A stretch of DNA of 64,000 nt from positions 62,001 through 126,000 of the forward strand of contig OZ037845.1 of assembly GCA_964035575.1 (NCBI GenBank), in the 5' to 3' direction. A program made the position numbers and the translations under genes. Within the stretch, counting starts at the first letter, position 1; the number at the start of each line of letters is the position of its first letter. This DNA is from Rhynchopus sp. YZ270_cl-10. Taxonomy: Eukaryota. Below the pieces are notes generated by a model. The model had not been told where the DNA came from. It made no database searches and saw only the letters and a list, made by a program, of their open reading frames with translations. Shown here piece by piece: positions 1-64,000 of the stretch.

Positions 1-104
1 ACATCAAAACAAGAGGAGGAGGGTTAGTACACCAAAGGTATAATGACTATTTTGGTTTTATTCAATTAGCATTATTTACAAATACAATTATTAATCACAG
101 GACA

Positions 105-529
105 ATGCGAGGCCACAGGATGCTAGAACGCTTGATACCCCCACACCAGAGGCCCCAGCCGCCCCCCCAGCCGCCCCCCCAGCAGCCCCCCCAGCAGCCC
201 CCCCAGCAGCCCCCCCAGGCACCCCACCAGGCACCCCCCCAGACACCCCCCAGGCCACCACCCCTCTCTCTCCTTGGGAGTGTGAAACATGCTGTCGGAC
301 CTTCAAAAAGTCCTCAGCATTAATTAGCCACATGCAAGTACATGAGGAAAAGAAAACCACAAGGGCTTACAAAAAAAAATCACGAGTGACCACCCCCACA
401 ACAGTTGAGACCACACCAGAGGCCCCAGCCACCCCCCGAGACACCCCCCAGGTCACTCCCATCCCACTCCCAGAAATCATCATCCCTGAGAAGGATGATG
501 ATGAGGATGATGATGAGGAATATTTTTAA
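105..529 (+). other. Pro/Gln-rich low-complexity reading frames with acidic tail (possible 3' end of a gene or Helitron cargo)
   Basis: 12-bp CCCCCCAGCAGC repeats, internal duplication (141-170 vs 412-440), ORFs 105-323 and 332-529 ending DDDEDDDEEYF; no recognisable domain. Confidence 0.25.
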
Positions 530-1027
530 GAAATTGTCAATATTTTTTCATCCAGTAAAATTGCTTTTTTTTGTTTCCGTTTATTCCGTTCAGTAGTTGT
601 AGTATTTGAGCCCCGGGCTTGTTTTCCCTCACTTCCTTTTTCCTCTGTGTCTACTACACGTTCTGTACTTCAAAAAAACACATCCATACCGTAAGTCGAA
701 AAAAGGAAAAAATAAATATAAAAGTCCACACCTACAAGGCGAGCGTTTTGGCAGGCGCTTGTAAGGACAGCCAATAGACTTTCATATGAAACAGAAGTGG
801 TGTGGAAACAAACAACTTTTATTTTTTCCCCTCCCATTTTATGTCGTTTGAGCCACAAAAAAAGAGAAACTGTAGGTGATTAACTTTTTTTTGTTTTCCG
901 TTTTATTTGTATATTTTTCCAGACACAGAATATCAGATACAATAAAAAATAGAAAATTTCTTTTTTTCTGTAATAACAAAGTATATTTTTATTTATCAGT
1001 AGGAAATACAAAACACACAAATAAACT

Positions 1028-1597
1028 ATGTCTGAGTACGCTGTGAAGGCACGTCCTGACGTTCTTGCAATGAGGGGTGACCAACATTGCATTACGGCTT
1101 TTCGTCACGGAGAATCCTATGTGGAAGCTGATTTATTCTTCACCATAAAGTTCAACCCAATGTGGTATGAGATCAAGTCTAATCTGCTAGAAGGAGAGAC
1201 AGCTATGGACCGTCCGGATCTGGTACACCGCGTGTTCTGCCTCAAGGTTAAGGAGCTTGTAAATTATATCAGAAAAAATAATGTTCTTGGGGAAAACATC
1301 GCAACGGTGATTGTGACGGAGTACCAGAAGAGGGGTCTGCCCCATGCTCACGCAATCTTTTGGAACAACAACAAAACATCACCGAAGAACCCTTTAAATG
1401 TGGATCACATCGTACAGCTCCCTGGATCACACCCAAACCTCTACAAAGCTTTCAGTCAGTATCTGATGAACAACAAGTGGGTGGTTCATTACAGTCTTCT
1501 CCTGAAATATAGGCGCCAGCGAAGGGTCCTTGTTGTTAAGTATTTGTTTAAATACTTATTCAAGGGGGAGCCTGTGACAGGTCTATTGATGCAATGA
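1028..1597 (+). CDS. Stand-alone miniature Helitron-type HUH Rep (189 aa, no helicase)
   Basis: Motif 1 DLFFTIKFNPMWYEI, DRPDLVHRVF, motif 2 TEYQKRGLPHAHAIFW and motif 3 KYLFKYLFKG, all in one open frame. Confidence 0.75.
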   Translation: MSEYAVKARPDVLAMRGDQHCITAFRHGESYVEADLFFTIKFNPMWYEIKSNLLEGETAMDRPDLVHRVFCLKVKELVNYIRKNNVLGENIATVIVTEYQKRGLPHAHAIFWNNNKTSPKNPLNVDHIVQLPGSHPNLYKAFSQYLMNNKWVVHYSLLLKYRRQRRVLVVKYLFKYLFKGEPVTGLLMQ

Positions 1598-1904
1598 TTT
1601 GTGTGGTAGAGTTGTGAACATTAAAGATAAAAAATAAAACGAAATACCAAATAACGATAAATGGGGATATGTCTTTGTGGGCTTGCGGGTTTGTGGGGTT
1701 TGTTGTCTCAGTTACTTTTTGTTTGTTATTTGTTTTCTTTTCCGTTTTACTCCTCATTTTATTTGTATATTTTGTCAGACACAAAATATCAAAGCACATG
1801 ATACAACAACAAAAAAGGAATAACATATTTTTTCAATAATTCTGAGAACATTTTTATTCATCACCAGTCACTGCATAACAGAAAAACAACACACACCGTA
1901 AACT

Positions 1905-4900
1905 ATGTTTGAAGGGGGATATCAAAATCTCTCTGGCCATATGATAGAAGAAGACTTTGATGACTGCGCCAGAGAGCCCCCATCGAAGGACTGGTCTAGA
2001 TACCTGACTAACATGCGTGAATCTTTGCGTCTCTCAGCTGAAACATCACGAATGCAGTTAGAAGATATAAATTTTTTCTGCAGCCAGTACGAAACACCAC
2101 ACACTCAATATGATGATGTCTGTGAGTGGTGTTTACAGAGATACAACAAAACAAAAAGACATGATCCACATTGTCTCTTCAGGCACATGCACATCACACA
2201 CATTGCAAAATGCCGTCTTGCGTACGTTATTGCTTCTATAAGAACAATAACTAATAAAGCTTTGTTCAGAGATCTCTTCTCTGTACATCCTGAGTTACAG
2301 TCTCGCTGGAACTGTTCTCTTGATTCTCTCACGCATTACGACAAGAAGAAAATCAGATTGCTTGAGGAAGAAAAACGTGATGGCATGCAAGGACTTTCTC
2401 CGTACATTCTTGGATCAATAGAGAACTGTGCAAATGACATATGCAAAAGATGGCTCGAGAAGAGGTCCGATACGCTGAGAACAAACGGGCCCATCTGTCA
2501 AGCATTAGTTGCAGAATTCGAAAATAGGGTTTCTACTTCGGAAATGTGTGGGAGAAGTCTTGACCCAAGCCTCCACTCAGCTGCAATGAAGCTTGAAGAC
2601 TACACAAATGGATGCGTGTCTTATGCTGACATTGGGGGGATGAATTCTGTCTGTAGAAAATGTGGTGCAAAGCTCTTCTCCGGTGAGGTCCGAGGAGAAG
2701 GGAGATATGGAATTTGCTGCAACAGAATCAAGGAGAGAGACATCCCTGCACCAATTGAATTTGAGAACGACGACCACAAAAGGTTGTTCTCGGATCAAAC
2801 GTTTCTTAAGAATTCATACCGCCTGAATTCTTATCACCAGATGGCCAAGGCATTGCATACCCCCCACAAGTTGTTTTCCAACACACGCGGAATACACAAC
2901 ATAGTTGTAAAAGGAAAAGGGGTGAAGAAAATTATGGGCCTATCTGACGATGCGGAAACAAGAAACCAAACCTGGTTTGTTGGTGGATACAACGAGCAGG
3001 ACCGCGCCTTGAAAGGCTTGCAAGAGATGGAGAGGATCCCAGAACTGGAACGCGACACAACCCTCTACCAGGACATCATGACCATGCTGAAAGACAATTG
3101 CTATGTCAGGATGTTCAGGAGAGCCTCAGTTCTGATGGACAGTGCCGAAGAGAATACACATGTGGCCATCAACTTTGACGATCTGCGAGGACCTGAGAAG
3201 ACGGGACGGGAGTACGCAAACGCCGCTGCAGAAGATGAATTGCGTGCTGTATATACTGTCAGTACTGGAACAGATGATCACAAATACGCAGCAGGTTGGG
3301 GCCGGCAGCAGTACAGCGTTATTATGCAGGGAGAAGCTGAAGGTGAAGGTGAAGGAAGCGATAAATACAGCAGAAAGATATCAGATTTTGATGCCAGGTT
3401 CGAGCCACTGTGTTTTCCCCTGATACATGTGTGTCCAAAAGACAGTACAGGTTGGAGACACAGTCGAAAAGATGAAGCAACGCCAAACCCCTACAGTGGT
3501 GTGTCAGCACAGGAGTATGGCTGCTTCCACCTGTTTTCACGGGCGACCGAGAAGAACCCAGATGGAGAACCAGGGCCTGCACTGATAGGGCGCAAGCTGA
3601 CCGAATACTTCTTCCTTCAGCTTGGCATCCGTGCCATTACGCAACGCATATCTTACCACAGCCAGCAGATAGTAAAGAAGTATGCAACAAAAGAATTCCT
3701 TGAAGAGGCCCGTGTTACGACAGTGGTGGAAAACCGTCGCGTCACCACACACGATGCGACCAATGACACTACAACAGCCACCACCACCCTCGATGCCAGC
3801 TACCCGCGTGGTAAGAGAGCTAGAATTCAAGACCTCAACGATTCACTTGCGTTGAAGGCCCGTCTTGGCTGCCCCGATTATTTCCTGACCATGACAGCCA
3901 ACCCACACTGGCCAGAGATTCTCAGGGAGCTGCGTCCAGGAGAAAGACCCTGTGACAGGTCTGATCTTGTGCACCGAGTTTTCAACCTCAAGATGGATCA
4001 ACTTGAGAGAAAGTTGAAAGAGAATGCACTCGGGACGTACCAGGCAATGGTTCGTGTGGTGGAGTACCAGAAGCGTGGACTCCCCCACTTGCATCTTCTT
4101 CTGTGGGTTTCCAAGGAGCATAAGCCGAAGTCTGCAGCCATTTTTGACATGGCGGTGTCGTGCCAGTTGCCTGATCCCGAAACGCAAGAAGAGCTATACA
4201 ACTTGGTGTCGGAGCAGATGATGCACACTAAGTGTGATACTGTGCCCAGTGCGCGATGCAAGGTTCCCGGCCCGGACGGCAACGCACGGTGCAAACAGCA
4301 CTACCCTAAAAACTTTCGGGAAAATACCCTAGCAACTGAGACAGGAATGTACAGCTATGGTATGCGGCCTGAAAATGGGAGAACAAGCGCTGTTGCGGAA
4401 AAAGACCAAGAGCGGGCAAGAAAGCTGGCCACAGAAGGGAAGGTACACCCTAGCTGTAGAGACAACCGCTATGTTGTTTCCTACAACATAGTTCTTCTCA
4501 CCCAGTTCATGAGCCACTTCAACATAGAGGCTGTTGGATCTCCAGTTGTCATCAGATACCTCTTCAAGTATCTGTTCAAGGACGATGAGTATGCTAATGT
4601 GTCAGTTACAGCCAAAGACGGAGAAAAAAACAAAACGGATGAGTGCATGAGCTATCTGTCAGGCATACACATTGGGTCCCTTGAGGCCATTGGATACCTT
4701 CTCGGAACGAAGATGAGATACATTGACCCAAGTGTCACCAGACTTGATGTTCATCTTGCAGGCCAGCAAAGGCTGTACTACTTTCCTGGCAAGGAGGCAG
4801 AGGCGCTTGACAAGGCCACAGACACAACACTCACAGCCTGGTTTGCTGCAAATAGCGACGCAAAACGTGACCCGTCTTCCAAGTACCAGGGAATACAAAC

Positions 4901-7727
4901 CCTGAACTACATCACTGTTCCTGAATACTTTGCCTTCTCCAGAGATAAAGCAGAGTGGACCCTGAGGAAAAGCTACGTGTACTGCCCCAGGACTGAGTCG
5001 CTTGTCACAACAAACAGATCACGAGCTGCAAAGTCCCATCTTCTGGCTATTGGTCGCCTGTACAGAACCCCTGTTTTGGATAAGGAGCTCCAGGCTCTGC
5101 GGACTATCCTCATGGTGAGAAAAGGACCCACTAGCTTTGATGACCTGATGACTGTAGAAGGGAAAAAGTGCGAGTCCTTTACGGATGCAGCAAATGAAAT
5201 GGGGCTCCTTCAGGATGGTGAACTTGTGAAGCTTACACTTGTGGATGCAGTCAAAACCACTGTGTCAGGAAGATGCCTCAGGTTTACCCTTGCTGTTCTA
5301 CTCAACTCCTTTGCTATTCCTCCTAATAACATGAAAGAACTCTGGAAGACATACAAGGTGGAGCTGTGCAAGCGCCCTCTGAAGCAGGGAGAGACTGCAC
5401 CGGATGAGGAGGGTACGGTATCTGAGCAGGAGGAAAATGAAGCACTGTTGGATATTCAGAATGTGTTGAGAAACATTTGTGGGTCAGATGTAAAGCTCGA
5501 AGTCTTTGGACTCCCAACACCAACTGCTGCTATGAGGAGTGCGAACGATGGGGTGTCTTGGGTTATGAAGGATGAAATCTACAACATGGAAAAGCAGTGG
5601 CAGGAGTGGGAGAAGATTGAACCTAAGCTCAATACAAAACAGAGGGAAGCAGTTCAGCGTGTTCAGCTCTCTGTGACTCAGGGCAAAGGTGTCTGCAAAC
5701 TGACAAAAGAAATTGAGGATCTCATCCGCGCAACGGATCTCATTGTCTTTGACGAGGTGGTTATGGCAAACAGGGGCCATATAGAACTTCTCGACAGAAC
5801 CTGCAGAAAGGTGACCGGAAAGGCCATGTGGTTTGGTGGAATCACTGTGGTTCTTGGTGGAGATTTTAAGCAAATTCTTCCTGTCACTGAGGGAGACAAG
5901 AGTGCCACGCTTAAAAATTGTCTGCATACTTCTCCTCTCTTCCAAAACATGACTATGCTGTCCCTTATCGAGATAATGAGGCAGAAGGATGACAAAAATT
6001 GGGCGACCTACCTGGGAACCATTGGCGATGGGTCGTGCAACGATAGAGACGGTTCCATATCTCTCCCAAGAAACCTCTACCGAAAGGATTGTGGGGATTA
6101 TGTTGTACCTGATGACCTCATCACCCACGTCTTCCCTCTGATTGGAGAAGGTGTAGTTGGAAATGGCATGATCCTTGCACCAACTAACAAAGCTCAGAAG
6201 GCAATGAACAACATTTGCCTCAAGAGGCTGTGTGGGAAACAAAAAGAAGTACTCCATGAGTTCCAGCTGACAGGGAAGGACACATGCACAGAGGAGTCTG
6301 TTGAGGGAGAATCTGCCATTGACTCAGACGTGATGAATGCGTACCAGCAGACAGGCATACCTGACCACTGCATCACTGTCAAGGTTGGTGCTCCTCTAAT
6401 GTTGCTTAAAAACCTCAACCCACCAAAGGGTCTCTGCAATGGAACGAGGTTTATTGTGACTGGCGTGACACAGCTCAACATTCAGGGGATAATTGTGGGT
6501 GACCCTAAAAGAGTTGGAACGGCAGTGAACATCCCCAGAGTTAAGAACACTCCTGACGAGAAGAAGGCTGGTTTCAGCATGCAGCGCGTCCAGTTTCCTG
6601 TCGCACTGTCATTTGCCTCTACAATTAACAAGTCTCAGGGACAGACCCTCGATAGGGTTGGACTCGACCTCACAGAGTCACAGTGTTTTGCACATGGGCA
6701 GTTGTACGTTGCTCTGAGCAGATGCCCAAAGGCAGAGCATGTCAAGGTTGCAGTGCCTCTGAAGAAATGGACCAAATCAAACAGAACTATTGTGGAGCCA
6801 TACAGAGTGTCAAACCCTGTCTACAAGGACATGCTGAAATCTGTTGCTGACCGTGGACTCGAGGGCATCTTTATGCAGCTGACTGAAGCAGAAGAGGCCA
6901 TGCTACAGAGTTACCACGTCATGACTGACAAAGAGTACTCTGAACAGACCCACAGACAAGCAAAGATGCCTCCACCATCTGACGACCATAAATTCTGGGA
7001 CCCCATGCCAATGCAGTGCGAGAGCATTCAGTTTGAAGATGCTGAAGATCTTGTCTATGTAGCCAGAAAGAGGAAGAGAGACCCAGAAGATAAGTCTCCT
7101 AAGAAGCGGAAGAAGAATAACCCTACATCAGCAGAAACAACAACAGCACAAAAGCCGAAGCTCTCCATTACCAGGGTTTTGGGGGATGGTACTTGCTTTT
7201 ACCATGCTGTAGACCAGTCTATTACAAAGAGGATAGGACAAGGGAATCAACTCAGAAGAGAATTGGAATTGTTTGTTGTGCAGAACAGTACTACAATAAA
7301 ACATCATCCTCTTATTGTACCTGAAAACGCTAACACCGTATCCTCGATTGTAGGCACCTACAACGCCCTTATGAACAGGATAACTGGAAGGATTGATGGG
7401 ACGTACGCAACATCAGACTATGCAGAACAGATTGAGTTTGCCTTGGTGAGTCTCTTAAAACGTGTTCTCATAACTATTGTCAAAATGAACCAAGATAACA
7501 AGCCCTCATCTTTTCACTTTTTAGGGAACAACTTGTCTACTGAACAAGTTCTTGCTAATATTCCTGCAAAAGACAGGATTATTTTATTACATACTTCAAA
7601 CCCTGATCATTTTAATATTGGTACAGGGTCTCCTGAACATGAATTGGAAACACACAAAAATGGTTTGGAACAATTGCATAGGGGATTTCCCAATGAGATT
7701 TTATATCAAGTTGATTGGGAGTTGTGA
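1905..7727 (+). CDS. Helitron RepHel: Zn motif, HUH Rep, PIF1-like helicase lacking Walker A, C-terminal OTU-like protease
   Basis: CRKCGAKLF..CC; DYFLTMTANPHWPEI; VEYQKRGLPHLH; YLFKYLFK; LIVFDE; GGDFKQILPV; GLCNGTR; TINKSQGQTL; HGQLYVALSR; OTU RVLGDGTCFYHAV...PDHFN. Confidence 0.95.
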   Translation: MFEGGYQNLSGHMIEEDFDDCAREPPSKDWSRYLTNMRESLRLSAETSRMQLEDINFFCSQYETPHTQYDDVCEWCLQRYNKTKRHDPHCLFRHMHITHIAKCRLAYVIASIRTITNKALFRDLFSVHPELQSRWNCSLDSLTHYDKKKIRLLEEEKRDGMQGLSPYILGSIENCANDICKRWLEKRSDTLRTNGPICQALVAEFENRVSTSEMCGRSLDPSLHSAAMKLEDYTNGCVSYADIGGMNSVCRKCGAKLFSGEVRGEGRYGICCNRIKERDIPAPIEFENDDHKRLFSDQTFLKNSYRLNSYHQMAKALHTPHKLFSNTRGIHNIVVKGKGVKKIMGLSDDAETRNQTWFVGGYNEQDRALKGLQEMERIPELERDTTLYQDIMTMLKDNCYVRMFRRASVLMDSAEENTHVAINFDDLRGPEKTGREYANAAAEDELRAVYTVSTGTDDHKYAAGWGRQQYSVIMQGEAEGEGEGSDKYSRKISDFDARFEPLCFPLIHVCPKDSTGWRHSRKDEATPNPYSGVSAQEYGCFHLFSRATEKNPDGEPGPALIGRKLTEYFFLQLGIRAITQRISYHSQQIVKKYATKEFLEEARVTTVVENRRVTTHDATNDTTTATTTLDASYPRGKRARIQDLNDSLALKARLGCPDYFLTMTANPHWPEILRELRPGERPCDRSDLVHRVFNLKMDQLERKLKENALGTYQAMVRVVEYQKRGLPHLHLLLWVSKEHKPKSAAIFDMAVSCQLPDPETQEELYNLVSEQMMHTKCDTVPSARCKVPGPDGNARCKQHYPKNFRENTLATETGMYSYGMRPENGRTSAVAEKDQERARKLATEGKVHPSCRDNRYVVSYNIVLLTQFMSHFNIEAVGSPVVIRYLFKYLFKDDEYANVSVTAKDGEKNKTDECMSYLSGIHIGSLEAIGYLLGTKMRYIDPSVTRLDVHLAGQQRLYYFPGKEAEALDKATDTTLTAWFAANSDAKRDPSSKYQGIQTLNYITVPEYFAFSRDKAEWTLRKSYVYCPRTESLVTTNRSRAAKSHLLAIGRLYRTPVLDKELQALRTILMVRKGPTSFDDLMTVEGKKCESFTDAANEMGLLQDGELVKLTLVDAVKTTVSGRCLRFTLAVLLNSFAIPPNNMKELWKTYKVELCKRPLKQGETAPDEEGTVSEQEENEALLDIQNVLRNICGSDVKLEVFGLPTPTAAMRSANDGVSWVMKDEIYNMEKQWQEWEKIEPKLNTKQREAVQRVQLSVTQGKGVCKLTKEIEDLIRATDLIVFDEVVMANRGHIELLDRTCRKVTGKAMWFGGITVVLGGDFKQILPVTEGDKSATLKNCLHTSPLFQNMTMLSLIEIMRQKDDKNWATYLGTIGDGSCNDRDGSISLPRNLYRKDCGDYVVPDDLITHVFPLIGEGVVGNGMILAPTNKAQKAMNNICLKRLCGKQKEVLHEFQLTGKDTCTEESVEGESAIDSDVMNAYQQTGIPDHCITVKVGAPLMLLKNLNPPKGLCNGTRFIVTGVTQLNIQGIIVGDPKRVGTAVNIPRVKNTPDEKKAGFSMQRVQFPVALSFASTINKSQGQTLDRVGLDLTESQCFAHGQLYVALSRCPKAEHVKVAVPLKKWTKSNRTIVEPYRVSNPVYKDMLKSVADRGLEGIFMQLTEAEEAMLQSYHVMTDKEYSEQTHRQAKMPPPSDDHKFWDPMPMQCESIQFEDAEDLVYVARKRKRDPEDKSPKKRKKNNPTSAETTTAQKPKLSITRVLGDGTCFYHAVDQSITKRIGQGNQLRRELELFVVQNSTTIKHHPLIVPENANTVSSIVGTYNALMNRITGRIDGTYATSDYAEQIEFALVSLLKRVLITIVKMNQDNKPSSFHFLGNNLSTEQVLANIPAKDRIILLHTSNPDHFNIGTGSPEHELETHKNGLEQLHRGFPNEILYQVDWEL

Positions 7728-8021
7728 ACATACATAAAAAGTAATAAAAAAAGAAAAATGAAAGAAGTGGTAACAATCGGGGGTATTTTTGCGGGTTGGG
7801 TTTGGTGGGTATTTTTTGGGATTGTGGGTTTGGGGATATTAGTTTTGAACACAATACAAATGAAGCATGAAATATGAGAGAACAAAAACAAAGGAACATT
7901 CTATATTTCAATTTTTCCTCAAACCTCCCACACACACCCACACACACCCCTACAGAGTAGCCACAATATGTCCCTCAATAGAGAGAATTTTACCAGTCAG
8001 GTACATGCGAGGGGTTTTGCC

Positions 8022-8533
8022 TTATGCAGCCAAAAATCCCTGTATTTTCAATACAGGGATTTTTGGTCGGGATCTTGGCTCTTATGGACAGAACGTAATT
8101 TATGGACAGATTTGTCGACATTTCTGTCCATAAATCCCAAAATGGCCAAAAATACTTTTTCAAATGGCTTACTGCAAGGCTTCAGCGGCGTAATTGCGTC
8201 GAAGTATGGTGGTCGTAGGCCCAAAAATACGTAGTAGTAGACAATAATTTACTTGGCTCTGAGGTTGTGGGTACCCTTATAGGCCCAAAACAGGGAATGC
8301 ATAAAAACTCACAAACCACAGGTTACCTGCAAACATCAATACACATACTGCAATAGGTTATGCAGGTATGTGGAAGGGCATTATGCAGGCAAAAATCCCT
8401 GTATTTTCAATACAGGGATTTTTGGTCAGGATCCTGGCTTTTATGGACAGAACGTAATTTATGGACAGATTTGTCGACATTTCTGTCCATAAATCCCAAA
8501 ATGGCCAAACTTACTTTTTCAAATGGCTTACTG
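8022..8533. repeat. ~150-bp direct duplication (359-bp period), each copy with two long palindromes
   Basis: CCAAAAATCCCTGTATT-ttc-AATACAGGGATTTTTGG (8030-8066) and ATTTATGGACAGA...TCTGTCCATAAAT (8098-8135), repeated at about 8390-8495. Confidence 0.85.
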
Positions 8534-8848
8534 TAGTGGCTTCATCGGAGCCATTGCCTCGACATATGGTGATAGTAAACTCCATGAATCGTAGTATACA
8601 AAAGGTTACTTGGGCAGCTGAAGTCTTTGGGGTACCTGCAGTCGGCCACATACACGATAATACTGCTAAACGTTCATAAATTTTCACACACGCAATAAAT
8701 ATAAACTCCACTTTAGCAACGTGAACTCAAATTCCAATAACTCACCTCACCAACAAGATTCCCTAAGAATAACACAATAGAACATTTTCGATACACCAGC
8801 CCGTAACACATCACACCAGCCTACCACATATGGTTGCTCACTTCTCGT

Positions 8849-9065
8849 GCGGGTTTGCGGGTTTGCGGGTTTGCGGGTTTGCGGGTTTGCGGGTTTGCGG
8901 GTTTGCGGGTTTGCGGGTTTGCGGGTTTGCGGGTTTGCGGGTTTGCGGGTTTGCGGGTTTGCGGGTTTGCGGGTTTGCGGGTTTGCGGGTTTGCGGGTTT
9001 GCGGGTTTGCGGGTTTTGCGGGTTTGCGGGTTTGCGGGTTTGCGGGTTTGCGGGTTTGCGGGTTT
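8849..9065 (+). repeat. (GCGGGTTT)27 tandem array
   Basis: Read directly; one unit has an extra T. Confidence 0.98.
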
Positions 9066-9499
9066 CTAGTTATTACGGAATAGAGGGCTTGCTTTTGGCA
9101 TCTCATCTTTCATGGCGGTTTGCTACTTCCGAGTGATTCTGATATGATACTCCAGTAGTATGGGGCCCAGAAACGACAGCCCCGACCGGGGGCCTCAGTC
9201 CCCAGGATCTGGGAATATCTAAAATGTGTGCGGCATTTCACGGCTATTTTTGTGAGTAAAATTGCGATATTTTGTGTTTCTGAGGTACTGGGTGTATATG
9301 TTATAAAAATTTCAAAAAACGAGATAACCATGAAATATGGCCAGTATCCCCATAAAATGAGGCTATTGCGACCCTGGAGGCCCACTTTTGACACTTAGGG
9401 CCAAATTTAGGTGTGTAAGAGTATCGGCTTGAAAATATTTTTTTTCGTGATTTTTGGGGTCATTTTCTGGCTGGGAAAATTGGGCCACATATAACTACA

Positions 9500-10345
9500 A
9501 CTGCTCAAAAGGTCAAATCAGTGGCTTTAAATGACTCATTGGGCATTTTTATGACCTGGACATGGGGGTCAGATTCCATTTTTAACATGATTAAAATTGG
9601 TCACAAGACCCTGAGAGAAAACCCAAGGTCAAATTGACCTTGAGTACCAGGTCAAATTTGTGTGGAAAAATTTTTCAGTACCTAATTTCTGATGCTCAAA
9701 AGTACAAAATTCCTTCGGCAATGGCTTCATAGGACATTTCCATAACCTGGACATGGGGGTCAGACTCCACTTTTGACCACCTAAAATTTGGTCATACACA
9801 TGTATGAGACCCAAAAACCAGGATTTTTGACCAAAAAAAAATTTCCCAGCAATTTTTGCCTACAAAAAATCGAAAAAAAAAATTTTTGATTTTGGCTCTC
9901 CGGAGTCTGTGCGTGCTGTGGTGGGGTCAATTTGCGCTGAGAAATGGGTATTTTTGACCTAAAATGCATGTATCAGTTTTTACATGATTTTTGGTGTTTT
10001 TGGGTTTTGTGTGGGTTTTTTGGTCAGTACCTAATTTCTGATGCTCAAAAGTACAAAATTCCTTCGGCAATGGCTTCATAGGACATTTCCATAACCTGGA
10101 CATGGGGGTCAGACTCCACTTTTGACCACCTGAAATTTGGTCATACACATGTATGAGACCCAAAAACCAGGATTTTTGACCAAAAAAAATTTTCCCACCA
10201 ATTTTTGCCTACAAAAAATCGAAAAAAAAAAATTTTGATTTTGGCTCTCCGGAGTCTGTGCGTGCAGTGATGGGGTCAATTTGCGCTGAGAAATGGGTAT
10301 TTTTGACCTAAAATGCATGTATCAGTTTTTACATGTTTTTTGGTT
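9500..10345. repeat. ~349-bp tandem duplication (two near-identical units plus a degenerate third)
   Basis: TCAGTACCTAATTTCTGATGCTCAAAAG... at 9675 and 10024; ACCTGGACATGGGGGTCAGA occurs three times. Confidence 0.85.
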
Positions 10346-10892
10346 TTTGTGTAAGTTCCTGTAGGACAGTTGGGTTGATTGGTAAGTAATTTACAACTGG
10401 AAAACTAGGTGGATCGATTCTTTTGTGCGTTTTTACTACAGAAATATTCTGTTTTCCCTTTTTTTCTTTTTTTGATCTTTATTTTTGTGGCATGACAATA
10501 CTCTCACCGGCCAAAGTGAGCGCCTTCTTCAAGGTGTAGTCTTTCTTTTGTTTAAGCTATGTTTTAACCTATTTCCTTATTTTTTTCAATCCAAGACAAA
10601 AATACTTCTTCATCACAAGAGATTACCTCCGGCTGGGAAGAAAAAAACAACAAAACTGCTGATGAAACCGGTAACCTGAAACCGGTCAAAAAGTATCTGA
10701 CAATTTCCAAACTAATTGATTTTTTTTAAACTAAACAAACTCCACAAAAACAGTTTGATTTATCCATCACAAGATATAGTCAAAACTCCAATTAATAACT
10801 TATGATAACCTTTTTTTCTTTTTTTATGCAATCAACAAAATCCCAAAAATACAACAATATAAAAAAAGCAACACACCAAATATTCACAATTT

Positions 10893-11105
10893 TTAAATAA
10901 TTTGAAAGTCAGAAAAAATCTTTGATGGAAATGTTGGAGACAATAGGGCTTTTTTGTGTGCTTTCAATATATTTCCATCAGTTCCCGTACCAATGTTAAA
11001 ATGGTCAGGATAAAAAGTTTGCACTAACAGCAGTCTATTTTGTGGTGGTATTTTTTCGAGAATCTCTTCAGGAGAAAGATCCTTTGGCAAAAAACCGCGG
11101 GTCAA
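10893..11105 (-). pseudogene. Diverged copy of the RepHel/OTU C-terminal ~70 aa, overlapping the zinc-finger ORF end in another frame
   Basis: FLPKDLSPEEILEKIPPQNRLLLVQTFYPDHFNIGTG aligns with RepHel FLGNNLSTEQVLANIPAKDRIILLHTSNPDHFNIGTG. Confidence 0.75.
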
Positions 11106-12276
11106 ACATCATATTCGAGTGTGGATCTACGTCCCTCAGTGCAGTAAAGCAAGCATCATTCTGAAGTAAATTCAGCTTTACCCGGACCTCCTCAAGCTCA
11201 TCAAGGCTGGTGTAGATAGGGTCTCTATTTGTTCTTAGTGCCTTATACATTCTGATGTCCCACCTTTTCTTCATTATATACATGAAGCAGTCTTTGAATG
11301 TGTATCCTTTGTCCTCTGGTGGTTCTGATCGCAGCAAATGCACATTCTTATGACACCACAGCAGAACAATTTGGAACTTTATCAGATTCTGCTGTGTGGC
11401 ATAGTGAGGTCGTGCAGAAGTCTTCTGCCCAGAAACGCGAAACATTTCTGCTGTATGAAACGTCCAGGAGGATAATGGGCTGCCGTCCATGTGAAGAGCT
11501 CTTGGCAATTCTGCTGCTGTCAAACACAATGCAGCTGCAATTAAAGCGGACTCTGCAGGTGTAGAAGAATTCGTTTTGTGGTGCGGAAGTGCTAATGTAG
11601 CCTCATCTGCTTGGAGAAATATGTCGGACTTATAGCGGGACTTTCCGTTCAGAACTCTGAACCGGATGCAGAATGGTGTATGATTTTGGAGTGATCTCAT
11701 ATCTGTAAATTGATAATAGCAATACTGGCATTGTGTTTTGCATGTAGCCTCATGTGCAGTAAGGTTTTTCACATCATCAAACTCTTCACCACAGTGCTGA
11801 CAGCAGATCTTCCCTAAGCACATATGGTTTTCTTCACACTCCCGTCTACACAATATGCACACCTTCACACATTTTTCAAGGTGCTCATTTAGTTTCCATA
11901 CATTTTTGTACGAAGCATCACATTGCGAACATGTAAAACGGTTATTTTTTTTATCAGCTTCCATCTTGGGTTTCTTCTGGGGTGGGGCTGTCTGACATTC
12001 TCCTGCACAGGTCTTTTGGTGTTTGTATCTAGCATTCTTAGACGGAAACCTCACTCGGCACTTTGGGCAAGTTTCTTTGCACTTCTTTGTCTGTTTGTGA
12101 TTCTTGCTCTGCTTTTCATGTGTAAAGTATGAGCCACAATGGTCGCACATAAATCCCTCATCATCTCTCTTTCGTTTTGGGGAAGTGTTTCCCTCTTCAG
12201 CTTCTGTTGTCTTTGTATTAGCCTTCTTCTTAGTGTGCCCATCATCAGATCTTTCCTCGCTTCGTTGTCTTTTCAT
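11068..12276 (-). CDS. Multi zinc-finger (C2H2/C2HC-type) nuclear protein, probable Helitron accessory gene
   Basis: Five CxxC-x12-H-x3/5-C units (CDHC, CPKC, CSQC, CQHC, CQYC) and NLS-like PKRKR. Confidence 0.75.
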   Translation of the reverse strand: MKRQRSEERSDDGHTKKKANTKTTEAEEGNTSPKRKRDDEGFMCDHCGSYFTHEKQSKNHKQTKKCKETCPKCRVRFPSKNARYKHQKTCAGECQTAPPQKKPKMEADKKNNRFTCSQCDASYKNVWKLNEHLEKCVKVCILCRRECEENHMCLGKICCQHCGEEFDDVKNLTAHEATCKTQCQYCYYQFTDMRSLQNHTPFCIRFRVLNGKSRYKSDIFLQADEATLALPHHKTNSSTPAESALIAAALCLTAAELPRALHMDGSPLSSWTFHTAEMFRVSGQKTSARPHYATQQNLIKFQIVLLWCHKNVHLLRSEPPEDKGYTFKDCFMYIMKKRWDIRMYKALRTNRDPIYTSLDELEEVRVKLNLLQNDACFTALRDVDPHSNMMFDPRFFAKGSFS

Positions 12277-12758
12277 TTTTTTTGCAAAAAGTAAAGTACC
12301 CAGACCACTGTTATGTGAGTTTTGAATAGTTGTGATAAATTGCTAGAAATTGTATTGTAGAAAATATAAAATGGTGGGTGGGAGAAAGTTTTGCGTTTTC
12401 AAGAAGGAAAATAAAAAAGTCTCACAACTAAGTTTTCAAAAAAAAATAATTAAAAAATGATCTTGAAAATTTTGACAAAATTAAAACCAATCTGCATGTG
12501 CATATAAAAAAGGGGAACCCATATTTTTGCGCAGGAAGAAGTAATTTGCACATTCTCTGCGATAAGAAATACCCCCAAACGAAAAAAAAATAAATTATTC
12601 TCTAATGATGTGCTTTATTGTGCTGGAAAAGAGCACCTTTGTGTTGAAATTCCCTTCCCCTCCAAGTACTAGAGCATTCGTGAGCATAACACGTCTTTTC
12701 CATTTTTTCGTCTTCTGCTGCTTCGCGCTTTCTCTTTCTGTCTAGCTCCTGTTGAGTT

Positions 12759-13166
12759 TCAGTTGTTGAAAGTGATACTTGAAAAGTTGATACATACCTT
12801 TTTCATGTCCTGACACAGAAGGAACACTTCGTTCAGCTGTTTCTTGAGATCTGAGACAGTCTGTTTCACCTCTTTCAGCTCTTCAGTCACTGAGGAAAAG
12901 CTTTCTGCAGAAACAGGAATTTCCAATGCTGCGGCCTGTTCTGACGGAAGCACAGATTCCTTCTGAGTTTGCTCCTCTGTTTTAACGCCTTGCTCCTGTA
13001 CCTTCGTTAGTACTGTCTCCTTCTTCTGGGAGCACACTGGAATTGGTGGCAATTCCTCACTCTCATGAGGAGCTTGATCCTGCACATTGAACACCGGCAA
13101 CATGCTTGGTGCATCTTTCTTCTGCACAAAGGGCACTGGCTTCCGCTTAATCTTCATGGTGTTCAT
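12759..13166 (-). CDS. Hypothetical 135-aa protein with C-terminal coiled coil
   Basis: ATG-started ORF in AT-rich flanks; heptad pattern VTEELKEVKQTVSDLKKQLNEV. Confidence 0.45.
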   Translation of the reverse strand: MNTMKIKRKPVPFVQKKDAPSMLPVFNVQDQAPHESEELPPIPVCSQKKETVLTKVQEQGVKTEEQTQKESVLPSEQAAALEIPVSAESFSSVTEELKEVKQTVSDLKKQLNEVFLLCQDMKKVCINFSSITFNN

Positions 13167-13378
13167 AGTTTCTTGAGAAATAGTTCACCTGTTTTTGGTG
13201 TGTGAGTACACAAATGCTATGAAAAGAGAAATGAGGGGTGAGCCAAGTTCAATTCATTTTTCTATTCAATTTTTTCGGCTTTCACATTTGTAAAAATGCA
13301 AAACCTTCATACAATAAAAAAAAATTCTGTTCACAACCACACCAGCCCCTCCTACATTTTAGCGAGCTTTCTTCTAGT

Positions 13379-13477
13379 GCGGGTTTGCGGGTTTGCGGGT
13401 TTGCGGGTTTGCGGGTTTGCGGGTTTGCGGGTTTGCGGGTTTGCGGGTTTGCGGGTTTGCGGGTTTGCGGGTTTGCG
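13379..13477 (+). repeat. (GCGGGTTT)12 tandem array
   Basis: Read directly. Confidence 0.98.
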
Positions 13478-14856
13478 AGAGGGGACCCTGGTGGGTTTGT
13501 TGCCCCGTTGACCAGCAGACGAGACAACGTCTGGCGTGTAACCTCCTAGTCGGCGCATCACCCGGGCTGCTCCACGGAGACAGTGGGTGGTGCGTGGTAC
13601 GGGGACGACAGTCCTCACCTAGCATCCGGAATTCCAGGTATGTCAACACACACTAGCAAAGGACACACAGGGGTGGCTGAGAGGTTGGTGTTTGGTAGTT
13701 GCCAATGGCGGCTTGCTGACGGGGACCTGGACCATCTCACTGGGTGACTGCTGTATCTGCATTGTGTGGTTTTTACTGCACGCTTGTGGCTGCTGTCAGG
13801 GCTATCTACGATGGGTGAGGCGCTTCTTCCGAACGTCTGCAGCGGCTGCGTTGGCCTTCGGGACTTCACGGATGCTGTCGGTACGCTCAGGAGATGTCGT
13901 CCTCCCTGGACCTTGGCTGGGTGTCTGCAGTGACGCACCGGGTGCGTCCACTGTTTGAATCCACAGGGGTGATCCACAGCCACAGAACTGGTCCGTCCAG
14001 GTCAGGGTGTGCCTCCCATGTAAAAGCCCCCATCAAAGACTTCTGTAGCCGCTCCTGTCCGCGTTGGAGTCTGGGTGACCGTTGCAACGGCCTCTAGGGA
14101 GAGAGAGGCCGGTGTAGTCAGGGACTACCCACATGGTGAGCACACTCGACGACTGCAAGCAACTGCACCGCTATTTGCTGCGGTGGTGCCTTTGTGAGCA
14201 GCACTCGTTCGATGTTGTGGCTCACATGTAACAGACTCCGACACTAGTGAGTGGTGACATAACCGCGACGGTTGGGATGTGAACAGGCTAGGCTGGTGAA
14301 TCTGTTAGGGAGTTGTGTCGGATGCATACTTGTGGGGAGTCACTCCCCTGCAGACAGGCGTGACCAACTTGCCGAGCAGAGGTCAGGTCGAGTAATCGGC
14401 TGGCTAACGGTCAAAGATCGCATTGGGTCGGCAGATTCATGCGGTTCAGACCGTCGGTTCCACCTCCGGGCGACTGGAGTGGTCAGCGCGAGCTGGCTGT
14501 GTCCCACCAGTGCGTGAAACCACAAACTGGGACGCATGGGATCGCTACAGACTGGGTCACCAGCCGGTCCTCTCAAGCAGAGGGCTCAATGTACAGTCGG
14601 GCCACAGTGAGTTACACACCCCGCGGACTTCGGAAGTTTCTGTGATACGGAAGAAGCCAACGGGTGGTAGTGAGCTGTGCTCTCGGTGGAAGGGCGTGTC
14701 TGAAAAGGACACAACCAGGAGACCGAGGGGCTGCTGGTCGGAAACACCCCAGGTATGTGTAAAAAGGGTGTAGGACGGCTAGCAGCGGAAAGGTCCTCAG
14801 CCTGACCTGCGCCTCCCCACTTCTTCTTCAGGGGAGGAGGGCAAAGGGGACAAGTG
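13478..14856 (+). ncRNA. 1.38-kb highly structured non-coding segment containing a group I ribozyme
   Basis: No credible ORF; many helices with G-U pairs on the + strand (13553-13563/13585-13595, 13601-13610/13895-13904, 13928-13953, 14089-14110, 14193-14226, 14334-14348). Confidence 0.75.
14252..14600 (+). ncRNA. Group I intron catalytic core (subgroup ID-like)
   Basis: P3 UGGUGAC 14252-58/GUCACCA 14556-62; P4 GACGGU 14267-72/ACCGUC 14450-55; P6 GGUUCCA 14456-62/UGGGAUC 14537-43; P7 C(A)GACUG 14548-54/CAGUCG 14594-99 with bulged A and G-binding G-C pair; P8 14566-86; J8/7 CAAUGUA. Confidence 0.88.
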
Positions 14857-17800
14857 ACCTGCAGCAGCACCGACAGCAACAGCAACAGCAGCAGCAGCAA
14901 CTGCAGCAACAACACTGTAGGTGGGGGTGAGCGAGGTATGCTGGTGTTCGGGGCCAGCCTTGCGGGGCGAGAAGGACAGAGTTACTGTGTGACGTTACGG
15001 GTGTGGGGGACCTTTATCACCCCCAATGTTCACATGGGGCGTGCAGAACATGGGCTTGGGTTTGACTGGTGGAGCATCCTTTGGGAACGCCTTTCTTCTC
15101 TGCGCCGACCAGACCCCCGCTGGGTAGCCGAGGCACCTGAGTGGGGTGTGTTTGTGTCTTTCGCGGTCCTGGACATGTGGAAGGACAGACGCGCCCCTAC
15201 CCTCAGTCACCTCATATTGTGGCTGGTGGGTAGGAGGGGGACCAGGAGGACGCGCCGAGGTCACAGGTCCTTGAACTGGACCAAGGCACAGGCGAGCAGG
15301 TTCCGTCGGCGCAAGGCGCCATGCAAGCGTCCGCCCTCTCAACTTTTCCGCAGGATAAGGGCAGCCGTTGTGAGAGTGGCTTTGCAGTGGGTGGCCATCT
15401 GGGCTCTGGTTTGCGTGGGGTATGAGCTTGGGAGATCGGCGCCACGGGCTTTGGGTTGTGCACTGATCCGGGACGCAGAGCTGCTGAGTGTGCTGCTGAG
15501 GAAGGGGCTCCTACAGGGCCGATACAGAGCACGTAGCGGGAGGCTGTGGTTGCGAGTACTTGCCAGCAGGGTGTGGGTTTTCATGCAGAGGTTGAGGCGA
15601 CCGGCGGGGACAGGGGACGGGTGGGAGCTGTCACCTCAGAGCATAAGCCTGGGGCCCGGGGCGCTGGCAGGTGGAGCAGACGGGGACATCAACCCGGAGG
15701 AGGCGGCAAACCTTGACGCATTCCTCGAGGTGCATGGGGGGAAGAGGGTGCCGAACGCAGCCAACGGCGAGTGCATGTACGTGGCCTTACTGGGTAAGAA
15801 GAACGCGCTGTACTTGGATGTCAGCAAAGCACGCACTGAGCTGGCTGACAGAGCGCGGGTCACGAAGGTGAAGACCGGTCTCAGACGCTACTTCGAGACC
15901 GAGGCACAGCTGTCAAGCTTCATTGACGGCCTCACCAACCCTGAGGTGTGGGGCAACCACCTCACCCTACACCTGGCAGCAAATGCATGGTCCACCACGA
16001 TAGCGGTAGTGCAGCCTGGGCCGAATCCAGTGGTGACGATCAACCCCGCAGCCTCATCGAAAGACTTGCGGACGCAGAAAGACCGCCGCGTCAGGGTAGT
16101 TTCACTCCTCAATAATCACTATGAGGAAGTGCAAATGGACCCAAAGAACGCCCTGGCAATGGTCCAGTCGGCCCCCTTCGCAGAAAGGCCTAACAGCAAC
16201 ACCCATCCCTGCCATGACGAAGGAGTCGCCTTCTCCTCTGGGGGCTGATGCACCGAGGCTCTTCTGCCCTGTTCCGTGTTGCAACGGAAGCAGTCTACAC
16301 CGTCCCCAGCCCTTCTCTGTTCCCGGCCTGCGCACACACATCGGTGCACACCTGTCTTCCGGCGACCACATCCCCCACGACACCCTCAACAAGTTGGGGT
16401 TAGGACAGTGTGAAGCGTGTGGGGGGATACGGTCGGCATCGAAGGAGACATGTCTTCAGTGTGCGAAACTGGTAAAGGCGATCGCAAAGCCCACACCCAG
16501 GGAACGCACCGCAGTGGAAAAGGCAGACGACGTTGACTTGCCGGAGTGGTGGGAGATAGCTCAAATCCCCATCAGGACAACAGATGCGATCCCCACGAGC
16601 ATCGACCGTCCAGCCGCTGTGGAGTTCACCCAGGCACTTGAGGATGTGGCCGCAGTTGGCGATGAGGCAAGCTGGAAACGTTTGTGCATGTTCGCGAAGC
16701 TGGTCCTACCGGCGAAGCGAGGTGGGAAGCACCTCAAGACGAAGGTGGCAGTCTTGCGGCAGAAGGATGTGGATGAGTGGAGAGAAGGTGAGATCGCAGC
16801 AATGTGGCGAGCAGCTGCGAATCGCACAGGCGGTACGAAGAAGGAGAAGGAGCGGAAGGAACCAACGTGGGAAGAAAGGGAGAAGGCGATGGTCCGGGAG
16901 GTGCGGAATGGGAGGATGGCAGCAGGGATGAGCCGCCTCCACAAGGGTGGGCTGGCAGAGCGTACTGAGGAATCCACAGACATCCTCCGCAGAAAGCACC
17001 CCCATGAGGAACCCCAACCTGCCACTTCTCTGCCGGAAATTGCTTCCGAGCCGCTGAAGCCGATCGCCGCCCTCAAAGCCATAAATAGCATGGCAAAGGG
17101 CTCTGCTCCAGGTCCCTTTGGTCTGCGCGGGGATCACCTCAAGGGGTGGATGGTCAAACACCCGGACCTGAACATCTTGCCACTGATGACGCAAGTCCTG
17201 GACCTGCTGCGACGCGGGAAAGCCCCCTCCGAGACAGCTATGTTCATGGCAGGAGCTACTCTGGTGGCGTTAAAGAAGGGTGACCAAGGCGACGTCCGCC
17301 CCATCTCTGCAGGCAACACACTTCGGCGAGTCGTGAGCAAGATCGAGGTGGCGTCTGTGAGGGAAAAGGCACGAGGAGTGCTGCTGCCAGGGAGACAAGT
17401 TGGGGTGGCGGTGGACGGTGGACTGGAAGCGGCGACAATGGTTGTGGCAGCATACGCAAAACGACACCAGGGGAGCGACAAAGTGATCGTACAGATTGAC
17501 TACGAGAACGCATTCAACAGCATCTTTCGCAAGACTTTTCTGGAAGCCACAAGGAAATATCTCCCGTCCATTTCACCGTGGGTCGAATGGTGCTACAACT
17601 CCCACACCGGGCTAGTGTATGGTGACGAGATGATCCCATCCACCAGAGGCGCGCAGCAAGGCGACCCCGCAGGGCCCCTACTCTTCTCCCTGGGGATCAA
17701 AGCACTGACAGACGAAGTGCGTGCAGTCCAGGGCATCGACTGTAGCATCTGGTACCTCGATGATGGGACGATCATGGGGAACCCAGAGGCGGTGGCTCGA

Positions 17801-20119
17801 GCGCTGGAGTTAGTGAGGACACGCAGTGCGGAGCTGGGGCTGAAGGTGAAGCTGTCAAAGTGTGAAGTCATCGCCCTAGGACAGCAGACTCCGTTGGACC
17901 TGGACAGAGCTGGCCTCCCCGTGTGCAGCCACACCACTGACTTGGCGGAGACTTGCTCAGCCTGTGAAGGAAAAGTGATGAGCGTGAAGTATGGAGGCTT
18001 TGCGTTCCTGGGGGCGCCAATCGGGGACGACGAGTACTGCGAAGCGTACATGGAGAAGAAGGTGGAGGAATTCGCGGTGCAACTGCGTCTGCTGCAGAAG
18101 GTGTCTGACTCGCAGGCTGGACTGACATTACTCCGTCAGTGCGAGGGGTTTGCACGCATGGTTTTCTACATGAGAGCCATTGGTCACGCGTGCACCCACA
18201 AGTACCTCAGCCAGTACGACAAGGAGGTAGACGCCGCCCTGGCCGCGCTTTTTGGTGATGAGGATGGAGGCCTGCCGGAAGAAGCACGGAGACAGGCCGC
18301 ACTGCCATGTAGGGTAGGGGGCATGGGCGTGCGCCGCATCCGCGACCACTGGACTGCAGCAGCCATGGGAGCAAGGAGCGGCCTGCACCAACTGTGCACC
18401 GAACTGGACCCCAGCTTCACCTGGGACGCCGAAGGATGGGAACGGACGGCAACGCTGTACAACGAGCAAGTGGCTGAAGGTGCTAGGATTGACCCCAAGC
18501 TGCAGCCAGCCGTCCCCCTGCGTCAACGTGATCTGTCTGCAGGGATCCTGGAGGAACAATTGCGGGACCTCTTCGTCAAGGGTGATGCGTACGACAAGGC
18601 GCGTCTCAATTCTCTGGCCCTCCCCCAAGCAGGGTCCTGGCTTACTGCACCCCCCACCTGGGAGCACTACATCCCTCCGATTGCATTCAAGGCCGCAGCC
18701 AGACTCCGCCTCCACCTCCCCATATACGCGGAGGGTGTCTCATGCAGGCAATGCAACCAGCCCATGGACACCAGGGGGGACCACATCTTCGCCTGCAGAA
18801 TGGGTGGGCATCGTATACTGCGACATAACTCAGTACGCGATTATGTGTATGGAGCAGCAAATGAGGCAGGTCTGAGCCCCATCCTGGAACCCAACCACCT
18901 CATCCTGGGCAACAACAAGCCCGCTGACATTCTGCTGTCCACAGGGGTCGGGGAGTCGAGAGGACGAGCTATCGATGTGACTGTGTGTGTGGACGCCGAC
19001 GTCAGCGTCGATGGTGCAGGGTGCCGCAGTCGCGAAGGGGTACGCGGCGACGAAGGCGGAAACTGCCAAGAGGAAGAAGCATGGTGACGCGTGTGCGGCG
19101 GAGCGGCTGGCGTTCACACCCTTCGCCCTGGAGACCACAGGAGGTCTGGGACCCGCGGCGGCGTCGATATGGCAGCAGATGCTCCGTTTCGCAGCGGACA
19201 GGAAGCTTGGGAACAGAGTGGAGATGTCACAGAGGTGGAATTGGGGGCTAGGGACGACGCTGCAGCGACAGATCGGGAAGGCCGCGACGGATCGAGGGTC
19301 TCTGACTGGTTGCCTGAGGGGTCCTCTGCGAGAGCGTGTGGACTTAGATCCCACCGTCGACCCGGAAGAGGGGGACTTGATACGCTTGCCCCCCGACCAT
19401 CTACCTAACCTGGAAGTGACAGACGACCACCAGGGAGACATCAGGGTGAGTGCGGAGGAGGAGCCGGAGACAGGCAACGAGAAGGAAACGGCGCCAGAGA
19501 CAGCAGCACAGGACCCAACCCCCCACAGCGAACTGGAGGCCAACTTGGTGAAGTGGGGGCTGTCCCGACCGCAGGTGCCCGTGCCGTTCCGAGTAGGAGA
19601 CTGTGCGTTCGACGCAGTGTGCTGGTCAGTGCGGAGCTGGAAGGTGGTGACATCGTCGACCCTTCGGTCCCTGGCGGTGGAGAGAGTGAAGAGAGATGCT
19701 GACCTGGCGAGAAATGCGATGCCCGACCTCGCGACCTGGGTGCGATGGATGAGCCTGGCAGGGAACAGGGATCGCAGGTCGTGGGCGGACCAGACAGCAC
19801 TGGCGGGTCTGGCACGGGCTTTGCAGGTAGTCATTGTGGCGGTCGTGTCATCGGACTCTAAGGTGCACATCCATAGACCAGCCAGCAAGTCGAACGGGGC
19901 CGTAGCAGTGCTGCACACAGGAGCTCACGAGGCTGGCCACTTCTCGCCGTTATGCATGACAGACAACACGTTTGCATATCACCGGAGGTGGCGTACGAGG
20001 CGCTGGACGCGTGGTGGGATCAGCGGGAGGAGCTGGGGCGCGTCGGAGGACGGCAGACGAGTCAGTACGGGGCGCTTAGGGCGGTCCTGGTGCTGATGAT
20101 GGAGGCGACCTTCAAATAG
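14857..20119 (+). pseudogene. Disrupted CRE-A polyprotein (OTU1, Zn finger, RT, RLE, OTU2)
   Basis: ORF pieces 14854-16248, 16121-19087, 18987-20096; RT QQGDPAGPLLF and WYLDDG; RLE RHNSVRD, KPADI, FALETTGG. Confidence 0.9.
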
Positions 20120-20450
20120 AAGGGCCTCGCGATTGGTTGTGATTGTGGTTTATGTGGGCACTGTTGCCCTTCCCTTCTCTGTTAGTTTCCCCCACCCCAA
20201 CTTTTGTGTGTAGCAACACCTGTTTAGTTCCCTGTTTCCTTTTTACCCCCAACCCCTCCCATTAGATACATGTGTGTAATCCCCCTGGTGTCAAGCCCCT
20301 TGTATGTAAATTCCAAATCTTCCCCCTCACAGAAAACGTCAGGAGTAAGCCAAGGAGGCGGTTTGTCTGTGGGCGTCGGCCTAGGAGTAAGCGACGGAGA
20401 TTTTTTCCCCCACCCCATCCCCTACACCATGGACTCGTAATGACATTACG

Positions 20451-20700
20451 TGACGAGGGACGAGGGAAATTACGTGGGAAATTACGCGCGCAATGACGTC
20501 GTCACGACGCGGGCACCCCCTCGTAATGACGACGTCATGACGTGGGGTTTTCCTCGTCACGACGACGGCATTACGACGTCATGACGAGGGGTGCCCTCGT
20601 AATTACGAGGGGACCCCTCGTAATTACGAGGGGTGCCCTCGTAATTACGAGGGGGTGCCCTCGTAATTACGAGGGGACCCCTCGTAATTACGAGGGGTGC
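20451..20700. repeat. Left subterminal palindromic repeats (CCCTCGTAATTACGAGGG and CGTCATGACG variants)
   Basis: About five tandem palindromes at 20594-20697; same motifs at the right end. Confidence 0.9.
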
Positions 20701-21385
20701 TCCCGTGGTCATTGTCTGGCTATTGCCTCCCAGGGAAAGGGACTCTCGAATTTTTTTTTTTGCCCCTAGAAAGGGCTAATTTCGACGATTTGAGGCCATT
20801 AAAAGCAAAATTTGATGCTTTTGAGCATCTGTGGGGGTCTAAAACGCGTTTTTGCGGTTTTTTTTCCTCCTTCCCCCATATTTTTCTTTACCGACTACTT
20901 TGGCTCAGCATAAAAAAAATTTTAAATAAAGGTCGAGATTTAGGTAGTGGCCAAGTAAAAGAACACAATTTTTTAATGGACCATCTGGGGGTACACAAAT
21001 ACGCAGTTCTCCTCTCAAAAACCACGGATATTTTACGATATCCTGTGTCCATTATAATACCGTAATCGTAAGAATTCTGGGACGTAACAAATCTGGGACA
21101 ATTGGGAAAAAATCTGAAACTTGGGACATTTTTACGTCCCAGCTTTTTACGATTACGGTATACCATGCAAAAAAGATTGTCCCCCTCCTCCCCCCCCAGT
21201 AGAGAAAAGAAGAAGAAAAAGACAGTTTCTGAGATATGTCTCATCTGTTTTTGATTCATGGCCAATTCTGACCGAATTGCCCTCGGTACGGCGACATCAT
21301 CCTTTTCGGAAAGTTCTCACTCCGTACTGCTTGTCTTTGCGGCGGTATCCTTCTTCCTTTTGTTCTGTCGTAGTCAGTCGGCGTT

Positions 21386-21528
21386 CTTAGTTCCTTAGTT
21401 CCTTAGTTCCTTAGTTCCTTAGTTCCTTAGTTCCTTAGTTCCTTAGTTCCTTAGTTCCTTAGTTCCTTAGTTCCTTAGTTCCTTAGTTCCTTAGTTCCTT
21501 AGTTCCTTGGTTCCATAGTTCCTTAGTT
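21386..21528 (+). repeat. (TAGTTCCT)n 8-bp array, about 17 units
   Basis: Read directly, just upstream of transposon ORF1. Confidence 0.97.
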
Positions 21529-21604
21529 TCTCAGTATTCTTTTTTGTGGTTGTTTACATTTAAACACACAACAGGATTACACAAAACCTCTCTCTCTTTC
21601 CACC

Positions 21605-22789
21605 ATGCCGAGAGTACCTAAGAAGAAGGCACCCAAGGCTCCGGCGAAGAACGGGCCGTCGACGCCTCTCCCTCAGTCCCCACCTGCGACCTCGCCCACC
21701 GATCAAGTGCCAGTTCCCGTCCTTCTCGCGACGCCACCCACCTCCAACCCTTCTTCCCAGACGAGCACCCCTGCGGGGAAAAAGTCGAGTGGTGATACTG
21801 GTACCCCCCTGCAGCGTGCTTTTTGTGAAATTTTTTTAATTCACCACGAGAAGAACACCCTCACCCTCCCCAAGCTCGCTGTTCTGTTCAACCGTTTGTT
21901 CGACAAAGTGTGCCAAGGGCCGCAGATGTCGAAGGCGGTGGCAGCGCGGTTCACGGACTGGCAGGGTCACCTCCAGCAACGTGAGGTGAACCAGCTCAGC
22001 GAGGCCAACAAGCAACTCCCGCGCGCTATTCGTGTGGGGGCAACGACATTCGTTAATGTCGGCTTGCGGGACACCCTTGCGTCGCTCGCCACTGGCCAGC
22101 ACACCAACGCTTTGCAAATCGTGCGCAGCGCTGCCGAAACGGCAGGAAAGTCCGAGGAGCTGCAGGGCCGGATGACGGTCTTGTATGACAAGACACACGG
22201 CGCATCGGCACCCAACACTGAACAGCCTGCATCTTGCAAACGGCCCCTCATCCCGTATCCTCCTCAGAGCGTTTGCGGGGCGAACATGAGGGACGGACAC
22301 CAGGTCTTTTCCGTTTTCTATCTAGTGGGGCCCAATGTCACTATTCAGGAGTGTTCGCTCTCCGGGTCAGAGGTGACACTCTCCATTCTGAGAAACTGCA
22401 AGTTCCAGGGGGAGCTGCAGAACGGAAAGTACCGTTTCTCTTACTGTGTCCCCCCTGACCACGCCATCGACCACACTCGTCTGCCCGAAGCGGCGCTTGA
22501 CGGAGCGATGCTCCTCGTGCATGTTCCCTTGATTTCCCTGGCCGCCCCCAAGCAGGCCATCCTCAGCACTACCGCGTTCGACTACAACGTGGTACTTCCC
22601 CCCGAAGCCGCCCCAACCGTGGCACCGGTGGTTCTGCATACGCCAGAGGGAGAGGGAGAGGGCGAACAGGACCCGGCCAATCAAGCGGATGAATCCGATG
22701 AAGAGGGTGAGGGTGCAGTACATGGTCAACTAGATGATCTTGGGTTCATGTCGATGTCAAGCTTTTCTGTGCAGGTTCAGAAACCCTAG
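21605..22789 (+). CDS. Transposon accessory protein (394 aa): basic/Pro-rich N-terminus, helical domain, putative alpha-crystallin/HSP20-like domain, acidic tail
   Basis: GKYRFSYCVPPDHAID..LPEAALDGAMLLVHVP resembles the ACD C-terminal pattern F.R.F.LP..VD....A.L..GVL.I.VP. Confidence 0.7.
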   Translation: MPRVPKKKAPKAPAKNGPSTPLPQSPPATSPTDQVPVPVLLATPPTSNPSSQTSTPAGKKSSGDTGTPLQRAFCEIFLIHHEKNTLTLPKLAVLFNRLFDKVCQGPQMSKAVAARFTDWQGHLQQREVNQLSEANKQLPRAIRVGATTFVNVGLRDTLASLATGQHTNALQIVRSAAETAGKSEELQGRMTVLYDKTHGASAPNTEQPASCKRPLIPYPPQSVCGANMRDGHQVFSVFYLVGPNVTIQECSLSGSEVTLSILRNCKFQGELQNGKYRFSYCVPPDHAIDHTRLPEAALDGAMLLVHVPLISLAAPKQAILSTTAFDYNVVLPPEAAPTVAPVVLHTPEGEGEGEQDPANQADESDEEGEGAVHGQLDDLGFMSMSSFSVQVQKP

Positions 22790-23058
22790 CCCGTGTCTAA
22801 GTTCTGCATCATTTCTATGGTGTTAAAATTCCCTGTTCAAGTCCCCTTTCTTAATTAATATGTCCTTTTTCTGTCACTTTGACAAGAGAAAAACGCTTTT
22901 TTGTCTTACCTTTACACACCGCAAAGTAAAAGAAGTCTTCCCAACTCCCTCGAGCTTTGATTATATTCCAAACTCCACTCACTCTCCTCTAACTCCCACA
23001 ACTGTTTGCAACACACACAGACCTGTGACACACGTTTTCATTTTTTTTTTTTTTTTAA

Positions 23059-24655
23059 ATGAAATGCAAGAGGGCAGACCCCGAGAGGCAGCGTGAGAAG
23101 CAGAGGGCCCGCACCCTTGGAGACGCGCTGCTCCGTGCGCGCTTACGCCACGGCCTCAGTCGCCACTGCATGGCAAAGCTTGCCCGCGCGATGCACGAGG
23201 CAAACCGCGCAAAGGGCCTCGCTCCTGTGCAGTTCGGTTTGTCTCGCAGCACGATCGCGAAGAGGGAGAGGCTCCTCCAGGCTCAGGCATGGAGGCTGCA
23301 GCAGAACGTGATGCAGGTCACGGCGTTTCTTCTTCGTCGCGTCCCTCGTGTCGCGTTCACCCCTCCGAGCAAGCTCGAGAAGTGGCCCATCACCTCCCTC
23401 CTCAGCATGGACGGCTACACCCCGCGGAACTCCTTGCGTACGAGAAATGCGCGCTTTCGGATGGCTGTGTGCCTACAAGCCGGAGCCTACGGCACCAGCC
23501 CCCTCACCATCATCGATGTCCCGAAGTCGGCGTTCAAGGGCATTGACCTGGGCACGCTTCTCGCTGCATCGCAGCAGACGGTGTACCGTCTGGAGCAAGA
23601 CGGGGGTATTGTGTTCCGGATCCCTATTAATAGGGTCGGTGGGGATCACGCGGAGCTCTGGGTGTTGTTCAAGGGGATGGGAGGAAGGGGTCACAGGAGT
23701 GCATTTTGCTGTACCCGCAGCGAGGATTGGCTCTCCACTTTGCACTCGTGCAAGCGCTGTTCGATTCAAGAGCTCAGCGCACACTTCCATTGCCCCCTCG
23801 CAGCCCACCTCCACACTCCTGCGTACACGGTGACCCCCCCCCCTCCACGACATCAAGGGCATCATCACCATGCTCCTTCATGTCCACTCGGGAGGACCAT
23901 CCGCCATAAAGGATGTCCTCGGGGTGGATTCGTTACAGAACGTGACCACCTCTCTGTGCCGAACAATGTTGGCGCAGCTGCTTGAGGCAGAAGCACCCAC
24001 CGACCCAGAGAGACTTGCTTGCGTGGCAGTTGAGTGCCTGGTCGCCTTTCGGTACCAGGATATCCCCATTCGATACCACGTATCCGGCACCAACGGTCAT
24101 GAGTTCGTGGCCAGTCTCCTTGCGTACCACGTCCTCATATTCGTGTTTGAGTGGTGGTTGCCTGGGTCGACCTGGCACAAAGGTGGTACGTACTTTCATA
24201 GTGCGAATCACTGGTTCGACGTGGAGGATTGCCAACTTTTTAGTCAATCCGATGAAGCGTTCGAGAGGGAGAACGGAGAGCGGAAGCGTCGTGCGTGCGT
24301 GGTCGGTCCCGCCACTTACGAGCGCGACCAGCTCATGTTTGAGATTGCGAACCTGCCCAATAGAGGATTGAGTGTGCTGCCTATGGAGCGTGAGTGCATT
24401 GCGTGGGGATACGACTCTTTCGCTCCTTTCTGCCGTTCGTGTGTCTGCAAGGGTGATTGGGGGAAGCGGCTGACGGCACTGCGTTCCAGACTGGTTTCCT
24501 TCGGCTTCTCACACTCGAGCGCGAGAGATGACGACTTTTGTTATCTTGGCTCTGATCTCCGGCAACGCAGAAACAAGTCCATGCGCGTTTGTGTTTGTGA
24601 CGCGACCAAGGTGAAGTTTGACGCCAAGGTTAAGAAGGCGTTTAATTTGAAATAA
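23059..24655 (+). CDS. RAG1/Transib-like DDE transposase (~531 aa after removing one C from the C10 run at 23834-23843)
   Basis: LLSMDGY (D1), VGGDHAEL..GMGGRGHRSAFCC (D2 and Zn ligands), PPLHDIKG, TYFHSANHW, SDEAFERENGERKR (E); compare RAG1 SCDG, GYDEK, ALHCDIG, NYFHKTLAHV, ASEGNESGNK. Confidence 0.85.
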
Positions 24656-26130
24656 AAGAGATAAATACTTGTGTGCCTCGTATGCGAGGAGAGGTCTCTT
24701 CCGAGCCCATTGTCGCACCCTTTGACCCCGTTACACCAGATTACACCCCATTACACCTGAATTTCCTCGTGGCCAGTACACCCATTATCGAGTCATGGTT
24801 TCAGTTCCCGTAATTTTGCTCTTTTTTTAAATTTTTTCAATTAAAAAATGTCGTCACGAAGATAAAATTTTTTGTACCTTCTGTGCCTGCGTCCCTGAGG
24901 CGTTTGCACTATCAACTTCACCTTTTTTTTTTTTTTGTAAATCAAGCTACTTGACAATGGACATAGAAACGACGGAGGGTGCGTGCCCGCCAGCTTCACT
25001 CATTGTTCTTTCTTCATAGTTCAGCAACAAAAGAATGGGGTAATATTTCTTGTTTTTTTCTGTTCCTTTTTCCACCACACCTCCAAAAACACCCTCACAG
25101 GATGACAGTATACAAAAACATGATAAACGATGAAAACCCGCAACTCTACGCCACAGGTTCTTTCTTCCTCTGGGAAACTCTTTGTCAGTCACTGCTATAG
25201 CCATTTAACCCAGGGAGCATAGCTAGTGCAAGAAATTCGACTTCGGGATCCGGAAAGTCTGTCCTCTGCTCTTGCGGAGGACTAGGCACAAGAAAATATT
25301 GCGTTCCCCCAGGAAACTAATTTTTGTCACAGTAATTTTTGCCCAGGGCATGCTCTTGAAGCATGGCGGCTTGGTGTGAGAAGGGGCAGTGTGTTGTTTT
25401 GTTCTAGATTTCAACGGTTGTTAGAACGAGTCAAGTGGATGCTTATCTAAACACTGACTTTAGTACAGACCCGAGAGATCACACATGACTTTGAGGAAAG
25501 AACAAAGCAATGCATCTGTACCCGCACGCCAGGTTGTAGTTACTTCAGAATTTTCTTAAGTTTGCGCGAAAGAGAGCGGGGGCAACTCCTTTGTATCATA
25601 AGCCCGCTGTGCAGAACAAAGCGAGGAACCTTAAAACACTACCTGCGTGGTGGCTGAATTCACATCCCTTAGAATTACCAGAATTCAGCCTTTGTTGAAG
25701 TAACGTACATACTTGTATGTGCGTGTCACGCTTCTCCATCCTTAAATGGGTGCACTGCTTCACTGCAGCGGGTAAGCCTCTCTCGACTAGTGCAAACTTA
25801 AGAATTTTCTGCTGTAACTTACCAAAATCGATTTTCTTTCACCCCAAACACCCGCAACACCCCACCTGCTACTTCGGTAGCCTGTGTTGTTGGGAGTTGG
25901 TTCTCATGTTGATCCCCAGTGTTTTGCACTGCTTCTTCTGAGCCCAACGCTGTTTGGCCTGTCGACGTAATAAATACGAAGACAGGGCGGCGGTGCCAAC
26001 AATTTTCCGATGATGTAACGTTTTATCTGATTGATTTATCGTTTGATATACCTTGTGTGTGCTACTTCATGCACACCCAAGCAAGGTATATTGAACGGTA
26101 CTTTCAAGCGATACTTCGTTATGTCATTGG

Positions 26131-26438
26131 GGGTACCTGGGTACCTGGGTACCTGGGTACCTGGGTACCTGGGTACCTGGGTACCTGGGTACCTGGGTAC
26201 CTGGGTACCTGGGTACCTGGGTACCTGGGTACCTGGGTACCTGGGTACCTGGGTACCTGGGTACCTGGGTACCTGGGTACCTGGGTACCTGGGTACCTGG
26301 GTACCTGGGTACCTGGGTACCTGGGTACCTGGGTACCTGGGTACCTGGGTACCTGGGTACCTGGGTACCTGGGTACCTGGGTACCTGGGTACCTGGGTAC
26401 CTGGGTACCTGGGTACCTGGGTACCTGGGTACCTGGGT
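26131..26438 (+). repeat. (GGGTACCT)38 8-bp array
   Basis: Read directly; abuts the right subterminal repeats. Confidence 0.98.
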
Positions 26439-26443
26439 GCCCA

Positions 26444-26577
26444 CGTCATGACGACGTCATGACGAGGTAATTACGAGGGGGTGCCCTCGTAATTACCTCG
26501 TCATGACGAGGGCACCCCCTCGTAATTACGAGGGGGTGCCCTCGTCAAGGCACTCGTAATTACCTCGTCATGACGCG
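26444..26577. repeat. Right subterminal palindromic repeats of the DNA transposon
   Basis: CGTCATGACG and CTCGTAATTACGAG motifs matching the left end. Confidence 0.9.
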
Positions 26578-27121
26578 CGTAATGTCATTACGAGTCCATG
26601 GTGTACGAGTTCCATGGGGGGTCGCTACTGGCGTTAATCATCCAAACAAAAAAGACTACAAGAGACAAAACAAAAGTAACAAGAAAGGAACTTCGTATTG
26701 TAAAAAGAAAGCCCCATCCCGCCCCTTCCTCCCCTCCAGAACCAGCTGGGCACCAATACTGGAAATACAGCAAAACCACACAGACTGGACAGTCTATATT
26801 CTCCCCTGCCTCTCCCGTGTTAATGTTCACCCCTCCTTTATCCCAAATTGTCATAGAGCTAAATATAGTTGTATGCCTCGCTTCGCTCGGCAAACAACGA
26901 TACATAATAGGGCGACATGCTGATGACAAATATCTCCCTCGTTTAATTCACTTTTGTGCCTCGTTCTAACTAAACCGGCACATGTACTGATTGTAAGACT
27001 TTTGGCCCTCACTTCGCTCGGACCAAGCGCCTTTCATGTGCATTATAAACGTACCCCCCTTGCCCTGTCCAGTTTGATGTGGAACAAAAAAAGTCGAGCC
27101 TAGGGCTAAGTTGAACAACAC

Positions 27122-27170
<49 letters not shown>

Positions 27171-27343
27171 GGGGCACACACGTTTTGCTACACACTACCC
27201 CATCTTGTCCTTTGCTTCTCCCCTTATCCCCTTTCCCCCACTTGTTTTCCCCCTTGTGTGGGTCCTACCTGTCGCCTCCTAGTGGCGTGTCCTGGGCAGA
27301 GAGAAGGCCGTTGAGTAGTTCCTCTCTGGCGAAGTGCAGGTAG
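27171..27343 (+). ncRNA. HDV-like self-cleaving ribozyme at the element 5' end
   Basis: P1 GGGGCAC 27171-77/GUGUCCU 27287-93 with G1-U wobble; P2 CUACCUGU 27265-72/GCAGGUAG 27336-43; P3 GCC/GGC with L3 UCCUAGU; P1.1 GG 27294-95; P4 AGAGAG/CUCUCU; J4/2 GGCGAA with catalytic C27330. Confidence 0.9.
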
Positions 27344-27403
27344 AGACGTGTATTTTGTCTTCCTTGTCCTTTTGTTTTTTACTGTTTTGACTTTTTTGTT
27401 TTC

Positions 27404-30400
27404 TTGGTGGTGAAGATGTGCAGGTGGAGTGCCCAGCTTTGGGCTATGGTGCTCCTGTGTGGAGCCATGGATGATGGCGGGGGTGACAGCCGAAGCTGGT
27501 GCAGCAACATGAGCAACATGCGCAGCAGCAGCAGCATGAGCAGGAGCAGCATGAGCAGCAGCATGAGCAGCAGCAGCATGTGCAGCAGCAGCATGAGCAG
27601 CAGCAGCATGAGCAGCAGCATCGTGAGCAGGAGCACTGCCATCAACATCAGTACCTCCCACGGTTGCGGCAGGCACGTATCGCGAGTGGGCTCCTCAACA
27701 CCAACTCAGCACTCTCAGGTACCACGTTCTCGCTGCAGCAACATGAGCAGCCATGACTGGAGTGATGGCCTCTATGGCAGCGTCTACTGCAACAATAGCG
27801 GCTCCAACAACCACACCAGCAACATCTACACCTGCAGCAATGGCCGCAAGGGCTTCATGTGCAGCGGCTACAGAAGCTGCAGGTGCACCCCCATTCCCCC
27901 CCATTATTACCCCAAAAAGAGGCCTGTGCCCAACAACCCAAGCGGCTGCAGCTTTGATAGCAGCAACAACAACAACAACTACAACAACGGTGGCAGACAC
28001 TGGATGCGTGGGCGGACACTAGATGTGCGGGCGGACAGCATCAGCAGCAACAACAGCAACTACAACAACAGTGGCAGACAGTGGATGCGCGGGCGGACAC
28101 TAGATGTGCGGGCGGGCAGCATCAGCAGCAACAACAACAACAACTACAACAACAGTGGCAGACAGTGGATGCGCGGGTGGACACTAGATGTGCGGGCGGA
28201 CAGCATCAGCAGCAACAACAGCAACTACAACAACGGTGGCAGACAGCGGATGCGCGGGCGGACACAGGATGTGCGGGCGGACAGTATCAGCAGCAACAAC
28301 AGCAACTACAACAACAACCGTAACACCAGCAACAACAACAGCATCAGCAGCACCTGCAGCAGCACCGACAGCAACAGCAACAGCAGCAGCAGCAACTGCA
28401 GCAACAACACTGTAGGTGGGGGTGAGCGAGGTATGCTGGTGTTCGGGGCCAGCCTTGCGGGGCGAGAAGGACAGAGTTACTGTGTGACGTTACGGGTGTG
28501 GGGGACCTTTATCACCCCCAATGTTCACATGGGGCGTGCAGAACATGGGCTTGGGTTTGACTGGTGGAGCATCCTTTGGGAACGCCTTTCTTCTCTGCGC
28601 CGACCAGACCCCCGCTGGGTAGCCGAGGCACCTGAGTGGGGTGTGTTTGTGTCTTTCGCGGTCCTGGACATGTGGAAGGACAGACGCGCCCCTACCCTCA
28701 GTCACCTCATATTGTGGCTGGTGGGTAGGAGGGGGACCAGGAGGACGCGCCGAGGTCACAGGTCCTTGAACTGGACCAAGGCACAGGCGAGCAGGTTCCG
28801 TCGGCGCAAGGCGCCATGCAAGCGTCCGCCCTCTCAACTTTTCCGCAGGATAAGGGCAGCCGTTGTGAGAGTGGCTTTGCAGTGGGTGGCCATCTGGGCT
28901 CTGGTTTGCGTGGGGTATGAGCTTGGGAGATCGGCGCCACGGGCTTTGGGTTGTGCACTGATCCGGGACGCAGAGCTGCTGAGTGTGCTGCTGAGGAAGG
29001 GGCTCCTACAGGGCCGATACAGAGCACGTAGCGGGAGGCTGTGGTTGCGAGTACTTGCCAGCAGGGTGTGGGTTTTCATGCAGAGGTTGAGGCGACCGGC
29101 GGGGACAGGGGACGGGTGGGAGCTGTCACCTCAGAGCATAAGCCTGGGGCCCGGGGCGCTGGCAGGTGGAGCAGACGGGGACATCAACCCGGAGGAGGCG
29201 GCAAACCTTGACGCATTCCTCGAGGTGCATGGGGGGAAGAGGGTGCCGAACGCAGCCAACGGCGAGTGCATGTACGTGGCCTTACTGGGTAAGAAGAACG
29301 CGCTGTACTTGGATGTCAGCAAAGCACGCACTGAGCTGGCTGACAGAGCGCGGGTCACGAAGGTGAAGACCGGTCTCAGACGCTACTTCGAGACCGAGGC
29401 ACAGCTGTCAAGCTTCATTGACGGCCTCACCAACCCTGAGGTGTGGGGCAACCACCTCACCCTACACCTGGCAGCAAATGCATGGTCCACCACGATAGCG
29501 GTAGTGCAGCCTGGGCCGAATCCAGTGGTGACGATCAACCCCGCAGCCTCATCGAAAGACTTGCGGACGCAGAAAGACCGCCGCGTCAGGGTAGTTTCAC
29601 TCCTCAATAATCACTATGAGGAAGTGCAAATGGACCCAAAGAACGCCCTGGCAATGGTCCAGTCGGCCCCCTTCGCAGAGCTTGACCCGAAAGGCCTAAC
29701 AGCAACACCCATCCCTGCCATGACGAAGGAGTCGCCTTCTCCTCTGGGGGCTGATGCACCGAGGCTCTTCTGCCCTGTTCCGTGTTGCAACGGAAGCAGT
29801 CTACACCGTCCCCAGCCCTTCTCTGTTCCCGGCCTGCGCACACACATCGGTGCACACCTGTCTTCCGGCGACCACATCCCCCACGACACCCTCAACAAGT
29901 TGGGGTTAGGACAGTGTGAAGCGTGTGGGGGGATACGGTCGGCATCGAAGGAGACATGTCTTCAGTGTGCGAAACTGGTAAAGGCGATCGCAAAGCCCAC
30001 ACCCAGGGAACGCACCGCAGTGGAAAAGGCAGACGACGTTGACTTGCCGGAGTGGTGGGAGATAGCTCAAATCCCCATCAGGACAACAGATGCGATCCCC
30101 ACGAGCATCGACCGTCCAGCCGCTGTGGAGTTCACCCAGGCACTTGAGGATGTGGCCGCAGTTGGCGATGAGGCAAGCTGGAAACGTTTGTGCATGTTCG
30201 CGAAGCTGGTCCTACCGGCGAAGCGAGGTGGGAAGCACCTCAAGACGAAGGTGGCAGTCTTGCGGCAGAAGGATGTGGATGAGTGGAGAGAAGGTGAGAT
30301 CGCAGCAATGTGGCGAGCAGCTGCGAATCGCACAGGCGGTACGAAGAAGGAGAAGGAGCGGAAGGAACCAACGTGGGAAGAAAGGGAGAAGGCGATGGTC

Positions 30401-32593
30401 CGGGAGGTGCGGAATGGGAGGATGGCAGCAGGGATGAGCCGCCTCCACAAGGGTGGGCTGGCAGAGCGTACTGAGGAATCCACAGACATCCTCCGCAGAA
30501 AGCACCCCCATGAGGAACCCCAACCTGCCACTTCTCTGCCGGAAATTGCTTCCGAGCCGCTGAAGCCGATCGCCGCCCTCAAAGCCATAAATAGCATGGC
30601 AAAGGGCTCTGCTCCAGGTCCCTTTGGTCTGCGCGGGGATCACCTCAAGGGGTGGATGGTCAAACACCCGGACCTGAACATCTTGCCACTGATGACGCAA
30701 GTCCTGGACCTGCTGCGACGCGGGAAAGCCCCCTCCGAGACAGCTATGTTCATGGCAGGAGCTACTCTGGTGGCGTTAAAGAAGGGTGACCAAGGCGACG
30801 TCCGCCCCATCTCTGCAGGCAACACACTTCGGCGAGTCGTGAGCAAGATCGAGGTGGCGTCTGTGAGGGAAAAGGCACGAGGAGTGCTGCTGCCAGGGAG
30901 ACAAGTTGGGGTGGCGGTGGACGGTGGACTGGAAGCGGCGACAATGGTTGTGGCAGCATACGCAAAACGACACCAGGGGAGCGACAAAGTGATCGTACAG
31001 ATTGACTACGAGAACGCATTCAACAGCATCTTTCGCAAGACTTTTCTGGAAGCCACAAGGAAATATCTCCCGTCCATTTCACCGTGGGTCGAATGGTGCT
31101 ACAACTCCCACACCGGGCTAGTGTATGGTGACGAGATGATCCCATCCACCAGAGGCGCGCAGCAAGGCGACCCCGCAGGGCCCCTACTCTTCTCCCTGGG
31201 GATCAAAGCACTGACAGACGAAGTGCGTGCAGTCCAGGGCATCGACTGTAGCATCTGGTACCTCGATGATGGGACGATCATGGGGAACCCAGAGGCGGTG
31301 GCTCGAGCGCTGGAGTTAGTGAGGACACGCAGTGCGGAGCTGGGGCTGAAGGTGAAGCTGTCAAAGTGTGAAGTCATCGCCCTAGGACAGCAGACTCCGT
31401 TGGACCTGGACAGAGCTGGCCTCCCCGTGTGCAGCCACACCACTGACTTGGCGGAGACTTGCTCAGCCTGTGAAGGAAAAGTGATGAGCGTGAAGTATGG
31501 AGGCTTTGCGTTCCTGGGGGCGCCAATCGGGGACGACGAGTACTGCGAAGCGTACATGGAGAAGAAGGTGGAGGAATTCGCGGTGCAACTGCGTCTGCTG
31601 CAGAAGGTGTCTGACTCGCAGGCTGGACTGACATTACTCCGTCAGTGCGAGGGGTTTGCACGCATGGTTTTCTACATGAGAGCCATTGGTCACGCGTGCA
31701 CCCACAAGTACCTCAGCCAGTACGACAAGGAGGTAGACGCCGCCCTGGCCGCGCTTTTTGGTGATGAGGATGGAGGCCTGCCGGAAGAAGCACGGAGACA
31801 GGCCGCACTGCCATGTAGGGTAGGGGGCATGGGCGTGCGCCGCATCCGCGACCACTGGACTGCAGCAGCCATGGGAGCAAGGAGCGGCCTGCACCAACTG
31901 TGCACCGAACTGGACCCCAGCTTCACCTGGGACGCCGAAGGATGGGAACGGACGGCAACGCTGTACAACGAGCAAGTGGCTGAAGGTGCTAGGATTGACC
32001 CCAAGCTGCAGCCAGCCGTCCCCCTGCGTCAACGTGATCTGTCTGCAGGGATCCTGGAGGAACAATTGCGGGACCTCTTCGTCAAGGGTGATGCGTACGA
32101 CAAGGCGCGTCTCAATTCTCTGGCCCTCCCCCAAGCAGGGTCCTGGCTTACTGCACCCCCCACCTGGGAGCACTACATCCCTCCGATTGCATTCAAGGCC
32201 GCAGCCAGACTCCGCCTCCACCTCCCCATATACGCGGAGGGTGTCTCATGCAGGCAATGCAACCAGCCCATGGACACCAGGGGGGACCACATCTTCGCCT
32301 GCAGAATGGGTGGGCATCGTATACTGCGACATAACTCAGTACGCGATTATGTGTATGGAGCAGCAAATGAGGCAGGTCTGAGCCCCATCCTGGAACCCAA
32401 CCACCTCATCCTGGGCAACAACAAGCCCGCTGACATTCTGCTGTCCACAGGGGTCGGGGAGTCGAGAGGACGAGCTATCGATGTGACTGTGTGTGTGGAC
32501 GCCGACGTCAGCGTCGATGGTGCAGGGTGCCGCAGTCGCGAAGGGGTACGCGGCGACGAAGGCGGAAACTGCCAAGAGGAAGAAGCATGGTGA
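27404..32593 (+). CDS. CRE-A polyprotein part 1: Ser/Asn-rich repeats, hydrophobic segment, OTU1, Zn finger, reverse transcriptase, first half of RLE
   Basis: NGECMYVAL..WGNH..NHYE; CPVPCC..HIGAH; APGPFGLR, VRPISAG, IDYENAFN, QQGDP, YLDD; CRQC..H..C, RHN, PADI. Confidence 0.92.
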   Translation: MVVKMCRWSAQLWAMVLLCGAMDDGGGDSRSWCSNMSNMRSSSSMSRSSMSSSMSSSSMCSSSMSSSSMSSSIVSRSTAINISTSHGCGRHVSRVGSSTPTQHSQVPRSRCSNMSSHDWSDGLYGSVYCNNSGSNNHTSNIYTCSNGRKGFMCSGYRSCRCTPIPPHYYPKKRPVPNNPSGCSFDSSNNNNNYNNGGRHWMRGRTLDVRADSISSNNSNYNNSGRQWMRGRTLDVRAGSISSNNNNNYNNSGRQWMRGWTLDVRADSISSNNSNYNNGGRQRMRGRTQDVRADSISSNNSNYNNNRNTSNNNSISSTCSSTDSNSNSSSSNCSNNTVGGGERGMLVFGASLAGREGQSYCVTLRVWGTFITPNVHMGRAEHGLGFDWWSILWERLSSLRRPDPRWVAEAPEWGVFVSFAVLDMWKDRRAPTLSHLILWLVGRRGTRRTRRGHRSLNWTKAQASRFRRRKAPCKRPPSQLFRRIRAAVVRVALQWVAIWALVCVGYELGRSAPRALGCALIRDAELLSVLLRKGLLQGRYRARSGRLWLRVLASRVWVFMQRLRRPAGTGDGWELSPQSISLGPGALAGGADGDINPEEAANLDAFLEVHGGKRVPNAANGECMYVALLGKKNALYLDVSKARTELADRARVTKVKTGLRRYFETEAQLSSFIDGLTNPEVWGNHLTLHLAANAWSTTIAVVQPGPNPVVTINPAASSKDLRTQKDRRVRVVSLLNNHYEEVQMDPKNALAMVQSAPFAELDPKGLTATPIPAMTKESPSPLGADAPRLFCPVPCCNGSSLHRPQPFSVPGLRTHIGAHLSSGDHIPHDTLNKLGLGQCEACGGIRSASKETCLQCAKLVKAIAKPTPRERTAVEKADDVDLPEWWEIAQIPIRTTDAIPTSIDRPAAVEFTQALEDVAAVGDEASWKRLCMFAKLVLPAKRGGKHLKTKVAVLRQKDVDEWREGEIAAMWRAAANRTGGTKKEKERKEPTWEEREKAMVREVRNGRMAAGMSRLHKGGLAERTEESTDILRRKHPHEEPQPATSLPEIASEPLKPIAALKAINSMAKGSAPGPFGLRGDHLKGWMVKHPDLNILPLMTQVLDLLRRGKAPSETAMFMAGATLVALKKGDQGDVRPISAGNTLRRVVSKIEVASVREKARGVLLPGRQVGVAVDGGLEAATMVVAAYAKRHQGSDKVIVQIDYENAFNSIFRKTFLEATRKYLPSISPWVEWCYNSHTGLVYGDEMIPSTRGAQQGDPAGPLLFSLGIKALTDEVRAVQGIDCSIWYLDDGTIMGNPEAVARALELVRTRSAELGLKVKLSKCEVIALGQQTPLDLDRAGLPVCSHTTDLAETCSACEGKVMSVKYGGFAFLGAPIGDDEYCEAYMEKKVEEFAVQLRLLQKVSDSQAGLTLLRQCEGFARMVFYMRAIGHACTHKYLSQYDKEVDAALAALFGDEDGGLPEEARRQAALPCRVGGMGVRRIRDHWTAAAMGARSGLHQLCTELDPSFTWDAEGWERTATLYNEQVAEGARIDPKLQPAVPLRQRDLSAGILEEQLRDLFVKGDAYDKARLNSLALPQAGSWLTAPPTWEHYIPPIAFKAAARLRLHLPIYAEGVSCRQCNQPMDTRGDHIFACRMGGHRILRHNSVRDYVYGAANEAGLSPILEPNHLILGNNKPADILLSTGVGESRGRAIDVTVCVDADVSVDGAGCRSREGVRGDEGGNCQEEEAW
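27960..28410 (+). repeat. Four ~81-84-bp coding repeats (WMRGRTLDVRADSISSNNSNYNN) in a CAG/CAA-rich tract
   Basis: Read directly in the DNA and translation. Confidence 0.9.
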
Positions 32594-34427
32594 CGCGTGT
32601 GCGGCGGAGCGGCTGGCGTTCACACCCTTCGCCCTGGAGACCACAGGAGGTCTGGGACCCGCGGCGGCGTCGATATGGCAGCAGATGCTCCGTTTCGCAG
32701 CGGACAGGAAGCTTGGGAACAGAGTGGAGATGTCACAGAGGTGGAATTGGGGGCTAGGGACGACGCTGCAGCGACAGATCGGGAAGGCCGCGACGGATCG
32801 AGGGTCTCTGACTGGTTGCCTGAGGGGTCCTCTGCGAGAGCGTGTGGACTTAGATCCCACCGTCGACCCGGAAGAGGGGGACTTGATACGCTTGCCCCCC
32901 GACCATCTACCTAACCTGGAAGTGACAGACGACCACCAGGGAGACATCAGGGTGAGTGCGGAGGAGGAGCCAGAGACAGGCAACGAGAAGGAAACGGCGC
33001 CAGAGACAGCAGCACAGGACCCAACCCCCCACAGCGAACTGGAGGCCAACTTGGTGAAGTGGGGGCTGTCCCGACCGCAGGTGCCCGTGCCGTTCCGAGT
33101 AGGAGACTGTGCGTTCGACGCAGTGTGCTGGTCAGTGCGGAGCTGGAAGGTGGTGACATCGTCGACCCTTCGGTCCCTGGCGGTGGAGAGAGTGAAGAGA
33201 GATGCTGACCTGGCGAGAAATGCGATGCCCGACCTCGCGACCTGGGTGCGATGGATGAGCCTGGCAGGGAACAGGGATCGCAGGTCGTGGGCGGACCAGA
33301 CAGCACTGGCGGGTCTGGCACGGGCTTTGCAGGTAGTCATTGTGGCGGTCGTGTCATCGGACTCTAAGGTGCACATCCATAGACCAGCCAGCAAGTCGAA
33401 CGGGGCCGTAGCAGTGCTGCACACAGGAGCTCACGAGGCTGGCCACTTCTCGCCGTTATGCATGACAGACAACACGTTTGCATATCTGCGAAGCCTTGCC
33501 CCCGACACCCCCCTTCCAGAGATGCAGTGCCACAGCACCGGAGCGCTGTCACGGATGGAGGAGCGCCCGGGGAGACAGGGGGAATTGCTCACGTGCGAAA
33601 ACTGCGCACTCATCACCGAATGTAGTGTCCCCCACTGGTTTTGTAGTTCCTGCGAGCGCACATGGTGTGAGGGATGTGGGAGCGCCAACGCAAAGTGTGT
33701 GCTGAGGGCAAAGCCAGTTCAGCCAGTTCAGCCAGTTCAGCCGACAACATCGCAGACAGTGGGAGGTAGCTACTACAACAGCAACCCAGCTCCCCCACAG
33801 GACGCGGCAACGGAGGTGAAGGAGGAGGTTATGGATGAGGAGGATTCCGCCGACTGCGCCGACCACGACACCACCATGGACAACAACACCGCAACCGCAG
33901 CAGAATCCTTCGTCTGGGGGCCATCAGAGCAGAGCTACAACACCACACCAACAGCTCTGACTGGTGACCACCACTTGGGTTCAGCGAAGACTGGTGGATG
34001 GACGGCTAAGTCCCACGCGGAAAGAAGGACGAAGCTGACCACCCTTGGGACTTCGCGGCGGGCGCAGGGGAACCACACTCGTCGCTCCGGTGTAGTGGAG
34101 GACAGGTCTGCGGAGACCACAGCAAGGCGGCCTTCTCCCCCTATCTCGCGAGGGTCGGATGTGGAGGCGAAAGGGTTAGTCCCACACAGCCAGAAGGAAG
34201 GGGACAGGGTGCCGAGAAATGTCGAAGAGTGGGCGGACTGCTTCTTCCCCAGGGGAGGGACCAGGCGAGAGGGAATGACTCCCTTGGCACCGGAGGTGGC
34301 GTACGAGGCGCTGGACGCGTGGTGGGATCAGCGGGAGGAGCTGGGGCGCGTCGGAGGACGGCAGACGAGTCAGTACGGGGCGCTTAGGGCGGTCCTGGTG
34401 CTGATGATGGAGGCGACCTTCAAATAG
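32493..34427 (+). CDS. CRE-A polyprotein part 2 (+1 frame): second half of RLE, OTU2, Cys-rich Zn finger, tail
   Basis: AETAKRKKH, FTPFALETTGG; GDCAFDAV..WADQ..GHFSPL; CENC..CSSC..CEGC. Confidence 0.88.
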   Translation: MWTPTSASMVQGAAVAKGYAATKAETAKRKKHGDACAAERLAFTPFALETTGGLGPAAASIWQQMLRFAADRKLGNRVEMSQRWNWGLGTTLQRQIGKAATDRGSLTGCLRGPLRERVDLDPTVDPEEGDLIRLPPDHLPNLEVTDDHQGDIRVSAEEEPETGNEKETAPETAAQDPTPHSELEANLVKWGLSRPQVPVPFRVGDCAFDAVCWSVRSWKVVTSSTLRSLAVERVKRDADLARNAMPDLATWVRWMSLAGNRDRRSWADQTALAGLARALQVVIVAVVSSDSKVHIHRPASKSNGAVAVLHTGAHEAGHFSPLCMTDNTFAYLRSLAPDTPLPEMQCHSTGALSRMEERPGRQGELLTCENCALITECSVPHWFCSSCERTWCEGCGSANAKCVLRAKPVQPVQPVQPTTSQTVGGSYYNSNPAPPQDAATEVKEEVMDEEDSADCADHDTTMDNNTATAAESFVWGPSEQSYNTTPTALTGDHHLGSAKTGGWTAKSHAERRTKLTTLGTSRRAQGNHTRRSGVVEDRSAETTARRPSPPISRGSDVEAKGLVPHSQKEGDRVPRNVEEWADCFFPRGGTRREGMTPLAPEVAYEALDAWWDQREELGRVGGRQTSQYGALRAVLVLMMEATFK

Positions 34428-35249
34428 AAGGGCCTCGCGATTGGTTGTGATTGTGGTTTATGTGGGCACTGTTGCCCTTCCCTTCTCTGTTATTTTCCCC
34501 CACCCCAACTTTTGTGTGTAGCAACACCTGTTTAGTTCCCTGTTTCCTTTTTACCCCCAACCCCTCCCATTAGATACATGTGTGTAATCCCCCTGGTGTC
34601 AAGCCCCTTGTATGTAAATTCCAAATCTTCCCCCTCACAGAAAACGTCAGGAGTAAGCCAAGGAGGCGGTTTGTCTGTGGGCGTCGGCCTAGGAGTAAGC
34701 GACGGAGATTTTTTCCCCCACCCCATCCCCTACGAGTTCCATGGGGGGTCGCTACTGGCGTTAATCATCCAAACAAAAAAGACTACAAGAGACAAAACAA
34801 AAGTAACAAGAAAGGAACTTCGTATTGTAAAAAGAAAGCCCCATCCCGCCCCTTCCTCCCCTCCAGAACCAGCTGGGCACCAATACTGGAAATACAGCAA
34901 AACCACACAGACTGGACAGTCTATATTCACCCCTGCCTCTCCCGTGTTAATGTTCACCCCTCCTTTATCCCAAATTGTCATAGAGCTAAATATAGTTGTA
35001 TGCCTCGCTTCGCTCGGCAAACAACGATACATAATAGGGCGACATGCTGATGACAAATATCTCCCTCGTTTAATTCACTTTTGTGCCTCGTTCTAACTAA
35101 ACCGGCACATGTACTGATTGTAAGACTTTTGGCCCTCGCTTCGCTCGGACCAAGCGCCTTTCATGTGCATTATAAACGTACCCCCCTTGCCCTGTCCAGT
35201 TTGATGTGGAACAAAAAAAAGTCGAGCCTAGGGCTAAGTTGAACAACAC

Positions 35250-35296
<47 letters not shown>

Positions 35297-35303
35297 TAAA
35301 AGT

Positions 35304-35305
<2 letters not shown>

Positions 35306-35368
<63 letters not shown>

Positions 35369-36770
35369 CGCTTTTTTTTATCTACATCCAGTGACAGAGG
35401 GGGTACTTACTAGTCAAGCGAGTATGTAAACAGCTAGATGTCCAGACAAGGGCACTTTACTATTGTACTGGCAAGACAGTGCCTGAAAACACAGTTAGTG
35501 GCACTAAAATAGAAAGCATGTGGGACAACTACAACCAACACTTCCCTGCAAATAAGCAAAAGGGTCGTATGTGAGTGCAATTTTTCCCAAAAGGAAAAGG
35601 GGAGGGGATGGGACGGGAGGGTTGCTCTGTCTACCGGTGTAGTTTTATTTTGCTTTGTCTTGGGGAGGGGAGGGGAGGAGAAGGAGGGGATTGAGTGAGC
35701 CGTTTCCTCTGTACCACACAAACAAATAAAAAGGAAGTTCCATAATCTTTTTAGTAGTTTTCTTTTTGGTGAAAATTATTGAGAACTTCTGTAAGTGTGA
35801 CCTGACCCGACTGACTGACACCCAAAGGGGAAAACAACAATAACGCACAACAAAATCAACAACAACAATGGTGGGTCTCGTGCTTACCTGTGGTGGTTTT
35901 GAAAAATGAAAAATGAAATTGACCTTCACAAGGTAAAAATGAAAAACTAAAGGAGTGAAAAAAGGAACTCAAAGGACAAGAGTTCTGTACAAACTCTACT
36001 CTACTGCACAATCTATAAAAGTGGCCCAATGGCTCCTGATGCCACTGGCCTGGCTCTTAGACAGGTCTTACTCCGAGACTGCCCTCTACCCTCGTCCAAG
36101 GGCTAAGGGCCGTCGCTGGGGTAGACCCGTCCTAGCCAGCAGCCAACCAAAACTATTAACAAAAGGAAGGGGAAAGGAAAGGGGGGGGGGCATGAAAAGA
36201 ACAAAAAACACAAAATAAAAAGGGTTTTTAAAAATAAACATGGGGCAAACTGTCATTCTCTACACGCATCTACACACACACTCTCTCCCTCTAACTCTCA
36301 CTCTAATGCCTCTTATTCCTCTTATTCCCCTTTTGCCCCTGCTTTCCTCCGCTCTGTCTCCCCTTCTGTCCACCACCGCGACCATTGCGCCCTCTCTGCA
36401 CCACCTGGGGCGAGAGCACATGCTGCGTCGCTTGTGCCACTGCGTCGGTGAACACGTTCGACGTGTTGGACCTACCCTGAGCTGCATGGCGCTGGGGTCC
36501 TTTGGGAGCTGGGGAAGGAGCAGGTTGGGCGGAGGAGGTTGCATTGCCACGGCCTGCCGATGAGGAGGAGGAAGAAGTGGAGACTGCAGGTTGGGCGATG
36601 GAGGTTGTAGTGCCACGGCCTGCAGAGGTGGAGGAAGAAGAAGAAGAAGAGGAGGCTTGAGGTTGTCGGCCTATTCCCTCTCGAGCCGCTCGTGCCTCAT
36701 TCTCCCTCCTTGTACTCTCCGCTGCAAAGGCCTGCCCCCTACTGCTCCGGTTGTCCGTCAGGGCATGCAA
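35306..36770 (-). mobile_element. 5'-truncated 1.4-kb copy of CRE family B with 14-16-bp TSD
   Basis: Poly(T) 35306-35368; near-identical to 36883-38295; flanked by (AA)CCTGTAAAAGTCAT at 35291-35306 and 36769-36784. Confidence 0.9.
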
Positions 36771-36804
36771 CCTGTAAAAGTCATATGGGGCATACTTTTG
36801 CGCC

Positions 36805-36807
<3 letters not shown>

Positions 36808-36857
<50 letters not shown>

Positions 36858-39800
36858 GTGTTGTTCAACTTAGCCCTAGGCTCGCTTTTTTTATCCACAT
36901 CCAGTGACAGAGGGGGTACTTACTAGTCAAGCGAGTATGTAAACAGCTAGATGTCCAGACAAGGGCACTTTACTATTGTACTGGCAAGACAGTGCCTGAA
37001 AACACAGTTAGGGGCACTAAAATAGAAAGCATGTGGGACAACTACAACCAACACTTCCCTGCAAATAAGCAAAAGGGTCGTATGTGAGTGCAATTTTTCC
37101 CAAAAGGAAAAGGGGAGGGGATGGGACGGGAGGGTTGCTCTGTCTACCGGTGTAGTTTTATTTTGCTTTGTCTTGGGGAGGGGAGGGGAGGAGAAGGAGA
37201 AGGAGGGGATTGAGTGAGCCGTTTCCTCTGTAACACACAAACAAATAAAAAGGAAGTTCCATAATCTTTTTAGTAGTTTTCTTTTTGGTGAAAATTTTTG
37301 AGAACTTCAGTAAGTGTGACCTGACCCGACTGACTGACACCCAAAGGGTAAAACAACAATAACGCACAACAAAATCAACAACAACAATGGTGGGTCTCGT
37401 GCTTACCTGTGGTGGTTTTGAAAAATGAAAAATTGAAATTGACCTTCACAAGGTAAAAATGAAAAACTAAAGGAGTGAAAAAAGGAACTCAAAGGACAAG
37501 AGTTCTGTACAAACTCTACTCTACTGCACAATCTATAAAAGTGGCCCAATGGCTCCTGATGCCACTGGCCTGGCTCTTAGACAGGTCTTACTCCGAGACT
37601 GCCCTCTACCCTCAGAGCCTCGTCCAAGGGGTAATGGCCGTCGCTGGGGTAGACCCGTCCTAGCCAGCAGCCAACCAAAAATATTAACAAATAGGAAGGG
37701 GGGCGGAAAGGGGGGAAAGGGGGGGCAAACCCCAAAGGATGAAAAGAACAAAAAACACAAAATAAAAAGGGTTAAAAATAAACATGGGGCAAACTGTCAT
37801 TCTCACACACTCTCACCCTCTAACTCTCTAACTCTCTAATTCTTTTTATTCCCCTTTTTCCCCTTCCTTCCTCCGCTCTGTCTCCCCTTCTGTCCACCAC
37901 CGCGACCATTGCGCCCTCTCTGCACCTCCTGGGGCGAGAGCACATGCTGCGTCGCTTGTGCCACTGCGTCGGTGAACACGTTCGACGTGTTGGACCTACC
38001 CTGAGCTGCATGGCGCTGGGGTCCTTTGGGAGCTGGGGAAGGAGCAGGTTGGGCGGAGGAGGTTGCATTGCCACGGCCTGCCGATGAGGAGGAGGAAGAA
38101 GTGGAGACTGCAGGTTGGGCGATGGAGGTTGTAGTGCCACGGCCTGCAGAGGTGGAGGAAGAAGAAGAAGAAGAGGAGGCTTGAGGTTGTCGGCCTATTC
38201 CCTCTCGAGCCGCTCGTGCCTCATTCTCCCTCCTTGTACTCTCCGCTGCAAAGGCCTGCCCCCTACTGCTCCGGTTGTCCGTCAGGGCATGCAACGTCGA
38301 CTTTGCCTTGCACTTTTCCTGAACCGACCACTCATGCAAACCCACCACCTTCATCACCTCATACCACTGAGTGAAAGTAGCGGTAGAGAGGGGGAGTGAC
38401 AACAAGGGTCTGCCATCCTGTTTCTCTCCCTGACGGTAGTGGAACAGGGAGATCCACTTCGTCACAGAAGAAGGCACCGGCGACCCCATGGTGAGGCACG
38501 GGAAAAGACCCCCCCTCTCCGTCCGCTCCTCCTCCGTCCACATCCAAGCCTCGCTCTGCGCCCTCAGCAATTCCCTCACCCTCGCTTGCTTCTTCTGGTC
38601 AGGGATGCCTTCCACTGACAGAGAAAGCGAGCGATCCGCCCCCTCCATCGCGGTGTCGAGGTCCTCCTCCTGCTCCTGCTCATCATCATCCATCTCCTCC
38701 ACCTTCACACGCACCTCGGAGTCTGCCGCCTCGGCCTGTCGCCCCACCTCCTCCTCCAGCTGATCCCGAGAAGGGGTTCCCCAGCTGACCCTGCCTTCCC
38801 GAACGACGATGACCGCGCTGGTCTTGCCCCAGGTATCGCAGTATCCGGCCTCCCCTGCTATCTTCCTAACCGCCTGACGGGCGACCACCGACTCCGGGCA
38901 ATCACCGTCCCCCTCCCCGTTCCCACTCCACGGCTGCTGTGTCGCCCAGCAGTACAGGAACTCGCCCGGGCACGGAGAAGCACCTTGAGGACCAAAGAGA
39001 GCCATCCAGTCGCCGACACAGTCAGGTTCGAGTCCTTCAGGGTCGTCGCCCACCGCTCTCCGCACCGCATGGCAGGGGAGGAATAGCCGCCCTTCGCACA
39101 CCACCCCAAAGCACCGCCCGTATGCCACCATGCGTTCTGCCTCCAGCTGTCGGGAGAGGTTCACCGCCGTCAACAACAGAGTGGTCGCCTTCTGCTCCGA
39201 CTCATGCTTAGCTGCGATGGCGTAATGCCTCTCGCAGCGTTGCCTGTCATACTCCGCCCGGAGCGACTCTCCTGCTTCGGGGTGCCGATCGCAGTCTTCC
39301 AAGTACTGCGCATGCATCTTCTTCGCGTCCTCTGCGAGTTCCCGCTTGTGCCTGGCGGTCAGCTCCTCCACACGATGCCTGTCCGCCGCCTTCGCCTGGT
39401 CCAGACGCACATTCTGTTCCTCCAGGAAACGACTCAACTCCTGCTGGCGGTCGCCAAAAGTGCCCCGAAGCGCGGCCAAATCCGGTCCCCACGACCGACG
39501 ATGCTCCCGCCGTACCTCCAGGGCTTGCTGCCACGCGTCCGACGCACGCTGCAACGCTTCCTTCTTCACCTGGTCCGCCTTTTGTTGTTGCTGCTTCTGC
39601 TGTTTCCGTTGCTTCTCGTGCTTCTGCTGCTTCTGTTCTGCCTGCTGCCCCTCTTCGCCCGCCATTGGCATGTCTACCTCCTCGACGTCCTCGCCCTCGG
39701 GAGCTGGCACTGCTGGAGAAGGAGCCCGTTTAGGTGGTGGGTCTCCGCTCCCCTCCGCAGAGGCAGCCTGAGCCGGAACATTCGAGTGCAAAAAAGACAG

Positions 39801-42800
39801 GGCACTGAAATATTCCGCCCTGCCAATTTGCGACAGAGCGCAGTGCAGACATGCCAAGCCACCACACGTGTGACAGCAGAAGTGTGCGTCCGACGCATCG
39901 AAGAGCTTGCTGCATTGTTCGCACTGCAGGAAAGTGTTCGACGCCTCCGCCTCCCTCGCTCCCACAAAAGCCATGGGGCGCTCTGACTGGCACTCCCCCT
40001 TACCACCTGTGGCCTCAAAAGACAGGATGTGCTGCTGCAGAGCCGGGTCCATGGTGAGGGGCTCGTAGTGTCCCGGGATACTGCCGGATCCATCTGCCGC
40101 ATCCTGGTCACCCGAGTGGAGGAGAAGGACCACTGCCTTAGGCCGTTTTCTTGGCACCATCAGAGAAGGGCGGGCGAACTCGTTGAGGATGACCACAGAT
40201 ACCTCAAGAGCCTCCCCTGCCCCCGCCACTGCAATGGCATCCGCCCACGTACGCTCGTCTCCTCTGTCCCCACTCGTCATCAGCCGCTGCCAGACCCCAA
40301 AATTAGGGACAGCCGCACTCGACAGATCAGCGCGGCCCTGGACCTTCTTCACTGCCGCCTGGCGCAGACCCTCCACCGACAAATCCGTGCGCCCAGTGGC
40401 GAAGAGCAAAGCCTCAAAAGCACAGTCCCCCGCCACAAACGACCAAGTCACCTTCGAGGCTCCCAGCTTGGCCGCCTGTTCCGTCGCCCGAGGCCTCTGC
40501 GCTGCCGGGCACTCACGCAAAAACTCCCACTCACGCACCACATCGAGACCCGGCCCTTCCGGAATCACGGTAGCCGAATCGAACCTCCCGGTCCGCTTCC
40601 TCGGTGGCTCCACGTGGTCCGGCTTCACGTCCCTCTTGCGCTTCCCCTGCTGCTCCTCCGACCGGTCTGGAGCAGGACGACTCATATCGTCGTCAGGGTT
40701 CGCATCATCACAGAGAGGTTCCACGGCCCCTGCACTGCGGCGTCCAAACCGGTCCATGTCCTCTGCAGACGGTGCCACATCTACCTCCACACACGGCTCC
40801 CGCTTCAGGGTGGCAATCCCTACACACATAGCACCCCGCTCCAGAAAGGAAGATGCGACCTTTTTCTGGTACGCCACCGCAATGCTCTCCCGGATGCGCA
40901 ACTCTGCCGACCCTGTCAGGTGCGACGTCTGTCCCGTCGTCAGGCCTCCAAGCTGCGCAATCAAGAGGTTCGCCTCGTCGCCTGCACCCCCGAAGGCTTC
41001 AAACACAATAGGGGAGAACTTGGTGTTGATCTTGTTCAAATCCCGCTCGTGCTTCTCCCGTTTGACCTGGCCCTGGTTCTTCGCCGACCAGCCCACAAAC
41101 TTCGAGGCCCCTGTTCTGTAGGAAGGCAAGGTGGGGCACACGTGGGTGATGTCCAAACAACGAGGTCCATTTTCCGCCACTCCTACTGGGAGGTAGACGT
41201 CGCCTGGCCGCTTCTTCGACTCCAAATCCACTCTCACGGTCTCCTCCAAAGCAGGGTCCAAGCCCGCCCCTTGAGCCGCTCTGTACACCGAATCCCGCAA
41301 GGCGTTGTGGCGGGCGACGCGGTGTTTGGCGTAGGGGCAGCCAAAGGTGTGGTCGCCAAAGGAGTCCATGACAACCCTTTTCTGCCCCCCCTGACATGCC
41401 GAGCAAGTCGTTCCCTCCGCATGGATGGCCACCCCTAGTCGGAAACGGGTCACAACCGCAAAGTCCGCTGAAGACATCTGGTTCCTTGCTGAGGGTGTCG
41501 CCGTGAGGTACGTCCCAGAAAGCGGCAGGAGAAGGGACTTCATCCGTGCTCGGTCTCGCATGCAGAGCTGTTGCATCAACTTGTCTGCCTGGGCGTCAAT
41601 CACCGCAGACGACAGACTCTGCTGCTCCAGGATCTTCTTCGGCTGAGCCCTGTCCACGTGAAACGCCACCGGTACCCTGGAGTTGTACTCCTCAGCCGCG
41701 CTGTTCCATCTCTCCTCATCCCAGGTGAACGCAGGGTCCAAGGCCTGCGACAGTTGCAGGTTCCCTGACTGAGAGGCGAGGGACGCAGCCGTCCGATGGT
41801 CCACTGTGCGACGGATACCCAGCCCCCCAAGCGCCACAGGAAGCGCCGCCTGCGCCCTTGCCAACTCCGGCAGCGCCCCATCCGGGTCATGCAGAAGCGC
41901 AGCCAGGCACCTGTCAATCAGGTCGTCAAAAGCCGTCAGGTACTCCGCGCACTGTGGGATCCCCCGCATGTAGAACACCATGCGGCAGTAGCCTTCGCAG
42001 TATCTCAGTACGTAGAAGGCTGCCTGGGCGTCCCCGAGGTCCACAAGGGCTTCCAGGTTGCGGCGGGAATCGTCCACCTTCCGGGCCATGTACTCCTCGC
42101 AGAAAGCCGCAGACCCAATGGGGATGCCCAAGAAATCGAACCCATCCACATCCAACAGCCGAAACCCGCCTTCACCCATGGCGTCCTGTCCACCCTCGTT
42201 CAACGTGAACCCCACGGCCTCGAGATCCTCCTTGGAGACGCCACCAGTGGAGATGAGCTCACACTTGTTCGCGTTCACCTCCAACCCCAGTTCGGAGCTA
42301 CGAGTGCACAGAACCTGGTACGCCTCGAAAACCGCCTTAGGGGACCCCCTCAGAGAGCCGTCATCGAGGTACCACAAAGTCCCATCCAGGCCTGGGTGCC
42401 CCTTCAGCTCTAGCGCCATCTGGTGTATGGTCAGGGAGAAGAGAAGCGGGCCCAAGGGATCTCCTTGTTGAGCTCCGCGCTGAGACTTTATGGTATCCCC
42501 ACCATAGAACAGGCTAGAGTGCTCCAGGTAACACCATCGCACCCATGGGGCCAGCTCGGGGAGGTTGGCGTCGACCGCTCTTAGCATCGACAGGCGGTCT
42601 ACGCAGTTGAACGCGTTACGGTAGTCAATTTTCAAAATGACTTTACCTTTTCCGCGGTTGCGCCCGGCGTACTGCGAGATAACATCAGTCGCCACTGCCG
42701 CCCCCCTTGCCGTTGCCACCCCCACCGGTTCCCTCGAAGAAGAAGCGTCCTAGCAGGCACCCGCACTCGCGCCGACAGAATCTTTCCCACCAGTCTGCGG

Positions 42801-45800
42801 AGAGTGTCCCCAACCGCAATCGGACGCACGTCCTCCTCCAGGCCCGGCCCCTTTGCAGGCTTCCGGAGAGCCACCAAGTTAGCGCCGGCGAAGACTCAGC
42901 CACCTCCACTGGAGCATTTCCTCGTGCCAAAGACGTCAACACTGCGGCCAGCGCTGCCAAAGTTCCCTTAGCCCGCCTCTGTAGGCAAAGTGTACGAAGG
43001 TGCGCGCCCGTCACGTTCGAGGGACCCGCCGCCGATGACTTCGGCATGCTCCGCAGGGCCTTCATCACCTCCACCACTGTCACCGGTGGGACCTCCTGAG
43101 GCTGTGGCCAATCCGCCTGCTCCAGGGCCTTGGCATCAGCTGCGGCTGGGTGCTTCGTCTGAAGCTTTTCCAGCGTCGCCGGTGTCTGTGGGGCGAGGCC
43201 GTCGCTGGTAGCGCATGACATGGCCTGGCTCGGGAGTCCTGCTCTCGCTTTGGCTATGGTGCGCTTCCGTCTCCCTTCGTCAGTGTCTTCATCCGACCAC
43301 CCAGAGGGCCTTGGCTTCCGCTCCTCTACCGTTTGCTCCCACAGGGCGACATACTGGCCAGCCTTCCAAGCCTCCAAGTCCTTCCCCCAGGTGCTCGTCA
43401 AACGTCGCTCCTGGTCCTTGCCCCCTCGCTCTGTCCGTGTCCGGTGCAACACTGTGAAGAACAGTGCAAGGCGCTTCCAGGCCACCTCGTCCTGGTACTC
43501 CAGGATGTCCATGAGGACCCTCAGGAAGAGCTCGCTGTACAGCTGCAGGTGTTTGTCTGGGCACCCGCCCTTCAGCTGGATCCTGGTGGTCCCCATGACT
43601 TCAAAGGAGGGGAGGTCATCCTGATCTGTCAGCATTCCTCGACTGGAGGGAGACGGAGCGGTGAAGCCTTCTTCGCCAAAGTGCACCGTACAGGTGTTGC
43701 AGACCTCCTTGCTCTGCGGCAATAGCATGTCGCACTGATCGTTCGCACAGCGCGACATGCCCAAGTGGCCCAACAGCTCGTCGGGGATGTACGCTCCATC
43801 CGCCTGGTGGCGACGCATGTGCTGCAGCAAGCCCTTACGAGACAGGCCCCCGACCGCATCACTCGAAGACAAAATTCCCGCTCTGCATCCATCAAAGGGG
43901 CAGAACACCCGATCCGCATTGATGTGTCCCAGCTTGGTAGCCAGGGGGGCGGTGGTGGTGGTGTTGGTGGGGATGATGCCATCCAAATGCGCTGTGTCCA
44001 GCACTGCCTGCCGAGCCTCCTTCCTCATCTTCTCTGCCATCCCCTCCTTGGTCTTCCCCACCTCCGGGACAAGCTCCACTGCCTCAAAGTGAGAGTCACA
44101 GAGAGCGATGACGACCGTGGGAAGTTTCGCTTGGAAGCTCTCCGCGTACGACTTGGCGACTCTTTTGCTACCAGGGGTGATGCGCACGAGGGGGTTCTCT
44201 TCCGACGCCTGCACTACCACGATGTTGATGCGGGATGCTGTCGCGGTGAGCTGAAGCCCCAAGTGGTTGAGGTGGGCCTCGCCGGTCACACCATTGGCAA
44301 ACTCCGTCATGGCCTCCTGCGACCCCAGCACCTGCACCAGGCGGTTCGACACCTCCACTGCTGTGTCATACAGCTGCTTGCGCATTGCCCTCACGTCCGG
44401 CTGCGTGTCGTGGTCCCAGAGGTGTAGTGCCACATAACCACAATCATTTGTGGACACGTTGGGGATGCGTTTAGCTCCAAACTTCGCCAGAGTCGCGTCC
44501 ACAGACACCGCTTGCTCTGTATACGCAGGAGCGTTCACGTTTGCGCACCCACCGGTCAACGCAAACGGGGACAAGCTGATCGGGTGCTCCGGATCCGCAG
44601 GGGCAGGGCGCAGGTCCCAGGGCGTCACCGCTCGCCACAACAGCGACAGCAAGACCAGTAGGGACACCACCAGCATGCCAAATGCCATCCCGATCCTACG
44701 AGTCCACCTGCGTGCTGCCACACGGCGCACCTCCAAGAGAAGAACCCAGCCAAGTGGGCGCGCGACGCCGACCAGTGCCACAAAACCCGCCAAACAACCA
44801 CCTGCGGACCATGCAACCCACACCCACTCGGCTGCACACACCGACAACTGACCCACCCCCATCACACTGGCCCTCACCAAGCTGGCAGCCACTCGGATCC
44901 CTCCGGTCCATCGGCGCACTCGCTCGCTCGCCCCTTCCAGCCACCGCCATCCTCTCCGAACGCGGCACAGTCCCCGCAGCACACCCACCCCCAGCACCTC
45001 CGCGTCCCGAAAAAGCGCGCAACCCAAAACATGTGGCGCTGACCTCCCAAGCTCAGACCCCACAAAAACCAGAACCCAGATGGCCACACACTGCAAAGCA
45101 CCTCTCAACGCATCGGCGACCCTGATCCTGCGGAAAACTGGGTGCGCTGCCGGAGAGGGCGGACGATTGCAGGGCGCCTTGCGCCGACGGAGCCTGCCCG
45201 CCTGTGACTTGGTCCAGTTCAAGGACCGGTGTCCTCGTCGCGTCCTCCTGGTCCTCCTGCCCACCAGCCACAAAATGAGATGACTGAGGGTAGGGGCGCG
45301 TCTGTCCTTCCACAGATCCAGGACCGCGAACGACACAAACACTCCCCACTCAGGTGCCTCGACTACCCAGCAGGGGTCAGGTTGACGCAAGGAGGTGAAG
45401 ACCTCCCAGAGGTTGCACCACCAGTCGAACCAAAACTCTATCTGTACACACCCCTTTTGCCACACCCGCATCATCACACAGCCACTCTGTCCTTCTCGCC
45501 CCTCAAGGCTGACCCCGAACACCAGCATACCTCGCTCACCACCCCCTAAGTTGTTGTTGCTGCGTCTGCTGTTGATGTTGGTGCTGCTGTTGGACCTGCT
45601 GTTGGAACTGCTGCTGCAGAAGTCTATGGAACTGCAGTTGAAACTGCTGTTGTGCCTGCTGTTGGAACTGCTGCTGGAACTGCTTTTGGAGACGCTGTTG
45701 GACCTGCTGTTGGAACCGCTGCTGCAGAAGTCTTTGGAACTGCTGTTAAAACTGCTGTTAAGCCTGCTGTTGGAACTGCTGTTGGACCTGCCGTTAGAGC

Positions 45801-46616
45801 TGCTGCCGCAGAAGTCCTTGGAACTGCTGATGAAACTGCTGTTGTGCCTGCTGTTGTGCCTGTTGCTGGAACTGCTTTTGGAAACGCTGTTGGAACTGCT
45901 GCTGCAGAAGCCATTGGAACTGCTGTTTAAACTGCTGTTGTGCCTGCTGTTGGAACTGCTGCTGGAACTGCTGCTGGAACGGCTGTTGGAAACGCTGCTG
46001 CAGAAGTCTTTGGAACTGCTGTTGAAACTGCTGCTAAGCCTGCTGTTGGACCTGCTGTTGGAGCTGCTGCTGCCGAAGTCTTTGGAACTGCAGTTGAAAC
46101 TGCTGTTGTGCCTGCTGTTGGAACTGCTGCTGGAACTGCTTTTGGAGACGCTGTTGGACCTGCTGTTGGAACTGCTGCTGCAGAAGTCTATGGAACTGCA
46201 GTTGAAACTGCTGTTGTGCCTGCTGTTGGAACTGCTGCTGGAACTGCTTTTGGAGACGCTGTTGGACCTGCTGTTGGAACCGCTGCTGCAGAAGTCTTTG
46301 GAACTGCTGTTAAAACTGCTGTTAAGCCTGCTGTTGGAACTGCTGTTGGACCTGCCGTTAGAGCTGCTGCCGCAGAAGTCCTTGGAACTGCTGATGAAAC
46401 TGCTGTTGTGCCTGCTGTTGTGCCTGTTGCTGGAACTGCTTTTGGAAACGCTGTTGGAACTGCTGCTGCAGAAGCCATTGGAACTGCTGTTTAAACTGCT
46501 GTTGTGCCTGCTGTTGGAACTGCTGCTGGAACTGCTGCTGGAACGGCTGTTGGAAACGCTGCTGCAGAAGTCTTTGGAACTGCTGTTGAAACTGCTGCTA
46601 AGCCTGCTGTTGGAGC
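36808..46616 (-). mobile_element. CRE-clade non-LTR retrotransposon family B (probably 5'-truncated within its Ser/Asn repeats)
   Basis: Poly(T) 36808-36856, ~1-kb 3' UTR, same domain order as family A; 5' boundary approximate. Confidence 0.88.
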
Positions 46617-46653
46617 ACCCTATTTCGGGACCCCCAAAAAGCCCCCTGTGCAC
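37836..46653 (-). CDS. CRE-B polyprotein (Ser/Asn repeats, TM-like segments, OTU1, Zn finger, RT, RLE, OTU2, Zn finger, coiled coil) with two 1-bp frameshifts
   Basis: ORFs 42685-46653, 42632-42877 and 37836-42725 join if one base is restored at ~42895 and at ~42726; IDYRNAFN, QQGDPLGP, WYLDDG, RHNALRD, RPGDV, FEAFGG; NDCGYVAL..SHFE; GDCAFEAL..WAD..GHYEPL. Confidence 0.88.
45550..46616 (-). repeat. Hierarchical Ser/Asn-coding repeat with a 564-bp internal duplication
   Basis: GTTGGAACTGCTG units; 45624-45914 is repeated at 46188-46478. Confidence 0.92.
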
Positions 46654-46784
46654 CCTTTTTCAGGGGTGAAATGCCCCCTGTGCACCATATCCAAAACCAC
46701 TTCCGGGAGGTTTCGGGAGGGTTTCAGGAACCAAAAAAAGCTGCCCCCTGTGCACCTTAGATACCTAGGCGCCCCCTGTGCACC
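46641..46784 (+). repeat. Four dispersed 14-bp repeats GCCCCCTGTGCACC
   Basis: At 46641, 46673, 46743 and 46771. Confidence 0.9.
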
Positions 46785-46793
46785 CTAGATGCC

Positions 46794-47439
46794 TGCAAGG
46801 ATGCTGTGCAAGGATGCTGTGCAAGGATGCTGTGCAAGGATGCTGTGCAAGGATGCTGTGCAAGGATGCTGTGCAAGGATGCTGTGCAAGGATGCTGTGC
46901 AAGGATGCTGTGCAAGGATGCTGTGCAAGGATGCTGTGCAAGGATGCTGTGCAAGGATGCTGTGCAAGGATGCTGTGCAAGGATGCTGTGCAAGGATGCT
47001 GTGCAAGGATGCTGTGCAAGGATGCTGTGCAAGGATGCTGTGCAAGGATGCTGTGCAAGGATGCTGTGCAAGGATGCTGTGCAAGGATGCTGTGCAAGGA
47101 TGCTGTGCAAGGATGCTGTGCAAGGATGCTGTGCAAGGATGCTGTGCAAGGATGCTGTGCAAGGATGCTGTGCAAGGATGCTGTGCAAGGATGCTGTGCA
47201 AGGATGCTGTGCAAGGATGCTGTGCAAGGATGCTGTGCAAGGATGCTGTGCAAGGATGCTGTGCAAGGATGCTGTGCAAGGATGCTGTGCAAGGATGCTG
47301 TGCAAGGATGCTGTGCAAGGATGCTGTGCAAGGATGCTGTGCAAGGATGCTGTGCAAGGATGCTGTGCAAGGATGCTGTGCAAGGATGCTGTGCAAGGAT
47401 GCTGTGCAAGGATGCTGTGCAAGGATGCTGTGCAAGGAT
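46794..47439 (+). repeat. (TGCAAGGATGCTG)~50 13-bp tandem array
   Basis: Read directly; homogeneous units. Confidence 0.98.
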
Positions 47440-47470
47440 CATCCTGTGAGTAGGTTCCTTCATTGCGACG

Positions 47471-47710
47471 CTCCCATCCAGTCAGCGACGCTGTGAGCAG
47501 TGGCCCGTTCTCTTGCTGTTACCTACGCCCCTGTTCTCTTTCTTCGTTCTCCGCAAGATGTTCAGTATCAGCGGCTCGTGGTTACTGTCTCTTCACCGCT
47601 CTTCACCTCCTCTTCACTGCGAACCTGCTGCACTCTTGTAGGGCCATCACACACAGAGACCTCATCGTTCCCTGGTTGTAAAATAATCCTGTTATGGGTG
47701 CGGATGTGGA
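47471..47710 (-). pseudogene. Deleted remnant of the 5' end of a paralog of the 2620-aa gene
   Basis: Collinear blocks match 56314, 56342-56425, 56755-56828 and 56972 (e.g. GACGCTGTGAGCAGTGG, GTTCTCCGCAAG, TCAGCGGCTC). Confidence 0.8.
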
Positions 47711-48329
47711 TCATGTTTGTGGATGAGTGAAAAGGTTACAAAGGGAGGTTTCTGTGACAGTACGAAGGGGGAGAAAACAAAAGACCCTGGGAGTGACAGA
47801 AAAGAGGCACTTCCAAAAAAGGGGACATGAGGGGAATAACCATCACAATACATGCTACAGATATGAGAGCAAAAGCGCAAGGGAGCAGGCTCTATCGTGG
47901 CCGCTCTTGTGTCGCCCGCTCCTGCTGCACGAAAGGAAGCTTTTTATTGTGTGTCTTGCCGTGCGATGCAGTGGGATAAGTGGCAAAGCGATCGACGTAA
48001 CACAAATGAAATGAAATAGATCTATTCGCAAAACTAAATCTAAGGACAAGGTGAAAGGTGAAAGAGCTATTGGAAAGCACACTCCACGAATGTGTCAGAT
48101 GTCAAGAATGGCTATCCAATGGTGGGCAACACGGAACCTGGCATAAGGAACCTTGTGCATCAAAGTGTGTGTCTGGGACACAACTGAAAAGAAACGGGTC
48201 ATAACAAGAACAATGAACAAAAAACGAGGGGGAAACGAAAAAAATATGCACAACTTGCTGAATCGGCCGGAGCTAGGCCGACTCAGCACGTTGCACTGTA
48301 TGACGCAACGTACAACAACAATTCAAGTG

Positions 48330-48860
48330 CAAGGAAAGGAACTCGTAATCAAGGATCCTCTACAGGACATTTTGATCCGCACCTGTTTCCTTCTTTTGGT
48401 GCACGGTACTCCCAAAGTTCATAGGCAACGAACAAGCTGTCAGAGTGGGATGGCTAAGACTAGGATTTTAAAAATCCACTGCAAACCCGCCTCTTGCGCA
48501 CTATGAACAAGAAGACCATTGTGCACGTACGTTGATTGATATTCAGTATGACAGGAATGAGTGACAGGGGGGAAGAAGTTGAAGTTAGAGATTGAAGTAA
48601 ACAGTAATAAAATGCTTTGAACAAACGGGGGAATTCAGAGTCTCGAATAGGAAACTGAGGCCCGTATCGTACAAAAAAATCATCAAATGCACCAAAGTGG
48701 GGAAGGGAACTCGGAACCAAAGATCCTCTACAGGACATTTAGGTCCTTACCTCGAGTTTTCCTTCCTTTTTGTGATGCATTGATAGCTTTTAGAGTGGGC
48801 TGGCGAAGCTTGTAGGAGGATTACCGTTAAAAACCCCCCGAGCCTCTCCGTGCACCATTC
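48330..48860. repeat. Diverged ~370-bp-period intergenic duplication
   Basis: GGAACTCG..GATCCTCTACAGGACATTT at about 48338 and 48706. Confidence 0.6.
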
Positions 48861-49011
48861 AAAAAAAGGGGAACTTGAATAATATTCCGTCTCTCGTGTG
48901 GACACATCCAAGGAAGAAAACAAATGCTAATAACGACTAATAAATGCCTTCAAGGCAAGGGGGCGAAAAAAATAAGAAGAATAAGAATACACAAACCCTG
49001 TGTGACTGGTC

Positions 49012-52000
49012 TCAGGCCGGGCACACACATGAAGGGAACGGGGTCTGCTGACGCGGGCACCACTCAGAAGCGGGGGCACGGGAGGCGGGTTCATTCAGTA
49101 GGATCTGCTTCTTGTACACTGCCATCTCGTGCTGCAGTCCCACTCCTTGCACCCACTCAGGTCTCTCGCCCGCAAGCACTTCTGTCCACCCCGCCGCAGG
49201 GAGTGATGCTGGGAAGTTGCCGTGACGGCCGTGCCCAACCTCAACTATCATGTACATGGTCAGTACGCCCTCTCCTGCGATATAGATCCCCGTCCCTGAC
49301 TCAATGCTTTTGACCAATGACGGGCGGTAGTACGTTGCCGACTGCAGCTCCGTGGGGATGTTGCTGAGGGTGTACGTTCTGTCCCCCCAAGCCTGCATGT
49401 TGTCGCGCATCGTACCTTGGGGTGAGTACGTCAAAGTTGGAGAGTCGGAGGTGAGGTGCACATTTGTCCCTCCAAAAACTGCAATCCCGTGGACGAGGGA
49501 AGCTGTCGTTGATGGAGGCAACACGACAGCCGTGAGCGCAATATGCTTCTTGTACACTGCCATCTCGTGCTGCAGTCCCACTCCTTGCACCCACTCAGGC
49601 CTCTCGCCCGCAAGCACCTCTGTCCACCCCGCCGCAGGGAGTGATGCTGGGAAGTTGCCGTGACGGCCGAACCCGACCTCAACTATCATGTACATGGTCA
49701 GCCATCCTGTTCCCGTGACAGAGATCGCCGTCCCTGGTGCAATGCTCTTGACCAATGACGGGCGGTAGTATGTTGCCGACTGCAGCTCCATGGGGATGTT
49801 GCTGAGTGTGTATGTTCTGTCCCCCCAAGCCTGCATGTTGTCGCGCATCGTACCTTGGGGTGAGTACGTCAAAGTTGGAGAGTCGGAGGTGATGTGCACA
49901 TTTGTTCCCCCAAAAACTGCAATCCCGTGGAGGAGGGAAGCTGTCGTTGATGGAGGCAGCTCAACCACGGAATGTTTGATTACTGTGCCCACAAACACAG
50001 CCGTCGCCTCTGTTGGGCCGTTGAGGGCGAAGCTGAGCTCGGTGTCCGCATCAAGGAAGGTGCGGAACGTGTCCATGTTCTTCCCGTCGTCCCCAAAGTG
50101 TGCACCACACGGCGTGCTCTGCAGACCCAGGCCGCACAGCGTGCTGGAGATCCCCCCGTCCTGCCCCACGGAGCAAGGCAGGCAGCTGTACGCAGCAATC
50201 ACCACCTCGCAGCCGCCTGTGGCACAGCAGCGCGCAGTAACAGTCTCACCACCCACAAGCGGCTCCTGCGGGATGAAGGCCATCATCCCCTGCAGCTTGC
50301 TGTCAATCCCCGTCAGGTCCAGTGCAGGTGTGCTCAGTGTATCACCGTTCACAGGCAGCCTTGCTGTGCTCGACGCCCCAAAGCTCACGTCGTAGTGCCC
50401 CTGTGTGCACACCCCTTGCGCAGTCACGGCCCCGGGAGCACTCAGCACGTCAGTCGCAGGTACTGCACGCACAGTGATGACCTGCACCCGCGTTGTTGTC
50501 AGCCGCGCATCGTACACGGCAGATGCGTCCCCACACCCTATGTAGTACGGCTGCAGCTTCCATGTGCGCACAAAGGTTGACGCCCCACAAGCCTGCTCCA
50601 CCACTGCAGCGTCGCTGTGCACAAGTGTGTACGGCGTCCCACAGAACGCCAGTACAGACGGCCATCCCGTCACAGACGGCTCCACAGACGAGCCAAGGTC
50701 CACTGTTGTGTCGGCAGGGAAGGTCGCGAACACAGGTGCCACTGCGTGCACCTGCGCCACGTAGTCGACAGTCTCTGCCAGCTTGCGGCAGCCTGACTCA
50801 TCCCACGGACCCGTGCCGCACACATCGTCTGTCGCATGGTCGCCGTGGTGGATGGGGACAAAGTCCCTCCTACCCCCCGTCACCACCTTCCCTGCGTGGC
50901 ACACGTCCGTACCTTGCGCCACGCCTGTCGAGTGTGCAAACAGCATGTGCAGATTCCGTGTCTGCGTTGCTACCAGCTCTGCTGGCGGGTGCTGCAGAAC
51001 AACAATCTGCTCTGCTGTGCGCGTGTTCCCACATGCGTCCGCAACCGTCCACGTGCGCGTAAAACGTGCCAGTCCGTCGGCACGACACTGCGACTCGGGT
51101 GCGGCTGCAGCTGTGATCGTCAGTGCGCTGTCCTTTGAAGTCGTCGTCGTCGGGTACGAGTGCATACCGTGTGCCTCCATCCCAGCCCCCAGCGACTCTG
51201 CCGACATCGGGATGTCACTCTTCACCCCCCACGTCTCGAAGAACGGCACGTACAGCAGCTCCTCGGGCAACCGTGTGAACGCTGGCCCCGCAACGTCACG
51301 TACAGTGATCTTCTGCACACGTGTCTCCCCCTGTAGGTGCGTTCCTGAGCACTCTTCAAACACAGGCGGCTCCACCGTCCATGTTCGCACGACAGTCCAC
51401 ACTCCGCACTCTGCTTGCGATGCAGTCACCACGTCCGTGTACGTGATATCCGCGCCGTCAAAGCACGCAGACGTCTCCGGCACCCCTGTGTGAGAAGGCA
51501 GCAGGCTGTCCTCGTTCGTGATCGTCACATCCTCTGGGAAGGACTCAATCACCACCGGCACCACGGTCACCACCTGCACCACCTCCTCCGTCTCTCCTCC
51601 ACACACGCCAGCGTCGTGTCCCTTCCACAGCACCCGCAGGAACGACGACCCGCACACACGGTTAGGGAAGGCAGTCGCACTCAGTGATGTGGCGGACACC
51701 ATCTGCACCACCTTCCCTGCGTGGCAGCGTGCGTCCACGGACGCAAAGGCAGGCATCCCTGCAGGAAGGTGCAGCGACTGTGAGCACAACACTGAGTAGT
51801 CCGACGCAGGTGCAAGTGTGGGCGTTGCATACGTTACCTTCCCTGCCTCCGACAGAATGTCTGCGCCCAGGCCGCACTGCTTCGACAGCAACACTCCCGA
51901 TACGCTTGCCGCAAGTGCCACCTGTGCAGATGCTACTGACGCTGCGAACTCAGCTTCGGTCGCCATGTTGAAGGCCACCGTCCCTGCTGAGGCTGGTTGC

Positions 52001-55000
52001 ACACCACCGGCACCGCCACACGGGCCTGCAAGAACACCAACCGATGATGAAAGCGTCCCCTCCGCACTCGTGCCATGAAGTGGCAGCGTGAGCATCACGC
52101 TCGCCACTGCCACACTCGGCACCACCATACTCGCCAGAGATGGATTCGCTGTCTGCGATGCAACCACTGCGTCGTTCTTGCGCTTCATCGTGACCAGCTT
52201 TGCCTCCACAGCCGTTGCCGCTGCTGCCATGTTCTCCATGCACGTCTTGTCTGGGAACCTGGTCCCGTACTTGTATCCTGAGCACGTTGTGAACCCGTCT
52301 TGGCATGGCCCCGGTGTGCACACCCTTGGCCAGCAGACGCGCGGCACGCAGACCTCTGGTGTGCAGACCTCAGGGACGCACACCTCCCACCCACAGCACC
52401 CGGTGCAGCCACCTCCTGTGCACACGTTCCCACTGCACTGTCCACCTTCGCAGAACGCGGCCACACACACCTCAGGAGCGCAGATGCGAGGCGTCCAGTA
52501 GCACGTCTGGTAGCGAATCTTCTTCCACCTGCACCCGTATTCGTTCACCCCCTCGTTTGCGTCCACCTCTCTGTGGTTACGTGACCCGCCAATCCCAAAC
52601 GTCCCAGCAAGGTTGTGCACAGCGTCTCCAAGCGCACTGAAGTCCCCACCAGCGAAGTCGTGACCAAGCGAGACAATGTCGCTCAGCCCTGCATCCATCA
52701 GCGCACCCCCAACGTCCGCCAGCACGCCACCGACATCGTCCAGGAAGGGGCCCAGAGTGCTCGCCAGATAGTTCAGCGGCGGGACGTCGAACTGCGCTTT
52801 CACAAAGGTCCACGCATCTGACACCGCCGTCGTTACAGTGTTCCACACATTCTTTGCAACCTGCGCCACATCTTCCGCCACATCCACAACAGCCGCCACC
52901 ACTGCAGCAGGGTTGATGTCGGTCTCCACACTCAAAGAGAACGACGAGTCCAGGAAGTTTGACGTATCCATCGCCGCAGTCCCCGAAATGGTGCTCGTCA
53001 CCCCCAGCACCGACAGCCCCACAGCAAACGAGAGTGTGTCGTCCTGCACCTTCAGCTGCGCCTCCACGCCCACAGCAAAGAGCACGTCGATCCGCGCATC
53101 GAAGATCGCATACGGGTGCGGCACTGCAGCGTCGTAGTCAAACTTCACCTGCCTCACGGTCACCAGCCCGTACAGGAACTCCATATCCGACAGGCCCATG
53201 TGGAACGCTGTGAATTCCCACGGGAAGTACACGTCTGCAGTCGACGCAAGCGCTCCGTTGAAGAGGTTGATCTCCGAGTGGAACGCCAGCTTCTCTGAGT
53301 CGAGCACCAGCGCTACCTCCCCGTACGACTTCAGCAGTGGGATGTCAAACGCGCCCTGGATGTTGACCTCTGCACGCGGCGGGAGGATGTTCATGTCCAC
53401 CAGGAACCGTGCCCCACCTGCTGCCTCCTTGTTCGCATCCAGGTGCGACCCGATGCGCAAGAAGTCGACATTCCCAAACCGGATGAACACAGGGTCCATC
53501 GTTGCGTTGATGTAGAACTGCGACGTGCTGATCGCCACCTCTGCCGCCATCTCCCACCCAACAAAATTCAGGCGCCCTGCAAGCGCAATCCCCTTCGGTA
53601 TAGTCAGCGTGGACGTCCCGAGCACAATGTCCTGCGTCTTCAGCGGACTGAACGAAAGGTACGCATAGCAGTCCATGTCGAGGGTCGTGTGCACAGCGTC
53701 CGCGTCCACCTCAGGGCACGCTGTCGCATAGTCCTTGCTGTACGGGTACAGCCCGGACGCAGCGAACTGCGGCGGCAGTGCCTGCTGGATTCCCTCAAGC
53801 GTCGACGTCACAGCCGACACGTCGACCCCAAGTGCTGCAAACGCCGCCTTCGCCACCGCCAGAGCCTCATCAGACGCCTCGCCGGCAAGCAGCACCAGCC
53901 ACGGCACCTCCTGTGCCGCAAGCTCCGCAATGCCGCCAATCGTCAGGTTCGTCACCATCGCCACAAAGAAGTTGTCCTCAGGCAGCGACGCACTCACCCC
54001 AACATACGCGCGCCCCTCCACGAACGGCTGCGCCTTGTTCTGACAGTTCTCCCGCGACCCGAGGCACACCGCGCCGCCCAGCATGAACCCCGTCGGCAGC
54101 GGCGACTTGACATCCCACTCCATCCCCAGGAACATGTTCCCGATGTGCACGAACGGAATCTTCAACGCCTCGTAGTACCACCCTCCTGCGGTCAGCTTCC
54201 CACGCACCGTCTGCGCCGCAGGCGTCACAATCATGGACAGCTCCCCTTCGAAGTAGACGTCCTTCTGGTCCACAGCCCCGCAGTCCTCGACACACACAAC
54301 CAACGGAAGCGACACCCCAAGCTCCTGCCGCGGCTGGCCCGTGTGAATCAGGTACGCAAACCGCAAGTACGTCGCCGCACCAAACGTGCCCAACGCGTTC
54401 GACACACGGATGTACTTCGCCCTGTCCGTGTCTGCGTCCGTCCCCACGCGCAGCTCCAGCTCCAGATCTCCCTCAAACGTCAGCGACGCAGACACCCCCA
54501 CACGGATGTTCTCCGCCATATCCTTCAGCACCGCCACAAAGTCGCTGTCCGTCTCAGGCAGCAGCACACCCCCGACTGCAGACAGTTTCAGCCTCGACCC
54601 CGTCACCGAGAAGGCCAGCGTCGTGTCCTGCAGCCCCATCGACAGCACAGGTGCCATGATGCTCTGCAGCGTGCTCCCGACACTCGCCACCTCGCCCGAC
54701 GTCGCGAGGTACGCAACACTCCCGATCGTGAGCTCCGCCACATCCACGCTCAGCTCCACGCCGTCGCACGTCTTCGGCGGCCCGACACGTCCCTGCCCGA
54801 TGATCGAAGACAATGTTGTTTTCGTGGGCCCGCACTCCCCTGCACACATGGGCATCACAATCTCGCCCTTTGTCACAATGTCCGAGGACTGCTCGAGGAA
54901 GGCCACCAGCTCCGCTGCTGCTGCTGCGCCATCTGACGTAGCCACTGCCGCCCGACCTGCCGACACGGGGCATGACGTCGCGTCGTAGCCAAGGCTCGCA

Positions 55001-56874
55001 CCGCTGTTAGAGTCTTCCAGGGTGATGGCCTCCGAAAACCCAAACCCGTCCGTAGACGCCACAGCCGCAATGAGTTCTGTCTTCACACTCCGCATCATCT
55101 GCGCGAACATCGCTTTGTTCGTCAGCGCCTCACGCAGGTTGGTCAGTGCCGATGCAGATGCAGTCTTCTTTTTCCCCGCCCCCACGTTTGAGTGTGGGTC
55201 AAACGTGATGCCAAACCCGGCAAACTGAACCCCACGCCACCAGGCATCCGCGTCCACACCCGGCTCGCGCAAACATCCCCAGTGCGGGTGTGCCAGCGTC
55301 ACGTGCAGGTTGGAGATGTGCAGAGCAGAGTTGCGCAGGTACTCGTTTGAGACAGACACCACAAAAGCAAACCCAGAGAAAGACGACGCATCCTTGAACC
55401 AGTCTAGTGAAATGTCCACCGAGTCCCCCACCTCCTTCCAAAAGCCCTTCCTTGCCTCCGTCGAAACCACGTGTGCACGCCGCCCACTCGAGCCAGCTAC
55501 ACACCGCCACGAACCCGACACAAACATACACAAACCCTCGTCCAGGCCGCAGTCCGCGTCGTTGTTGCAAGCAATCCCGCACTCACCACTACCAGACAGG
55601 CACGTCTCCCCAGGCACGCTGCAGTCGCTGTTGCTCATGCACATGGCAGCACCGGGCGCAGGTGTCTTGTCGACACAGAGTCCTCCGTTGCAGTACGCAT
55701 CCAGCCCGCAGCTCGCAGCATCAGCACAGGGCTGCCCTGCCGCAGGCACACACTGCCGCGTCACACAGATCTCCCCCGCTTTTGTGCAGTCTGCCGCCTC
55801 CGTCGCCTTTGTACACTCGCTTGCCAGGCAGCGGTGGTTGTGGCAGAACTGAGTGCCGGGTGTGCACTGCGCATCGCTTGTGCACTCACGCGGCACACAA
55901 CGCTTGTTGTCGAGGCAGACCTCCGACCCAACGTGGCACCCGCTGTCCGAGGCACATGCTGTAGTAGGCTGGCAGCGCTTCGTCCCTGCGATGTCGCACT
56001 TCTGCAGCCCGACGCAGTCGTAGTGCGCATCGCACGCCACCACACAGCGCAGGTTGTCGCACGCCTCCTTCGGTCCGCAGTTTGCTGCGCTCGAGCACAC
56101 ACGCGTGCACTTGTTATCTTCGCAGATCGTCGCCGAACGCGCCTTAGACTTGCAGTCAGCGTCGATAGCACAAGTCTTCTGTCCCTTCTCAAGTGAAAAG
56201 TCGACACCAACACCAACGCCCGTGAACACCTGGTTCGGGTTTGCTGTGTCTACACCCAACGAGAACCCGCCACCTACCGACAGTCCCGCTTTCCAGTTTG
56301 TCGTCAGCTGAAGCTCCCATCCAGGCAGGCCCACACCCAACGACGCTGTGAGCAGTGGGCTTGCAAAGTCGCTCAGCACCCCCGCCGTTCTTTTGCTGTT
56401 ACCTGCGCTCCTGTTCTCCTTCTTCTGCAAGTACTCTGCACGTGCCTGCTGCAATGCGGCCTCGCGCCGTGCCCGGCCTGTGGTCTGGTTGCACACACCC
56501 GTCAACATGTCCATCGCAGGCTCAAGCTGGTCCGTCACCATCTCAATCCCGTCAAACGGTGACCCCGACTCAAAGAACGTCATCATGTCCTCCAGCCCAG
56601 TCTCCAGCTTCGTCTTCAGCTGCCCCAGCACAGCGTCGTCTCTGAAGGCCTCCTCAAACGCGTCTGTGATCCCCAGGTTGTCCATCTTCTCCTCCGCCAG
56701 GCTCATCACAGAGTTCACCACAGTCCCACGGAACTCGTCCAGGTGCTCCTCCAGGTTCTCCGCAAGCACGTTGAGCGTCAGCGGCTCACCTGTGGTCGCT
56801 GTCTCTTCACCTCGCGCACCTGCTGCACACAACGTTACCAGCAACGGCAGCAACACCCTCCTGTGTGTCACCAT
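49012..56874 (-). CDS. Large secreted Cys-rich protein (2620 aa) with EGF-like Cys repeats, HYR-like domains and a duplicated C-terminal module
   Basis: Signal peptide VLLPLLVTLCAAGARG; C-x5-C repeats; FPEDVTI..VVRTWTV and RTWTVADACGN units; 438-bp duplication; no introns. Confidence 0.88.
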   Translation of the reverse strand: MVTHRRVLLPLLVTLCAAGARGEETATTGEPLTLNVLAENLEEHLDEFRGTVVNSVMSLAEEKMDNLGITDAFEEAFRDDAVLGQLKTKLETGLEDMMTFFESGSPFDGIEMVTDQLEPAMDMLTGVCNQTTGRARREAALQQARAEYLQKKENRSAGNSKRTAGVLSDFASPLLTASLGVGLPGWELQLTTNWKAGLSVGGGFSLGVDTANPNQVFTGVGVGVDFSLEKGQKTCAIDADCKSKARSATICEDNKCTRVCSSAANCGPKEACDNLRCVVACDAHYDCVGLQKCDIAGTKRCQPTTACASDSGCHVGSEVCLDNKRCVPRECTSDAQCTPGTQFCHNHRCLASECTKATEAADCTKAGEICVTRQCVPAAGQPCADAASCGLDAYCNGGLCVDKTPAPGAAMCMSNSDCSVPGETCLSGSGECGIACNNDADCGLDEGLCMFVSGSWRCVAGSSGRRAHVVSTEARKGFWKEVGDSVDISLDWFKDASSFSGFAFVVSVSNEYLRNSALHISNLHVTLAHPHWGCLREPGVDADAWWRGVQFAGFGITFDPHSNVGAGKKKTASASALTNLREALTNKAMFAQMMRSVKTELIAAVASTDGFGFSEAITLEDSNSGASLGYDATSCPVSAGRAAVATSDGAAAAAELVAFLEQSSDIVTKGEIVMPMCAGECGPTKTTLSSIIGQGRVGPPKTCDGVELSVDVAELTIGSVAYLATSGEVASVGSTLQSIMAPVLSMGLQDTTLAFSVTGSRLKLSAVGGVLLPETDSDFVAVLKDMAENIRVGVSASLTFEGDLELELRVGTDADTDRAKYIRVSNALGTFGAATYLRFAYLIHTGQPRQELGVSLPLVVCVEDCGAVDQKDVYFEGELSMIVTPAAQTVRGKLTAGGWYYEALKIPFVHIGNMFLGMEWDVKSPLPTGFMLGGAVCLGSRENCQNKAQPFVEGRAYVGVSASLPEDNFFVAMVTNLTIGGIAELAAQEVPWLVLLAGEASDEALAVAKAAFAALGVDVSAVTSTLEGIQQALPPQFAASGLYPYSKDYATACPEVDADAVHTTLDMDCYAYLSFSPLKTQDIVLGTSTLTIPKGIALAGRLNFVGWEMAAEVAISTSQFYINATMDPVFIRFGNVDFLRIGSHLDANKEAAGGARFLVDMNILPPRAEVNIQGAFDIPLLKSYGEVALVLDSEKLAFHSEINLFNGALASTADVYFPWEFTAFHMGLSDMEFLYGLVTVRQVKFDYDAAVPHPYAIFDARIDVLFAVGVEAQLKVQDDTLSFAVGLSVLGVTSTISGTAAMDTSNFLDSSFSLSVETDINPAAVVAAVVDVAEDVAQVAKNVWNTVTTAVSDAWTFVKAQFDVPPLNYLASTLGPFLDDVGGVLADVGGALMDAGLSDIVSLGHDFAGGDFSALGDAVHNLAGTFGIGGSRNHREVDANEGVNEYGCRWKKIRYQTCYWTPRICAPEVCVAAFCEGGQCSGNVCTGGGCTGCCGWEVCVPEVCTPEVCVPRVCWPRVCTPGPCQDGFTTCSGYKYGTRFPDKTCMENMAAAATAVEAKLVTMKRKNDAVVASQTANPSLASMVVPSVAVASVMLTLPLHGTSAEGTLSSSVGVLAGPCGGAGGVQPASAGTVAFNMATEAEFAASVASAQVALAASVSGVLLSKQCGLGADILSEAGKVTYATPTLAPASDYSVLCSQSLHLPAGMPAFASVDARCHAGKVVQMVSATSLSATAFPNRVCGSSFLRVLWKGHDAGVCGGETEEVVQVVTVVPVVIESFPEDVTITNEDSLLPSHTGVPETSACFDGADITYTDVVTASQAECGVWTVVRTWTVEPPVFEECSGTHLQGETRVQKITVRDVAGPAFTRLPEELLYVPFFETWGVKSDIPMSAESLGAGMEAHGMHSYPTTTTSKDSALTITAAAAPESQCRADGLARFTRTWTVADACGNTRTAEQIVVLQHPPAELVATQTRNLHMLFAHSTGVAQGTDVCHAGKVVTGGRRDFVPIHHGDHATDDVCGTGPWDESGCRKLAETVDYVAQVHAVAPVFATFPADTTVDLGSSVEPSVTGWPSVLAFCGTPYTLVHSDAAVVEQACGASTFVRTWKLQPYYIGCGDASAVYDARLTTTRVQVITVRAVPATDVLSAPGAVTAQGVCTQGHYDVSFGASSTARLPVNGDTLSTPALDLTGIDSKLQGMMAFIPQEPLVGGETVTARCCATGGCEVVIAAYSCLPCSVGQDGGISSTLCGLGLQSTPCGAHFGDDGKNMDTFRTFLDADTELSFALNGPTEATAVFVGTVIKHSVVELPPSTTASLLHGIAVFGGTNVHITSDSPTLTYSPQGTMRDNMQAWGDRTYTLSNIPMELQSATYYRPSLVKSIAPGTAISVTGTGWLTMYMIVEVGFGRHGNFPASLPAAGWTEVLAGERPEWVQGVGLQHEMAVYKKHIALTAVVLPPSTTASLVHGIAVFGGTNVHLTSDSPTLTYSPQGTMRDNMQAWGDRTYTLSNIPTELQSATYYRPSLVKSIESGTGIYIAGEGVLTMYMIVEVGHGRHGNFPASLPAAGWTEVLAGERPEWVQGVGLQHEMAVYKKQILLNEPASRAPASEWCPRQQTPFPSCVCPA

Positions 56875-57397
56875 CGTGTCGCCTGTCTCCGTCGGGTACG
56901 TCTCGGTGTGGGTGTGTCTCGCTGGCTTAACTTGTCTTGGTGGTTCTTAAAAACTTTGACTTTTAGTGTATAAATAATCTGTTTTGCGGGGGTGGTGTGG
57001 AAAAGGAAAATATGAGCAGCAGAAATTCTGTGCAACAGAACCGCAGGACTCGAAAAACAGGGCAAAAGCACTGCAGATGTAATGTTATAATGTGATGTTG
57101 TGGTGTTGATGTGAGACCACTAAGACCTGCACTAAGCAGAACATTAAAATGTTGTCAACAGCTTGTCGCCTCCAGTCAACCGGTTCAGCAGGACTATCAG
57201 GTCTTAACAACTGCTCGGATACAATGAACGAAGTAGAGGAAAAGAAAGGAACTATTTTTTTAACACACTCTATATTTTATGTGCCTTTACACATGTGAAG
57301 AAGACAACGTTCGTAAGGCATAAACGCTTGCTCAGCAAAAAAAAATAAAATGGTTGATGAAATACATCACACCGAAGATGTTCTATCTATTCTCTAA

Positions 57398-60300
57398 TCA
57401 CGCAGGTCTTAAGGCTGCAGGGAGAGCGCGACCACGACTCCTGCCTCTCGGTGGGGAAGTCCCACCTTGTCCTTTCGGTGTGCCAGCGAGGAGTGCGCTG
57501 CGGGCCAGAGGCGCACCACGCCCACGTCCACCGGGTGAAGGAGCTCTAGTTTTGCTGTTGACACTCAGCGGCATTTCCTGGGCACGGACAGTTGGGCGTG
57601 TGGTGGCACAAATGTCGCACCGTGTTGCGAAGTCATGATTCTTAAATGTACATGCAGAACATGTCCAGCCTGTGGATGCTTCTCCTACAGGGACAGGAGC
57701 GGCTGGAGCGGCAGAAGCGGCAGGGGGAGCAGGTGGTGCTGTCGGTGTTGCTTGTGGAACGGAAGATGTCCCAAATGAGGATGCAAGTCTCGCAGCAGCA
57801 ACTGAATCTTCTGACTGAAGATGCGATGCGTCCAGTGAAAGCTGTGTCTGAGGAGTAGGCGGTGACTTAGTGGCGGCTCTTCGTGGGAACTTGATCTCCT
57901 TGGACTCCTTCATCATGTACTCAATGTATTTCTGGTTCAACTTTCCTTCAGCATTGTACTTGAAGGCAAGGTAGGTGTAGCAGGCAAGCTCCCACAAGGC
58001 CTTCCCCGCTGACTTCGGTGCACCGTGACCTTTCCGCACTGCAATGGCTGTCTCAATTCCAAGTCTGAGTGCCAACCATGCAGACCTGTCAGCAGCCGTG
58101 AAGTCTATGTTCTTCTCGGTTCGCAGAAGTGTGAATTTGTACCTGCAAAAAGGAAGAATTTGTGGGTCCTTTTTCGTTGCAGCTTCTGCATCTTGGTACC
58201 ATCCATTCACAGATCCGTGCTGGTACTGCACTGCCTGGGTCGATGCCAGAGAGACGCTTTGCCTTGGGTCGGCGTTCTCAGGCTTTGTGTACCACTTCAG
58301 CTCTGTCATGTCCTCTGACAGAATGACCCACCTCAGATGTGACACCGCACCCTCAGTTGTGCTATGTCTTTTGGCCCAAACACCAGAGTGCGCATTTTTG
58401 AGTGATTGCAGGAGCAAGTCTGACATGGCCTCGGAGTCAACTCGCGGGGACTCGGAATACAATTCCCCACTTGCGTCGGATGCTGTGGACCCTTCTTCTT
58501 CGCCTGTAGCACTCGAGCTGCTTGTCGCATGTGTTCGCTCGGAGTACAGCATACTTCCATCGCGGTGGAGGTTAAGATTGTGCGCAGATGGTGAAGGTTG
58601 AAGTGTGACATCAGGCACGTCGTGCTCAACCCCAGCCCACTCTGCCATTTGACAAATCTTCCTCAAGGTTCCCAACTTGTCGGTAGTCGGAAGGTCGGCA
58701 ATCCTGTTGGTGTCTGGGAAGAACAGACGTTTCTCGCCCTGGTACCGCATCTGCTTGAAGTCCGGTCTCGCCTCGCCGTCCAACATGTAGCACATCGTCT
58801 TACCCGCTCCAGAGGAGCTCGCAACAAATTTGATCTCGGCACCGTCGAATGGATCTGCGTACACAATCGGTGTTGGAACGTCTACTGTAACAGTGATGAC
58901 TGGTTGCGGTTCAGACGCTTGTGACACGTGTGACGCTTGTGATTCCTGTGAAACTGCCAACGTGTCGGGTTCGGCTAAGTCCTCAACTGACGGCTCTAGT
59001 GCTGCATCGGCAGCTGTTCCTGGAAGAGACGGTGTCGTTGGGGGGCTGAGGTCGCTGATGTCGGGTTGCTGCATTGCTGGCTCCGTCCTCTGGCCGTCGT
59101 TGGAGGACTTATTTGTTCTGTCAAATTCTGGAAGCTCCAATTCGGGCACAAGGAACCCTGCTGCTGCGGTTGTGTCCCTCATCCGCTCGATGGAACCGGC
59201 GTGGCTGTACTTGACTCCATTTGCAATTTCTTCGTGACTCGCTCCTGCCACGGGACAGAATTTGCAGGACTGGGTTGGCTTTTTGCAGTACGGGCATTGA
59301 ATATGCGCAAGATGTGGCACTCCGGTGGCTGTGCAAAAACCGTGCTGAGTTGGGTCTCGTTCGCAGTCCGGACACGTCAGTAAGGAGCCTCTTATGCTTA
59401 GATGTTGTTCGTAAAGTGAACGCAAACTTCCTGAAGGGTGCTCGCCTCTCAAAGGTGGTTCAACAGCTGCAGGCGTTCCTTCTGCATCTGGCTGCTCTTC
59501 CCCTTCCTGGGTCGCTCTCTTCACGGGGGTGACGACATCCTCAGAAACGACTTTTGGACGTGGGAAACCGCTGTAGGGAGCACTCACCTTCCCCTGCATT
59601 GCCTGGTGGAGAAACTCTTTCTCTGTGTCAAGCCCGCTGTCGTCAGACTCCGCAGGTTTTTTGTCCAGAAACTTCGAGGGCAACACAGCAACACCACCCT
59701 TCCACCCCAACTCACGTTGTTCGTTGGTGCGGACATCTTTGCCAGGTTCGTCACCGTGCATGTTCTTGTGGAAGGCGGGCACTACAACATCGAACATTGC
59801 ATCGAAGCCTTCAGTTGATGTGTCTGCAAATGAAGCGTCAGCAGATCTTGACAGCTCATTCAAAGACTCTGGGTCAACAGCAACTACGTATGAATTGCCA
59901 TGCTCGTCTGTGAAAGCGCTGCCAAACGAATCGTTGTGGGCGTCCTGTCTGGCTTGCTTCACTCTTGTGCGAGCTTGTATCGTGCGGCGCGGCGACTCCC
60001 TCTTGTGACGCTGTGCGTCCATTTCTTGCCTGACCCGTATGCGGCTTGGTGACTCTCGCCTCTCGTCTTCGTGGTCGCTGTGCACCTCCTTCCCCTTGGC
60101 GTACTTCCCACCTTGGATGTGCTGGATGTCTTCACGCATGCGTACATTTGCGTTCACATTTCTTGATTGGTGAATCTTCTCCTTAGGGGTAGGCGACGGG
60201 ACGTGAGGTGCGGCTCTCATAGGTGGGCTGTCTTTCGAATCCCAATACTCGGGTACTGTGCTTCTGTCAGGAGTGCGCCAGTCCCCGTGTGCCTTCGTCG

Positions 60301-63300
60301 GAGTCGGGCTCACCCTTCCCCCGACGCTTGGGAGTGAGAAGTCTTCGATGCCTGCAGAGGGGCTCCTCCGTCGGGGTGGGCTCTCGCTGTAGCTCCTGCC
60401 CGGGGCCTCGATGAGGGAGCTTGGTTGCGTCTTGTGTCGACGCGCTGTGCTGAGTGGCGTTGACGGCTGTGCTGTGGACAAGGGGGTCAAAGGGTCGAAG
60501 GAGTGGTCAGCTCTGGAGGAGGTGGACAGGTCGGCTTGTGTTTCGCTCTTGATAGCAGCAATCTCGCTTTGAATGTTGCGCTTCGTGACCACACGGTCTG
60601 CAGACGTGTACTGGCTGGAATAGCTCGACTGTCCAGCACTGCGACGCCTCTCAGCATTGAGTGGCGTCGCCGTCGACTCGGATGACGAGAGACCTGTCTG
60701 CTCGGTGTGCGTCCTCCCGTCTGAGTCGGACATGAGTTCCCTCCGCACCTCAGGCCTGTGCACGTGGCCGTGCCCCTTGTTGCGACGCACCGTTGTCGGG
60801 TGTCCATCCGCCTCTTCGAAGCCAGTGCGGTGTCTTGTCCTGCTAGATGGGTCTGCCGTTCTGCTCCTGTTGTGCGCATTGGGTGTCGACGGGTGTATCG
60901 TCCCTCTCCTGACACTCTCCTCTCTGCGGTGCTCGTGCCCCTCCAGCGAGGACAGGTTATGCTCACTCAGACGTGCCTCTCTCCTGTCGTGAGAAGTCCC
61001 CCTCCTCACACGGGTCTCTGTCGCGTGTTCGGTCTTCCTCTGGAACGCCTTCGGCACCTCTGCTGGGGACGGCGCACGCTCGTCTGTTCTCTCGTCTAAG
61101 GATCCATCCCACTCACGCTCCTCGCGCTTCTGACCCTTAGTGCCCTGCCTCGTGGGGCGTGGGGGTGGCGGAAGCGAAGACCCTGTGCTGCTTGTGTCCT
61201 TGTACGTGTCATGCTTCGACGCAGACCCGATGGGGACAGAGCTGGAGCTGAGACTGCTCAACCCACTGAGCACATTGTTCTTCTCCTCGCGTCCGTACCT
61301 GCCTTCCCTGCGGTAGCTGCTGTGCGATGTGGAGGACGGCGACAGGGAGCGGATGCGGCGTTTCGATGTGTGCTTCGTTCGCCACTCGGACGACGTGTCT
61401 GAGTCGACAGCCTTGCGCACCTCCCTCCCCTTCTTCTCGTGCTTCCTTTCTGACTGTGGGGTATGGTTGCGCTTACGCGGCGGTGTCTGCGACCGTGCCT
61501 CCTCACGCACACCGTCGAGCAGCTTGTCGCTTGTCTGCACTCCTTTCGTCGACGTCTGGCCACGTCGCTCCCGCCCCGTCGGCACAGAACGCTCCGCAAT
61601 GGTGTCTTGCACCTCCCCAAGGAAGTCGCGCGTGTGCGTGCTTGCAGGTGTGTTGTTCACCTCCGGGAGCGTAAGTGGTGACGTGCTGCGGTGGCGTGTG
61701 TGCACCTGCGGCGTTGCCATGCCTGAACGCTCCTGTGGTGTGTTGTTCCACGTGTCGTGTGGGTCACCCGTCGCCATGTTCACACCACCTGGAGTGAAGT
61801 TTAGGTTCAGGACAACACCCCGCCTCTGTGCCTCGGCGTGGACATGCGACAGGTTGCTCCCGTGTGTCTCCAGCAGGTGTGGTGTGTACGCCGTGGAGCG
61901 CGTTGGAGAGAAGTTGGGTGCGCTGTGGGACGGCGGCAGTTCCTTGCTGAGGTACATGAACGCGTCCTCGCTGTCGTACTCGTTGGAGGGAACCCGCAGC
62001 GGCGAGTTGGGGCGGAACACACGCGGCCGGTGTGTGTCGTCTGTGGAGTCCTCGCTTGTCTGCGCACCTTGCTCTGTTTGTCTGGTAAGCATCTCCTTCT
62101 CCAGCTCCTCCAGATGTTTGAGGTGTGCCAACTCCGATGCCGTGAGTGCACTCTTCGCCTTCACCTCGTCGTAGTACAGCTCCAGCTCTGCGTAGTTGAA
62201 CAGAGCACCACGCCCTTCACGGTTCTTCGCAAAGTCTTGCAGCATCCTCTTCTTCTCCTCCGAGCACGGAAGGGGGGAGCGGTCCCGCTTGGGTGGCGAA
62301 TTGCCCGTGCGCACAGGGGTATGGCGTGGTGTGCGGTTCGCTTTGTCGACAGACTCATCCGAATGTCTCCGCTCTGACTTGCCTGGCCACGGCATCGAAG
62401 TGTTTCTTGACCTGCGGAAACATGGACTTTTCGTGCGCTGCTGTCCTTCTACGGAGCTGAGTGTGCTGGTGAGAACCCTGTCCTTCGGTACAAGATCTGC
62501 GCTGGACAGTGCTGGCGACGAAATGTCTGTATCCAGAGCATTGGAAGCTTTTCCTGAACGCGACCGCCGAACTGACTTCCGCTTTTCCTTGCTTGCCGTC
62601 CTTCTCTCTCTGTTGCTGGGAACGTCTTCACTGGAACTCTGCTTTATTGACGAGTGCGAACGACTTTCACGAGATGAAGTCCTGCCTTGCAGCTCTCTGA
62701 TAGGTGTACGCTTCTCTCTTGGTTGCTTCCGTTCTGGTGTGTCGGTTGTCACTTCTTGGCTCGAGGTCGTGGCTTTGCTTGAGTGTGAACGACTTTCGCG
62801 AGATGCAGTTCTGCCCTGCAACTCTCTCACAGGTGTACGCTTCTCCCTCGGGCGCTTCTGTTCTTGTGTAATTTCTTGGGTAGACGTGGACGCGGAGATG
62901 GAAGTATGCGAACGACTTTCACGAGACGAAGTCCTGCCTTGCAGCTCTCTCACAGGTGTACGCTTCTCTCTTGGCTTCTGTTCTTGTGTAACTTCTTGAC
63001 TAGATGTCGAAGCAGAGATGGAAACGTGCGAACGACTCTCATGAGATGCGGTCCTGCCTGGCATACCCTGCTTCCGTTCTGGTGTGTCTTTTGACAGTTC
63101 TTGGCTCGAGGTCGTGGCTTTGCTTGAGTGTGAACGATGTTCCCGAGAAGCAGTTCTGCCCTGCAACTCTCTCACAGGTGTACGCTTCTCTCTGGGGTGC
63201 TTCAGATCTTGTGGAGCTTCTTGGCTGGACGTGGATGCGGAGATGGAAGCCTTCCGTGAACGGCGTGTTGGCGTTGCGCTCTTGCCTTGCTGTTCTCTGA

Positions 63301-64000
63301 TCGGTGTTCGCTTTTCCCTTCTGCCACGCTTCACTTCCTGACTCGAAATCGACACCGACACCGAAGCTTTGCTCGAATGACTTGCCACACTCGAGGTACG
63401 TCGGTGTGCTGTGCGTGGGGTACGTGTGTGCGACTCTTTTGAAGGTGTACGCGGTAACTCTTCACGACCCCTGCTCGTATCTTGACTGGTGGCAGACGCC
63501 GACGCCGAGGCAGATGCTGAGACAGACGCTTTGCTCGAGGAACGCGTCCCCCTGCTGGATTTGTTCCGCTGTCCCTTCTTCGCCCTTGACTCATCGCCAC
63601 TGTTGGGGGTCTGGGTGTGCTCGAGGCTGGACATGGAGGCTTGGCTGGACTCCTTGCTGCTCTTCTCTGGGGGATGCTGCGTAGCGGGGCGGGAGTGCGC
63701 CATCCTCGACTGCGACCTGCGCGAGCCCGACAGCACAGAGGACGGACTTTTGATGGAGAAGCCTTCGCTAGGGAGAAGCGCCTCGTCGCTGCTGCTGGCG
63801 ATGCTGGGGAGCTTAGGAGGGCGTGACGAGGAGCGCTTCGTAGACAGTGCCGTTAGCTCGGTACGTTCGTCCTCGCGGATCTCCTCCCAACGCCGCTGTC
63901 GCTCTTCTCCATCCCGCGTCGCACGGTCCTTAGCAGACGTGTTCCTCCTGCGAGCACGCTCCCTCTCCCGCTCTGTCTCCTTCTCCTCTCGTTGCCTGTT
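57398..64000 (-). CDS. Large disordered Ser/Arg-rich protein with PH domain and RanBP2-type Zn finger (5' end outside the window)
   Basis: Frame is open to the window edge; PH-like GVWAKRH..LRWVILSEDMTELKWY..IDFTAADRSAW; WTCSACTFKNHDFATRCDIC; two CPxC..FC..G..H motifs; REKRTPVRELQGRT repeats. Confidence 0.88.
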   Translation of the reverse strand, partial: NRQREEKETERERERARRRNTSAKDRATRDGEERQRRWEEIREDERTELTALSTKRSSSRPPKLPSIASSSDEALLPSEGFSIKSPSSVLSGSRRSQSRMAHSRPATQHPPEKSSKESSQASMSSLEHTQTPNSGDESRAKKGQRNKSSRGTRSSSKASVSASASASASATSQDTSRGREELPRTPSKESHTRTPRTAHRRTSSVASHSSKASVSVSISSQEVKRGRREKRTPIREQQGKSATPTRRSRKASISASTSSQEAPQDLKHPREKRTPVRELQGRTASREHRSHSSKATTSSQELSKDTPERKQGMPGRTASHESRSHVSISASTSSQEVTQEQKPREKRTPVRELQGRTSSRESRSHTSISASTSTQEITQEQKRPREKRTPVRELQGRTASRESRSHSSKATTSSQEVTTDTPERKQPREKRTPIRELQGRTSSRESRSHSSIKQSSSEDVPSNRERRTASKEKRKSVRRSRSGKASNALDTDISSPALSSADLVPKDRVLTSTLSSVEGQQRTKSPCFRRSRNTSMPWPGKSERRHSDESVDKANRTPRHTPVRTGNSPPKRDRSPLPCSEEKKRMLQDFAKNREGRGALFNYAELELYYDEVKAKSALTASELAHLKHLEELEKEMLTRQTEQGAQTSEDSTDDTHRPRVFRPNSPLRVPSNEYDSEDAFMYLSKELPPSHSAPNFSPTRSTAYTPHLLETHGSNLSHVHAEAQRRGVVLNLNFTPGGVNMATGDPHDTWNNTPQERSGMATPQVHTRHRSTSPLTLPEVNNTPASTHTRDFLGEVQDTIAERSVPTGRERRGQTSTKGVQTSDKLLDGVREEARSQTPPRKRNHTPQSERKHEKKGREVRKAVDSDTSSEWRTKHTSKRRIRSLSPSSTSHSSYRREGRYGREEKNNVLSGLSSLSSSSVPIGSASKHDTYKDTSSTGSSLPPPPRPTRQGTKGQKREEREWDGSLDERTDERAPSPAEVPKAFQRKTEHATETRVRRGTSHDRREARLSEHNLSSLEGHEHRREESVRRGTIHPSTPNAHNRSRTADPSSRTRHRTGFEEADGHPTTVRRNKGHGHVHRPEVRRELMSDSDGRTHTEQTGLSSSESTATPLNAERRRSAGQSSYSSQYTSADRVVTKRNIQSEIAAIKSETQADLSTSSRADHSFDPLTPLSTAQPSTPLSTARRHKTQPSSLIEAPGRSYSESPPRRRSPSAGIEDFSLPSVGGRVSPTPTKAHGDWRTPDRSTVPEYWDSKDSPPMRAAPHVPSPTPKEKIHQSRNVNANVRMREDIQHIQGGKYAKGKEVHSDHEDERRESPSRIRVRQEMDAQRHKRESPRRTIQARTRVKQARQDAHNDSFGSAFTDEHGNSYVVAVDPESLNELSRSADASFADTSTEGFDAMFDVVVPAFHKNMHGDEPGKDVRTNEQRELGWKGGVAVLPSKFLDKKPAESDDSGLDTEKEFLHQAMQGKVSAPYSGFPRPKVVSEDVVTPVKRATQEGEEQPDAEGTPAAVEPPLRGEHPSGSLRSLYEQHLSIRGSLLTCPDCERDPTQHGFCTATGVPHLAHIQCPYCKKPTQSCKFCPVAGASHEEIANGVKYSHAGSIERMRDTTAAAGFLVPELELPEFDRTNKSSNDGQRTEPAMQQPDISDLSPPTTPSLPGTAADAALEPSVEDLAEPDTLAVSQESQASHVSQASEPQPVITVTVDVPTPIVYADPFDGAEIKFVASSSGAGKTMCYMLDGEARPDFKQMRYQGEKRLFFPDTNRIADLPTTDKLGTLRKICQMAEWAGVEHDVPDVTLQPSPSAHNLNLHRDGSMLYSERTHATSSSSATGEEEGSTASDASGELYSESPRVDSEAMSDLLLQSLKNAHSGVWAKRHSTTEGAVSHLRWVILSEDMTELKWYTKPENADPRQSVSLASTQAVQYQHGSVNGWYQDAEAATKKDPQILPFCRYKFTLLRTEKNIDFTAADRSAWLALRLGIETAIAVRKGHGAPKSAGKALWELACYTYLAFKYNAEGKLNQKYIEYMMKESKEIKFPRRAATKSPPTPQTQLSLDASHLQSEDSVAAARLASSFGTSSVPQATPTAPPAPPAASAAPAAPVPVGEASTGWTCSACTFKNHDFATRCDICATTRPTVRAQEMPLSVNSKTRAPSPGGRGRGAPLARSALLAGTPKGQGGTSPPRGRSRGRALPAALRPA

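Follow-up and report, generated by a model that had tools for sequence, protein, structure and literature searches.

A predicted group I intron of subgroup ID type joined inside the open reading frame of a CRE-like retrotransposon in nuclear DNA of Rhynchopus

Here, we describe a segment of DNA from Rhynchopus sp. YZ270_cl-10 that, judged from its sequence, is a group I intron core of subgroup ID type with predicted splicing activity and that is joined inside the open reading frame (ORF) of a retrotransposon rather than serving as its leader. The stretch that was analyzed, here called the window, comprises 64,000 nucleotides (assembly GCA_964035575.1, contig OZ037845.1, positions 62,001 to 126,000), and all positions below are those of the window. 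The window holds a ribozyme core, a terminal G, and a junction at the best guide site, with no endonuclease; contigs from other samples supply the guide, and the ends of assembled pieces from these samples point to an empty allele of the site. A known ribozyme class is thus found in an undescribed home, at a junction that looks ribozyme made. We consider it probable that this joint was made by the ribozyme on RNA and then copied into the chromosome by the retrotransposon's reverse transcriptase (RT).

Setting and features

The window has the character of eukaryote-like repeat DNA and contains several non-LTR elements as well as short arrays of perfect repeats. Upstream of the segment, at 1902-7727, lies a Helitron-type ORF of the Rep-helicase kind. 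Perfect arrays of different 8- and 13-mers adjoin element ends (8848-9065, 13378-13477, 21386-21528, 26131-26438, and 46794-47439). The bin of one of these repeats, TGCGGGTT, has very high contig depth in three runs, and the repeat may be of a satellite or telomere type.

The initial annotation had placed the segment between a (TGCGGGTT)n array and a 5'-truncated retrotransposon copy, and both flanks are confirmed. The segment is itself cut at its 5' end, and in the four runs compared the intron contigs continue at 13476 into sequence other than the array. The features, all on the plus strand, are as follows, with the evidence for each in parentheses.

13378..13477, (TGCGGGTT)n array, flanking the window's intron copy and outside the intron (TRF)
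13476..14856, predicted group I intron of subgroup ID type, without an ORF, 5'-truncated by at least 30 nt (run contigs, core model, relatives)
25-20 nt upstream of 13476, guide sequence of the intron, missing from the window (contigs of other runs)
13546..13623, conserved 5' peripheral domain with a 6-bp hairpin, 13601-06/13611-16 (alignment with L025; covarying hairpin)
13640..14281, large structured insertion of about 640 nt, not in L025 (fold versus shuffles; L025 comparison)
14291..14299, P3 5' strand, which forms 9 bp with 14557-14565; the next 105 nt or so, in J3/4, form hairpins (homology with L025, local fold)
14407..14544, P4, P5, and P6 domain (sequence, core-model match)
14548..14599, P7 (bulged A14549, G14550-C14598), P3 3' strand, P8, and J8/7 (sequence, core-model match)
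14600..14856, P9 domain up to the terminal G14856 (fold versus shuffles; last 7 nt as in the first intron of L028)
14857..27169, 3' exon, that is, the CRE-like non-LTR copy 1 with poly(A) (sequence comparison of copies)
16182 and 19980, deletions of 11 nt and 801 nt, respectively, in copy 1 (comparison with copy 2)
About 20426-26603, inverted-repeat element within the 3' tail of copy 1 (sequence)
27170..35292, copy 2, full length and intron-less (run contig starts, simulation)

The ribozyme core and its fold

The claim of a complete, correctly ordered group I core is borne out: P3, P4, P6, P7, and P8, with the guanosine-binding pair and the bulged A, are all present in the sequence, and the three core motifs singled out earlier are found at 14448, 14540, and 14588. 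As read from the sequence, P4 pairs 14407-12 with 14449-54 (6 bp) and P5 pairs 14416-23 with 14439-46 (8 bp); P6 joins 14455-62 to 14537-44. P7 consists of C14548-G14599, the bulged A14549, and G14550-C14598, continued by A-U, C-G, U-A, and G-C pairs, and P8 (14566-73/14579-86, 8 bp) is followed by one unpaired C and then by J8/7, AAUGUAC, at 14588-94. Based on homology with the metagenome locus L025, the best register for P3 is 14291-99/14557-65 (9 bp), which leaves J3/4 with an insertion of about 105 nt that forms hairpins; a 7-bp register at 14397-14403 is also possible and was dropped in favor of this one.

Rfam as a whole gives no match in the window at the gathering score, and RF00028, the model that the initial annotation had proposed as a check, is not among the seven weak matches at an E value of 10 or less. 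This miss is not a valid refutation of the core, because RF00028 misses this core. A model of our own, R1, was made with a short calibration from 25 of 29 distinct ID-type cores, with the window excluded and L008, L024, L025, and L027 left out. R1 matches the window once, at 14395-14600 (54.1 bits; E = 1.1e-11), a result that is partly circular in that the cores had been fetched with a window-derived pattern. That pattern, composed of two window motifs, returned 35 loci, 23 of them in viral contigs and 12 in assemblies of prokaryotes, and the P4/P6 word AGACCGUCG, which is not in the pattern, is present in 35 of the 35 printed stretches. The ID-like subgroup, as first proposed, is thus supported by the ID core words and, with the same partial circularity, by the match to our ID-core model.

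Beyond the core, 13 distinct versions of the hairpin at 13601-13616 (that of the window and 12 from among 68 core contexts) were compared, and 78 of their 78 cells are paired, with several pair types per position. Such conservation with changing pair types argues that the 5' part belongs to the intron. The insertion at 13640..14281 folds with a z score of -3.0 (0 of 20 shuffles as stable) and the P9 domain with a z score of -3.1 (2 of 200 shuffles as stable); the first 165 nt of the segment fold no better than shuffles (z score of -1.3). The absence of a homing endonuclease is upheld, as none of the 9 frames scanned (of 29 listed) has a Pfam match below an E value of 0.04.

Intron ends and guide sequence

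Twelve runs from 8 studies contain the segment or part of it, and 8 of these runs contain at least half of its words; X9 to X12 hold small shares. Four runs, one per study, were compared in detail: X1, X3, X6, and X8. In all four, the intron contigs continue for 49-58 nt 5' of 13476, with identical letters that are not those of the array, indicating that the window's intron copy is 5'-cut. The upstream letters common to the four runs include GCUGCU followed by AACAGG. Does this hexamer have the properties of a guide? Among 13 distinct relatives, the six bases preceding AA(C/U)AGG pair with an upstream hexamer (5 Watson-Crick pairs) in 12, compared with 4 of 78 control hexamers; the one exception, L004, is a mitochondrial locus. 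Because this positional rule holds so widely among relatives and so seldom among controls, we assign GCUGCU as the guide. At the other end, the intron shares its last 7 nt with the first of the introns in L028, which interrupts the Rpb2 gene of a giant virus, and this identity marks G14856 as the terminal G.

A strict guide-matching site is also found inside the intron, at 14197-14206, and may be a site of circularization or mis-splicing.

The CRE-like element

The element is present as two tandem copies, between which a comparison of 5.1 kb shows a single substitution and a single gap of 11 nt. Contigs of three runs (X1, X3, and X8) begin at 27168-27171, which places the 5' end of the element at about 27170. 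The element has a single long ORF with an RVT_1 match (E = 3e-18), a poly(A) tail, and, after the RT, motifs that we take to be a CCHC motif and a PD-type restriction-like endonuclease. By this layout and these motifs, it is a CRE-like non-LTR retrotransposon; the CRE label itself comes from the initial annotation and draws its support from ORF layout and motifs. In each copy, the reading frame shifts within the endonuclease region, at a run of TG (18980-18992 and 32486-32498), whereas the relative P0110 reads through. Either the enzyme was therefore provided by a different copy of the element or the shift arose afterward. No relatives of the element's RT were found in viral contigs; an Atlas search with the RT returned a mixture of eukaryote taxa, and one with the 2644-aa gene returned no usable match.

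Several further observations concern the element and its surroundings. In the ORF at 27344-32593, an OTU-like domain precedes the RT (E = 2e-4, just below the cutoff). The element of about 6.2 kb at 20426-26603 is bounded by long inverted ends that are palindromic and encloses perfect arrays of 8-mers and three ORFs with no Pfam match. A 13-nt direct repeat (35293-35305 and 36771-36811) surrounds a truncated minus-strand element and is followed by a short hairpin resembling the first bases of copy 2, which may reflect a shared target site.

The junction

G14856 is joined directly to 14857, the equivalent of position 28352 in the intron-less copy 2. The six bases preceding 28352 in copy 2 are AGCAGC, which would form a full 6-bp P1 with the guide GCUGCU, and the four bases after 28351/28352 pair with GGGU just upstream of the guide, as a P10 of 4 bp. 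How special is this position? Copy 2 has 8070 positions, of which 33 fit a strict P1; a single one of these, 28352, fits the 4-bp P10 as well, a rule that was chosen after the junction had been seen; with wobble allowed, 82 of these positions fit P1 and 3 fit both P1 and P10. Strict P1 sites are locally dense, at 27 in the 1021 positions of the repeat-rich part of the element. In the frame of 1749 codons at 27344-32593, the empty site separates codon 336 from codon 337, within a Ser/Asn-rich, N-terminal part of low complexity that is perhaps untranslated. With the exon taken to be the same as copy 2, base -1 is a C, which gives a C-G pair at the 5' splice site, where the usual pair is U.G. Of 12 relatives, 5 have U.G, another 5 (one capsid-gene site) have G opposite C, and the remaining 2 have C opposite A.

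In total, the guide and the terminal G both match the junction, and the ribozyme would therefore behave as an intron within the ORF. The initial annotation had listed no rRNA or tRNA exon; the nuclear, non-rDNA setting stands, but the segment is not exonless, as the retrotransposon ORF serves as its exon.

Relatives of the intron

A 26-letter pattern returned three metagenome loci of 50-57% GC (L024, L025, and L026). In L025, a Ty3/gypsy pol gene is interrupted between its RNase H and integrase parts by an intron of 595 nt (1818-1224, minus strand), which has a 6-bp P1, a U.G pair at its 5' splice site, and a G as its terminal base. From the boundaries of this intron, the coding pieces on its two sides are predicted to lie one residue apart, and they do so in all 38 of the intron-less relatives that were compared (the best 38 of 99). 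L025 thus holds a precise intron inside another retrotransposon ORF, from the same intron lineage, and is a cleaner example than the window. The ID-type cores of L024 (3352-3653, minus strand) and L026 (419-780) are similar, GC balanced, and extended by a long insertion in P8; each lies upstream of a long ORF whose RNase H-like match, to RVT_3, is weak (E = 0.004, below the cutoff).

Over 88 conserved positions in 51 cores, L025 is identical to the window at 74 and L024 at 71, followed at 70 by the viral loci L063 and L043 and the mitochondrial-type locus L035, so that the margin is small. Based on sequence comparison, the nearest relatives do not appear to be mitochondrial but to be other GC-rich introns (one of them in gypsy pol) and the introns of giant viruses. 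For the link to giant viruses, the peripheral motifs in common carry more weight than this count.

ID-type introns are frequent in or beside the capsid, Rpb2, and PolB genes of giant viruses (L002, L027, L028, and L043-L089). One such locus, L028, has three introns in one Rpb2 region (5550-8800) together with an intein-like match, and several giant-virus introns have 5' sites other than U.G. One specific pattern found no loci in viral contigs; the two loci returned by a second, L041 and L042, were rejected as chance matches in coding DNA. The 12 matches in prokaryote assemblies, bacterial and archaeal (L029-L040), are AT-rich, organelle-type cores, two of them with cob or cox1 flanks, and are probably eukaryotic contamination of the named assemblies. 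Judged by their flanking peptides, several of the loci returned occupy cob and cox1 positions that correspond to sites 393 and 715, which PMC7595605 lists for subgroup ID.

Origin of the joint

How could the intron have come to be joined to copy 1? In the mechanism that we favor, the guide of a free linear intron would base-pair with the AGCAGC of the retrotransposon RNA, and the intron's terminal G would attack the next bond, that is, carry out the first step of reverse splicing. The product would be an intron-3' exon-poly(A) RNA, on which target-primed reverse transcription would begin at the poly(A) and end before the first 30 or more nt of the intron had been copied. No target-site duplication for copy 1 is visible in the window. 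The initial annotation had suggested mobilization by the CRE RT, and the sequence supports copying by this enzyme as probable.

Comparison with other samples bears on whether the intron is new to this site. Simulated unitigs predict that an empty allele would give a contig start at 28287, and X1 and X8 each show a contig that overhangs 28411 by 124 nt, which is a start at exactly 28287. Judged from these piece ends, with letters in repeats skipped, site 28351/28352 is inferred to be empty in X1 and X8. Intron pieces in X1, X3, and X8 end at 14857; the skipped zone starts at 14859, and elsewhere pieces reach the edge of the zone. Base +2 therefore likely differs in these three runs, where the intron would continue differently. 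The intron itself is nearly unchanged, with 1 difference in 1382 nt in X1. The empty site in two runs and the differing continuation in three would fit a recent move, by reverse splicing and reverse transcription, into this site from another home, a proposal to which we give about an even chance. The intron's usual home was not located in the four runs compared. In X1, the intron lies on a 1500-nt contig with short flanks, and the X1 and X8 contigs both start 58 nt upstream; a separate, short, multicopy home in other samples is possible. As a candidate for the usual site, we rejected the AGC-rich tract at 27516-27624, where X1 and X8 contigs break and copy 2 alone predicts no break, because variation in repeat length explains these breaks equally well.

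An intron-3' exon-poly(A) RNA also arises from the first forward-splicing step of a resident intron, and the same ribozyme-made joint could have this history. The intron would then normally reside at 28351/28352, with copy 1 being a retrocopy of unspliced RNA or of a splicing intermediate and copy 2 a retrocopy of spliced RNA. That 28351/28352 is the unique best guide match and falls between codons is in keeping with such residence, as is contig depth: the intron stands at 0.82, 0.91, 0.89, and 0.83 of the element's 5' part in the four runs (0.47-0.86 of the element body), a weak measure, since it covers listed pieces only, one high piece of four was dropped per group in X6, and contig depth is not copy number. 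These values hint weakly that intron and element are about equally frequent. The apparently empty site in X1 and X8 and the seemingly different continuation of the intron in X1, X3, and X8 speak against residence, which we regard as possible but rather improbable.

RTs are also known to join RNAs by switching templates, as in chimeras of the U6-L1 type. Could the enzyme have jumped from retrotransposon RNA to free intron RNA with no catalysis by the ribozyme? A free linear intron ends in the terminal G, and an enzyme that landed on its 3' end would likewise leave an exact joint. Such a jump leaves unexplained, however, why the joint lies at the best guide match among 8070 positions, and we consider it unlikely.

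Quite unlikely, in our view, is an accident of another kind, in which the segment would be a passive organellar or viral insert (a NUMT or EVE) or the product of a chimeric assembly. ID-type cores are common in mitochondria and giant viruses, and the junction 14856/14857 is not seen in the four runs compared. However, the segment has a GC content of 58%, compared with 19-39% for AT-rich organelle-type loci (the viral locus L022 is at 41%); organellar or viral flanks were looked for, and none is present on either side; and an accident would hardly land on both a terminal G and the best guide site. Least probable is that the segment is a ribozyme leader co-opted by the element, as the initial annotation had offered, or a separate nonautonomous ribozyme element merely fused to copy 1: the short X1 contig and the common 58-nt start in X1 and X8 would fit a short multicopy unit, but no ribozyme is present where the element itself begins, at about 27170, the guide and the terminal G agree with the junction, and L025 is a plain intron.

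Returning to the joint made by the ribozyme and copied by the RT, we can place it in a wider proposal. We posit that an endonuclease-free lineage of ID introns related to those of giant viruses has colonized unrelated nuclear retrotransposons (the CRE-like element here and Ty3/gypsy in L025), spreading by guide-directed reverse splicing with the help of their RTs, and that the window records a fresh jump. This broader scenario may be right or wrong with roughly equal probability.

Comparison with known systems

Our literature search, which did not extend to most subscription papers and preprint supplements, found no report of a group I intron in a retrotransposon. HDV-like ribozymes at the 5' ends of R2 likewise attach a ribozyme to a non-LTR element with a restriction-like endonuclease. 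The R2 ribozyme, however, is a small self-cleaving leader at the true 5' end, whereas the window has a splicing ribozyme away from the 5' end.

The fungal mitochondrial ID introns of PMC7595605 have, in the accessible part of that source, the same P4, P6, P7, and J8/7 words as the window. The window motifs occur at least 45 and at least 84 times in its supplementary sequences; the passages that hold the motifs give no subgroup label, and elsewhere in its available text the paper uses subgroup models for ID. In contrast to these introns, that of the window is nuclear, GC rich, and ORF-less, has large insertions, and is hosted by a retrotransposon. Closer in several respects are the group I introns of giant viruses (PMC7019647 in its accessible portion; L002, L027, L028, and L043-L077), which share the ID-type core, AACAGG after the guide, and a hairpin with a GACA loop. 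They differ in lying in or beside conserved viral genes (capsid, Rpb2, and PolB), some with an endonuclease nearby; for chlorovirus introns, the available text of PMC7019647 names group IB only. These likenesses suggest giant viruses as a source, and the window intron represents a nuclear ribozyme class that RF00028 screens miss.

A near-precedent for a group I intron in a mobile element of nuclear DNA is found in the Polinton-like viruses of protists (PMC12220804, in the parts open to view). Their introns, of 309-376 nt, were found with RF00028 and have a DNA virus-like host without an RT. Bacterial IStrons also couple a group I intron to a transposon, as far as the accessible text of PMC10690162 describes them. 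They are bacterial, however, and move by DNA transposition, and their intron encloses the transposon; in the window, the intron is joined inside the element's ORF.

Nuclear rDNA introns share the nuclear location, and reverse splicing has been proposed for their mobility (PMC3679873, accessible text); the host in the window is instead a retrotransposon. According to the same text, nuclear group I introns occur exclusively in rRNA genes, a restriction repeated in the available portions of PMC9223047 and PMC8395846, and the full route of reverse splicing, reverse transcription, and integration is without evidence. If the joint arose as we propose, the window brings the target RNA and an RT together in one place, and this long-proposed RNA route becomes directly testable. 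If the colonization of retrotransposons is real as well, these introns would supply the natural evidence for the complete route that has so far been missing.

Follow-up and report, generated by a model that had tools for sequence, protein, structure and literature searches.

A subgroup ID group I intron abutting a CRE/SLACS-type retrotransposon in Rhynchopus, and a possible origin of the junction by reverse splicing

Organization of the locus

The window analyzed here is a 64,000-nt stretch of the genome of Rhynchopus sp. YZ270_cl-10 (contig OZ037845.1, positions 62,001 to 126,000, forward strand). It contains a 5'-truncated group I intron followed immediately by the body of a CRE/SLACS-type element (copy 1), and a second element (copy 2) that is used as reference for the junction (Table 1). 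The CRE elements carry an RVT_1 domain, for which the best named matches are SLACS of Diplonema papillatum (36-38%), and both copies end in poly(A), at 27123-27169 in copy 1 and 35251-35292 in copy 2. A sequence-only reading of this DNA had placed the start of identity between the two copies at 14857, preceded by G in copy 1 and by C in copy 2, and the alignment agrees, with 14857 corresponding to 28352 and 99.8% identity over 5,135 aligned columns. Copy 2 begins with an HDV-like ribozyme fold that matches Rfam RF00094 weakly (14.9 bits, below threshold).

Table 1. Coordinates of the intron, its structural elements and the adjoining retrotransposon copies in the window.
Feature	Positions	Strand	Remarks
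(TGCGGGTT)n array, upstream	13378..13477	+	meets the truncated intron across a 2-nt overlap (13476-13477)
Group I intron, subgroup ID, 5'-truncated	13476..14856	+	no recognisable ORF; full length predicted 1,435 nt
5' peripheral domain	13535..13624	+	common to a giant-virus-type subfamily of ID introns; from alignment
Insertion (~650-800 nt) between 5' domain and P3	13625..14280	+	absent from homologues
P3, 5' strand	14291..14299	+	9/9 Watson-Crick with 14557-14565
Two-hairpin insertion (~105 nt) between P3 and P4	14301..14405	+	
P4, P5, P6 and three-hairpin extension	14407..14544	+	P4 14407-12/14449-54, 6/6; P6 14455-61/14538-44, 7/7
P7 with G-binding site, P3 3' strand, P8	14548..14599	+	P7 14548, 14550-54/14594-99; P8 14566-73/14579-86
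P9, P9.1, P9.2	14603..14786	+	P9 14603-08/14674-79; P9.1 14680-87/14722-29; P9.2 14730-40/14776-86, 11/11; homologous to L020, L191, L194
Rival or ancestral omega-G	14804..14804	+	good P9.0 (14600-02 with 14800-02); ACCT next
7-bp hairpin preceding the 3' end	14812..14837	+	similar stretch kept in a diverged paralogue
Likely omega-G	14856..14856	+	intron ends here in all copies seen
CRE/SLACS-type copy 1, family A body to poly(A)	14857..27169	+	11-nt deletion, 802-nt deletion, 6.2-kb insertion
CRE/SLACS-type copy 2	27171..35292	+	full length, intron-less
HDV-like ribozyme fold, 5' end of copy 2	27171..27343	+	P1 7/7, P1.1, P2 7/7, P3 3/3, C-containing J4/2
Empty target site, AGCAGC|ACCTGC	28346..28357	+	codon boundary of the Ser/Asn-repeat frame

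Identity and fold of the intron

The block upstream of copy 1, previously read as a ribozyme, is a group I intron of subgroup ID, as established by its fold and by a model of homologous introns. The P3-P7 pseudoknot, P4, P6 and P8 follow one another in the expected order, with complete pairing of P3, P4, P6 and P8 (9/9, 6/6, 7/7 and 8/8), and P7, with its G-binding site, is identical to the predominant ID motif (PMC8971849). A model built from 47 homologues scored the window at 57.8 bits (E = 1.3e-12), with a runner-up of 11.9 bits; these homologues were fetched via the P7 words of the window, and the P7 part of the match is therefore present by construction. The letters of P3 are unlike those of the homologues, with pairing retained. 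The 5' peripheral domain was detected by nhmmer (E = 8.5e-10) using a five-locus profile from which the window row had been dropped, and its combination with the P9-P9.2 layout is found in 8 distinct loci out of 194.

The intron is enlarged by insertions. The J3/4 linker spans 106 nt, as opposed to the single nucleotide seen in 89 of the 111 cores with good P3 pairing, and this insertion may hamper folding; hairpin insertions at J3/4 occur in a few homologues, with a shorter hairpin in L014. Similarly, the 5' motif lies 1,002 nt from the core, versus 186-202 nt in four homologue rows. None of the five longest frames of the intron matched Pfam at E 0.1, the longest stop-free frame being 128 codons, and the internal endonuclease or transposase ORF that marks an endonuclease-mobile intron or an IStron is absent from them. 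At the gathering score Rfam returned no match for the window, and at E 10 none of relevance for 13400-15000 or 14400-14700. This blank is uninformative, since RF00028 also missed every matched core in 20 of the 119 scanned metagenome loci, and further cases may be overlooked because Rfam misses subgroup ID. A lariat-capping ribozyme (GIR1) was rejected on the grounds of no RF01807 match and a P9 domain of 205-257 nt, rather than a short one with a branch point. An HDV-like fold considered at 13545 was likewise dropped, as that stretch is the 5' domain of the intron.

Other copies of the intron and its 3' boundary

Other copies of the intron were reached via run contigs and predicted proteins, drawing on four independent runs and ENA contigs. 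These copies share the 3' boundary at G14856 and differ from the window in what follows, reading AA and then CAG/CAA repeats instead of ACCTGC. Contigs of X1 and of X3 match the window up to 14857, followed by 3 and 2 differing letters, respectively, and the CAG/CAA tail. The final 31-mer of the X3 contig begins exactly at G14856, a boundary that could be merely the start of a repeat, and in the antisense peptide P0200, which may be a spliced gene model, a Phe codon fixes R-A-A over 14856-58. X9 and X10 span only parts of the core, with the junction outside. The comparison proposed in the sequence-only reading, which took G14856 as the 3' end, thus yields one further shared base and then divergence, in keeping with that end; ACCUGC, which it regarded as the 3' exon, is not conserved, the other copies reading G|AA.

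The last base of the intron is probably G14856, judging from these boundaries. P9.0 could form three Watson-Crick pairs at G14804 as against two, shifted, at G14856, and three homologues have AAGTG ends with the one-base-shifted P9.0 that G14856 would require. P10 at G14856 would comprise 4 bp in the window copy versus about 1 bp, essentially none, in the other copies.

In all four runs the contigs end no more than 5 nt from the 5' site, and in the two runs where this is visible they extend 30 and 61 nt past G14856. These contig ends suggest that the intron is the usual 5' terminus of a mobile family, in the place where copy 2 has its HDV-like ribozyme, and the donor is likely a multi-copy family whose members are mobile elements lying in CAG/CAA repeats and beginning with this intron. 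The junction seen in the window is a single event, with no contig of this type in X1 or X3. Among intron copies 3 of 89 antisense codons vary, indicating recent spread; in a diverged paralogue two bases of the P7 3' strand are changed, with no compensation visible in the table. Antisense searches restricted to near lengths returned no match in one case and only P0107 in another, adding no further copies, and the repeat peptides flanking the other copies had no match among the proteins searched. Family-specific scans gave one chance 21-mer in GTDB and 0 and 7 chance matches in viral contigs, where no CRE relatives were found either. One of nine window ORFs was already on record.

The internal guide and its target in copy 2

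The window copy lacks the first 54 nt of the intron, including P1 and the guide, a stretch that the other copies supply. The position of the guide was defined without regard to the junction, as the 6 nt directly before AACAGG in all three homologues with a resolvable P1 (L020, L144 and L045; the automatic splice-site finder resolved 3 of 12). At this position, about 20-30 nt upstream of 13476, the other copies read GCTGCT in 4/4 runs, and according to P0107 and P0200 a CAG-type repeat whose last base is a pyrimidine lies 54 nt upstream of 13476. A P1 with 5'-exon guide pairing is present in the other copies and cut off in the window copy.

The guide matches the empty site of copy 2. Among 8,080 positions of this element, 33 have AGCAGY upstream, 28 read AGCAGY|A and a single one, the junction, reads AGCAGY|ACCT; a wobble-tolerant rule combining P1 and P10, in a P10 register with one bulged base that was chosen after seeing ACCT, is passed by four. 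The junction position is therefore the best predicted guide target in copy 2. Within the Ser/Asn region AGCAGY|A is frequent, at 26 of 931 positions (arithmetically up to about 8% of in-frame positions). The target falls on a codon boundary, and excision would thus restore the Ser/Asn frame. The 5' splice-site pair at this target would be C-G, not U-G, copy 2 having 28 instances of AGCAGCA and none of AGCAGTA; in Tetrahymena, the change from U-G to C-G speeds P1 undocking about 80-fold (PMC1891724). The P10 partners suggested earlier are present in the sequence, CAGGT at 13635 and CAGGTCA at 13998, and were discarded in that role, lying away from the P10 guide position of the homologues; the block contains four CAGGT (1.6 expected) and one CAGGTCA (0.09 expected).

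Origin of the junction

The reading that we favor, at somewhat better than even confidence, is that a subgroup ID intron with its likely end at G14856 was joined to CRE RNA at the RNA level and copied by the CRE reverse transcriptase. On this view, the guide of the excised intron would pair with family-A RNA at AGCAGC|ACCT, and the intron's 3' G would be ligated to the downstream part of the CRE RNA, which corresponds to the first step of reverse splicing. The resulting RNA, intron plus body, would next be copied into the genome by the CRE reverse transcriptase, with synthesis ending 54 nt before the 5' end of that RNA. An RNA-level origin is favored by a copy that begins near the 5' end of the intron and ends in poly(A). 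For the reverse splicing onto CRE RNA put forward in the sequence-only reading, the likely 3' end and the best predicted guide target are in place; catalysis, excision at G14856, reverse splicing itself and the order of events are what we infer from them.

If the reverse transcriptase switched templates, or ectopic recombination took place, between the Ser/Asn repeat of family A and the intron family's repeat tail, the intron and its 3' end would be real and the ribozyme uninvolved in the junction. Non-LTR reverse transcriptases switch templates, both elements have in-phase CAG/CAA repeats, and X3 and the window agree at 7 of 9 letters over 14858-14866. Such an exchange must nevertheless have taken place on the first base of a tail of at least 60 nt, none of which was kept, with 1 nt of perfect homology and the added coincidence of hitting the single best guide site, and we regard it as unlikely. 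A null model in which the end of the block was attached to every Ser/Asn position in turn was dominated by the repeats and left unused. Template switching at the TGACCTGC repeat, the alternative originally offered, would have removed 14811-14856, which is retained; the repeat itself was correctly located, 14803 and 14855 being its sole two places in 13400-15000.

This direct repeat, which spans the junction 52 nt from its template, would be accounted for without splicing by synthesis-dependent microhomology-mediated end joining, if a broken end in TGA used 14803-05 for priming, was extended by CCTGC and then paired with the ACCTGC of family A. Copy 2 has two ACCTGC sites in the Ser/Asn region (four in the element), one of them after AGCAGC, and the other two deletions of copy 1 show 1-2 nt of microhomology, one of them accompanied by a 9-mer repeat at a distance of about 105 nt, so that DNA repair has acted on this copy. 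End joining requires, however, that a family-A body lay downstream of the intron's tail or that two elements were joined, and the five family-A proteins that reach the repeat, among the members listed (15 of 72), all have 81-nt repeats of the copy-2 type. Furthermore, when 1,500 random deletions were simulated in copy 2, 47 (3%) gave a junction-spanning repeat of at least 8 nt within 60 nt regardless, which makes the 8-mer only modestly unusual. We consider this origin quite improbable.

A slightly smaller probability is assigned to G14804 as the true 3' splice site, with 14805-14856 as 3' exon and a junction at 14856/14857 unrelated to splicing. In every copy P9.0 and a 4-bp P10 form at G14804, which sits just after P9.2 as in L144, L045 and the closest homologue, L020. 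Excision there would nonetheless leave 52 non-repeat nucleotides between two in-phase repeats and shift the frame, and both differing 3' flanks begin after G14856. G14804 may be the ancestral splice site, which would explain a guide preference for ACCT. Finally, a decayed relic of a viral or mitochondrial insertion, passively carried and devoid of catalytic role, is very hard to credit despite the large insertions, the C-G pair at the 5' site and the paralogue with altered P7, given that pairing is complete in every core helix, with letters specific to the family, that the guide fits its flank and that the few differing antisense codons speak for recent spread.

Comparison with known systems

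Subgroup ID introns of fungal and algal mitochondria (PMC8971849) are alike in the P7 motif, and the P3, P4, P6 and P8 motifs and their spacing resemble those of the 47 homologues; in contrast to the introns described there, the window intron is GC-rich, lies in a nuclear repeat-rich region, reaches 1.4 kb through ORF-less insertions, lacks a homing endonuclease, targets a repeat and would have C-G at the copy-2 5' site. The 5' peripheral domain and the P9-P9.2 layout are shared with introns in giant-virus RNA polymerase and capsid genes (L020, L144, L045, L194), host genes of the introns with this 5' domain including Rpb1 and Rpb2; the group I introns of Bodo saltans virus (PMC5871332) are a case for comparison. 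Giant-virus introns interrupt single essential genes and have U-G and a clear P10, whereas the window intron is multi-copy and attached to a retrotransposon. Its closest relatives are found in genes of giant-virus type, and introns of this kind are, by these resemblances, the likely donor lineage.

Nuclear rDNA introns have been proposed to spread via RNA, by reverse splicing and then reverse transcription, the route envisaged here as well. According to the review PMC3679873, group I introns of the nucleus are restricted to rRNA genes, and the pathway as a whole still lacks evidence. In the present case the host RNA encodes its own reverse transcriptase. GIR1 is similarly a group I-like ribozyme upstream of a coding region, but the window family has a full splicing-type P1 and a long P9 domain. 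HDV-like ribozymes are found at the 5' ends of R2, L1Tc and related non-LTR elements. Like the fold in copy 2, these are element-end ribozymes that would free the element from a read-through transcript; a group I fold, by analogy, would cut by guanosine addition and could also ligate. IStrons likewise join a group I intron to a mobile element, the partner there being a DNA element (PMC3073962). Group I introns have also been reported in endogenous, nuclear-integrated polinton-like viruses, including 44 in cryptophyte elements, according to PMC12220804; the partner there is a virus and here a non-LTR retrotransposon, and this precedent qualifies the novelty of the present case. A literature search for a retrotransposon-borne group I intron found none.

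Taken further, and tentatively, at somewhat less than even confidence, a protist retrotransposon family may have captured a giant-virus-type group I intron as a 5' module that cuts element RNA from read-through transcripts at CAG repeats, replacing the HDV-like ribozyme of its sister family; the excised intron would move onto other CRE families by reverse splicing and be fixed by their reverse transcriptase, with the window as a fossil of the complete pathway. With such a history, retrotransposon 5' ends would gain a further class of ribozyme, and the passage of a ribozyme from virus to host would be indicated. An endonuclease-free, multi-copy ID intron on an RNA that encodes its own reverse transcriptase also makes the RNA route of spread directly testable.

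A subgroup ID intron joined to a CRE element

The sequence-only reading had treated the block upstream of CRE copy 1 as a ribozyme, and this premise was borne out by its P7 motif, a covariance model match and paired helices. This is the P7 motif that predominates in subgroup ID according to the available text of PMC8971849. Homologues were retrieved with a two-strand P7 pattern, which gave at least 120 metagenome stretches, and with a less strict version, which gave 71 viral stretches. A covariance model built from 47 homologous cores, with the window left out, matched the block at 57.8 bits (E = 1.3e-12; next best 11.9 bits), an agreement that in the P7 words is by construction, through the retrieval pattern, and in the P4 and P6 motifs is not. 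Pairing is complete in P3 (9/9), P4 (6/6), P6 (7/7), P8 (8/8) and P9.2 (11/11), and P7, P9 and P9.1 likewise pair. The first 150 nt align (E = 8.5e-10) to a 5' domain present in 8 distinct loci out of 194, which include introns in Rpb1 and Rpb2 genes and an intron preceding an ORF interpreted as encoding a giant-virus major capsid protein; IMG/VR records make up five of the eight. We infer a viral origin for loci L020 and L045. Insertions without ORFs occur in the block, one of them 105 nt long between P3 and P4, where 89 of 111 cores have 1 nt; no endonuclease was found in the block.

Across 20 loci scanned, adjacent tRNA, rRNA and group II features, together with a low GC content, make most retrieved loci look mitochondrial. 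An Rfam search of the block gave no match, and since RF00028 misses the subgroup ID cores of all 20 scanned loci as well as the window, ID introns are likely under-annotated. Many IMG/VR contigs filed as viral (L121-L190), with up to 10 ID introns each and ~30% GC, resemble fungal mitochondrial genomes. At positions 1790-2700 of L020, an Rpb1 gene holds two group I introns, apparently with a 9-nt exon between them inside the catalytic motif.

The available text of PMC3679873 places nuclear group I introns in rRNA genes only and finds evidence for a complete reverse-splicing pathway wanting, and the abstracts of PMC8395846 and PMC9223047 agree. Excerpts of other papers describe group I introns in endogenous polinton-like viruses (PMC12220804), giant viruses (PMC5871332) and IStrons (PMC3073962), and those of PMC12621601 and PMC8557442 hold nothing relevant. 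Listings from searches of the open-licence literature included no non-LTR retrotransposon carrying a group I intron.

Features of the window referred to in the text
Feature	Position	Strand	Remarks
Helitron Rep/PIF1 ORF	1902-7727	+	
(TGCGGGTT)n arrays	8848-9065; 13378-13477		telomere-like
Subgroup ID intron	13476-14856	+	
Covariance model match	14396-14603		
TGACCTGC	14803; 14855		sole occurrences in 13400-15000
CRE copy 1 (family A)	14857-27169		
Insertion in copy 1 3' UTR	20426-26603		6.2 kb; terminal inverted repeats, TA duplication, palindromic subterminal repeats, two 8-nt arrays; three ORFs, none matching Pfam; unclassified DNA transposon
CRE copy 2 (family A)	27171-35292		
HDV-like ribozyme fold	27171-27343		below Rfam threshold
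CRE family B	35308-36771; 37836-46660	-	187 cluster members; 1-kb Ser/Asn repeat; interrupted 5' end adjoins 13-nt tandem array
2,644-codon ORF	49012-56946	-	cysteine-rich, secreted-looking; no Pfam match

Ends and abundance of other intron copies

The block is present in 12 runs from 8 studies, near-identical in all four runs compared, and on at least four ENA contigs, among which may be the window's own or duplicates; several intron copies are evident from these records. Because its contig depth resembles that of CRE family A (72 cluster members), at 9.3 versus 10.3 in run X1 and ~2,500 versus 4,259 in X6, depth, which is not copy number, suggests copies in the tens. In runs X3 and X6, contigs covering 14507-14686 and 14764-14824 contain a diverged paralogue (depth ~100 versus 3,500), in which the core and 3' end are kept and the P7 3' strand is altered.

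Beyond G14856, where other copies end, two or more distinct 3' flanks occur. The X1 and X3 contigs match through 14857, followed by three and two differing letters, respectively, and a repeat tail, and the last 31-mer of the X3 contig starts at G14856. In predicted protein P0200, an intron 5' end is followed by eight Leu, a Phe and the 3' end of another intron, the Phe codon fixing purine-A-A at 14856-14858. The ACCTGC flank is thus specific to the window copy, and the G is the common end. The P0200 contig (ENA, 1.15 Mb) bears two copies in head-to-tail order, with an apparent spacer of 27 nt on an unspliced gene model; nested insertion and unequal crossing-over are candidate causes.

Upstream of 13476, four of four runs carry a common loose end in place of the window's TGCGGGTT array, hence the window copy is 5'-truncated. 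Elsewhere, predicted protein P0094 has the TGCGGGTT repeat fused to broken CRE family-B sequence. A 6-nt guide pairing with the 5' exon lies immediately 5' of AACAGG in the three of 12 loci resolved (L020, L144, L045); the corresponding position of the loose end reads GCTGCT, with GGGTA before it. Antisense peptides from two ENA contigs (P0107, P0200) read across the loose end and on into poly-Leu. At the DNA level this corresponds to CAG/CAA repeats, the last base of which is a pyrimidine located 54 nt 5' of 13476, in agreement with the putative guide. Contigs of X1, X8, X6 and X3 start 58, 58, 53 and 49 nt before 13476, at most 5 nt from the predicted 5' splice site, and those of X1 and X3 extend 61 and 30 nt past G14856. 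Since contigs stop at the 5' site yet pass G14856, upstream DNA seems variable and downstream DNA fixed, as would fit an element with the intron at its start and CAG repeats as its insertion site; such an element and an ordinary intron at one host site are at about even odds. A slow second splicing step would allow ribozyme retention. R2 and L1Tc elements carry ribozymes, and the cut site of the HDV-like fold in copy 2 is that copy's first base, adjoining the copy 1 poly(A).

Origin of the junction

Copies 1 and 2 match at 99.8% from 14857 (28352 in copy 2) onward, after a G in copy 1 and a C in copy 2; this start of identity and the TGACCTGC pair had been described correctly. Of the accompanying interpretation, a 3' splice site at G|ACCUGC, the G stands as the common end of copies whereas the flank does not, and the proposed P10 partners CAGGT (13635) and CAGGTCA (13998) carry no weight, since CAGGT occurs four times in the block versus 1.6 expected. 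The nearest named proteins to the CRE host reverse transcriptase are SLACS of Diplonema papillatum (36-38%). Copy 1 has two further deletions (11 nt with 2-nt and 802 nt with 1-nt microhomology) and is interrupted by the 6.2-kb insertion, and plain deletion was therefore the initial expectation; simulation of 1,500 deletions produced an 8-nt repeat across the junction, within 60 nt, in 47 cases.

The six bases 5' of the junction position in copy 2, AGCAGC, are a perfect guide complement; GGGT pairs with the ACCT that follows them, given one bulged base, a P10 register picked after the fact. This target site is a codon boundary. Among 8,080 positions of copy 2, 33 have AGCAGY upstream, 28 AGCAGY|A and one, the junction, AGCAGY|ACCT; four pass a wobble-tolerant rule. 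The counts within a 931-nt repeat region are 27, 26 and one, and because of those 27 positions the P1 match by itself is a 3% event.

On balance, we lean towards a junction made by the ribozyme, in which free intron ending in G14856 would have attacked CRE family-A RNA. The product, intron plus body plus poly(A), could serve directly as the template in target-primed reverse transcription, and the start of the window copy, 54 nt from the intron 5' end, is what a template beginning there would give. Ribozyme chemistry would account directly for two coincidences, namely that the left break falls on the boundary common to the family and the right break on the site best matched to the guide, and we give this reading somewhat better than even odds. 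Against it stand a weaker P9.0 at G14856, the lack of P10 in other copies, the C-G at the 5' site (which in Tetrahymena gives ~80-fold faster undocking, according to the available part of PMC1891724), the single event, and the paralogue's two P7 changes, whose pairing partners lie near contig ends.

Template switching within the repeats is an unlikely source of the junction. Synthesis-dependent end joining templated by 14803-14810 is considered quite improbable. The same guide would also pair with the ACCT 3' of G14804, a better account of the 8-mer repeat than the CAGGT sites provide, and that G may be the ancestral splice site; that it is the true 3' splice site is very doubtful, other copies ending at G14856.

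The CRE copies of the window cluster end to end.

Follow-up and report, generated by a model that had tools for sequence, protein, structure and literature searches.

Antibody and T-cell receptor genes are assembled by RAG1, an enzyme derived from Transib-type transposons, and the age and variety of this enzyme architecture are under discussion. The accessible text of a 2025 study characterizes the CACTA-Mirage-Chapaev-Transib (CMCT) clade by 5′-CA..TG-3′ termini and target duplications of 2 to 5 bp, and places in it ESTA, a group of TA-duplicating EnSpm-like transposons from Pucciniales (rust) fungi (PMC12730594). Oriex, a Transib relative from a fruit fly, is described in the available part of a 2026 preprint as having an apparent TA duplication (bioRxiv 10.64898/2026.08.26.747230). 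TA-duplicating RAG1-like lineages are therefore already published, and the premise of an earlier note on the DNA analyzed here, that a TA duplication was unheard of in the RAG1/Transib group, is outdated. A unicellular alga with a RAG-like transposon has likewise already been described (2022; PMC9435367). For the diplonemid Diplonema papillatum, the accessible text of the genome paper lists only TATE, MULE, and Helitron as DNA transposons (PMC10161547), and our literature search found no paper mentioning both Transib and diplonemids. Here, we analyzed a 64-kb stretch of DNA (the window) and conclude that positions 20425 to 26603 are, with good probability, a cut-and-paste transposon whose ORF2 encodes a predicted RAG1/Transib-type DDE transposase, likely representing an undescribed protist lineage of the CMCT assemblage.

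RESULTS

Element boundaries and target site

The element measures 6179 bp (Table 1), has the termini CACCATGG...CCATGGTG, and carries TA on either side. Its 26-bp inverted ends are perfect: the 64-kb window contains the 26-mer CACCATGGACTCGTAATGACATTACG exactly twice, and no further site was found there with up to 3 mismatches allowed, with 0 expected (100 shuffles). An inverted-repeat scan showed that the arms reach 46 nt at 83%. The subterminal motif CTCGT[A/C]AT is concentrated at the ends, with 23 of its 26 window copies lying within the terminal 330 bp of the element. The heptamer CACCATG matches a CACAATG-like heptamer at 6 of 7 positions, with CAC kept; an A-rich nonamer after a 12- or 23-bp spacer is absent at both ends. 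Rfam and tRNA matches were sought in the noncoding interior, and none were found; depth over the repeats at 24752 to 26100 exceeds that over the ORFs by a factor of 30 to about 1000.

Table 1. Coordinates of the element, its parts, and its target sites in the window
Feature	Position	Strand	Remarks
Left copy of duplicated target TA	20423..20424	.	Empty paralogous site has a single TA
Left TIR, 26 bp	20425..20450	+	Begins CACCATG; 2 matches in window, 0 expected by chance
Left subterminal region	20425..20700	.	CTCGT[A/C]AT (8 bp) ×13, five as palindrome CCTCGTAATTACGAGG
Internal microsatellite	21386..21508	.	8-bp unit TAGTTCCT
ORF1, 394 aa	21605..22789	+	Helical middle, beta-rich rear (predicted), acidic tail
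ORF2, N-terminal part, frame 1	23059..23843	+	Helical DNA-binding/dimerization-like region, RNase H-like core with D118, D196 (predicted)
C10 run, +1 frame shift	23834..23843	+	One extra C breaks the window ORF2
ORF2, C-terminal part, frame 2	23837..24655	+	LHD motif, helical insertion domain, H380-x3-H384, E402
Noncoding interior	24656..26130	.	24752-26100, very high-copy dispersed repeats
Internal microsatellite	26131..26437	.	8-bp unit GGGTACCT
Right subterminal region	26440..26603	.	CTCGT[A/C]AT ×10
Right TIR, 26 bp	26578..26603	-	Included in the 26-mer match count in the window
Right copy of duplicated target TA	26604..26605	.	Empty paralogous site has a single TA
Host flank mimicking the element's own end	26606..26617	+	CGAGTTCCATGG versus CGAGTCCATGG
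Empty target site, one TA, in second host-retroelement copy	34731..34732	.	Reads ...CCCCATCCCC-TA-CGAGTTCC...

The host retroelement, which carries RT and OTU domains, is present in two copies that share 99.77% identity over 5135 bp and 99.60% over 1005 bp, and the second copy retains the empty site. From the flanking-repeat offsets (14308 and 8127), the insert is calculated to be 6181 bp long, equal to 6179 + 2. In contigs of the public runs X1, X4, and X9, the left flank runs directly into GAGTTCCATGG...; thus, the empty form exists outside the present assembly. The TA duplication was read at the one readable insertion (1 of 1). Because the element and the right flank both start with C, this single site also fits a TAC duplication of 3 bp in which one end is asymmetric; we prefer the simpler reading, a TA duplication in which the ends are symmetric. 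A diverged related end was found in one 1176-nt contig (X1, X6), and, judging from the sequence, its flank is probably not TA, since the match begins at 20425 rather than 20423. The pattern by which the host flank mimics the element's end occurs four times in the 64 kb, namely, in both TIRs and at the flank site in both host copies. Altogether, the perfect TIRs starting with CACCATG, the TA duplication with an empty site in the second host copy (one insertion), and the recent insertion, given nearly identical host copies, all claimed in the earlier note, are borne out.

At least five copies of the element were located on four contigs (1313960, 695684, 802493, and 993258 bp). No amino acid substitution separated the copies in 261 + 268 aligned ORF2 residues or in 394 ORF1 residues. 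Element ends are far commoner than the ORFs in public runs; in run X4, depth was 3.4 to 4.9 over the ORFs versus 20 to 80 over the ends. These data support a real cut-and-paste element that inserted recently, and, with its identical copies, empty site, and abundant shortened derivatives, the family looks active.

ORF2 and ORF1

In the window copy, the two parts of ORF2 are separated by a frameshift at the C10 run, the length of which is unchanged in contigs of X1, X4, and X6. An intact copy on another contig (P0007) shows no amino acid substitution relative to the window copy and reads TPPLHD at this site, which fits nine C's. The earlier note had proposed a repaired protein of 531 aa; the break is indeed an extra C in the C10 run, but the natural intact protein has 530 aa. 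Because of this extra C, the window copy is likely nonautonomous.

Every motif previously named (SxDG, GxD, LH, YFH-x3-H, and SxExxE) is present in ORF2, as SMDG (D118), GGD (D196), LH (262-263), YFH-x3-H (378-384), and SDEAFE (397-402). Across the family alignment, the acidic residues are invariant (D118, 15/15; D196, 18/18; E402, 24/24), as are H380 and H384 (24/24 each), C217 and H229 (19/19 each), and D264 (23/23), while C231 is kept in 17/19 and L262 and H263 in 22/23 each. ORF2 also contains C231-x2-C234, in which C234 is subfamily specific and not kept in the aligned relatives, and a C-terminal Cys-rich domain (C457, C510, and C512). D196 and E402 are 206 aa apart; the spacing stated for Transib is 206 to 214 aa (PMC1131882). 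Based on motifs rather than superposition, D118, D196, and E402 may be equivalent to D600, D708, and E962 of RAG1.

ORF2 has 29 distant relatives at an E value of ≤1e-3 among 1.84 billion representatives, with 28 to 50% identity. One is from the transcriptome of the diplonemid Rhynchopus euleeides, which makes the protist host suspected earlier plausible, and marine samples also yielded relatives. Searches against Pfam returned no family for ORF2 at an E value of ≤10 and, for 28 relatives, no transposase or RAG1 family among the 25 families listed of 27 matched. Neither the single protein (phmmer) nor a profile retrieved RAG1 or Transib chains from the PDB sequences; hence, HMMER detected no similarity of ORF2 to the RAG1 core or Transib transposase in Pfam and PDB sequences. 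A feature search of the ESM Atlas gave RAG1 clusters at 0.90 to 0.93, which we treat as a lead only.

ORF1, upstream of ORF2 on the same strand, matches no Pfam family, and its sequence matches are near-identical copies in the same assembly only. Sequence searches gave no sign of a RAG2-like propeller in it, and a single-sequence structure model was unusable (pLDDT, 37.5).

Predicted fold of ORF2

An AlphaFold2 model of ORF2 built from a 28-sequence alignment reached a pLDDT of 89.8 and a pTM of 0.89, and its order of strands and helices fits an RNase H-like DDE core. In a Foldseek search of the PDB, the 35 matches listed down to rank 45 (E ≤ 1e-3) were all RAG1, BbRAGL, or HzTransib, the best being 6cg0_A (E value, 4.2e-7; TM, 0.50); the Foldseek probability was 1.00. 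VIA-align, run on Foldseek's matches, aligned 395 residues with RAG1 6xny_A (Z, 16.8; rmsd, 4.1; model 15-434 to RAG1 459-997) and 376 with HzTransib 6pqx_A (Z, 14.6), and gave a Z of 13.7 for BbRAGL; overall, 376 to 397 residues were aligned with RAG1-type structures. A search independent of Foldseek returned 8 of 48,161 chains at a Z of ≥8: RAG1 (14.8, 14.6, 14.3, and 11.6), BbRAGL (13.7), P element (13.6), HzTransib (10.9), and ISCth4 (9.2). Since the P element transposase scores within about 1 of BbRAGL and higher than the apo HzTransib chain, the fold alone does not single out RAG1/Transib. The PDB matches listed contain no CMC, Mirage, or ESTA structure, so the fold comparison does not split these from Transib.

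By these scores, the model fits the architecture of the RAG1 core, which comprises DNA-binding/dimerization helices, a pre-RNase H region, RNase H, a zinc-linked insertion domain, and C-terminal helices. With RAG1, HzTransib, and BbRAGL as the best structural matches, together with the DDE, H-x3-H, and LHD conservation and the 206-aa spacing, a RAG1/Transib-like ORF2 is supported at the level of the predicted fold. The RAG1/Transib-like transposase postulated in the earlier note thus withstood the AlphaFold and Foldseek check that it had called for.

DISCUSSION

Proposed mechanism

We propose the following model. Binding to the terminal and subterminal motifs would occur through the N-terminal helical region of the transposase, and a dimer would use D118, D196, and E402 to cut both ends. 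Cleavage may proceed via a hairpin on the flanking DNA, by analogy with RAG1, Transib, and hAT enzymes; joining of the 3′ OH ends to a target TA would then be staggered by 2 bp, and repair of the gaps would yield the TA duplication. A zinc linking the insertion domain to the core, as in RAG1, may be held by C217, H229, C231, H380, and H384. ORF1 could serve as an accessory protein, and the window copy would be moved in trans by the intact copy.

Alternative explanations

The element could instead belong to a CMCT lineage that already has a name and makes a 2-bp or TA duplication (ESTA, Mirage, or Oriex-type Transibs), sharing the mechanism without forming a lineage of its own. Mirage makes 2-bp duplications. 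In the accessible text, TA duplications and an HHpred resemblance to RAG1 are described for ESTA, and CMCT lineages have CA..TG termini and 2- to 5-bp duplications in common (PMC12730594); Oriex, which lies within Transib, has its apparent TA duplication in the available part of the preprint (bioRxiv 10.64898/2026.08.26.747230). However, none of the 28 family members is matched by the Pfam models for RAG1 and for known families of the CMC type, and the hosts of the named lineages are fungi and insects, versus a protist here. The same preprint text gives the Nozomi/Oriex group a 100% HHpred probability to HzTransib and a Nozomi-HzTransib identity of 42.8%, whereas HMMER does not relate the ORF2 family to RAG1/Transib chains, a comparison with those chains rather than with the named lineages directly. 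We consider placement in a named lineage unlikely, and the undescribed lineage is preferred. Far less credible still, to the point of being almost negligible, is the possibility that ORF2 encodes a DDE enzyme of the P-element type (THAP9-like), or another one with an insertion domain, whose RAG1 likeness merely reflects a shared RNase H fold with a helical insertion. P elements have an 8-bp duplication, a THAP DNA-binding domain, and a GTP-binding insertion domain. The P element chain 6p5a_A comes near BbRAGL (Z of 13.6 over 339 residues versus 13.7), but RAG1 aligns over 394 to 395 residues at 4.1 to 4.6 Å versus 339 at 6.0 Å for the P element, and the Foldseek E values are 4e-7 and 2e-3, respectively. 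Moreover, neither ORF2 nor its 28 relatives match a THAP or P-type Pfam family, the duplication is 2 bp rather than 8 bp, and the H-x3-H, Cys/His residues, CAC termini, and 206-aa spacing fit RAG1/Transib.

A separate question is whether the C10 run is a defect at all. Full-length transposase might be made by +1 ribosomal frameshifting or transcriptional slippage, which would keep transposase dosage low, as happens in bacterial IS elements. Pro-Pro-Pro is encoded in the run by a CCC.C string, and such a context favors +1 slippage; of the five gene-called copies, three or four are interrupted at or close to the run, the window's run length is kept in contigs of the three public runs, and the copies carry no other substitutions. 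Nonetheless, the intact P0007 can provide the enzyme in trans, and recent amplification of one defective copy would produce identical frameshifted copies. We therefore regard programmed slippage as quite improbable and retain the reading of a defective window copy.

Significance

The same predicted architecture, found without detectable sequence similarity in a protist genome, broadens both the range of hosts and the sequence space in which the fold is found, and standard domain annotation overlooks such elements. A small enzyme with a 2-bp instead of a 5-bp stagger would also be of structure-function use. Novelty is tempered by the published TA-duplicating RAG1-like lineages and the protist RAG-like transposon. 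It is conceivable, although we put this forward tentatively, that the element is the founding member of a RAG1-fold lineage at the superfamily level whose native hosts are diplonemids and other marine protists, a lineage missed by domain libraries and distinguished by TA integration, a 2-bp stagger, end-mimicking targets, and an unrelated accessory gene. If so, the RAG1/Transib-type recombinase architecture would reach Discoba, and a compact, recently active enzyme would be at hand for studying how stagger length is set.

Comparison with known systems

Tc1/mariner elements share the TA target duplication and are characterized by a DD34E/DD34D spacing and paired-like HTH domains. Membership in this group (IS630) was rejected: the D-to-E spacing is 206 aa versus about 34, ORF2 and its 28 relatives have no corresponding Pfam match, and RAG1 heads the fold search, with no mariner chain among the 50 matches listed. 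P element/THAP9 membership was also rejected on the missing THAP/P-type Pfam match, the 2-bp duplication, and a Z of 13.6, below RAG1. AanRAGL of the pelagophyte Aureococcus is, similarly, a RAG1-type transposon active in a unicellular marine eukaryote, but its TIRs are asymmetric, its duplication is 5 bp long, it carries a RAG2-like gene, and its sequence similarity to RAG1 is detectable (PMC9435367).

The CA..TG termini and 2-bp duplication of the element agree with the accessible description of the CMCT clade; the C-x2-C motif named there is not conserved in the ORF2 family, whereas H380-x3-H384 is invariant (24/24). As far as the accessible text describes it, ESTA shares the TA duplication, a RAG1 likeness seen by sensitive methods only, and, through its clade, CA..TG termini, but differs, compared by description, in its fungal host and in the TET/JBP gene of some families, absent here (PMC12730594). 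In the available preprint text, the Oriex/Nozomi-related insect Transibs share the apparent TA duplication and a transposase without an InterPro domain match, but their proteins are recognizably Transib by similarity searches and HHpred, and the TIRs of those with noncanonical duplications start with G, whereas the TIRs here start with C (bioRxiv 10.64898/2026.08.26.747230).

Compared with RAG1, BbRAGL, and HzTransib, ORF2 shows no HMMER-detectable sequence similarity, does not conserve the C-x2-C across its family, and is compact (530 aa), with a short helical N terminus and an extra C-terminal Cys-rich domain; the element has no nonamer-like sequence, and its 2-bp TA duplication (one insertion) contrasts with the defining 5-bp duplication of Transib. 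What these systems have in common with ORF2 is the predicted fold over about 390 residues (RAG1 459 to 997; Z, 13.7 to 16.8), the DDE order with a long D-to-E spacing (206 aa here), an H-x3-H that precedes the catalytic E, an LH motif that follows the Cys/His region, and transposon tips that carry CAC.

The ends and insertion site of the element

The element is a mobile DNA transposon with defined ends, a 2-bp target duplication and recent amplification, and its features are listed in the table below together with those of the surrounding window. It spans 6179 bp including both 26-bp ends. The terminal 26-mer occurs at 2 sites in the 64-kb window, where the chance expectation is 0, and no other site with up to three mismatches was found in the whole window. 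Moreover, BLAST of the element against the remainder of the window returned neither a second copy nor a fragment.

The element interrupts a non-LTR retroelement in its 3' part; this host has reverse transcriptase (RT) and OTU domains. With the insert left out, the two copies of this host retroelement are 99.77% (5135 bp) and 99.60% (1005 bp) identical; the second copy also contains about 800 bp (33486-34288) missing from the first. From the repeat offsets (14308 and 8127), the insert measures 6181 bp, i.e., the element plus 2. Furthermore, in contigs of three public sequencing runs (X1, X4, and X9), the left flank runs directly into GAGTTCCATGG, so an assembly artefact does not account for the empty form. 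Thus, the TIR scan, the flanks, and the second host copy together confirm what the earlier note had described: perfect 26-bp TIRs, a TA duplication, and an empty site. At this single readable site, the duplication may instead be read as 3 bp (TAC), with the element one base shorter at one end; under that reading, the symmetry of the ends would be lost. In a 1176-nt contig found in runs X1 and X6, a diverged end aligns to 20425-20494 with 6 mismatches and 1 gap in 70 nt; the match begins at 20425, not 20423, and therefore the flank of this related element is probably not TA.

Immediately beyond the duplicated TA on the right, the host flank has the sequence CGAGTTCCATGG; at the right end of the element itself, the sequence is CGAGTCCATGG. 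Their common pattern has 4 sites in 64 kb, namely, the two TIRs and the target flank in both host copies. Since the target flank resembles CGAGTCCATGG, the insertion went into a sequence that mimics the element's own end. Target capture may have been guided by end recognition; alternatively, the look-alike may be a relic of an older end in the host.

Positions of the transposon, its host retroelement, and other features in the window
Feature	Position	Strand	Detail or basis
Left TIR	20425-20450	+	26-mer CACCATGGACTCGTAATGACATTACG; motif scan of window
Right TIR	26578-26603	-	same 26-mer; motif scan of window
TA adjoining left end	20423-20424		read from sequence
TA adjoining right end	26604-26605		read from sequence
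Empty site, single TA	34731-34732		second host copy reads CCCCATCCCC-TA-CGAGTTCC
End look-alike beside TA	26606-26617, 34733-34744		pattern search of window
Host retroelement copy 1	14857-20424 plus 26606-27164		encodes OTU protease and reverse transcriptase
Host retroelement copy 2	28352-35292		encodes OTU protease and reverse transcriptase
ORF1	21605-22789	same as ORF2	394 aa
ORF2	start 23059		split by +1 shift
Run of ten C, +1 shift in ORF2	23834-23843		alignment of relatives
Helitron-type element	1905-7727	+	1940-aa ORF; Helitron_like_N and PIF1 helicase domains
Very long ORFs	37836-45528, 49012-56874, 57398-63703	-	947 to 2620 aa
Long tandem arrays outside element	45528-47300, 8796-9116, 13326-13450		12-, 13-, and 8-bp units

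Taken as a whole, the window resembles a nest of mobile elements. One of the very long minus-strand ORFs contains a partial RT domain, and none of the others has a Pfam family; the region at 57398-63703 gave a weak, below-threshold zinc-ribbon match only.

Subterminal repeats and shortened derivatives

Of the 26 window copies of the 8-bp motif CTCGT[A/C]AT, 23 fall within the two ends (terminal 330 bp), with one copy within each TIR, and five copies at the left end form the palindrome CCTCGTAATTACGAGG. In run X4, depth was 3.4 to 4.9 over the ORFs versus 20 to 80 over the ends, and several internal joints alter the number of subterminal repeats. The higher depth at the ends and the altered repeat joints point to shortened derivatives with common ends.

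Three segments within the element (20726-20869, 21050-21157, and 24752-26100) are very high-copy dispersed repeats, with a contig depth tens to about 1000 times that of the ORFs. High-copy segments of the element also occur in X8 and X9, two runs from other organisms in which the ORFs are absent, and 21050-21157 is a palindromic, MITE-like unit of about 117 bp. At the gathering level, Rfam matched nothing in the whole window; its sole match below threshold was a miRNA in the high-copy interior, at 18 bits against a 245-bit threshold. No tRNA genes were found in the element.

The putative accessory ORF1 and the split transposase ORF2

ORF1 matched no Pfam family. The relatives found were near-identical copies only, which form a cluster of their own and differ solely by insertions of 2 or 4 residues, and a single-sequence AlphaFold model was unusable (pLDDT 37.5).

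In every relative, the alignment to ORF2 runs as far as 23841 in one frame and resumes at 23837 in the following frame. An intact 530-aa copy, P0007, lies on an 802,493-bp contig and clusters at 90% with the N-terminal ORF; the same cluster also includes split or shortened ORF2 forms on contigs of 695,684, 993,258, and 1,313,960 bp. P0007 reads TPPLHD at the break, consistent with nine C, and differs from the window ORF2 by a one-residue deletion only, with 0 substitutions in 261+268 aligned residues. The C run keeps its length in contigs of X1, X4, and X6; the public-run contigs carry a 6-nt insertion at 22568 and a 3-nt deletion at 24424, as do the protein copies. Three or four of the five gene-called copies, which are without substitutions, are split at or near the run of ten C. 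The split could reflect amplification of one defective copy or a programmed +1 shift.

Sequence relatives of ORF2

With the break read through as X, ORF2 matched 0 Pfam families at E<=10 and gave only chance-level matches to PDB sequences. When 28 family members were searched against Pfam, no transposase family appeared among the best 25 of 27 matched families; what did appear there were C-terminal C2H2/zf-Di19 fingers, in 9 of the 28. The window element lacks the C-terminal C2H2/Di19 zinc fingers present in several of its relatives.

A HMMER search of 1.84 billion representatives with the C-terminal half of ORF2 retrieved 29 proteins at E<=1e-3, including 19 at <=1e-10 and 3 at <=1e-30, with identities of 28 to 50%. 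Many relatives are 500 to 700 aa long and align over their whole length. A profile search of a 5.8-billion-protein set yielded at least five proteins. P0019 comes from a transcript that EukProt assigns to the diplonemid Rhynchopus euleeides, and further relatives came from JGI and from short Logan contigs. Others, 27 to 36% identical to ORF2 (P0022/P0047/P0048/P0052, P0034/P0053/P0054, and P0016/P0057), come from the element's own assembly, which thus contains at least three further subfamilies, represented by P0022, P0034, and P0016/P0057. P0022-type copies of 524 aa are present on at least 10 contigs of the same assembly. A weak scan of metagenome, prokaryotic genome, and viral contigs with one short peptide pattern gave no confirmed relative.

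Predicted fold and proposed mechanism

The AlphaFold2 model of P0007, built with 27 relatives, reached a pLDDT of 89.8 and a pTM of 0.89. Foldseek found 45 PDB matches at E<=1e-3, and all 35 of those listed among ranks up to 45 were RAG1, BbRAGL, or HzTransib. The best was 6cg0_A (E 4.2e-7, TM 0.50); the P element came next after the RAG1-type chains (2.2e-3). VIA-align, run on the Foldseek matches, ranked RAG1 highest (Z 16.8, rmsd 4.1 over 395 residues, model 15-434 onto RAG1 459-997), followed by HzTransib (Z 14.6, 376 residues), BbRAGL (Z 13.7), the P element (Z 13.6, 339 residues, 6.0 A), ISCth4 (Z 10.0), and Hermes (Z 7.3). A separate, Foldseek-independent search of 48,161 chains reached Z>=8 in only 8: four RAG1 chains, BbRAGL, the P element, HzTransib, and ISCth4. 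An independent ESM Atlas feature search returned RAG1 clusters at 0.90 to 0.93, which we treat only as a lead; a query with just the C-terminal ORF yielded nothing usable there.

Conservation was counted across the ORF2 family alignment. Conserved positions include D118 in the first strand (15/15), D196-H197 after the fifth strand (18/18), C217 and H229 (19/19 each), C231 (17/19), L262 and H263 (22/23 each), D264 (23/23), K266 (21/23), H380-x3-H384 (24/24), D398, E399, and E402 (24/24), C457 (23/24), and C510 and C512 (21/21). Judging from the aligned ranges, the ORF2 motifs probably correspond to RAG1 D600/D708/E962, C727/C730, and H937/H942. The spacing from D196 to E402 is 206 aa. Transib spacing is given as 206 to 214 aa by Kapitonov and Jurka (PMC1131882). 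Altogether, the model presents a transposase with a predicted RAG1-type fold and an intact acidic triad. The RAG1/Transib-like reading of the earlier note stands at the level of fold and mechanism class.

In the mechanism we envisage, a putative transposase dimer would assemble on the terminal and subterminal motifs, and its DDE site would cut both ends, probably via flank hairpins by analogy with RAG1, Transib, and hAT. The two ends would then be inserted at a TA with a 2-bp spacing between the joining points. The window copy, like most of the others, would rely on the intact copy.

Comparison with known systems

The CACTA-Mirage-Chapaev-Transib (CMCT) clade has CA..TG termini, 2- to 5-bp duplications, and C-x2-C plus H-x3-4-H motifs, and ESTA of rust fungi combines TA duplications with a resemblance to RAG1 by HHpred (PMC12730594). 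Transib relatives with 5-bp, 3-bp, and, in Oriex, apparent TA duplications are reported in a 2026 preprint (10.64898/2026.08.26.747230). Tao et al. 2022 (PMC9435367) report that a pelagophyte harbours a RAG-like transposon that is active and makes 5-bp duplications, and that bacteria, fungi, and plants have Transib-like proteins. With ESTA, Oriex, and the pelagophyte element in print, neither the pairing of TA with a RAG1-like enzyme nor a protist RAG-type transposon is new in itself. For the Diplonema papillatum genome, the DNA transposons listed in the available text are TATE, MULE, and Helitron only (PMC10161547), and our literature search for Transib together with diplonemids found no paper mentioning both.

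The other part of the earlier interpretation, that the element is a separate lineage, is unproven. The element differs from the published RAG1-like lineages in its host group, probably the diplonemids to judge from the Rhynchopus euleeides relative and a marine signal, and in the degree of divergence of its ORF2 family, which HMM searches linked to none of the known families. In addition, its ORF2 has its own Cys/His pattern and an extra C-terminal Cys-rich domain, and the element itself carries a putative accessory ORF1 and a dense 8-bp subterminal motif.

Follow-up and report, generated by a model that had tools for sequence, protein, structure and literature searches.

The window, that is, the whole 64-kb stretch of DNA analyzed here, harbors two divergent families (A and B) of RLE non-LTR retrotransposons. 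In translations of both, the order of domains is leader, OTU1, zinc fingers, reverse transcriptase (RT), CCHC/RLE, OTU2, Cys-rich finger, and C-terminal motif. An earlier note on this DNA had described two OTU-like domains flanking RT-RLE and followed by a Cys-rich finger in both families, and the motifs lie where it placed them in the translations. It had also stated that all four domains retain the catalytic Cys and His; their codons can indeed be located, with the boxes in the right order and spacing. The features are listed below.

27171..35292 (limits approximate), + strand: element A, copy A2 at full length, comprising 5' region, a long ORF interrupted once, 3'UTR, and poly(A)
27959..28321, + strand: CAG/CAA-rich 165-bp tandem repeats in the 5' region of A (self-BLAST 92.9%, offset 165)
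28433..29170, + strand: leader of A, from a conserved ATG to (L)AGG; Arg/Trp-rich, with hydrophobic segments
29159..29170, + strand: L-A-G-G of A, a candidate site of self-cleavage that precedes the OTU1 Cys by 33 residues
29171..29653, + strand: A OTU1 (Cys 29267-29269, His 29612-29614, Glu at His+2 29618-29620)
29771..29968, + strand: N-terminal zinc fingers of A, CCHH-type and then CxxC-x10-CxxC, read from the translation
30779..31498, + strand: reverse transcriptase of A (Pfam RVT_1, E 3.2e-18)
32249..32660, + strand: CCHC + RLE of A (RHN...KPAD...IDVTV...K), read from the translation
32488..32497, + strand: frame break in A, a change in the length of a (TG)n run; common to A1 (18985-18994)
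33036..33491, + strand: A OTU2 (Cys 33108-33110, W-A-D 33288-33296, His 33444-33446)
33594..33698, + strand: Cys-rich, FYVE-like finger of A, following OTU2 (CxxC-x9-HxxCxxC-x4-CxxC...C)
34221..34424, + strand: C-terminal conserved motif of A, EW..(L/C)F.P ... W(W/Y)
14857..20424, + strand: element A copy A1, truncated at its 5' end and carrying extra frameshift(s), without the A2 segment 33486-34288 (finger and C-terminal part)
26604..27170, + strand: A1 3'UTR and poly(A), 99.5% identical to A2 block 34731-35292
36808..46659 (5' limit approximate), - strand: element B, with the architecture of A; poly(A) 36808-36855
45578-46614: analogous tandem repeats upstream of B (self-BLAST)
44548..44559, - strand: L-T-G-G preceding B OTU1
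44050..44532, - strand: B OTU1 (Cys 44442-44440, His 44091-44089, Glu at His+2)
40035..40547, - strand: B OTU2 (Cys 40424-40422, His 40070-40068)
39840..39923, - strand: Cys-rich finger of B, following OTU2 (Pfam FYVE E 0.0077, under the cut-off)
35308..36771, - strand: B', a 5'-truncated B copy head-to-tail behind B, 93.5% identical to 36808-38295

The two copies of A are 99.77% identical across 5135 bp (self-BLAST). A DNA transposon splits the body of A1 from its 3'UTR, of which 26604-27164 corresponds to the A2 3'UTR block 34731-35292, and the A1 poly(A) abuts the 5' end of A2, head-to-tail. Poly(A) tails are found at 35250-35292, 27122-27170, and 36808-36855, that of B' is visible as poly(T) at 35308-35369, and A1 and B' are 5'-truncated; the copies have no LTRs and carry the hallmarks of non-LTR elements. 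The bodies of A and B have no DNA similarity by self-BLAST; the 5' part of the A leader (28410-28990) has 79% DNA identity to B. The window is dense in mobile elements, including a Helitron, a TIR transposon within A1, and the tandem copies; a Pfam search of the Helitron (1902-7727) did not find an OTU domain.

Near-identical ORFs without interruption are present elsewhere. P0062 (2125 aa, ~99% to A) maps onto A2 at 99.4-99.7%, and P0065 (2570 aa, ~99% to B) maps onto B at 98.8-99.9% except for a gap at residues 878-936, at about 42725-42895, where B is broken in the N-terminal part of its RT; residues 2419-2570 of P0065 also map onto B' at 96.7%. At the frameshifting (TG)n run of A, contigs from three public runs are 4 letters shorter, which restores the frame, and the intact relatives have no break at this position. 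Nine predicted proteins, falling into five clusters at 90% identity, hold both OTU domains in one ORF (P0022, P0028, P0029, P0035, P0041, P0042, and P0058 among 60 scanned; P0062 and P0065 among 41 scanned). In the P0064 family, a profile scan detected OTU1 and no OTU2; some relatives can therefore do without OTU2.

The core of the elements is that of an RLE LINE, with a CCHC motif and a PD-(D/E)xK-like endonuclease downstream of the RT in the translations of both A and B. In a profile search against the PDB, the RT matched L1 ORF2p and the R2 RT best, and the CCHC/RLE block aligns with the RLE of R2 proteins 9nl3 and 9dou, a match that is weak for that stretch alone (E 0.15-0.19). Pfam detected neither APE nor RNase H in the elements. 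Between distant families, identity is 45-49% in the RT, 29-35% in OTU2, 23-30% in OTU1, and 21-34% in the N-terminal zinc finger region, compared with 9-29% in the linkers and 4-13% in the stretch after the Cys-rich finger. The C-terminal motif, which has no Pfam match, is shared by A, B, P0011, P0014, P0015, P0016, P0020, and P0029. In the AlphaFold2 (AF2) model, the Cys-rich finger of A is confidently folded, with three short strands and a helix. Its likeness to FYVE is weak: the best Pfam score, from the relative P0019, is 21.3 bits against a curated cut-off of 27.8 bits (PF01363), EEA1 FYVE gives E 0.028, and the A finger alone has no FYVE match in Pfam. With scores under the cut-off, and only the H-x-x-C-x-x-C core kept of the basic R(R/K)HHCR motif, we did not assign the finger to the FYVE family.

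The Pfam OTU model (PF02338, curated cut-off 23.3 bits), the check that the earlier note had named, recognizes one of the four OTU-like domains: A OTU1 scores 25.9 bits alone, 30.1 in P0062, and 22.3 within the long window ORF, while A OTU2 stays under the cut-off at 13.7 bits (E 0.09) and neither of the B domains is matched. The B domains do match their A counterparts in BLASTP (OTU1, E 1e-20, 34% identity; OTU2, E 2e-22, 33% identity). The AF2 model of A OTU1 (pLDDT 75.7, pTM 0.77; residues 21-31 at ~74-78) retrieves OTUD5 (3tmp) first in a Foldseek search of the PDB (6.3e-7), followed by OTUD1, OTUD3, and Otu1; 3tmp, 4bop, and 4bou are the top entries, and viral OTUs match as well. Cys, His, and an acidic residue (E or D) at His+2 are kept in every aligned row covering them, and on this alignment OTU1 has the canonical Cys-His-Glu/Asp triad.

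Three tests beyond Pfam connect OTU2 with OTUs: a profile comparison, a predicted structure, and BLASTP. Aligned by hhalign, the OTU2 and OTU1 profiles match with a probability of 93.7% (E 1.9e-7), and the Cys, W-x-D/G, and His boxes line up; the score of 48.3 compares with a best of 16.3 among 100 column-shuffled profile controls. The AF2 model of OTU2 plus finger (pLDDT 88.7) has 28 PDB matches at E<=0.001 in Foldseek, with OTU-family enzymes throughout the best 50 listed and 3c0r, 5v5i, 4bou, and 4boz at the top. The predicted models of both A domains thus match OTU deubiquitinases first, in agreement with an OTU fold. Across the families, the Cys of OTU2 is missing only from the N-terminally cut P0019 and from an extra degenerate copy in P0016, and the His only from P0020. 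The residue at His+2 is S, E, T, or V; with no conserved acidic residue after the His, OTU2 may be a weak enzyme or may use another residue. A OTU2 also matches P0024, a Pfam-positive OTU protein (50.8 bits), from the Cys box through the His box (BLASTP E 2e-10), and P0024 scores 53.6 bits with the OTU2 HMM versus 12.5 with the OTU1 HMM. OTU2 thus resembles this free-standing OTU protein more closely than it does OTU1, which makes separate acquisition of the two domains probable.

A motif of the form (L/M)xGG occupies one alignment position, ~33 residues before the OTU1 Cys, in seven of eight families (LAGG, MRGG, LTGG, LRGG, LRGG, MSGG, and MQGG); in the alignment of the eight families, that of P0091 is without it, and no other conserved GG was found at domain boundaries. 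Viral polyprotein-maturing OTU-type enzymes recognize LxGG-type sites. The conserved motif, which resembles the tail of ubiquitin, suggests self-cleavage by OTU1. Several features suggest that the leader upstream is translated. Between A and B, all five indels in the leader are multiples of three (24, 3, 12, 3, and 6), changes are more frequent at third codon positions (0.20 versus 0.12 and 0.115), and 26 of 67 changed codons are synonymous in the ORF frame versus 8 of 64 and 10 of 66 in the other frames. The P0065 gene model begins at an ATG homologous to that of the A leader. The coding signal is modest, and the composition of the leader (R, W, G, V) is as expected from translated GC-rich non-coding DNA. 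All three full models of the P0029 family begin with M-R-G-G itself; here the motif opens the protein and nothing precedes it that could be released, which argues against processing as its universal role.

Our preferred reading, to which we assign a probability of roughly 0.55, is that these are RLE-type non-LTR elements whose core is flanked by two OTU-fold cysteine proteases, both of them predicted to be active ubiquitin-type isopeptidases. In this reading, OTU1 would likely cut its own polyprotein after LxGG, freeing an Arg-rich hydrophobic leader. OTU2, together with the FYVE-like finger, would act in trans, stripping ubiquitin from the element's own protein or RNP or from factors of the host where integration takes place, and this deubiquitination may protect the element against degradation or damage signalling that depends on ubiquitin. 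The earlier note had likewise proposed that one domain processes and the other deubiquitinates; this is a division of labor that we infer, and the motif conserved before OTU1 in seven of eight families adds support to it. As described in PMC3968130, the OTU-type enzymes EAV PLP2 and TYMV PRO combine polyprotein maturation with deubiquitination, PRO functions despite lacking a third catalytic residue, and the nairovirus OTU performs no polyprotein cleavage.

One alternative is that both domains deubiquitinate in trans only, without self-processing, in which case (L/M)xGG would be part of the N-terminal structure of OTU1 or lie near the start codon, and the "leader" would be an open untranslated 5' region. 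The P0029 models that begin exactly at the motif, the leader composition typical of translated GC-rich DNA, the finding that distant families share just the last ~25 leader residues, and the nairovirus OTU that cleaves no polyprotein (PMC3968130) all fit with this account. Against it stand the indel sizes and the synonymous changes enriched in the ORF frame, the gene models of seven of eight families, which hold 70 to ~600 in-frame residues upstream of OTU1, and the agreement of the motif with the ubiquitin tail at positions P4-P1, and we consider the account rather unlikely, though the strongest of the alternatives. It is less probable still that OTU1 is the sole enzyme and OTU2 a weak or dead ubiquitin-binding module, serving as a reader together with the zinc finger. 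The non-conserved third residue, the Pfam scores under the cut-off, the Cys-less OTU2-like extra copy of P0016, and the loss of the His in P0020 would be explained in this way, but Cys and His are kept in almost all families despite an overall identity of 29-35%, and TYMV PRO is active without the third residue (PMC3968130). That the double-OTU layout is an artefact, produced by nested or chimeric insertions or by gene-model fusions of an OTU-bearing element and an ordinary LINE, might be suspected in so dense a pile of mobile elements. We regard this as highly improbable, as order and spacing are identical in two window families whose bodies lack DNA similarity, the nine uninterrupted proteins belong to five clusters, and a single contig of run X1 covers 29100-33700 colinearly.

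Reading the elements as carriers of two OTU-fold proteases, we can compare them with known systems. Their best named relative is P0066, a Diplonema papillatum protein named "Retrotransposable element SLACS 132 kDa protein" (38% identity over 99% of RT-RLE, E 6.5e-125), and the putative assignment of A and B to the CRE clade, a label used in the earlier note, has this annotation match as its support. The CRE clade comprises CRE1/2, SLACS, and CZAR, and insertion into spliced-leader RNA genes is typical of its trypanosomatid members rather than of the clade at large. Rfam detected no family at threshold in the window, neither spliced-leader nor other RNA genes, and the A and B copies adjoin each other's poly(A) head-to-tail rather than spliced-leader genes. 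CRE/SLACS-like elements are similar in having N-terminal zinc fingers and an RT followed by CCHC and RLE; unlike A and B, P0066 and P0067 have no OTU by Pfam or by the OTU1 and OTU2 HMMs. Among RLE LINEs, NeSL and Utopia-1_TSP (Ulp1-like) and Dualen/RandI (Josephin-related) are described as bearing one ubiquitin-like-specific cysteine protease (PMC4640811; PMC9977147); these are Ulp1 or Josephin domains in one copy each, whereas A and B have two OTUs flanking RT-RLE, LxGG, and the FYVE-like finger. An ORF2p-like protein of Symbiodinium necroappetens shares an N-terminal OTU with A and B, but is set apart by its description, which gives one OTU, a C-terminal second RT, and a 2A-like peptide context and, in the text available, mentions no second OTU after an RLE (bioRxiv 10.64898/2026.06.17.732966). 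Helitrons and Ginger1 elements are reported to carry OTU (pfam02338) (PMC2836005); these are DNA transposons with one OTU each, in contrast to the double-OTU LINEs. Arterivirus PLP2 and tymovirus PRO, as portrayed in PMC3968130, have an OTU fold inside a replicase polyprotein with dual protease and DUB roles, and the absence of a third catalytic residue from TYMV PRO has an apparent parallel in OTU2. They belong, however, to RNA viruses without RT or RLE, and cleavage in A and B is something we infer only from LxGG. The earlier note knew of no double-OTU CRE, and our search of published papers likewise found no description of a double-OTU LINE layout. Single DUB-type proteases on LINEs are already known, and what appears to be new is the double-OTU layout around RT-RLE together with the conserved LxGG.

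Our analysis confirms the claim of an earlier note on this DNA that two families of RLE-type non-LTR retrotransposons in the window, here called A and B, each carry two OTU-type domains, one before the RT-RLE core (OTU1) and one after the endonuclease (OTU2), and finds the same layout intact in nine predicted proteins from outside the window, which form five clusters at 90% identity. Except at decay breaks, the translations of A and B each run in one frame. In both, a leader is followed by OTU1, a CCHH-type plus CxxC...CxxC zinc finger, the reverse transcriptase, a CCHC motif, the restriction-like endonuclease (RHN...KPAD...IDVTV), a variable acidic linker, OTU2, a Cys-rich finger, a low-complexity stretch, and a short conserved C-terminal motif. 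The reverse transcriptase of A matches Pfam RVT_1 (E 3.2e-18), and a profile search against PDB sequences placed the RT and RLE blocks on the L1 ORF2p and R2 structures; the RLE stretch by itself is weak against R2 structures (E 0.15-0.19), with its motifs in line. Neither an APE nor an RNase H domain was detected in the elements by Pfam. The CRE label given to them by the earlier note is best taken as provisional, as it rests only on the SLACS-like annotation of the best named relative. The 64-kb window is dense in eukaryotic mobile elements and also holds two long host-like ORFs:

1902-7727, forward strand: Helitron ORF of 1941 aa with Helitron_like_N, PIF1 helicase, and Pif1 2B domains
14857-20424, forward strand: element A, copy A1 (self-comparison; 99.77% identical to A2 over 5135 bp)
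20425-26603: DNA transposon of ~6.18 kb within the 3'UTR of copy A1
~27171-35292, forward strand: element A, full-length copy A2 (self-comparison and ruler translations)
35308-36771: B', a 5'-truncated B copy, head-to-tail behind B
36808 to ~46659, reverse strand: element B (self-comparison and ruler translations)
49012-56946, reverse strand: host-like ORF of 2644 aa, Cys-rich, with internal duplications
57398-64000, reverse strand: host-like ORF of >2200 aa, Ser/Arg-rich, with a RanBP-type zinc finger (E 6e-4)

The OTU identity of the four domains was examined with the Pfam OTU profile (PF02338; cut-off, 23.3 bits) and by fold comparison. The Pfam check proposed earlier recovered only OTU1 of A, which scored 25.9 bits when scanned alone and 22.3 bits within the long window ORF; OTU2 of A stayed below the cut-off (13.7 bits, E 0.09), and neither OTU1 (scanned alone) nor OTU2 of B gave a hit. 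OTU1 of P0062, an intact relative of A, reached 30.1 bits, and OTU1 of B matches that of A with an E value of 1e-20 and 34% identity. Word-based protein searches returned two matches for the segment from OTU1 to RLE and one for OTU1 alone. The proposed check of the fold came out in favor of the OTU assignment, in that the AlphaFold models of both domains match OTU enzymes first in the PDB, these folds being predicted structures and not solved ones. The OTU1 model, built from 8 aligned sequences (pLDDT 75.7, pTM 0.77), has 59 PDB matches at E<=0.001 (best E, 6.3e-7), with OTUD5, OTUD1, OTUD3, yeast Otu1, and nairovirus OTUs at the top, and also matches viral OTU proteins in BFVD. The Cys, the His, and the acidic residue at His+2 of OTU1 are kept in all relatives that cover these positions.

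OTU2 is not identified as an OTU by Pfam alone. A HMMER scan of 1.84 billion representatives with an alignment of the A and B OTU2-finger regions returned only 18 proteins, among them the free-standing, 244-aa P0024, which scores 50.8 bits with Pfam OTU and matches OTU2 of A by BLASTP (E 2e-10) over a stretch bounded by the Cys and His boxes. When the OTU2 profile was compared with that of OTU1 by hhalign, the probability was 93.7% (E 1.9e-7, score 48.3), and the alignment set the Cys, W-x-D/G, and His boxes of the two opposite each other; the maximum score over 100 column-shuffled controls was 16.3, and a reversed control scored 8.0. An alignment of 16 sequences gave a confident model of A OTU2 with its finger (pLDDT 88.7, pTM 0.76), for which Foldseek listed 28 PDB matches at E<=0.001, headed by yeast Otu1, CCHFV OTU, OTUD3, and OTUD2, with an OTU-family enzyme in each listed row to rank 50. 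In OTU2 no acidic residue is conserved after the His, where S, E, T, or V is found. When the full A2 alignment was searched as a profile against PDB sequences, it matched RT and RLE and no OTU chain. The OTU link comes only from the profile-profile comparison, the BLASTP match to P0024, and the fold comparison. The ESM Atlas gave only unnamed RT clusters, all under 0.9.

P0024 scores 53.6 bits with the OTU2 HMM versus 12.5 bits with the OTU1 HMM. Since OTU2 is thus nearer to a free-standing protein than to OTU1, two separate captures appear more likely than an internal duplication.

Both window families are interrupted, A by the altered length of a (TG)n run (32488-32497), which A1 and A2 have in common, and B at ~42725-42895. 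Scans with two local HMMs found both OTU domains in one uninterrupted predicted protein in 7 of 60 proteins scanned (P0022, P0028, P0029, P0035, P0041, P0042, and P0058) and, in a second set of 41, in P0062 and P0065. P0062 (2125 aa; a cluster of 72 near-identical members) is 99.4-99.7% identical to window A, and P0065 (2570 aa; 187 near-identical members) is 98.8-99.9% identical to window B. At the A break, contigs of three public sequencing runs from three studies have a TG run that is 4 letters shorter and in frame; of the four runs examined, one (X7) had no contig of this form. A single contig of another run, X1, is colinear with the window across 29100-33700. The uninterrupted proteins and the in-frame contigs together indicate that the layout is not a product of decay or nesting, and we regard it, from these sequences, as the native state of families that are active or recently active.

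The HMM scan found an OTU1 or OTU2 match in 6 of the 41 RT-RLE relatives and none in the other 35. P0064 (34 members) has OTU1 and no OTU2, and P0063 reads RT-RLE-OTU2 from a gene model that begins within RT. In P0016, a degenerate OTU2-like copy with its own finger (residues 826-925 for the copy, which has lost the catalytic Cys) stands ahead of a good OTU2, in tandem after RLE. Neither Pfam nor the OTU1 and OTU2 HMMs detected an OTU domain in P0066 and P0067, two relatives from Diplonema papillatum. The C-terminal end of P0066 (~1640-1773), which is annotated as SLACS, contains N-S-C-Y-L-Q-A-A-L-N, which by eye resembles a USP-type Cys box and has no Pfam hit; that relatives other than the double-OTU families may have a different deubiquitinase is only a lead. 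Between distant families, with gaps counted, identity is 23-30% in OTU1, 29-35% in OTU2, and 45-49% in RT; the three linkers reach 9-29%, and the region C-terminal to the finger 4-13%. The OTU domains are therefore conserved well above the spacers and below the polymerase.

Self-comparison of the window found no DNA similarity between the bodies of A and B, whose proteins are only ~30-45% identical. Common to the two are a 5' module (79% DNA identity; 28341-28987 and 45617-44986) and ~94 nt at the very end of the 3' tail (96.8%; 27076-27169 and 36901-36810), a pattern that resembles the swapping of end modules among families known from the 5' ends of L1. No match in the window came from the Rfam or tRNA scans, so an explanation of the conserved 5' module as spliced leader, rRNA, or ribozyme fails. 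Upstream of this module lie CAG/CAA-rich tandem repeats that are open in the ORF frame (A, 27959-28321, 165-bp units; B, 45578-46614, roughly 96-bp register), and a third family, with P0022 and P0042, has comparable repeats. They may be promoter monomers or may be translated. At the other end of the protein, a motif of the form (G)GS(Y/F)YN(S/N)xNPAPP or SGY(S/Y)NTxPAL recurs C-terminal to the finger (window 33747-33800; A, P0029, and P0014, the last with three occurrences).

A1 is 5'-truncated, has additional frameshifts, and is without segment 33486-34288 of A2. A 562-bp direct repeat around A2 (26604-27164 and 34731-35292) was considered as a long target-site duplication and rejected, being the 3'UTR and poly(A) of A itself. 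A1 also has this block, separated from its body by the DNA transposon. The transposon has terminal inverted repeats of ~25-46 nt and, in its interior, palindromic 'CGTAATTACGAGGGG' repeats, together with a TA target duplication; none of its three ORFs (21527-22789, 23059-23985, and 23834-24655) has a match in Pfam. The poly(A) of A1 adjoins the 5' end of A2 head-to-tail (27122-27175), the poly(A) tracts of A2 and B' face each other with 15 bp between them (35250-35369), and B' comes 36 bp behind B (36772-36855). This arrangement suggests a target preference for poly(A) or the elements' own tails, or tandem formation during reverse transcription. Near-identical copies of 29100-33700 occur in public runs under several coded organism labels (A to G) from 7 studies. 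By Pfam, the Helitron ORF has no OTU domain and the two host-like ORFs have nothing beyond the RanBP-type zinc finger.

Ubiquitin ends in LRGG, and viral proteases of the deubiquitinase type cut after LxGG. In seven of eight families, an (L/M)-x-G-G motif that fits the P4-P1 pattern of the ubiquitin C terminus lies at one alignment position, ~33 residues N-terminal to the OTU1 Cys, as LAGG (A), LTGG (B), LRGG (two subfamilies), MSGG, MQGG, or MRGG (the P0029 family); only P0091 is without it. Full-length alignments contain no other conserved GG pair at a domain boundary, the three others being within the RT-thumb, CCHC, and post-RLE blocks. The leader upstream of the motif is rich in Arg and Trp and contains one to three hydrophobic segments of 19 residues. 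Such a composition is what translated GC-rich non-coding DNA yields, only the last ~25 residues of the leader are common to distant families, and the gene models of the P0029 family start at the M of MRGG, all of which would fit a non-coding leader. On the side of translation, most gene models include the sequence upstream of LxGG in frame, that of P0065 starting at an ATG conserved in both A and B. The five A/B indels in the region measure 24, 3, 12, 3, and 6 nt, changes are more frequent at third codon positions (0.20 versus 0.12 and 0.115), and 26 of 67 changed codons are synonymous in the ORF frame, the two remaining frames giving 8 of 64 and 10 of 66.

The mechanism to which we commit has different roles for the two domains, with activity and cleavage both predicted. 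OTU1, with its full triad, would likely cut in cis after LxGG, freeing the leader from the enzyme body, and may deubiquitinate as well. OTU2, with its FYVE-like finger, would find its substrates in trans, as ubiquitin conjugates located at the integration site or on the protein of the element itself. The interpretation of the earlier note is partly supported; its suggestion that one domain may process the polyprotein while the other deubiquitinates is a prediction that gains sequence support from the (L/M)-x-G-G motif. A wider reading, to which we assign a probability of about one in four, is that these LINEs are built like the polyprotein of an RNA virus replicase: a basic, membrane-anchor-like leader, released by OTU1 at LxGG as a mimic of the ubiquitin tail, would substitute for ORF1, and OTU2, captured separately and linked to the FYVE-like finger, would remove ubiquitin either from host sensors or from the integration complex. 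If true, this would be the first known case of a retrotransposon that uses a deubiquitinase-type protease for protein maturation and has a dedicated anti-ubiquitin module.

In the usual view of LINE-type elements, an RNA-binding protein, an endonuclease, and a reverse transcriptase suffice. Some LINE lineages add enzymes of the ubiquitin system, as indicated by domains of the Ulp1 and Josephin types and, according to one preprint, of the OTU type. At stake is whether retrotransposon deubiquitinases serve protein maturation, protection from host ubiquitin-based control, or both. Families of the A and B type are well suited to revealing this role, as they are abundant, have intact copies, and carry two OTU domains with differing features; within one element, a full triad beside LxGG (OTU1) can be contrasted with a Cys-His pair and a zinc finger (OTU2).

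NeSL and Utopia-1_TSP are RLE LINEs with an N-terminal Ulp1-like protease (PMC4640811), Dualen has a Josephin-related protease (PMC9977147), and Helitrons and Ginger1 transposons are known to carry OTU domains (PMC2836005). A 2026 preprint on 2A-like peptides reports that Dualen-type ORF2p has Josephin domains and that a single ORF2p, from Symbiodinium necroappetens, has an OTU at its N terminus (bioRxiv 10.64898/2026.06.17.732966), and the Diplonema genome paper only lists SLACS-like gene models (PMC10161547). LINEs with cysteine proteases of the ubiquitin system are thus already known, and what is new is the two-OTU layout. Our search of the published literature found no two-OTU retrotransposon and, the 2A-peptide preprint excepted, no OTU on an RLE or CRE/SLACS-type element; Repbase lay outside this search and may yet contain a double-OTU consensus. 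For the proposed roles of OTU1 and OTU2, the precedent is found in the OTU-type proteases of arteriviruses and tymoviruses, which combine polyprotein maturation with the removal of ubiquitin, one of them being active without the third catalytic residue (PMC3968130).

Follow-up and report, generated by a model that had tools for sequence, protein, structure and literature searches.

The ubiquitin- and SUMO-deconjugating cysteine protease families found in RLE LINEs cut after Gly-Gly, and the consensus of LxGG-type sites is a hydrophobic P4 (Leu), a free P3, Gly-Gly at P2-P1 and a small P1′. The sites of the arterivirus and tymovirus OTU proteases end in small residues after a hydrophobic P4 and lie C-terminal to the protease. 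These enzymes, arterivirus PLP2 and tymovirus PRO/DUB, are OTU-fold cysteine proteases embedded in a replication polyprotein, and are described as deubiquitinases as well in the available text of PMC3968130, PMC3744425 and PMC5695851; the available text of PMC3968130 further reports that they cut their own polyproteins both in cis and in trans, and that cutting of linear peptide bonds is the exception among OTU enzymes. The nairovirus L proteins (CCHFV, Dugbe, Hazara and others), very large proteins of replicase type, also carry an OTU on their N-terminal side, and according to the same available text this OTU has an extra N-terminal β-hairpin and is not autoproteolytic (PMC3968130).

Among retrotransposons, proteases of this kind have been described in RLE LINEs, as Ulp1-like domains in NeSL and Utopia-1_TSP, a Josephin-related domain in Chlamydomonas Dualen and a C48 domain in cryptophyte Dualen, and the available portions of these reports name no substrate or cleavage site for NeSL, Utopia or Dualen (PMC4640811, PMC9977147, PMC5029228). 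OTU domains are also fused to the transposition proteins of Ginger1 transposases and animal Helitrons, with a suggested role in the ubiquitin pathway; unlike the element studied here, these are DNA transposons with a C-terminal OTU, and the available portion of the report discusses neither a polyprotein nor an LxGG site (PMC2836005).

An OTU-carrying LINE compared with the described systems

The element analysed here is a single-ORF LINE with a poly(A) tail that encodes, in order, a leader, a first OTU domain (OTU1), zinc fingers, an RT, a putative CCHC/RLE region and a second OTU domain (OTU2). It resembles NeSL, Utopia and Dualen in being apparently a single-ORF RLE LINE with a cysteine protease of a ubiquitin/SUMO-deconjugating family, and thereby adds OTU to the Ulp1-like, Josephin-related and C48 domains that recur in such elements; it differs from them in that its protease is an OTU, occurs in two copies, one N- and one C-terminal, and is not accompanied by an APE domain. 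The apparent order ZF-RT-CCHC-PD..D/ExK, the single ORF, the 5′ truncation and the poly(A) tail are features also of R2/CRE-type elements, beyond which the present element has OTU1, OTU2 and a long swappable leader. Unlike in arteriviruses and tymoviruses, the protease is housed in a non-LTR retrotransposon and the proposed site is N-terminal, 3-6 residues before the core, and in the models OTU1 is closer in fold to cellular OTUD1, OTUD3 and OTUD5 than to the arterivirus and tymovirus OTUs. No description of an OTU-carrying LINE was found in the full-text literature searched for OTU together with non-LTR or LINE, a body of text outside which Repbase and the subscription journals lie.

Three element copies from two families are located in the window, i.e. 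the whole 64,000-nt stretch of DNA analysed, with the following features:

27169..35292, + strand: family 1 copy 2, a near full-length LINE-like element, from the 5′ UTR through OTU2 to the poly(A)
27416..29170, + strand: family 1 leader, which runs from the initial ATG of the open frame up to the motif GG
29138..29173, + strand: motif ISLGPGALAGG followed by A, family 1, from the translation (LAGG 29159-29170; GG 29165-29170)
29171-29173, + strand: P1′ Ala of the family 1 motif, after the proposed scissile bond
29174..29640, + strand: family 1 OTU1, in which an acidic variable linker precedes the core
29267-29269, + strand: codon of the presumed catalytic Cys622 of family 1 OTU1, box NGECMYVAL
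29606-29626, + strand: His box NNHYEEV of family 1 OTU1
14857-20425, + strand: family 1 copy 1, 5′-truncated (starts inside the leader) and broken just after OTU1
15643..15675, + strand: motif in family 1 copy 1 (LAGG 15664-15675)
44581..46653, − strand: family 2 leader, with S/N-rich 12-nt-based repeats, the block common with family 1, and hydrophobic and Arg-rich stretches
44580-44548, − strand: motif ISLSPFALTGG, family 2 (LTGG 44559-44548; next residue Cys, 44547-44545)
44077..44547, − strand: OTU1 domain of family 2 (Cys box TNDCGYVAL 44451-44425; His box DSHFEAV 44097-44077)
37836..42725, − strand: further part of family 2, read in a second frame after an apparent frameshift near 42700 (RT and what lies downstream of it; Pfam RVT_1 match, E 1.5e-12)

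There are poly(A) tracts at 27122-27168 and 35251-35292, the former ending the preceding copy and the latter belonging to family 1 copy 2 itself. This copy is 99.8% identical to copy 1 over 28352-34733 and carries one frameshift near 32493-32560, and 32493-34427 in the second frame equals residues 1482-2125 of P0004 at 643/644 positions; the 3′ end of copy 1 appears to continue at 26604-27168. The family 1 translation of 27404-32593 (+ strand) contains WELSPQSISLGPGALAGGADGDINPEE, and that of family 2 over 46653-42685 (− strand) contains PEHPISLSPFALTGGCANVNAP. The RT of the window copy P0001 is of the non-LTR type (Pfam RVT_1, E 3e-18), and relatives are encoded by 401 metagenome stretches. 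Further downstream, C-x2-C-x9-H-x3-C followed by RHN, KPAD and DVTV...K was read by eye in P0001 and P0004, in a region that no Pfam profile matched, and is a candidate RLE by the definition of the CCHC and PD-(D/E)xK-like endonuclease motifs. OTU2 is found at the C-terminus of intact copies, with the Cys box GDCAFDAV and the His box AGHFSPL in P0004.

The motif before OTU1 is conserved at the protein level

The two motifs that a sequence-only reading of this DNA had pointed out, ISLGPGALAGG and ISLSPFALTGG, were found on translation to be real and in frame, with LAGG and LTGG where that reading had placed them. Eight of their 11 residues are equal, five of which use different synonymous codons (ATA/ATC, CTG/TTG, CCC/CCG, CTG/TTG and GGA/GGG). 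These codon differences, together with a dS of 1.65 between the families in the OTU1 region around the motif, demonstrate that the motif is coding and is under protein-level conservation across families. Its consensus is [IV]-x-L-x-P-x-[AS]-[LM]-x-G-G, in which the hydrophobic residues alternate; by alignment column, the Pro is kept in 7/7 sequences, the GG in 7/8, and P3 is free. Conservation extends back to P11, which is longer than the ubiquitin tail. The description of the motif as a ubiquitin mimic fits the last four residues and not the rest. The 12 columns after the GG are variable and acidic. The OTU core begins only 3-6 residues past the GG, and the first core Asp lies 13-17 residues from it, over columns that vary in both sequence and length.

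In the six-frame translation of the window, L.P..[LM].GG occurs three times, only at the three element copies, as against a mean of 0.43 and a maximum of 3 in 100 block shuffles. The three-family alignment contains five invariant GG positions, conserved GG pairs being common in the element protein, and that one of the five has L or M at P4 is not by itself improbable. Assembled contigs of four sequencing runs contained no variant at the motif, the element copies being too alike to be informative.

The motif recurs in most OTU-carrying groups

Conservation of the motif held up when more families were compared: among the matches listed, nine of 12 informative OTU-carrying family-level groups have [LM]xGG with a small or polar P1′ at the leader/core border, as follows:

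Family 1: LAGG, P1′ A
Family 2: LTGG, P1′ C
Family 1b: MRGG, P1′ A
Family 3: LSGG, P1′ C
P0061: MRGG, P1′ C
P0051: MQGG, P1′ D
P0052: LRGG, P1′ N
P0055/P0057 (Diplonema papillatum): LAGG, P1′ A
P0065: LRGG, P1′ G

P4 is thus L in six groups and M in three, with A, T, S, R or Q at P3 and A, C, D, N or G at P1′, and the [LM]xGG of the nine groups fits the LxGG-type consensus at P4, P3, the GG and P1′. The groups share the motif at ~30% identity, and the Diplonema relative bears the NCBI name 'SLACS 132 kDa protein'. All gene models of family 1b begin at the P4 Met. The placement of the motif immediately before OTU1, as first proposed, is right for most groups and not for two: in P0055/P0057 and P0065 a Pro-rich linker and zinc fingers come after the full motif, and the OTU Cys box is ~125 residues downstream, so that the motif can occur apart from the OTU fold.

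Three OTU-carrying groups are without the motif. P0053 retains the Pro but reads A..AT where the motif has L..GG, P0062 has decayed, and the gene model of P0084 opens directly with the OTU; all of these may be broken copies or truncated models. A profile HMM of the motif plus OTU1 matched none of 80 metagenome loci of OTU-less RT/RLE relatives, and [LM]xGG occurs within the 120 residues before the zinc finger in only 3 of 26 OTU-less proteins, with ~1.9 expected. Word-based protein searches returned family 2 alone for the longer-protein query, and P0055 and P0057 alone for region 60-400 of P0055.

The leader is a constrained reading frame exchanged between families

The family 1 leader contains S/N-rich in-frame tandem repeats (27959-28388), with periods of 81 and 165 nt that are multiples of 3, a block that family 2 also has (28341-28987) and a tail rich in Arg. 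In both families the leader frame has no in-frame stops, compared with 3-13 in each of the five other frames. The shared block, which corresponds to 45617-44986 in family 2, is 79-80% identical in DNA and is far more alike between the families than the enzyme part; the match between the two DNAs breaks off at 28987, ~150 nt short of the motif. The sequence neighbouring the motif had been called diverged, and the flanks bear this out (29% protein identity between the families across 592 aligned positions, and post-GG columns that vary as above), with this block, 150-800 nt upstream, as an exception.

Between the families, dN in the shared block is 0.126 and dS 0.326 (dN/dS ~0.39), and this dS, compared with 1.6-2.3 in the core, indicates a recent exchange of the leader between families. 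Purifying selection thus acts on the open frame of the leader, which the families have exchanged, and an open, constrained frame of this kind provides something to release. It had no match in Pfam and no usable match in an ESM atlas search. Rfam at gathering thresholds gave 0 matches over the whole window, so that a ribozyme or an rRNA target does not explain the conserved block. Two other accounts of the block were considered and ruled out, namely non-coding DNA (codon-position differences 28/28/41), by the stop count and dN/dS, and a common insertion target, by its position inside an open frame and its presence in copies elsewhere too.

OTU1 has an OTU fold in models and retains the catalytic boxes

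The Pfam OTU profile (PF02338) matched the intact family 1 protein P0015 with 30.1 bits (cut-off 23.3, E 8e-7), the window copy P0001 at residues 618-738 with 22.3 bits, just below the cut-off of 23.3 (E 2e-4), and the other families with 17.7-21.7 bits, also below the cut-off. A phmmer search of the leader tail plus OTU1 against PDB sequences returned nothing below E 0.2. Two AlphaFold2 models of OTU1, one each for family 1 and family 2 and both based on nine sequences, had pLDDT values of 75.2 and 79.7. Foldseek returned 22 PDB matches at E≤0.001, OTU domains throughout among the matches listed, of which the best was 4bou (E 8.2e-6, TM 0.82 on the target), and VIA aligned 4bop_A (OTUD1) with Z 14.4 and rmsd 2.3 and 2.2 Å over 140 and 143 aligned positions. 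The models thus confirm the predicted OTU fold of OTU1.

The catalytic Cys and His (H-x-D/E/N) of OTUs are largely retained. The Cys is found in all nine of the sequences aligned, at the beginning of helix 78-84; the His box (NHYEEV, SHFEAV or NHFDAV) is present in 8/9, these being the sequences that reach it, and an H-x-[ED] box is found in most families, with H-F-S in family 3. Judged by these boxes and the models, OTU1 looks like an active OTU.

In both models the motif region (residues 31-50) is predicted with pLDDT 76-78 (~77) and contains one three-residue strand, I35-L37 (I-S-L), and the segment before it is of low confidence (pLDDT 39 and 52). Nairovirus OTU chains align in VIA from chain residue 5-12 to model residue 22-34 and so span the motif, whereas cellular OTU cores align from model residue 48-51, these ranges giving the first and last aligned residues only. 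The nairovirus chain 3phu_B aligned with Z 10.4 and 10.9, rmsd 3.5 Å and 138 and 139 aligned positions. The modelled motif region would align with the hairpin part of the nairovirus OTU, at Z ~10 compared with 14 for cellular OTUs and at 8-16% identity; in contrast to nairoviruses, a long leader precedes the domain here and the segment ends in [LM]xGG. A complex prediction that paired model residues 46-215 (OTU1 core) with residues 10-45 (leader tail), for which no alignment was used and the partner fold is uncertain, scored 0.00 and counts neither way.

Candidate self-cleavage after the GG and alternative readings

The reading that we favor, with a probability of roughly 0.4, is that the motif is a site where OTU1 cuts after the GG and frees the leader from the enzyme part. 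OTU1 would recognize the [LM]xGG tail as OTU deubiquitinases recognize the LRGG tail of ubiquitin, and would hydrolyse the Gly-Ala, Gly-Cys, Gly-Asp, Gly-Asn or Gly-Gly peptide bond, in cis or between molecules. The products would be a basic leader protein, which might be an ORF1-like RNA-binding partner, and an enzymatic protein separate from it. More tentatively, a lineage of LINE-like elements in protists, diplonemids included, may self-cleave its polyprotein at the ubiquitin-tail-like [LM]xGG by means of a cellular-type OTU and so free a basic leader, rapidly exchangeable and a functional substitute for ORF1, from the ZF-RT-endonuclease part.

Counted in favor of cleavage are the conserved P side, the free P3 and the variable post-GG columns, a pattern like that of a protease site, the conservation in nine of 12 groups, the synonymous constraint, the separability of the motif from the OTU and its confinement to OTU carriers, and also the OTU fold and Cys/His boxes of OTU1, the reality of the leader as a module and the viral OTU precedent. 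Counted against it are the ordering of the motif in both models, its alignment with a region of the nairovirus OTU, which is not autoproteolytic, conservation as far back as P11, the commonness of GG pairs, the three groups without the motif, the start of every family 1b model at the P4 Met, and the reported sparing of linear peptide bonds by most OTU enzymes. With only 3-6 residues from the GG to the OTU core, the geometry for cutting in cis is uncertain.

A structural role of the motif, possible though not favored, appears almost as likely as cleavage on the present models and is a strong rival, since the motif is ordered there and aligns with the nairovirus hairpin region. The motif would then be an uncut, nairovirus-like N-terminal β-strand or hairpin of OTU1, made up of the I-x-L strand, an x-P-x turn, an [AS]-[LM]-x strand and a GG hinge; it would help to bind a ubiquitin or ubiquitin-like substrate, the leader would stay attached, and OTU1 would be solely a deubiquitinase of host or element proteins. 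The modelled strand I35-L37 after a low-confidence linker, the nairovirus chains that span the region in both VIA alignments where cellular OTUs start later, the alternating hydrophobic residues with an invariant Pro, the occurrence of the motif only with an OTU, and the nairovirus hairpin without autoprocessing noted above are all consistent with this role. It is harder to reconcile with P0055/P0057 and P0065, which keep the full motif although a linker and zinc fingers separate it from the OTU core, with the related element P0084, whose OTU model begins without such a strand, and with post-GG columns that vary in sequence and length; moreover, the alignment ranges show no more than their end points, and nine sequences underlie the models. 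If the structural role is true, the elements carry a nairovirus-like deubiquitinase module, which would imply interference with host ubiquitin signalling.

It is improbable that host deubiquitinases or OTU2 cut at the motif as a ubiquitin-tail-like site, or that the motif is a tethered pseudo-substrate which fills and regulates the OTU1 cleft and is not released. The match of the last four residues to a general [LM]xGG tail, the second OTU at the C-terminus of intact copies (P0004) and the ordered position of the motif beside the OTU core in the models would suit such a role, but OTU-less relatives, which host enzymes could equally serve, do not have the motif, the leader is not ubiquitin-like by Pfam or the atlas search, and no LxGG was seen by eye before OTU2.

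A chance match, a nucleotide element or an internal translation start region is very unlikely and already largely refuted by the sequence comparisons: P4 is Met in family 1b, P0061 and P0051, with all family 1b models starting there, and the nearby leader block is conserved at the DNA level, but the motif contains synonymous differences, DNA similarity ends ~150 nt upstream of it, nine groups at ~30% identity share it, one of them from another named organism, six have Leu at P4, and in both families the open frame extends far upstream.

Cleavage after the GG, if true, would mean that single-ORF LINEs yield two proteins by self-processing, like RNA viruses with OTU-fold proteases, and would define a processing site in a protease-bearing non-LTR retrotransposon for the first time, making OTU1 a counterpart, among retrotransposons, of the arterivirus and tymovirus OTU protease/deubiquitinases. 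The conserved and precisely placed [LM]xGG offers a concrete and cheaply testable hypothesis for the role of the protease in such LINEs.

A second invariant motif, [KR]RGG[KA] before the RT, was considered as a cleavage site and rejected: its P4 is K, E or R, P0052 has RSG at this place, and the OTU-less L029 has ARGG.

Structure of the OTU-bearing elements

The window, with a G+C content of 54%, is dense in mobile elements and holds two families of a non-LTR retrotransposon that belongs to the restriction-like-endonuclease (RLE) type and has one ORF, a poly(A) tail and the domain order leader, OTU1, zinc fingers, RT, CCHC/RLE and OTU2.

OTU-bearing elements and their translated motifs in the window
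14857-20425, + strand: family 1 copy 1, 5'-truncated and broken directly after OTU1
15643-15675, + strand: motif of this copy (99.8% identical to the other)
From just past the preceding copy's poly(A) (27122-27168) to its own poly(A) (35251-35292), + strand: family 1 copy 2, delimited by poly(A) tracts
29138-29170, + strand: motif of copy 2, with LAGG at 29159-29170
44580-44548, - strand: motif of family 2, whose element has a frameshift ahead of the RT

The family 1 frame (27404-32593, + strand) translates as ...WELSPQSISLGPGALAGGADGDINPEE... and contains Pfam OTU at residues 618-738 and RVT_1 at residues 1126-1365, while the CCHC motif and PD..D/ExK-like endonuclease of its C-terminal part were recognised by eye. 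One frameshift sets copy 2 apart from the intact family 1 copies found elsewhere (P0004 and P0015, 2125-2139 residues), in which OTU2 and a Cys-rich tail follow; its second-frame segment (32493-34427) agrees with P0004 in 643 of 644 residues. In this segment (+ strand; P0004 ~1680-1810), OTU2 shows the Cys box GDCAFDAV and the His box AGHFSPL C-terminal of the endonuclease, followed by a Cys-rich region; reading by eye showed no LxGG ahead of OTU2. The family 2 frame (46653-42685, - strand) translates as ...PEHPISLSPFALTGGCANVNAP....

Copy 1 (14857-27168) is apparently interrupted by a 6.2-kb insertion (20426-26603). Within the insertion, 21386-21528 is a perfect array of the 8-mer (CTTAGTTC)n and 26131-26438 one of (GGGTACCT)n; its ORFs had no Pfam match. 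The 3'-terminal part of copy 1, poly(A) included (26604-27168), adjoins copy 2 at its 5' end, a head-to-tail arrangement.

The motif before OTU1 is conserved as protein and across families

The sequence-only reading had located an LxGG motif before OTU1 in both families and taken it for a ubiquitin-mimic autocleavage site; translation of the window gave the same positions. The two families agree at eight of the 11 motif residues, and five of the codons for these eight residues carry synonymous differences only, in an OTU1 region whose silent sites are saturated (dS 1.65), which indicates that the conservation acts at the protein level. The pattern L.P..[LM].GG occurs three times in the six-frame translation of the window, always at these element copies, with a shuffle mean of 0.43 (n=100).

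A word-based protein search gave intact family 1 proteins and the relatives family 1b (57% identical) and family 3 (31% identical), and a profile built on the leader tail together with OTU1 and the zinc fingers gave 3233 matches at E<=0.001 among 1.84 billion representative proteins, the best 150 of which were surveyed. Among these best 150 of 3233, the profile range covered the OTU1 part in 12, and four further proteins were recognised through a Cys-box or motif pattern. Taking the word-based search and the best 150 profile matches together, the motif was present in nine of 12 informative family-level groups, so that LxGG conservation holds in more families than the original two. Left out as uninformative were P0129, P0050 and P0110, whose models start past the site, and P0058, whose model skips it.

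Motif in the informative groups (slash, proposed scissile bond)
Family 1: ISLGPGALAGG/A
Family 2: ISLSPFALTGG/C
Family 3: VALHPFSLSGG/C
P0061: VLLHPFSMRGG/C
P0051: VVLGPRAMQGG/D
P0052: VRAGPGALRGG/N
Family 1b: MRGG/A, every gene model starting at this Met
P0055/P0057: VLLGPHELAGG/A
P0065: IWLDPHDLRGG/G
P0053: without motif; Pro kept, Ala and Ala-Thr replacing Leu and Gly-Gly; truncated model
P0062: without motif; site decayed
P0084: without motif; model begins 25 residues before the catalytic Cys, no leader

The conserved columns form an island of I/V, L, P (7/7), A/S, L/M and GG (7/8), and ~12 variable, acidic columns lie between GG and the start of the conserved OTU core. The motif stands immediately before OTU1 in most carriers, as originally described, but not in P0055/P0057 and P0065, where a Pro-rich linker and zinc fingers come after the full motif and separate it by ~125 residues from the OTU Cys box. 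These proteins (P0055 being, per NCBI, a 'SLACS 132 kDa protein' of Diplonema papillatum) offer the best argument that the motif marks the border between leader and core rather than forming part of the OTU fold.

OTU1 itself is absent from most relatives of the element. An HMM of motif plus OTU1 had no match in 80 metagenome loci of RT/RLE relatives, those with a frame reaching well upstream having other sequence before the zinc finger, RING-like in two; of the OTU-less proteins whose stretch before the zinc finger is 120 residues or longer, 3 of 26 have an [LM]xGG in it, about the chance number. In the OTU-less loci L018 and L026, a RING-like Cys/His stretch (CPVCL...H.LH..C) and a conserved G-F-V-x-G-x-x-L-V-T-G-x-G-W-Q motif in the N-terminal extension replace OTU1, another accessory module at that position.

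The leader behaves as a separate coding module

The frame extends without a stop for 578 codons (family 1) and 698 codons (family 2) ahead of the motif; the last 800-1050 nt contain no in-frame stop versus 3-10 in each of the five other frames in both families, and the periods of the leader tandem repeats are multiples of three. A leader block of ~650 nt (28341-28987, + strand, versus 45617-44986, - strand) shows 79-80% DNA identity between the families, and their enzyme parts share just 29% protein identity. Differences in the block are almost flat over codon positions (28/28/41), with Nei-Gojobori dN 0.126 and dS 0.326, against dS of 1.65 in OTU1 and 2.27 in the zinc-finger region. These values point to moderate purifying selection on the leader and to its exchange between families 1 and 2 long after their cores diverged; the dS of 0.33 against 1.6-2.3 in the core suggests a recent transfer of a 5' coding module between LINE families. 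Arg makes up 9-24% of the last 60-120 leader residues, which are net basic in seven of nine groups; the leader had no Pfam match and no assignable fold. One piece of the block (28730-28835) reached ~40x the summed depth of the motif/OTU1 part in the contigs of one sequencing run (112,127 vs 2,788), with several variant contigs in the same run, and seems common to many more repeats than the OTU-carrying elements.

Proposed cleavage by OTU1 and its alternatives

Sequence and model both assign OTU1 to the OTU domains. The intact family 1 protein clears the Pfam OTU threshold (30.1 bits), the Cys is invariant at a helix start, and the His box is present in every OTU1 sequence long enough to reach it. 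AlphaFold2 models of families 1 and 2, from nine aligned sequences, had mean pLDDT of 75 and 80; at E<=0.001 Foldseek matched 22 PDB entries, the top ones being OTUD3, OTUD1 and DUBA, and VIA gave Z 14.4 to OTUD1 for both models.

We tentatively read the motif, at a probability of roughly 0.4, as a site at which OTU1 would cut after [LM]xGG at the leader/core border. Consistent with such cleavage are the combination of [LM]xGG and a small residue, P3 being free and the P' side variable, the fixed place of the motif at the border, its survival where zinc fingers were inserted, and the apparent exchangeability of the leader as a separate module. By analogy, some RNA viruses provide a precedent in OTU-type polyprotein processing, and the same is proposed for this protease-bearing RLE LINE. 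In DUBA, a segment of ~12 residues preceding the first helix of the core folds across the ubiquitin tail close to the active site, making it plausible that the motif segment can likewise reach the OTU1 cleft. Invariant GG pairs are not rare (five in the three-family alignment, four clearly structural), so Leu or Met at P4 is by itself of limited weight. The motif [KR]-R-G-G-[KA] just before the RT (residues 939-945 of P0001, the copy 2 protein; window 30218-30238) is invariant in four families but was rejected as a second cleavage site: it lacks Leu at P4, the position reads RSG in P0052, and its counterpart in the OTU-less relative L029 is ARGG. It is probably structural.

The strong rival is that the motif is purely structural. 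It is predicted to be ordered in both models (residues 31-50, pLDDT 76-78), with I-S-L as a short strand after a poorly predicted stretch; judged by the end points of the aligned ranges, alignments to the cores of cellular OTUs begin at model residue 48-51, 2-5 residues past GG, and those to nairovirus OTU chains at model residue 22-34 and chain residue 5-12, so that the latter take in the motif. A review (PMC3968130) describes nairovirus OTUs as having a beta-hairpin motif and no role in autoproteolysis. Order and alignment thus allow an N-terminal strand, as do the extension of conservation back to P11 and the closeness of GG to the OTU core, but the motif is intact in P0055/P0057 and P0065 despite the zinc fingers before the OTU; we consider this explanation nearly as probable as cleavage. 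Use of the motif by another enzyme, or as a tethered pseudo-substrate, appears improbable, and a chance match, a signal at nucleotide level or a translation start very improbable, which leaves a small share of the probability unallotted. Of the autocleavage proposal, then, the motif is confirmed and cleavage is plausible, with the structural strand competing.

Full-text searches of the openly available literature, Repbase and supplements excluded, returned no OTU-carrying LINE. Excerpts of the respective papers describe Ulp1-like proteases in NeSL and Utopia-1_TSP (PMC4640811), a Josephin-related cysteine protease in Chlamydomonas Dualen (PMC9977147), a C48 peptidase in cryptophyte Dualen (PMC5029228), OTU domains in Ginger1 and Helitron DNA transposons (PMC2836005), and ~2500 retroelement gene models, without detailed curation, in the Diplonema genome (PMC10161547).

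Other features of the window and carriers

1905-7727, + strand: Helitron-type element, 1940-residue ORF with Helitron_like_N, PIF1 helicase and Pif1 2B domains
8848-9065 and 13378-13477: (TGCGGGTT)n microsatellite, perfect or near-perfect
35306-36771 and 36808-38295: 1.5-kb tandem duplication, 94% identical, at or past the 3' end of the family 2 element (- strand)
46794-47439: 13-mer (TGCAAGGATGCTG)n, ~50 perfect or near-perfect copies, immediately 5' of the family 2 leader
49012-56874, - strand: ORF of 2620 residues, no Pfam match
57398-63736, - strand: ORF of 2112 residues, with a weak RanBP zinc-ribbon Pfam match alone

The (TGCGGGTT)n and (TGCAAGGATGCTG)n arrays could be tails of other elements or preferred targets. 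Near-identical family 1 copies (74-99% of sampled words) occur in sequencing runs labelled as four different organisms in four studies, and smaller shares of the element under three more organism labels; the carrier may be an organism living with, or contaminating, several hosts.
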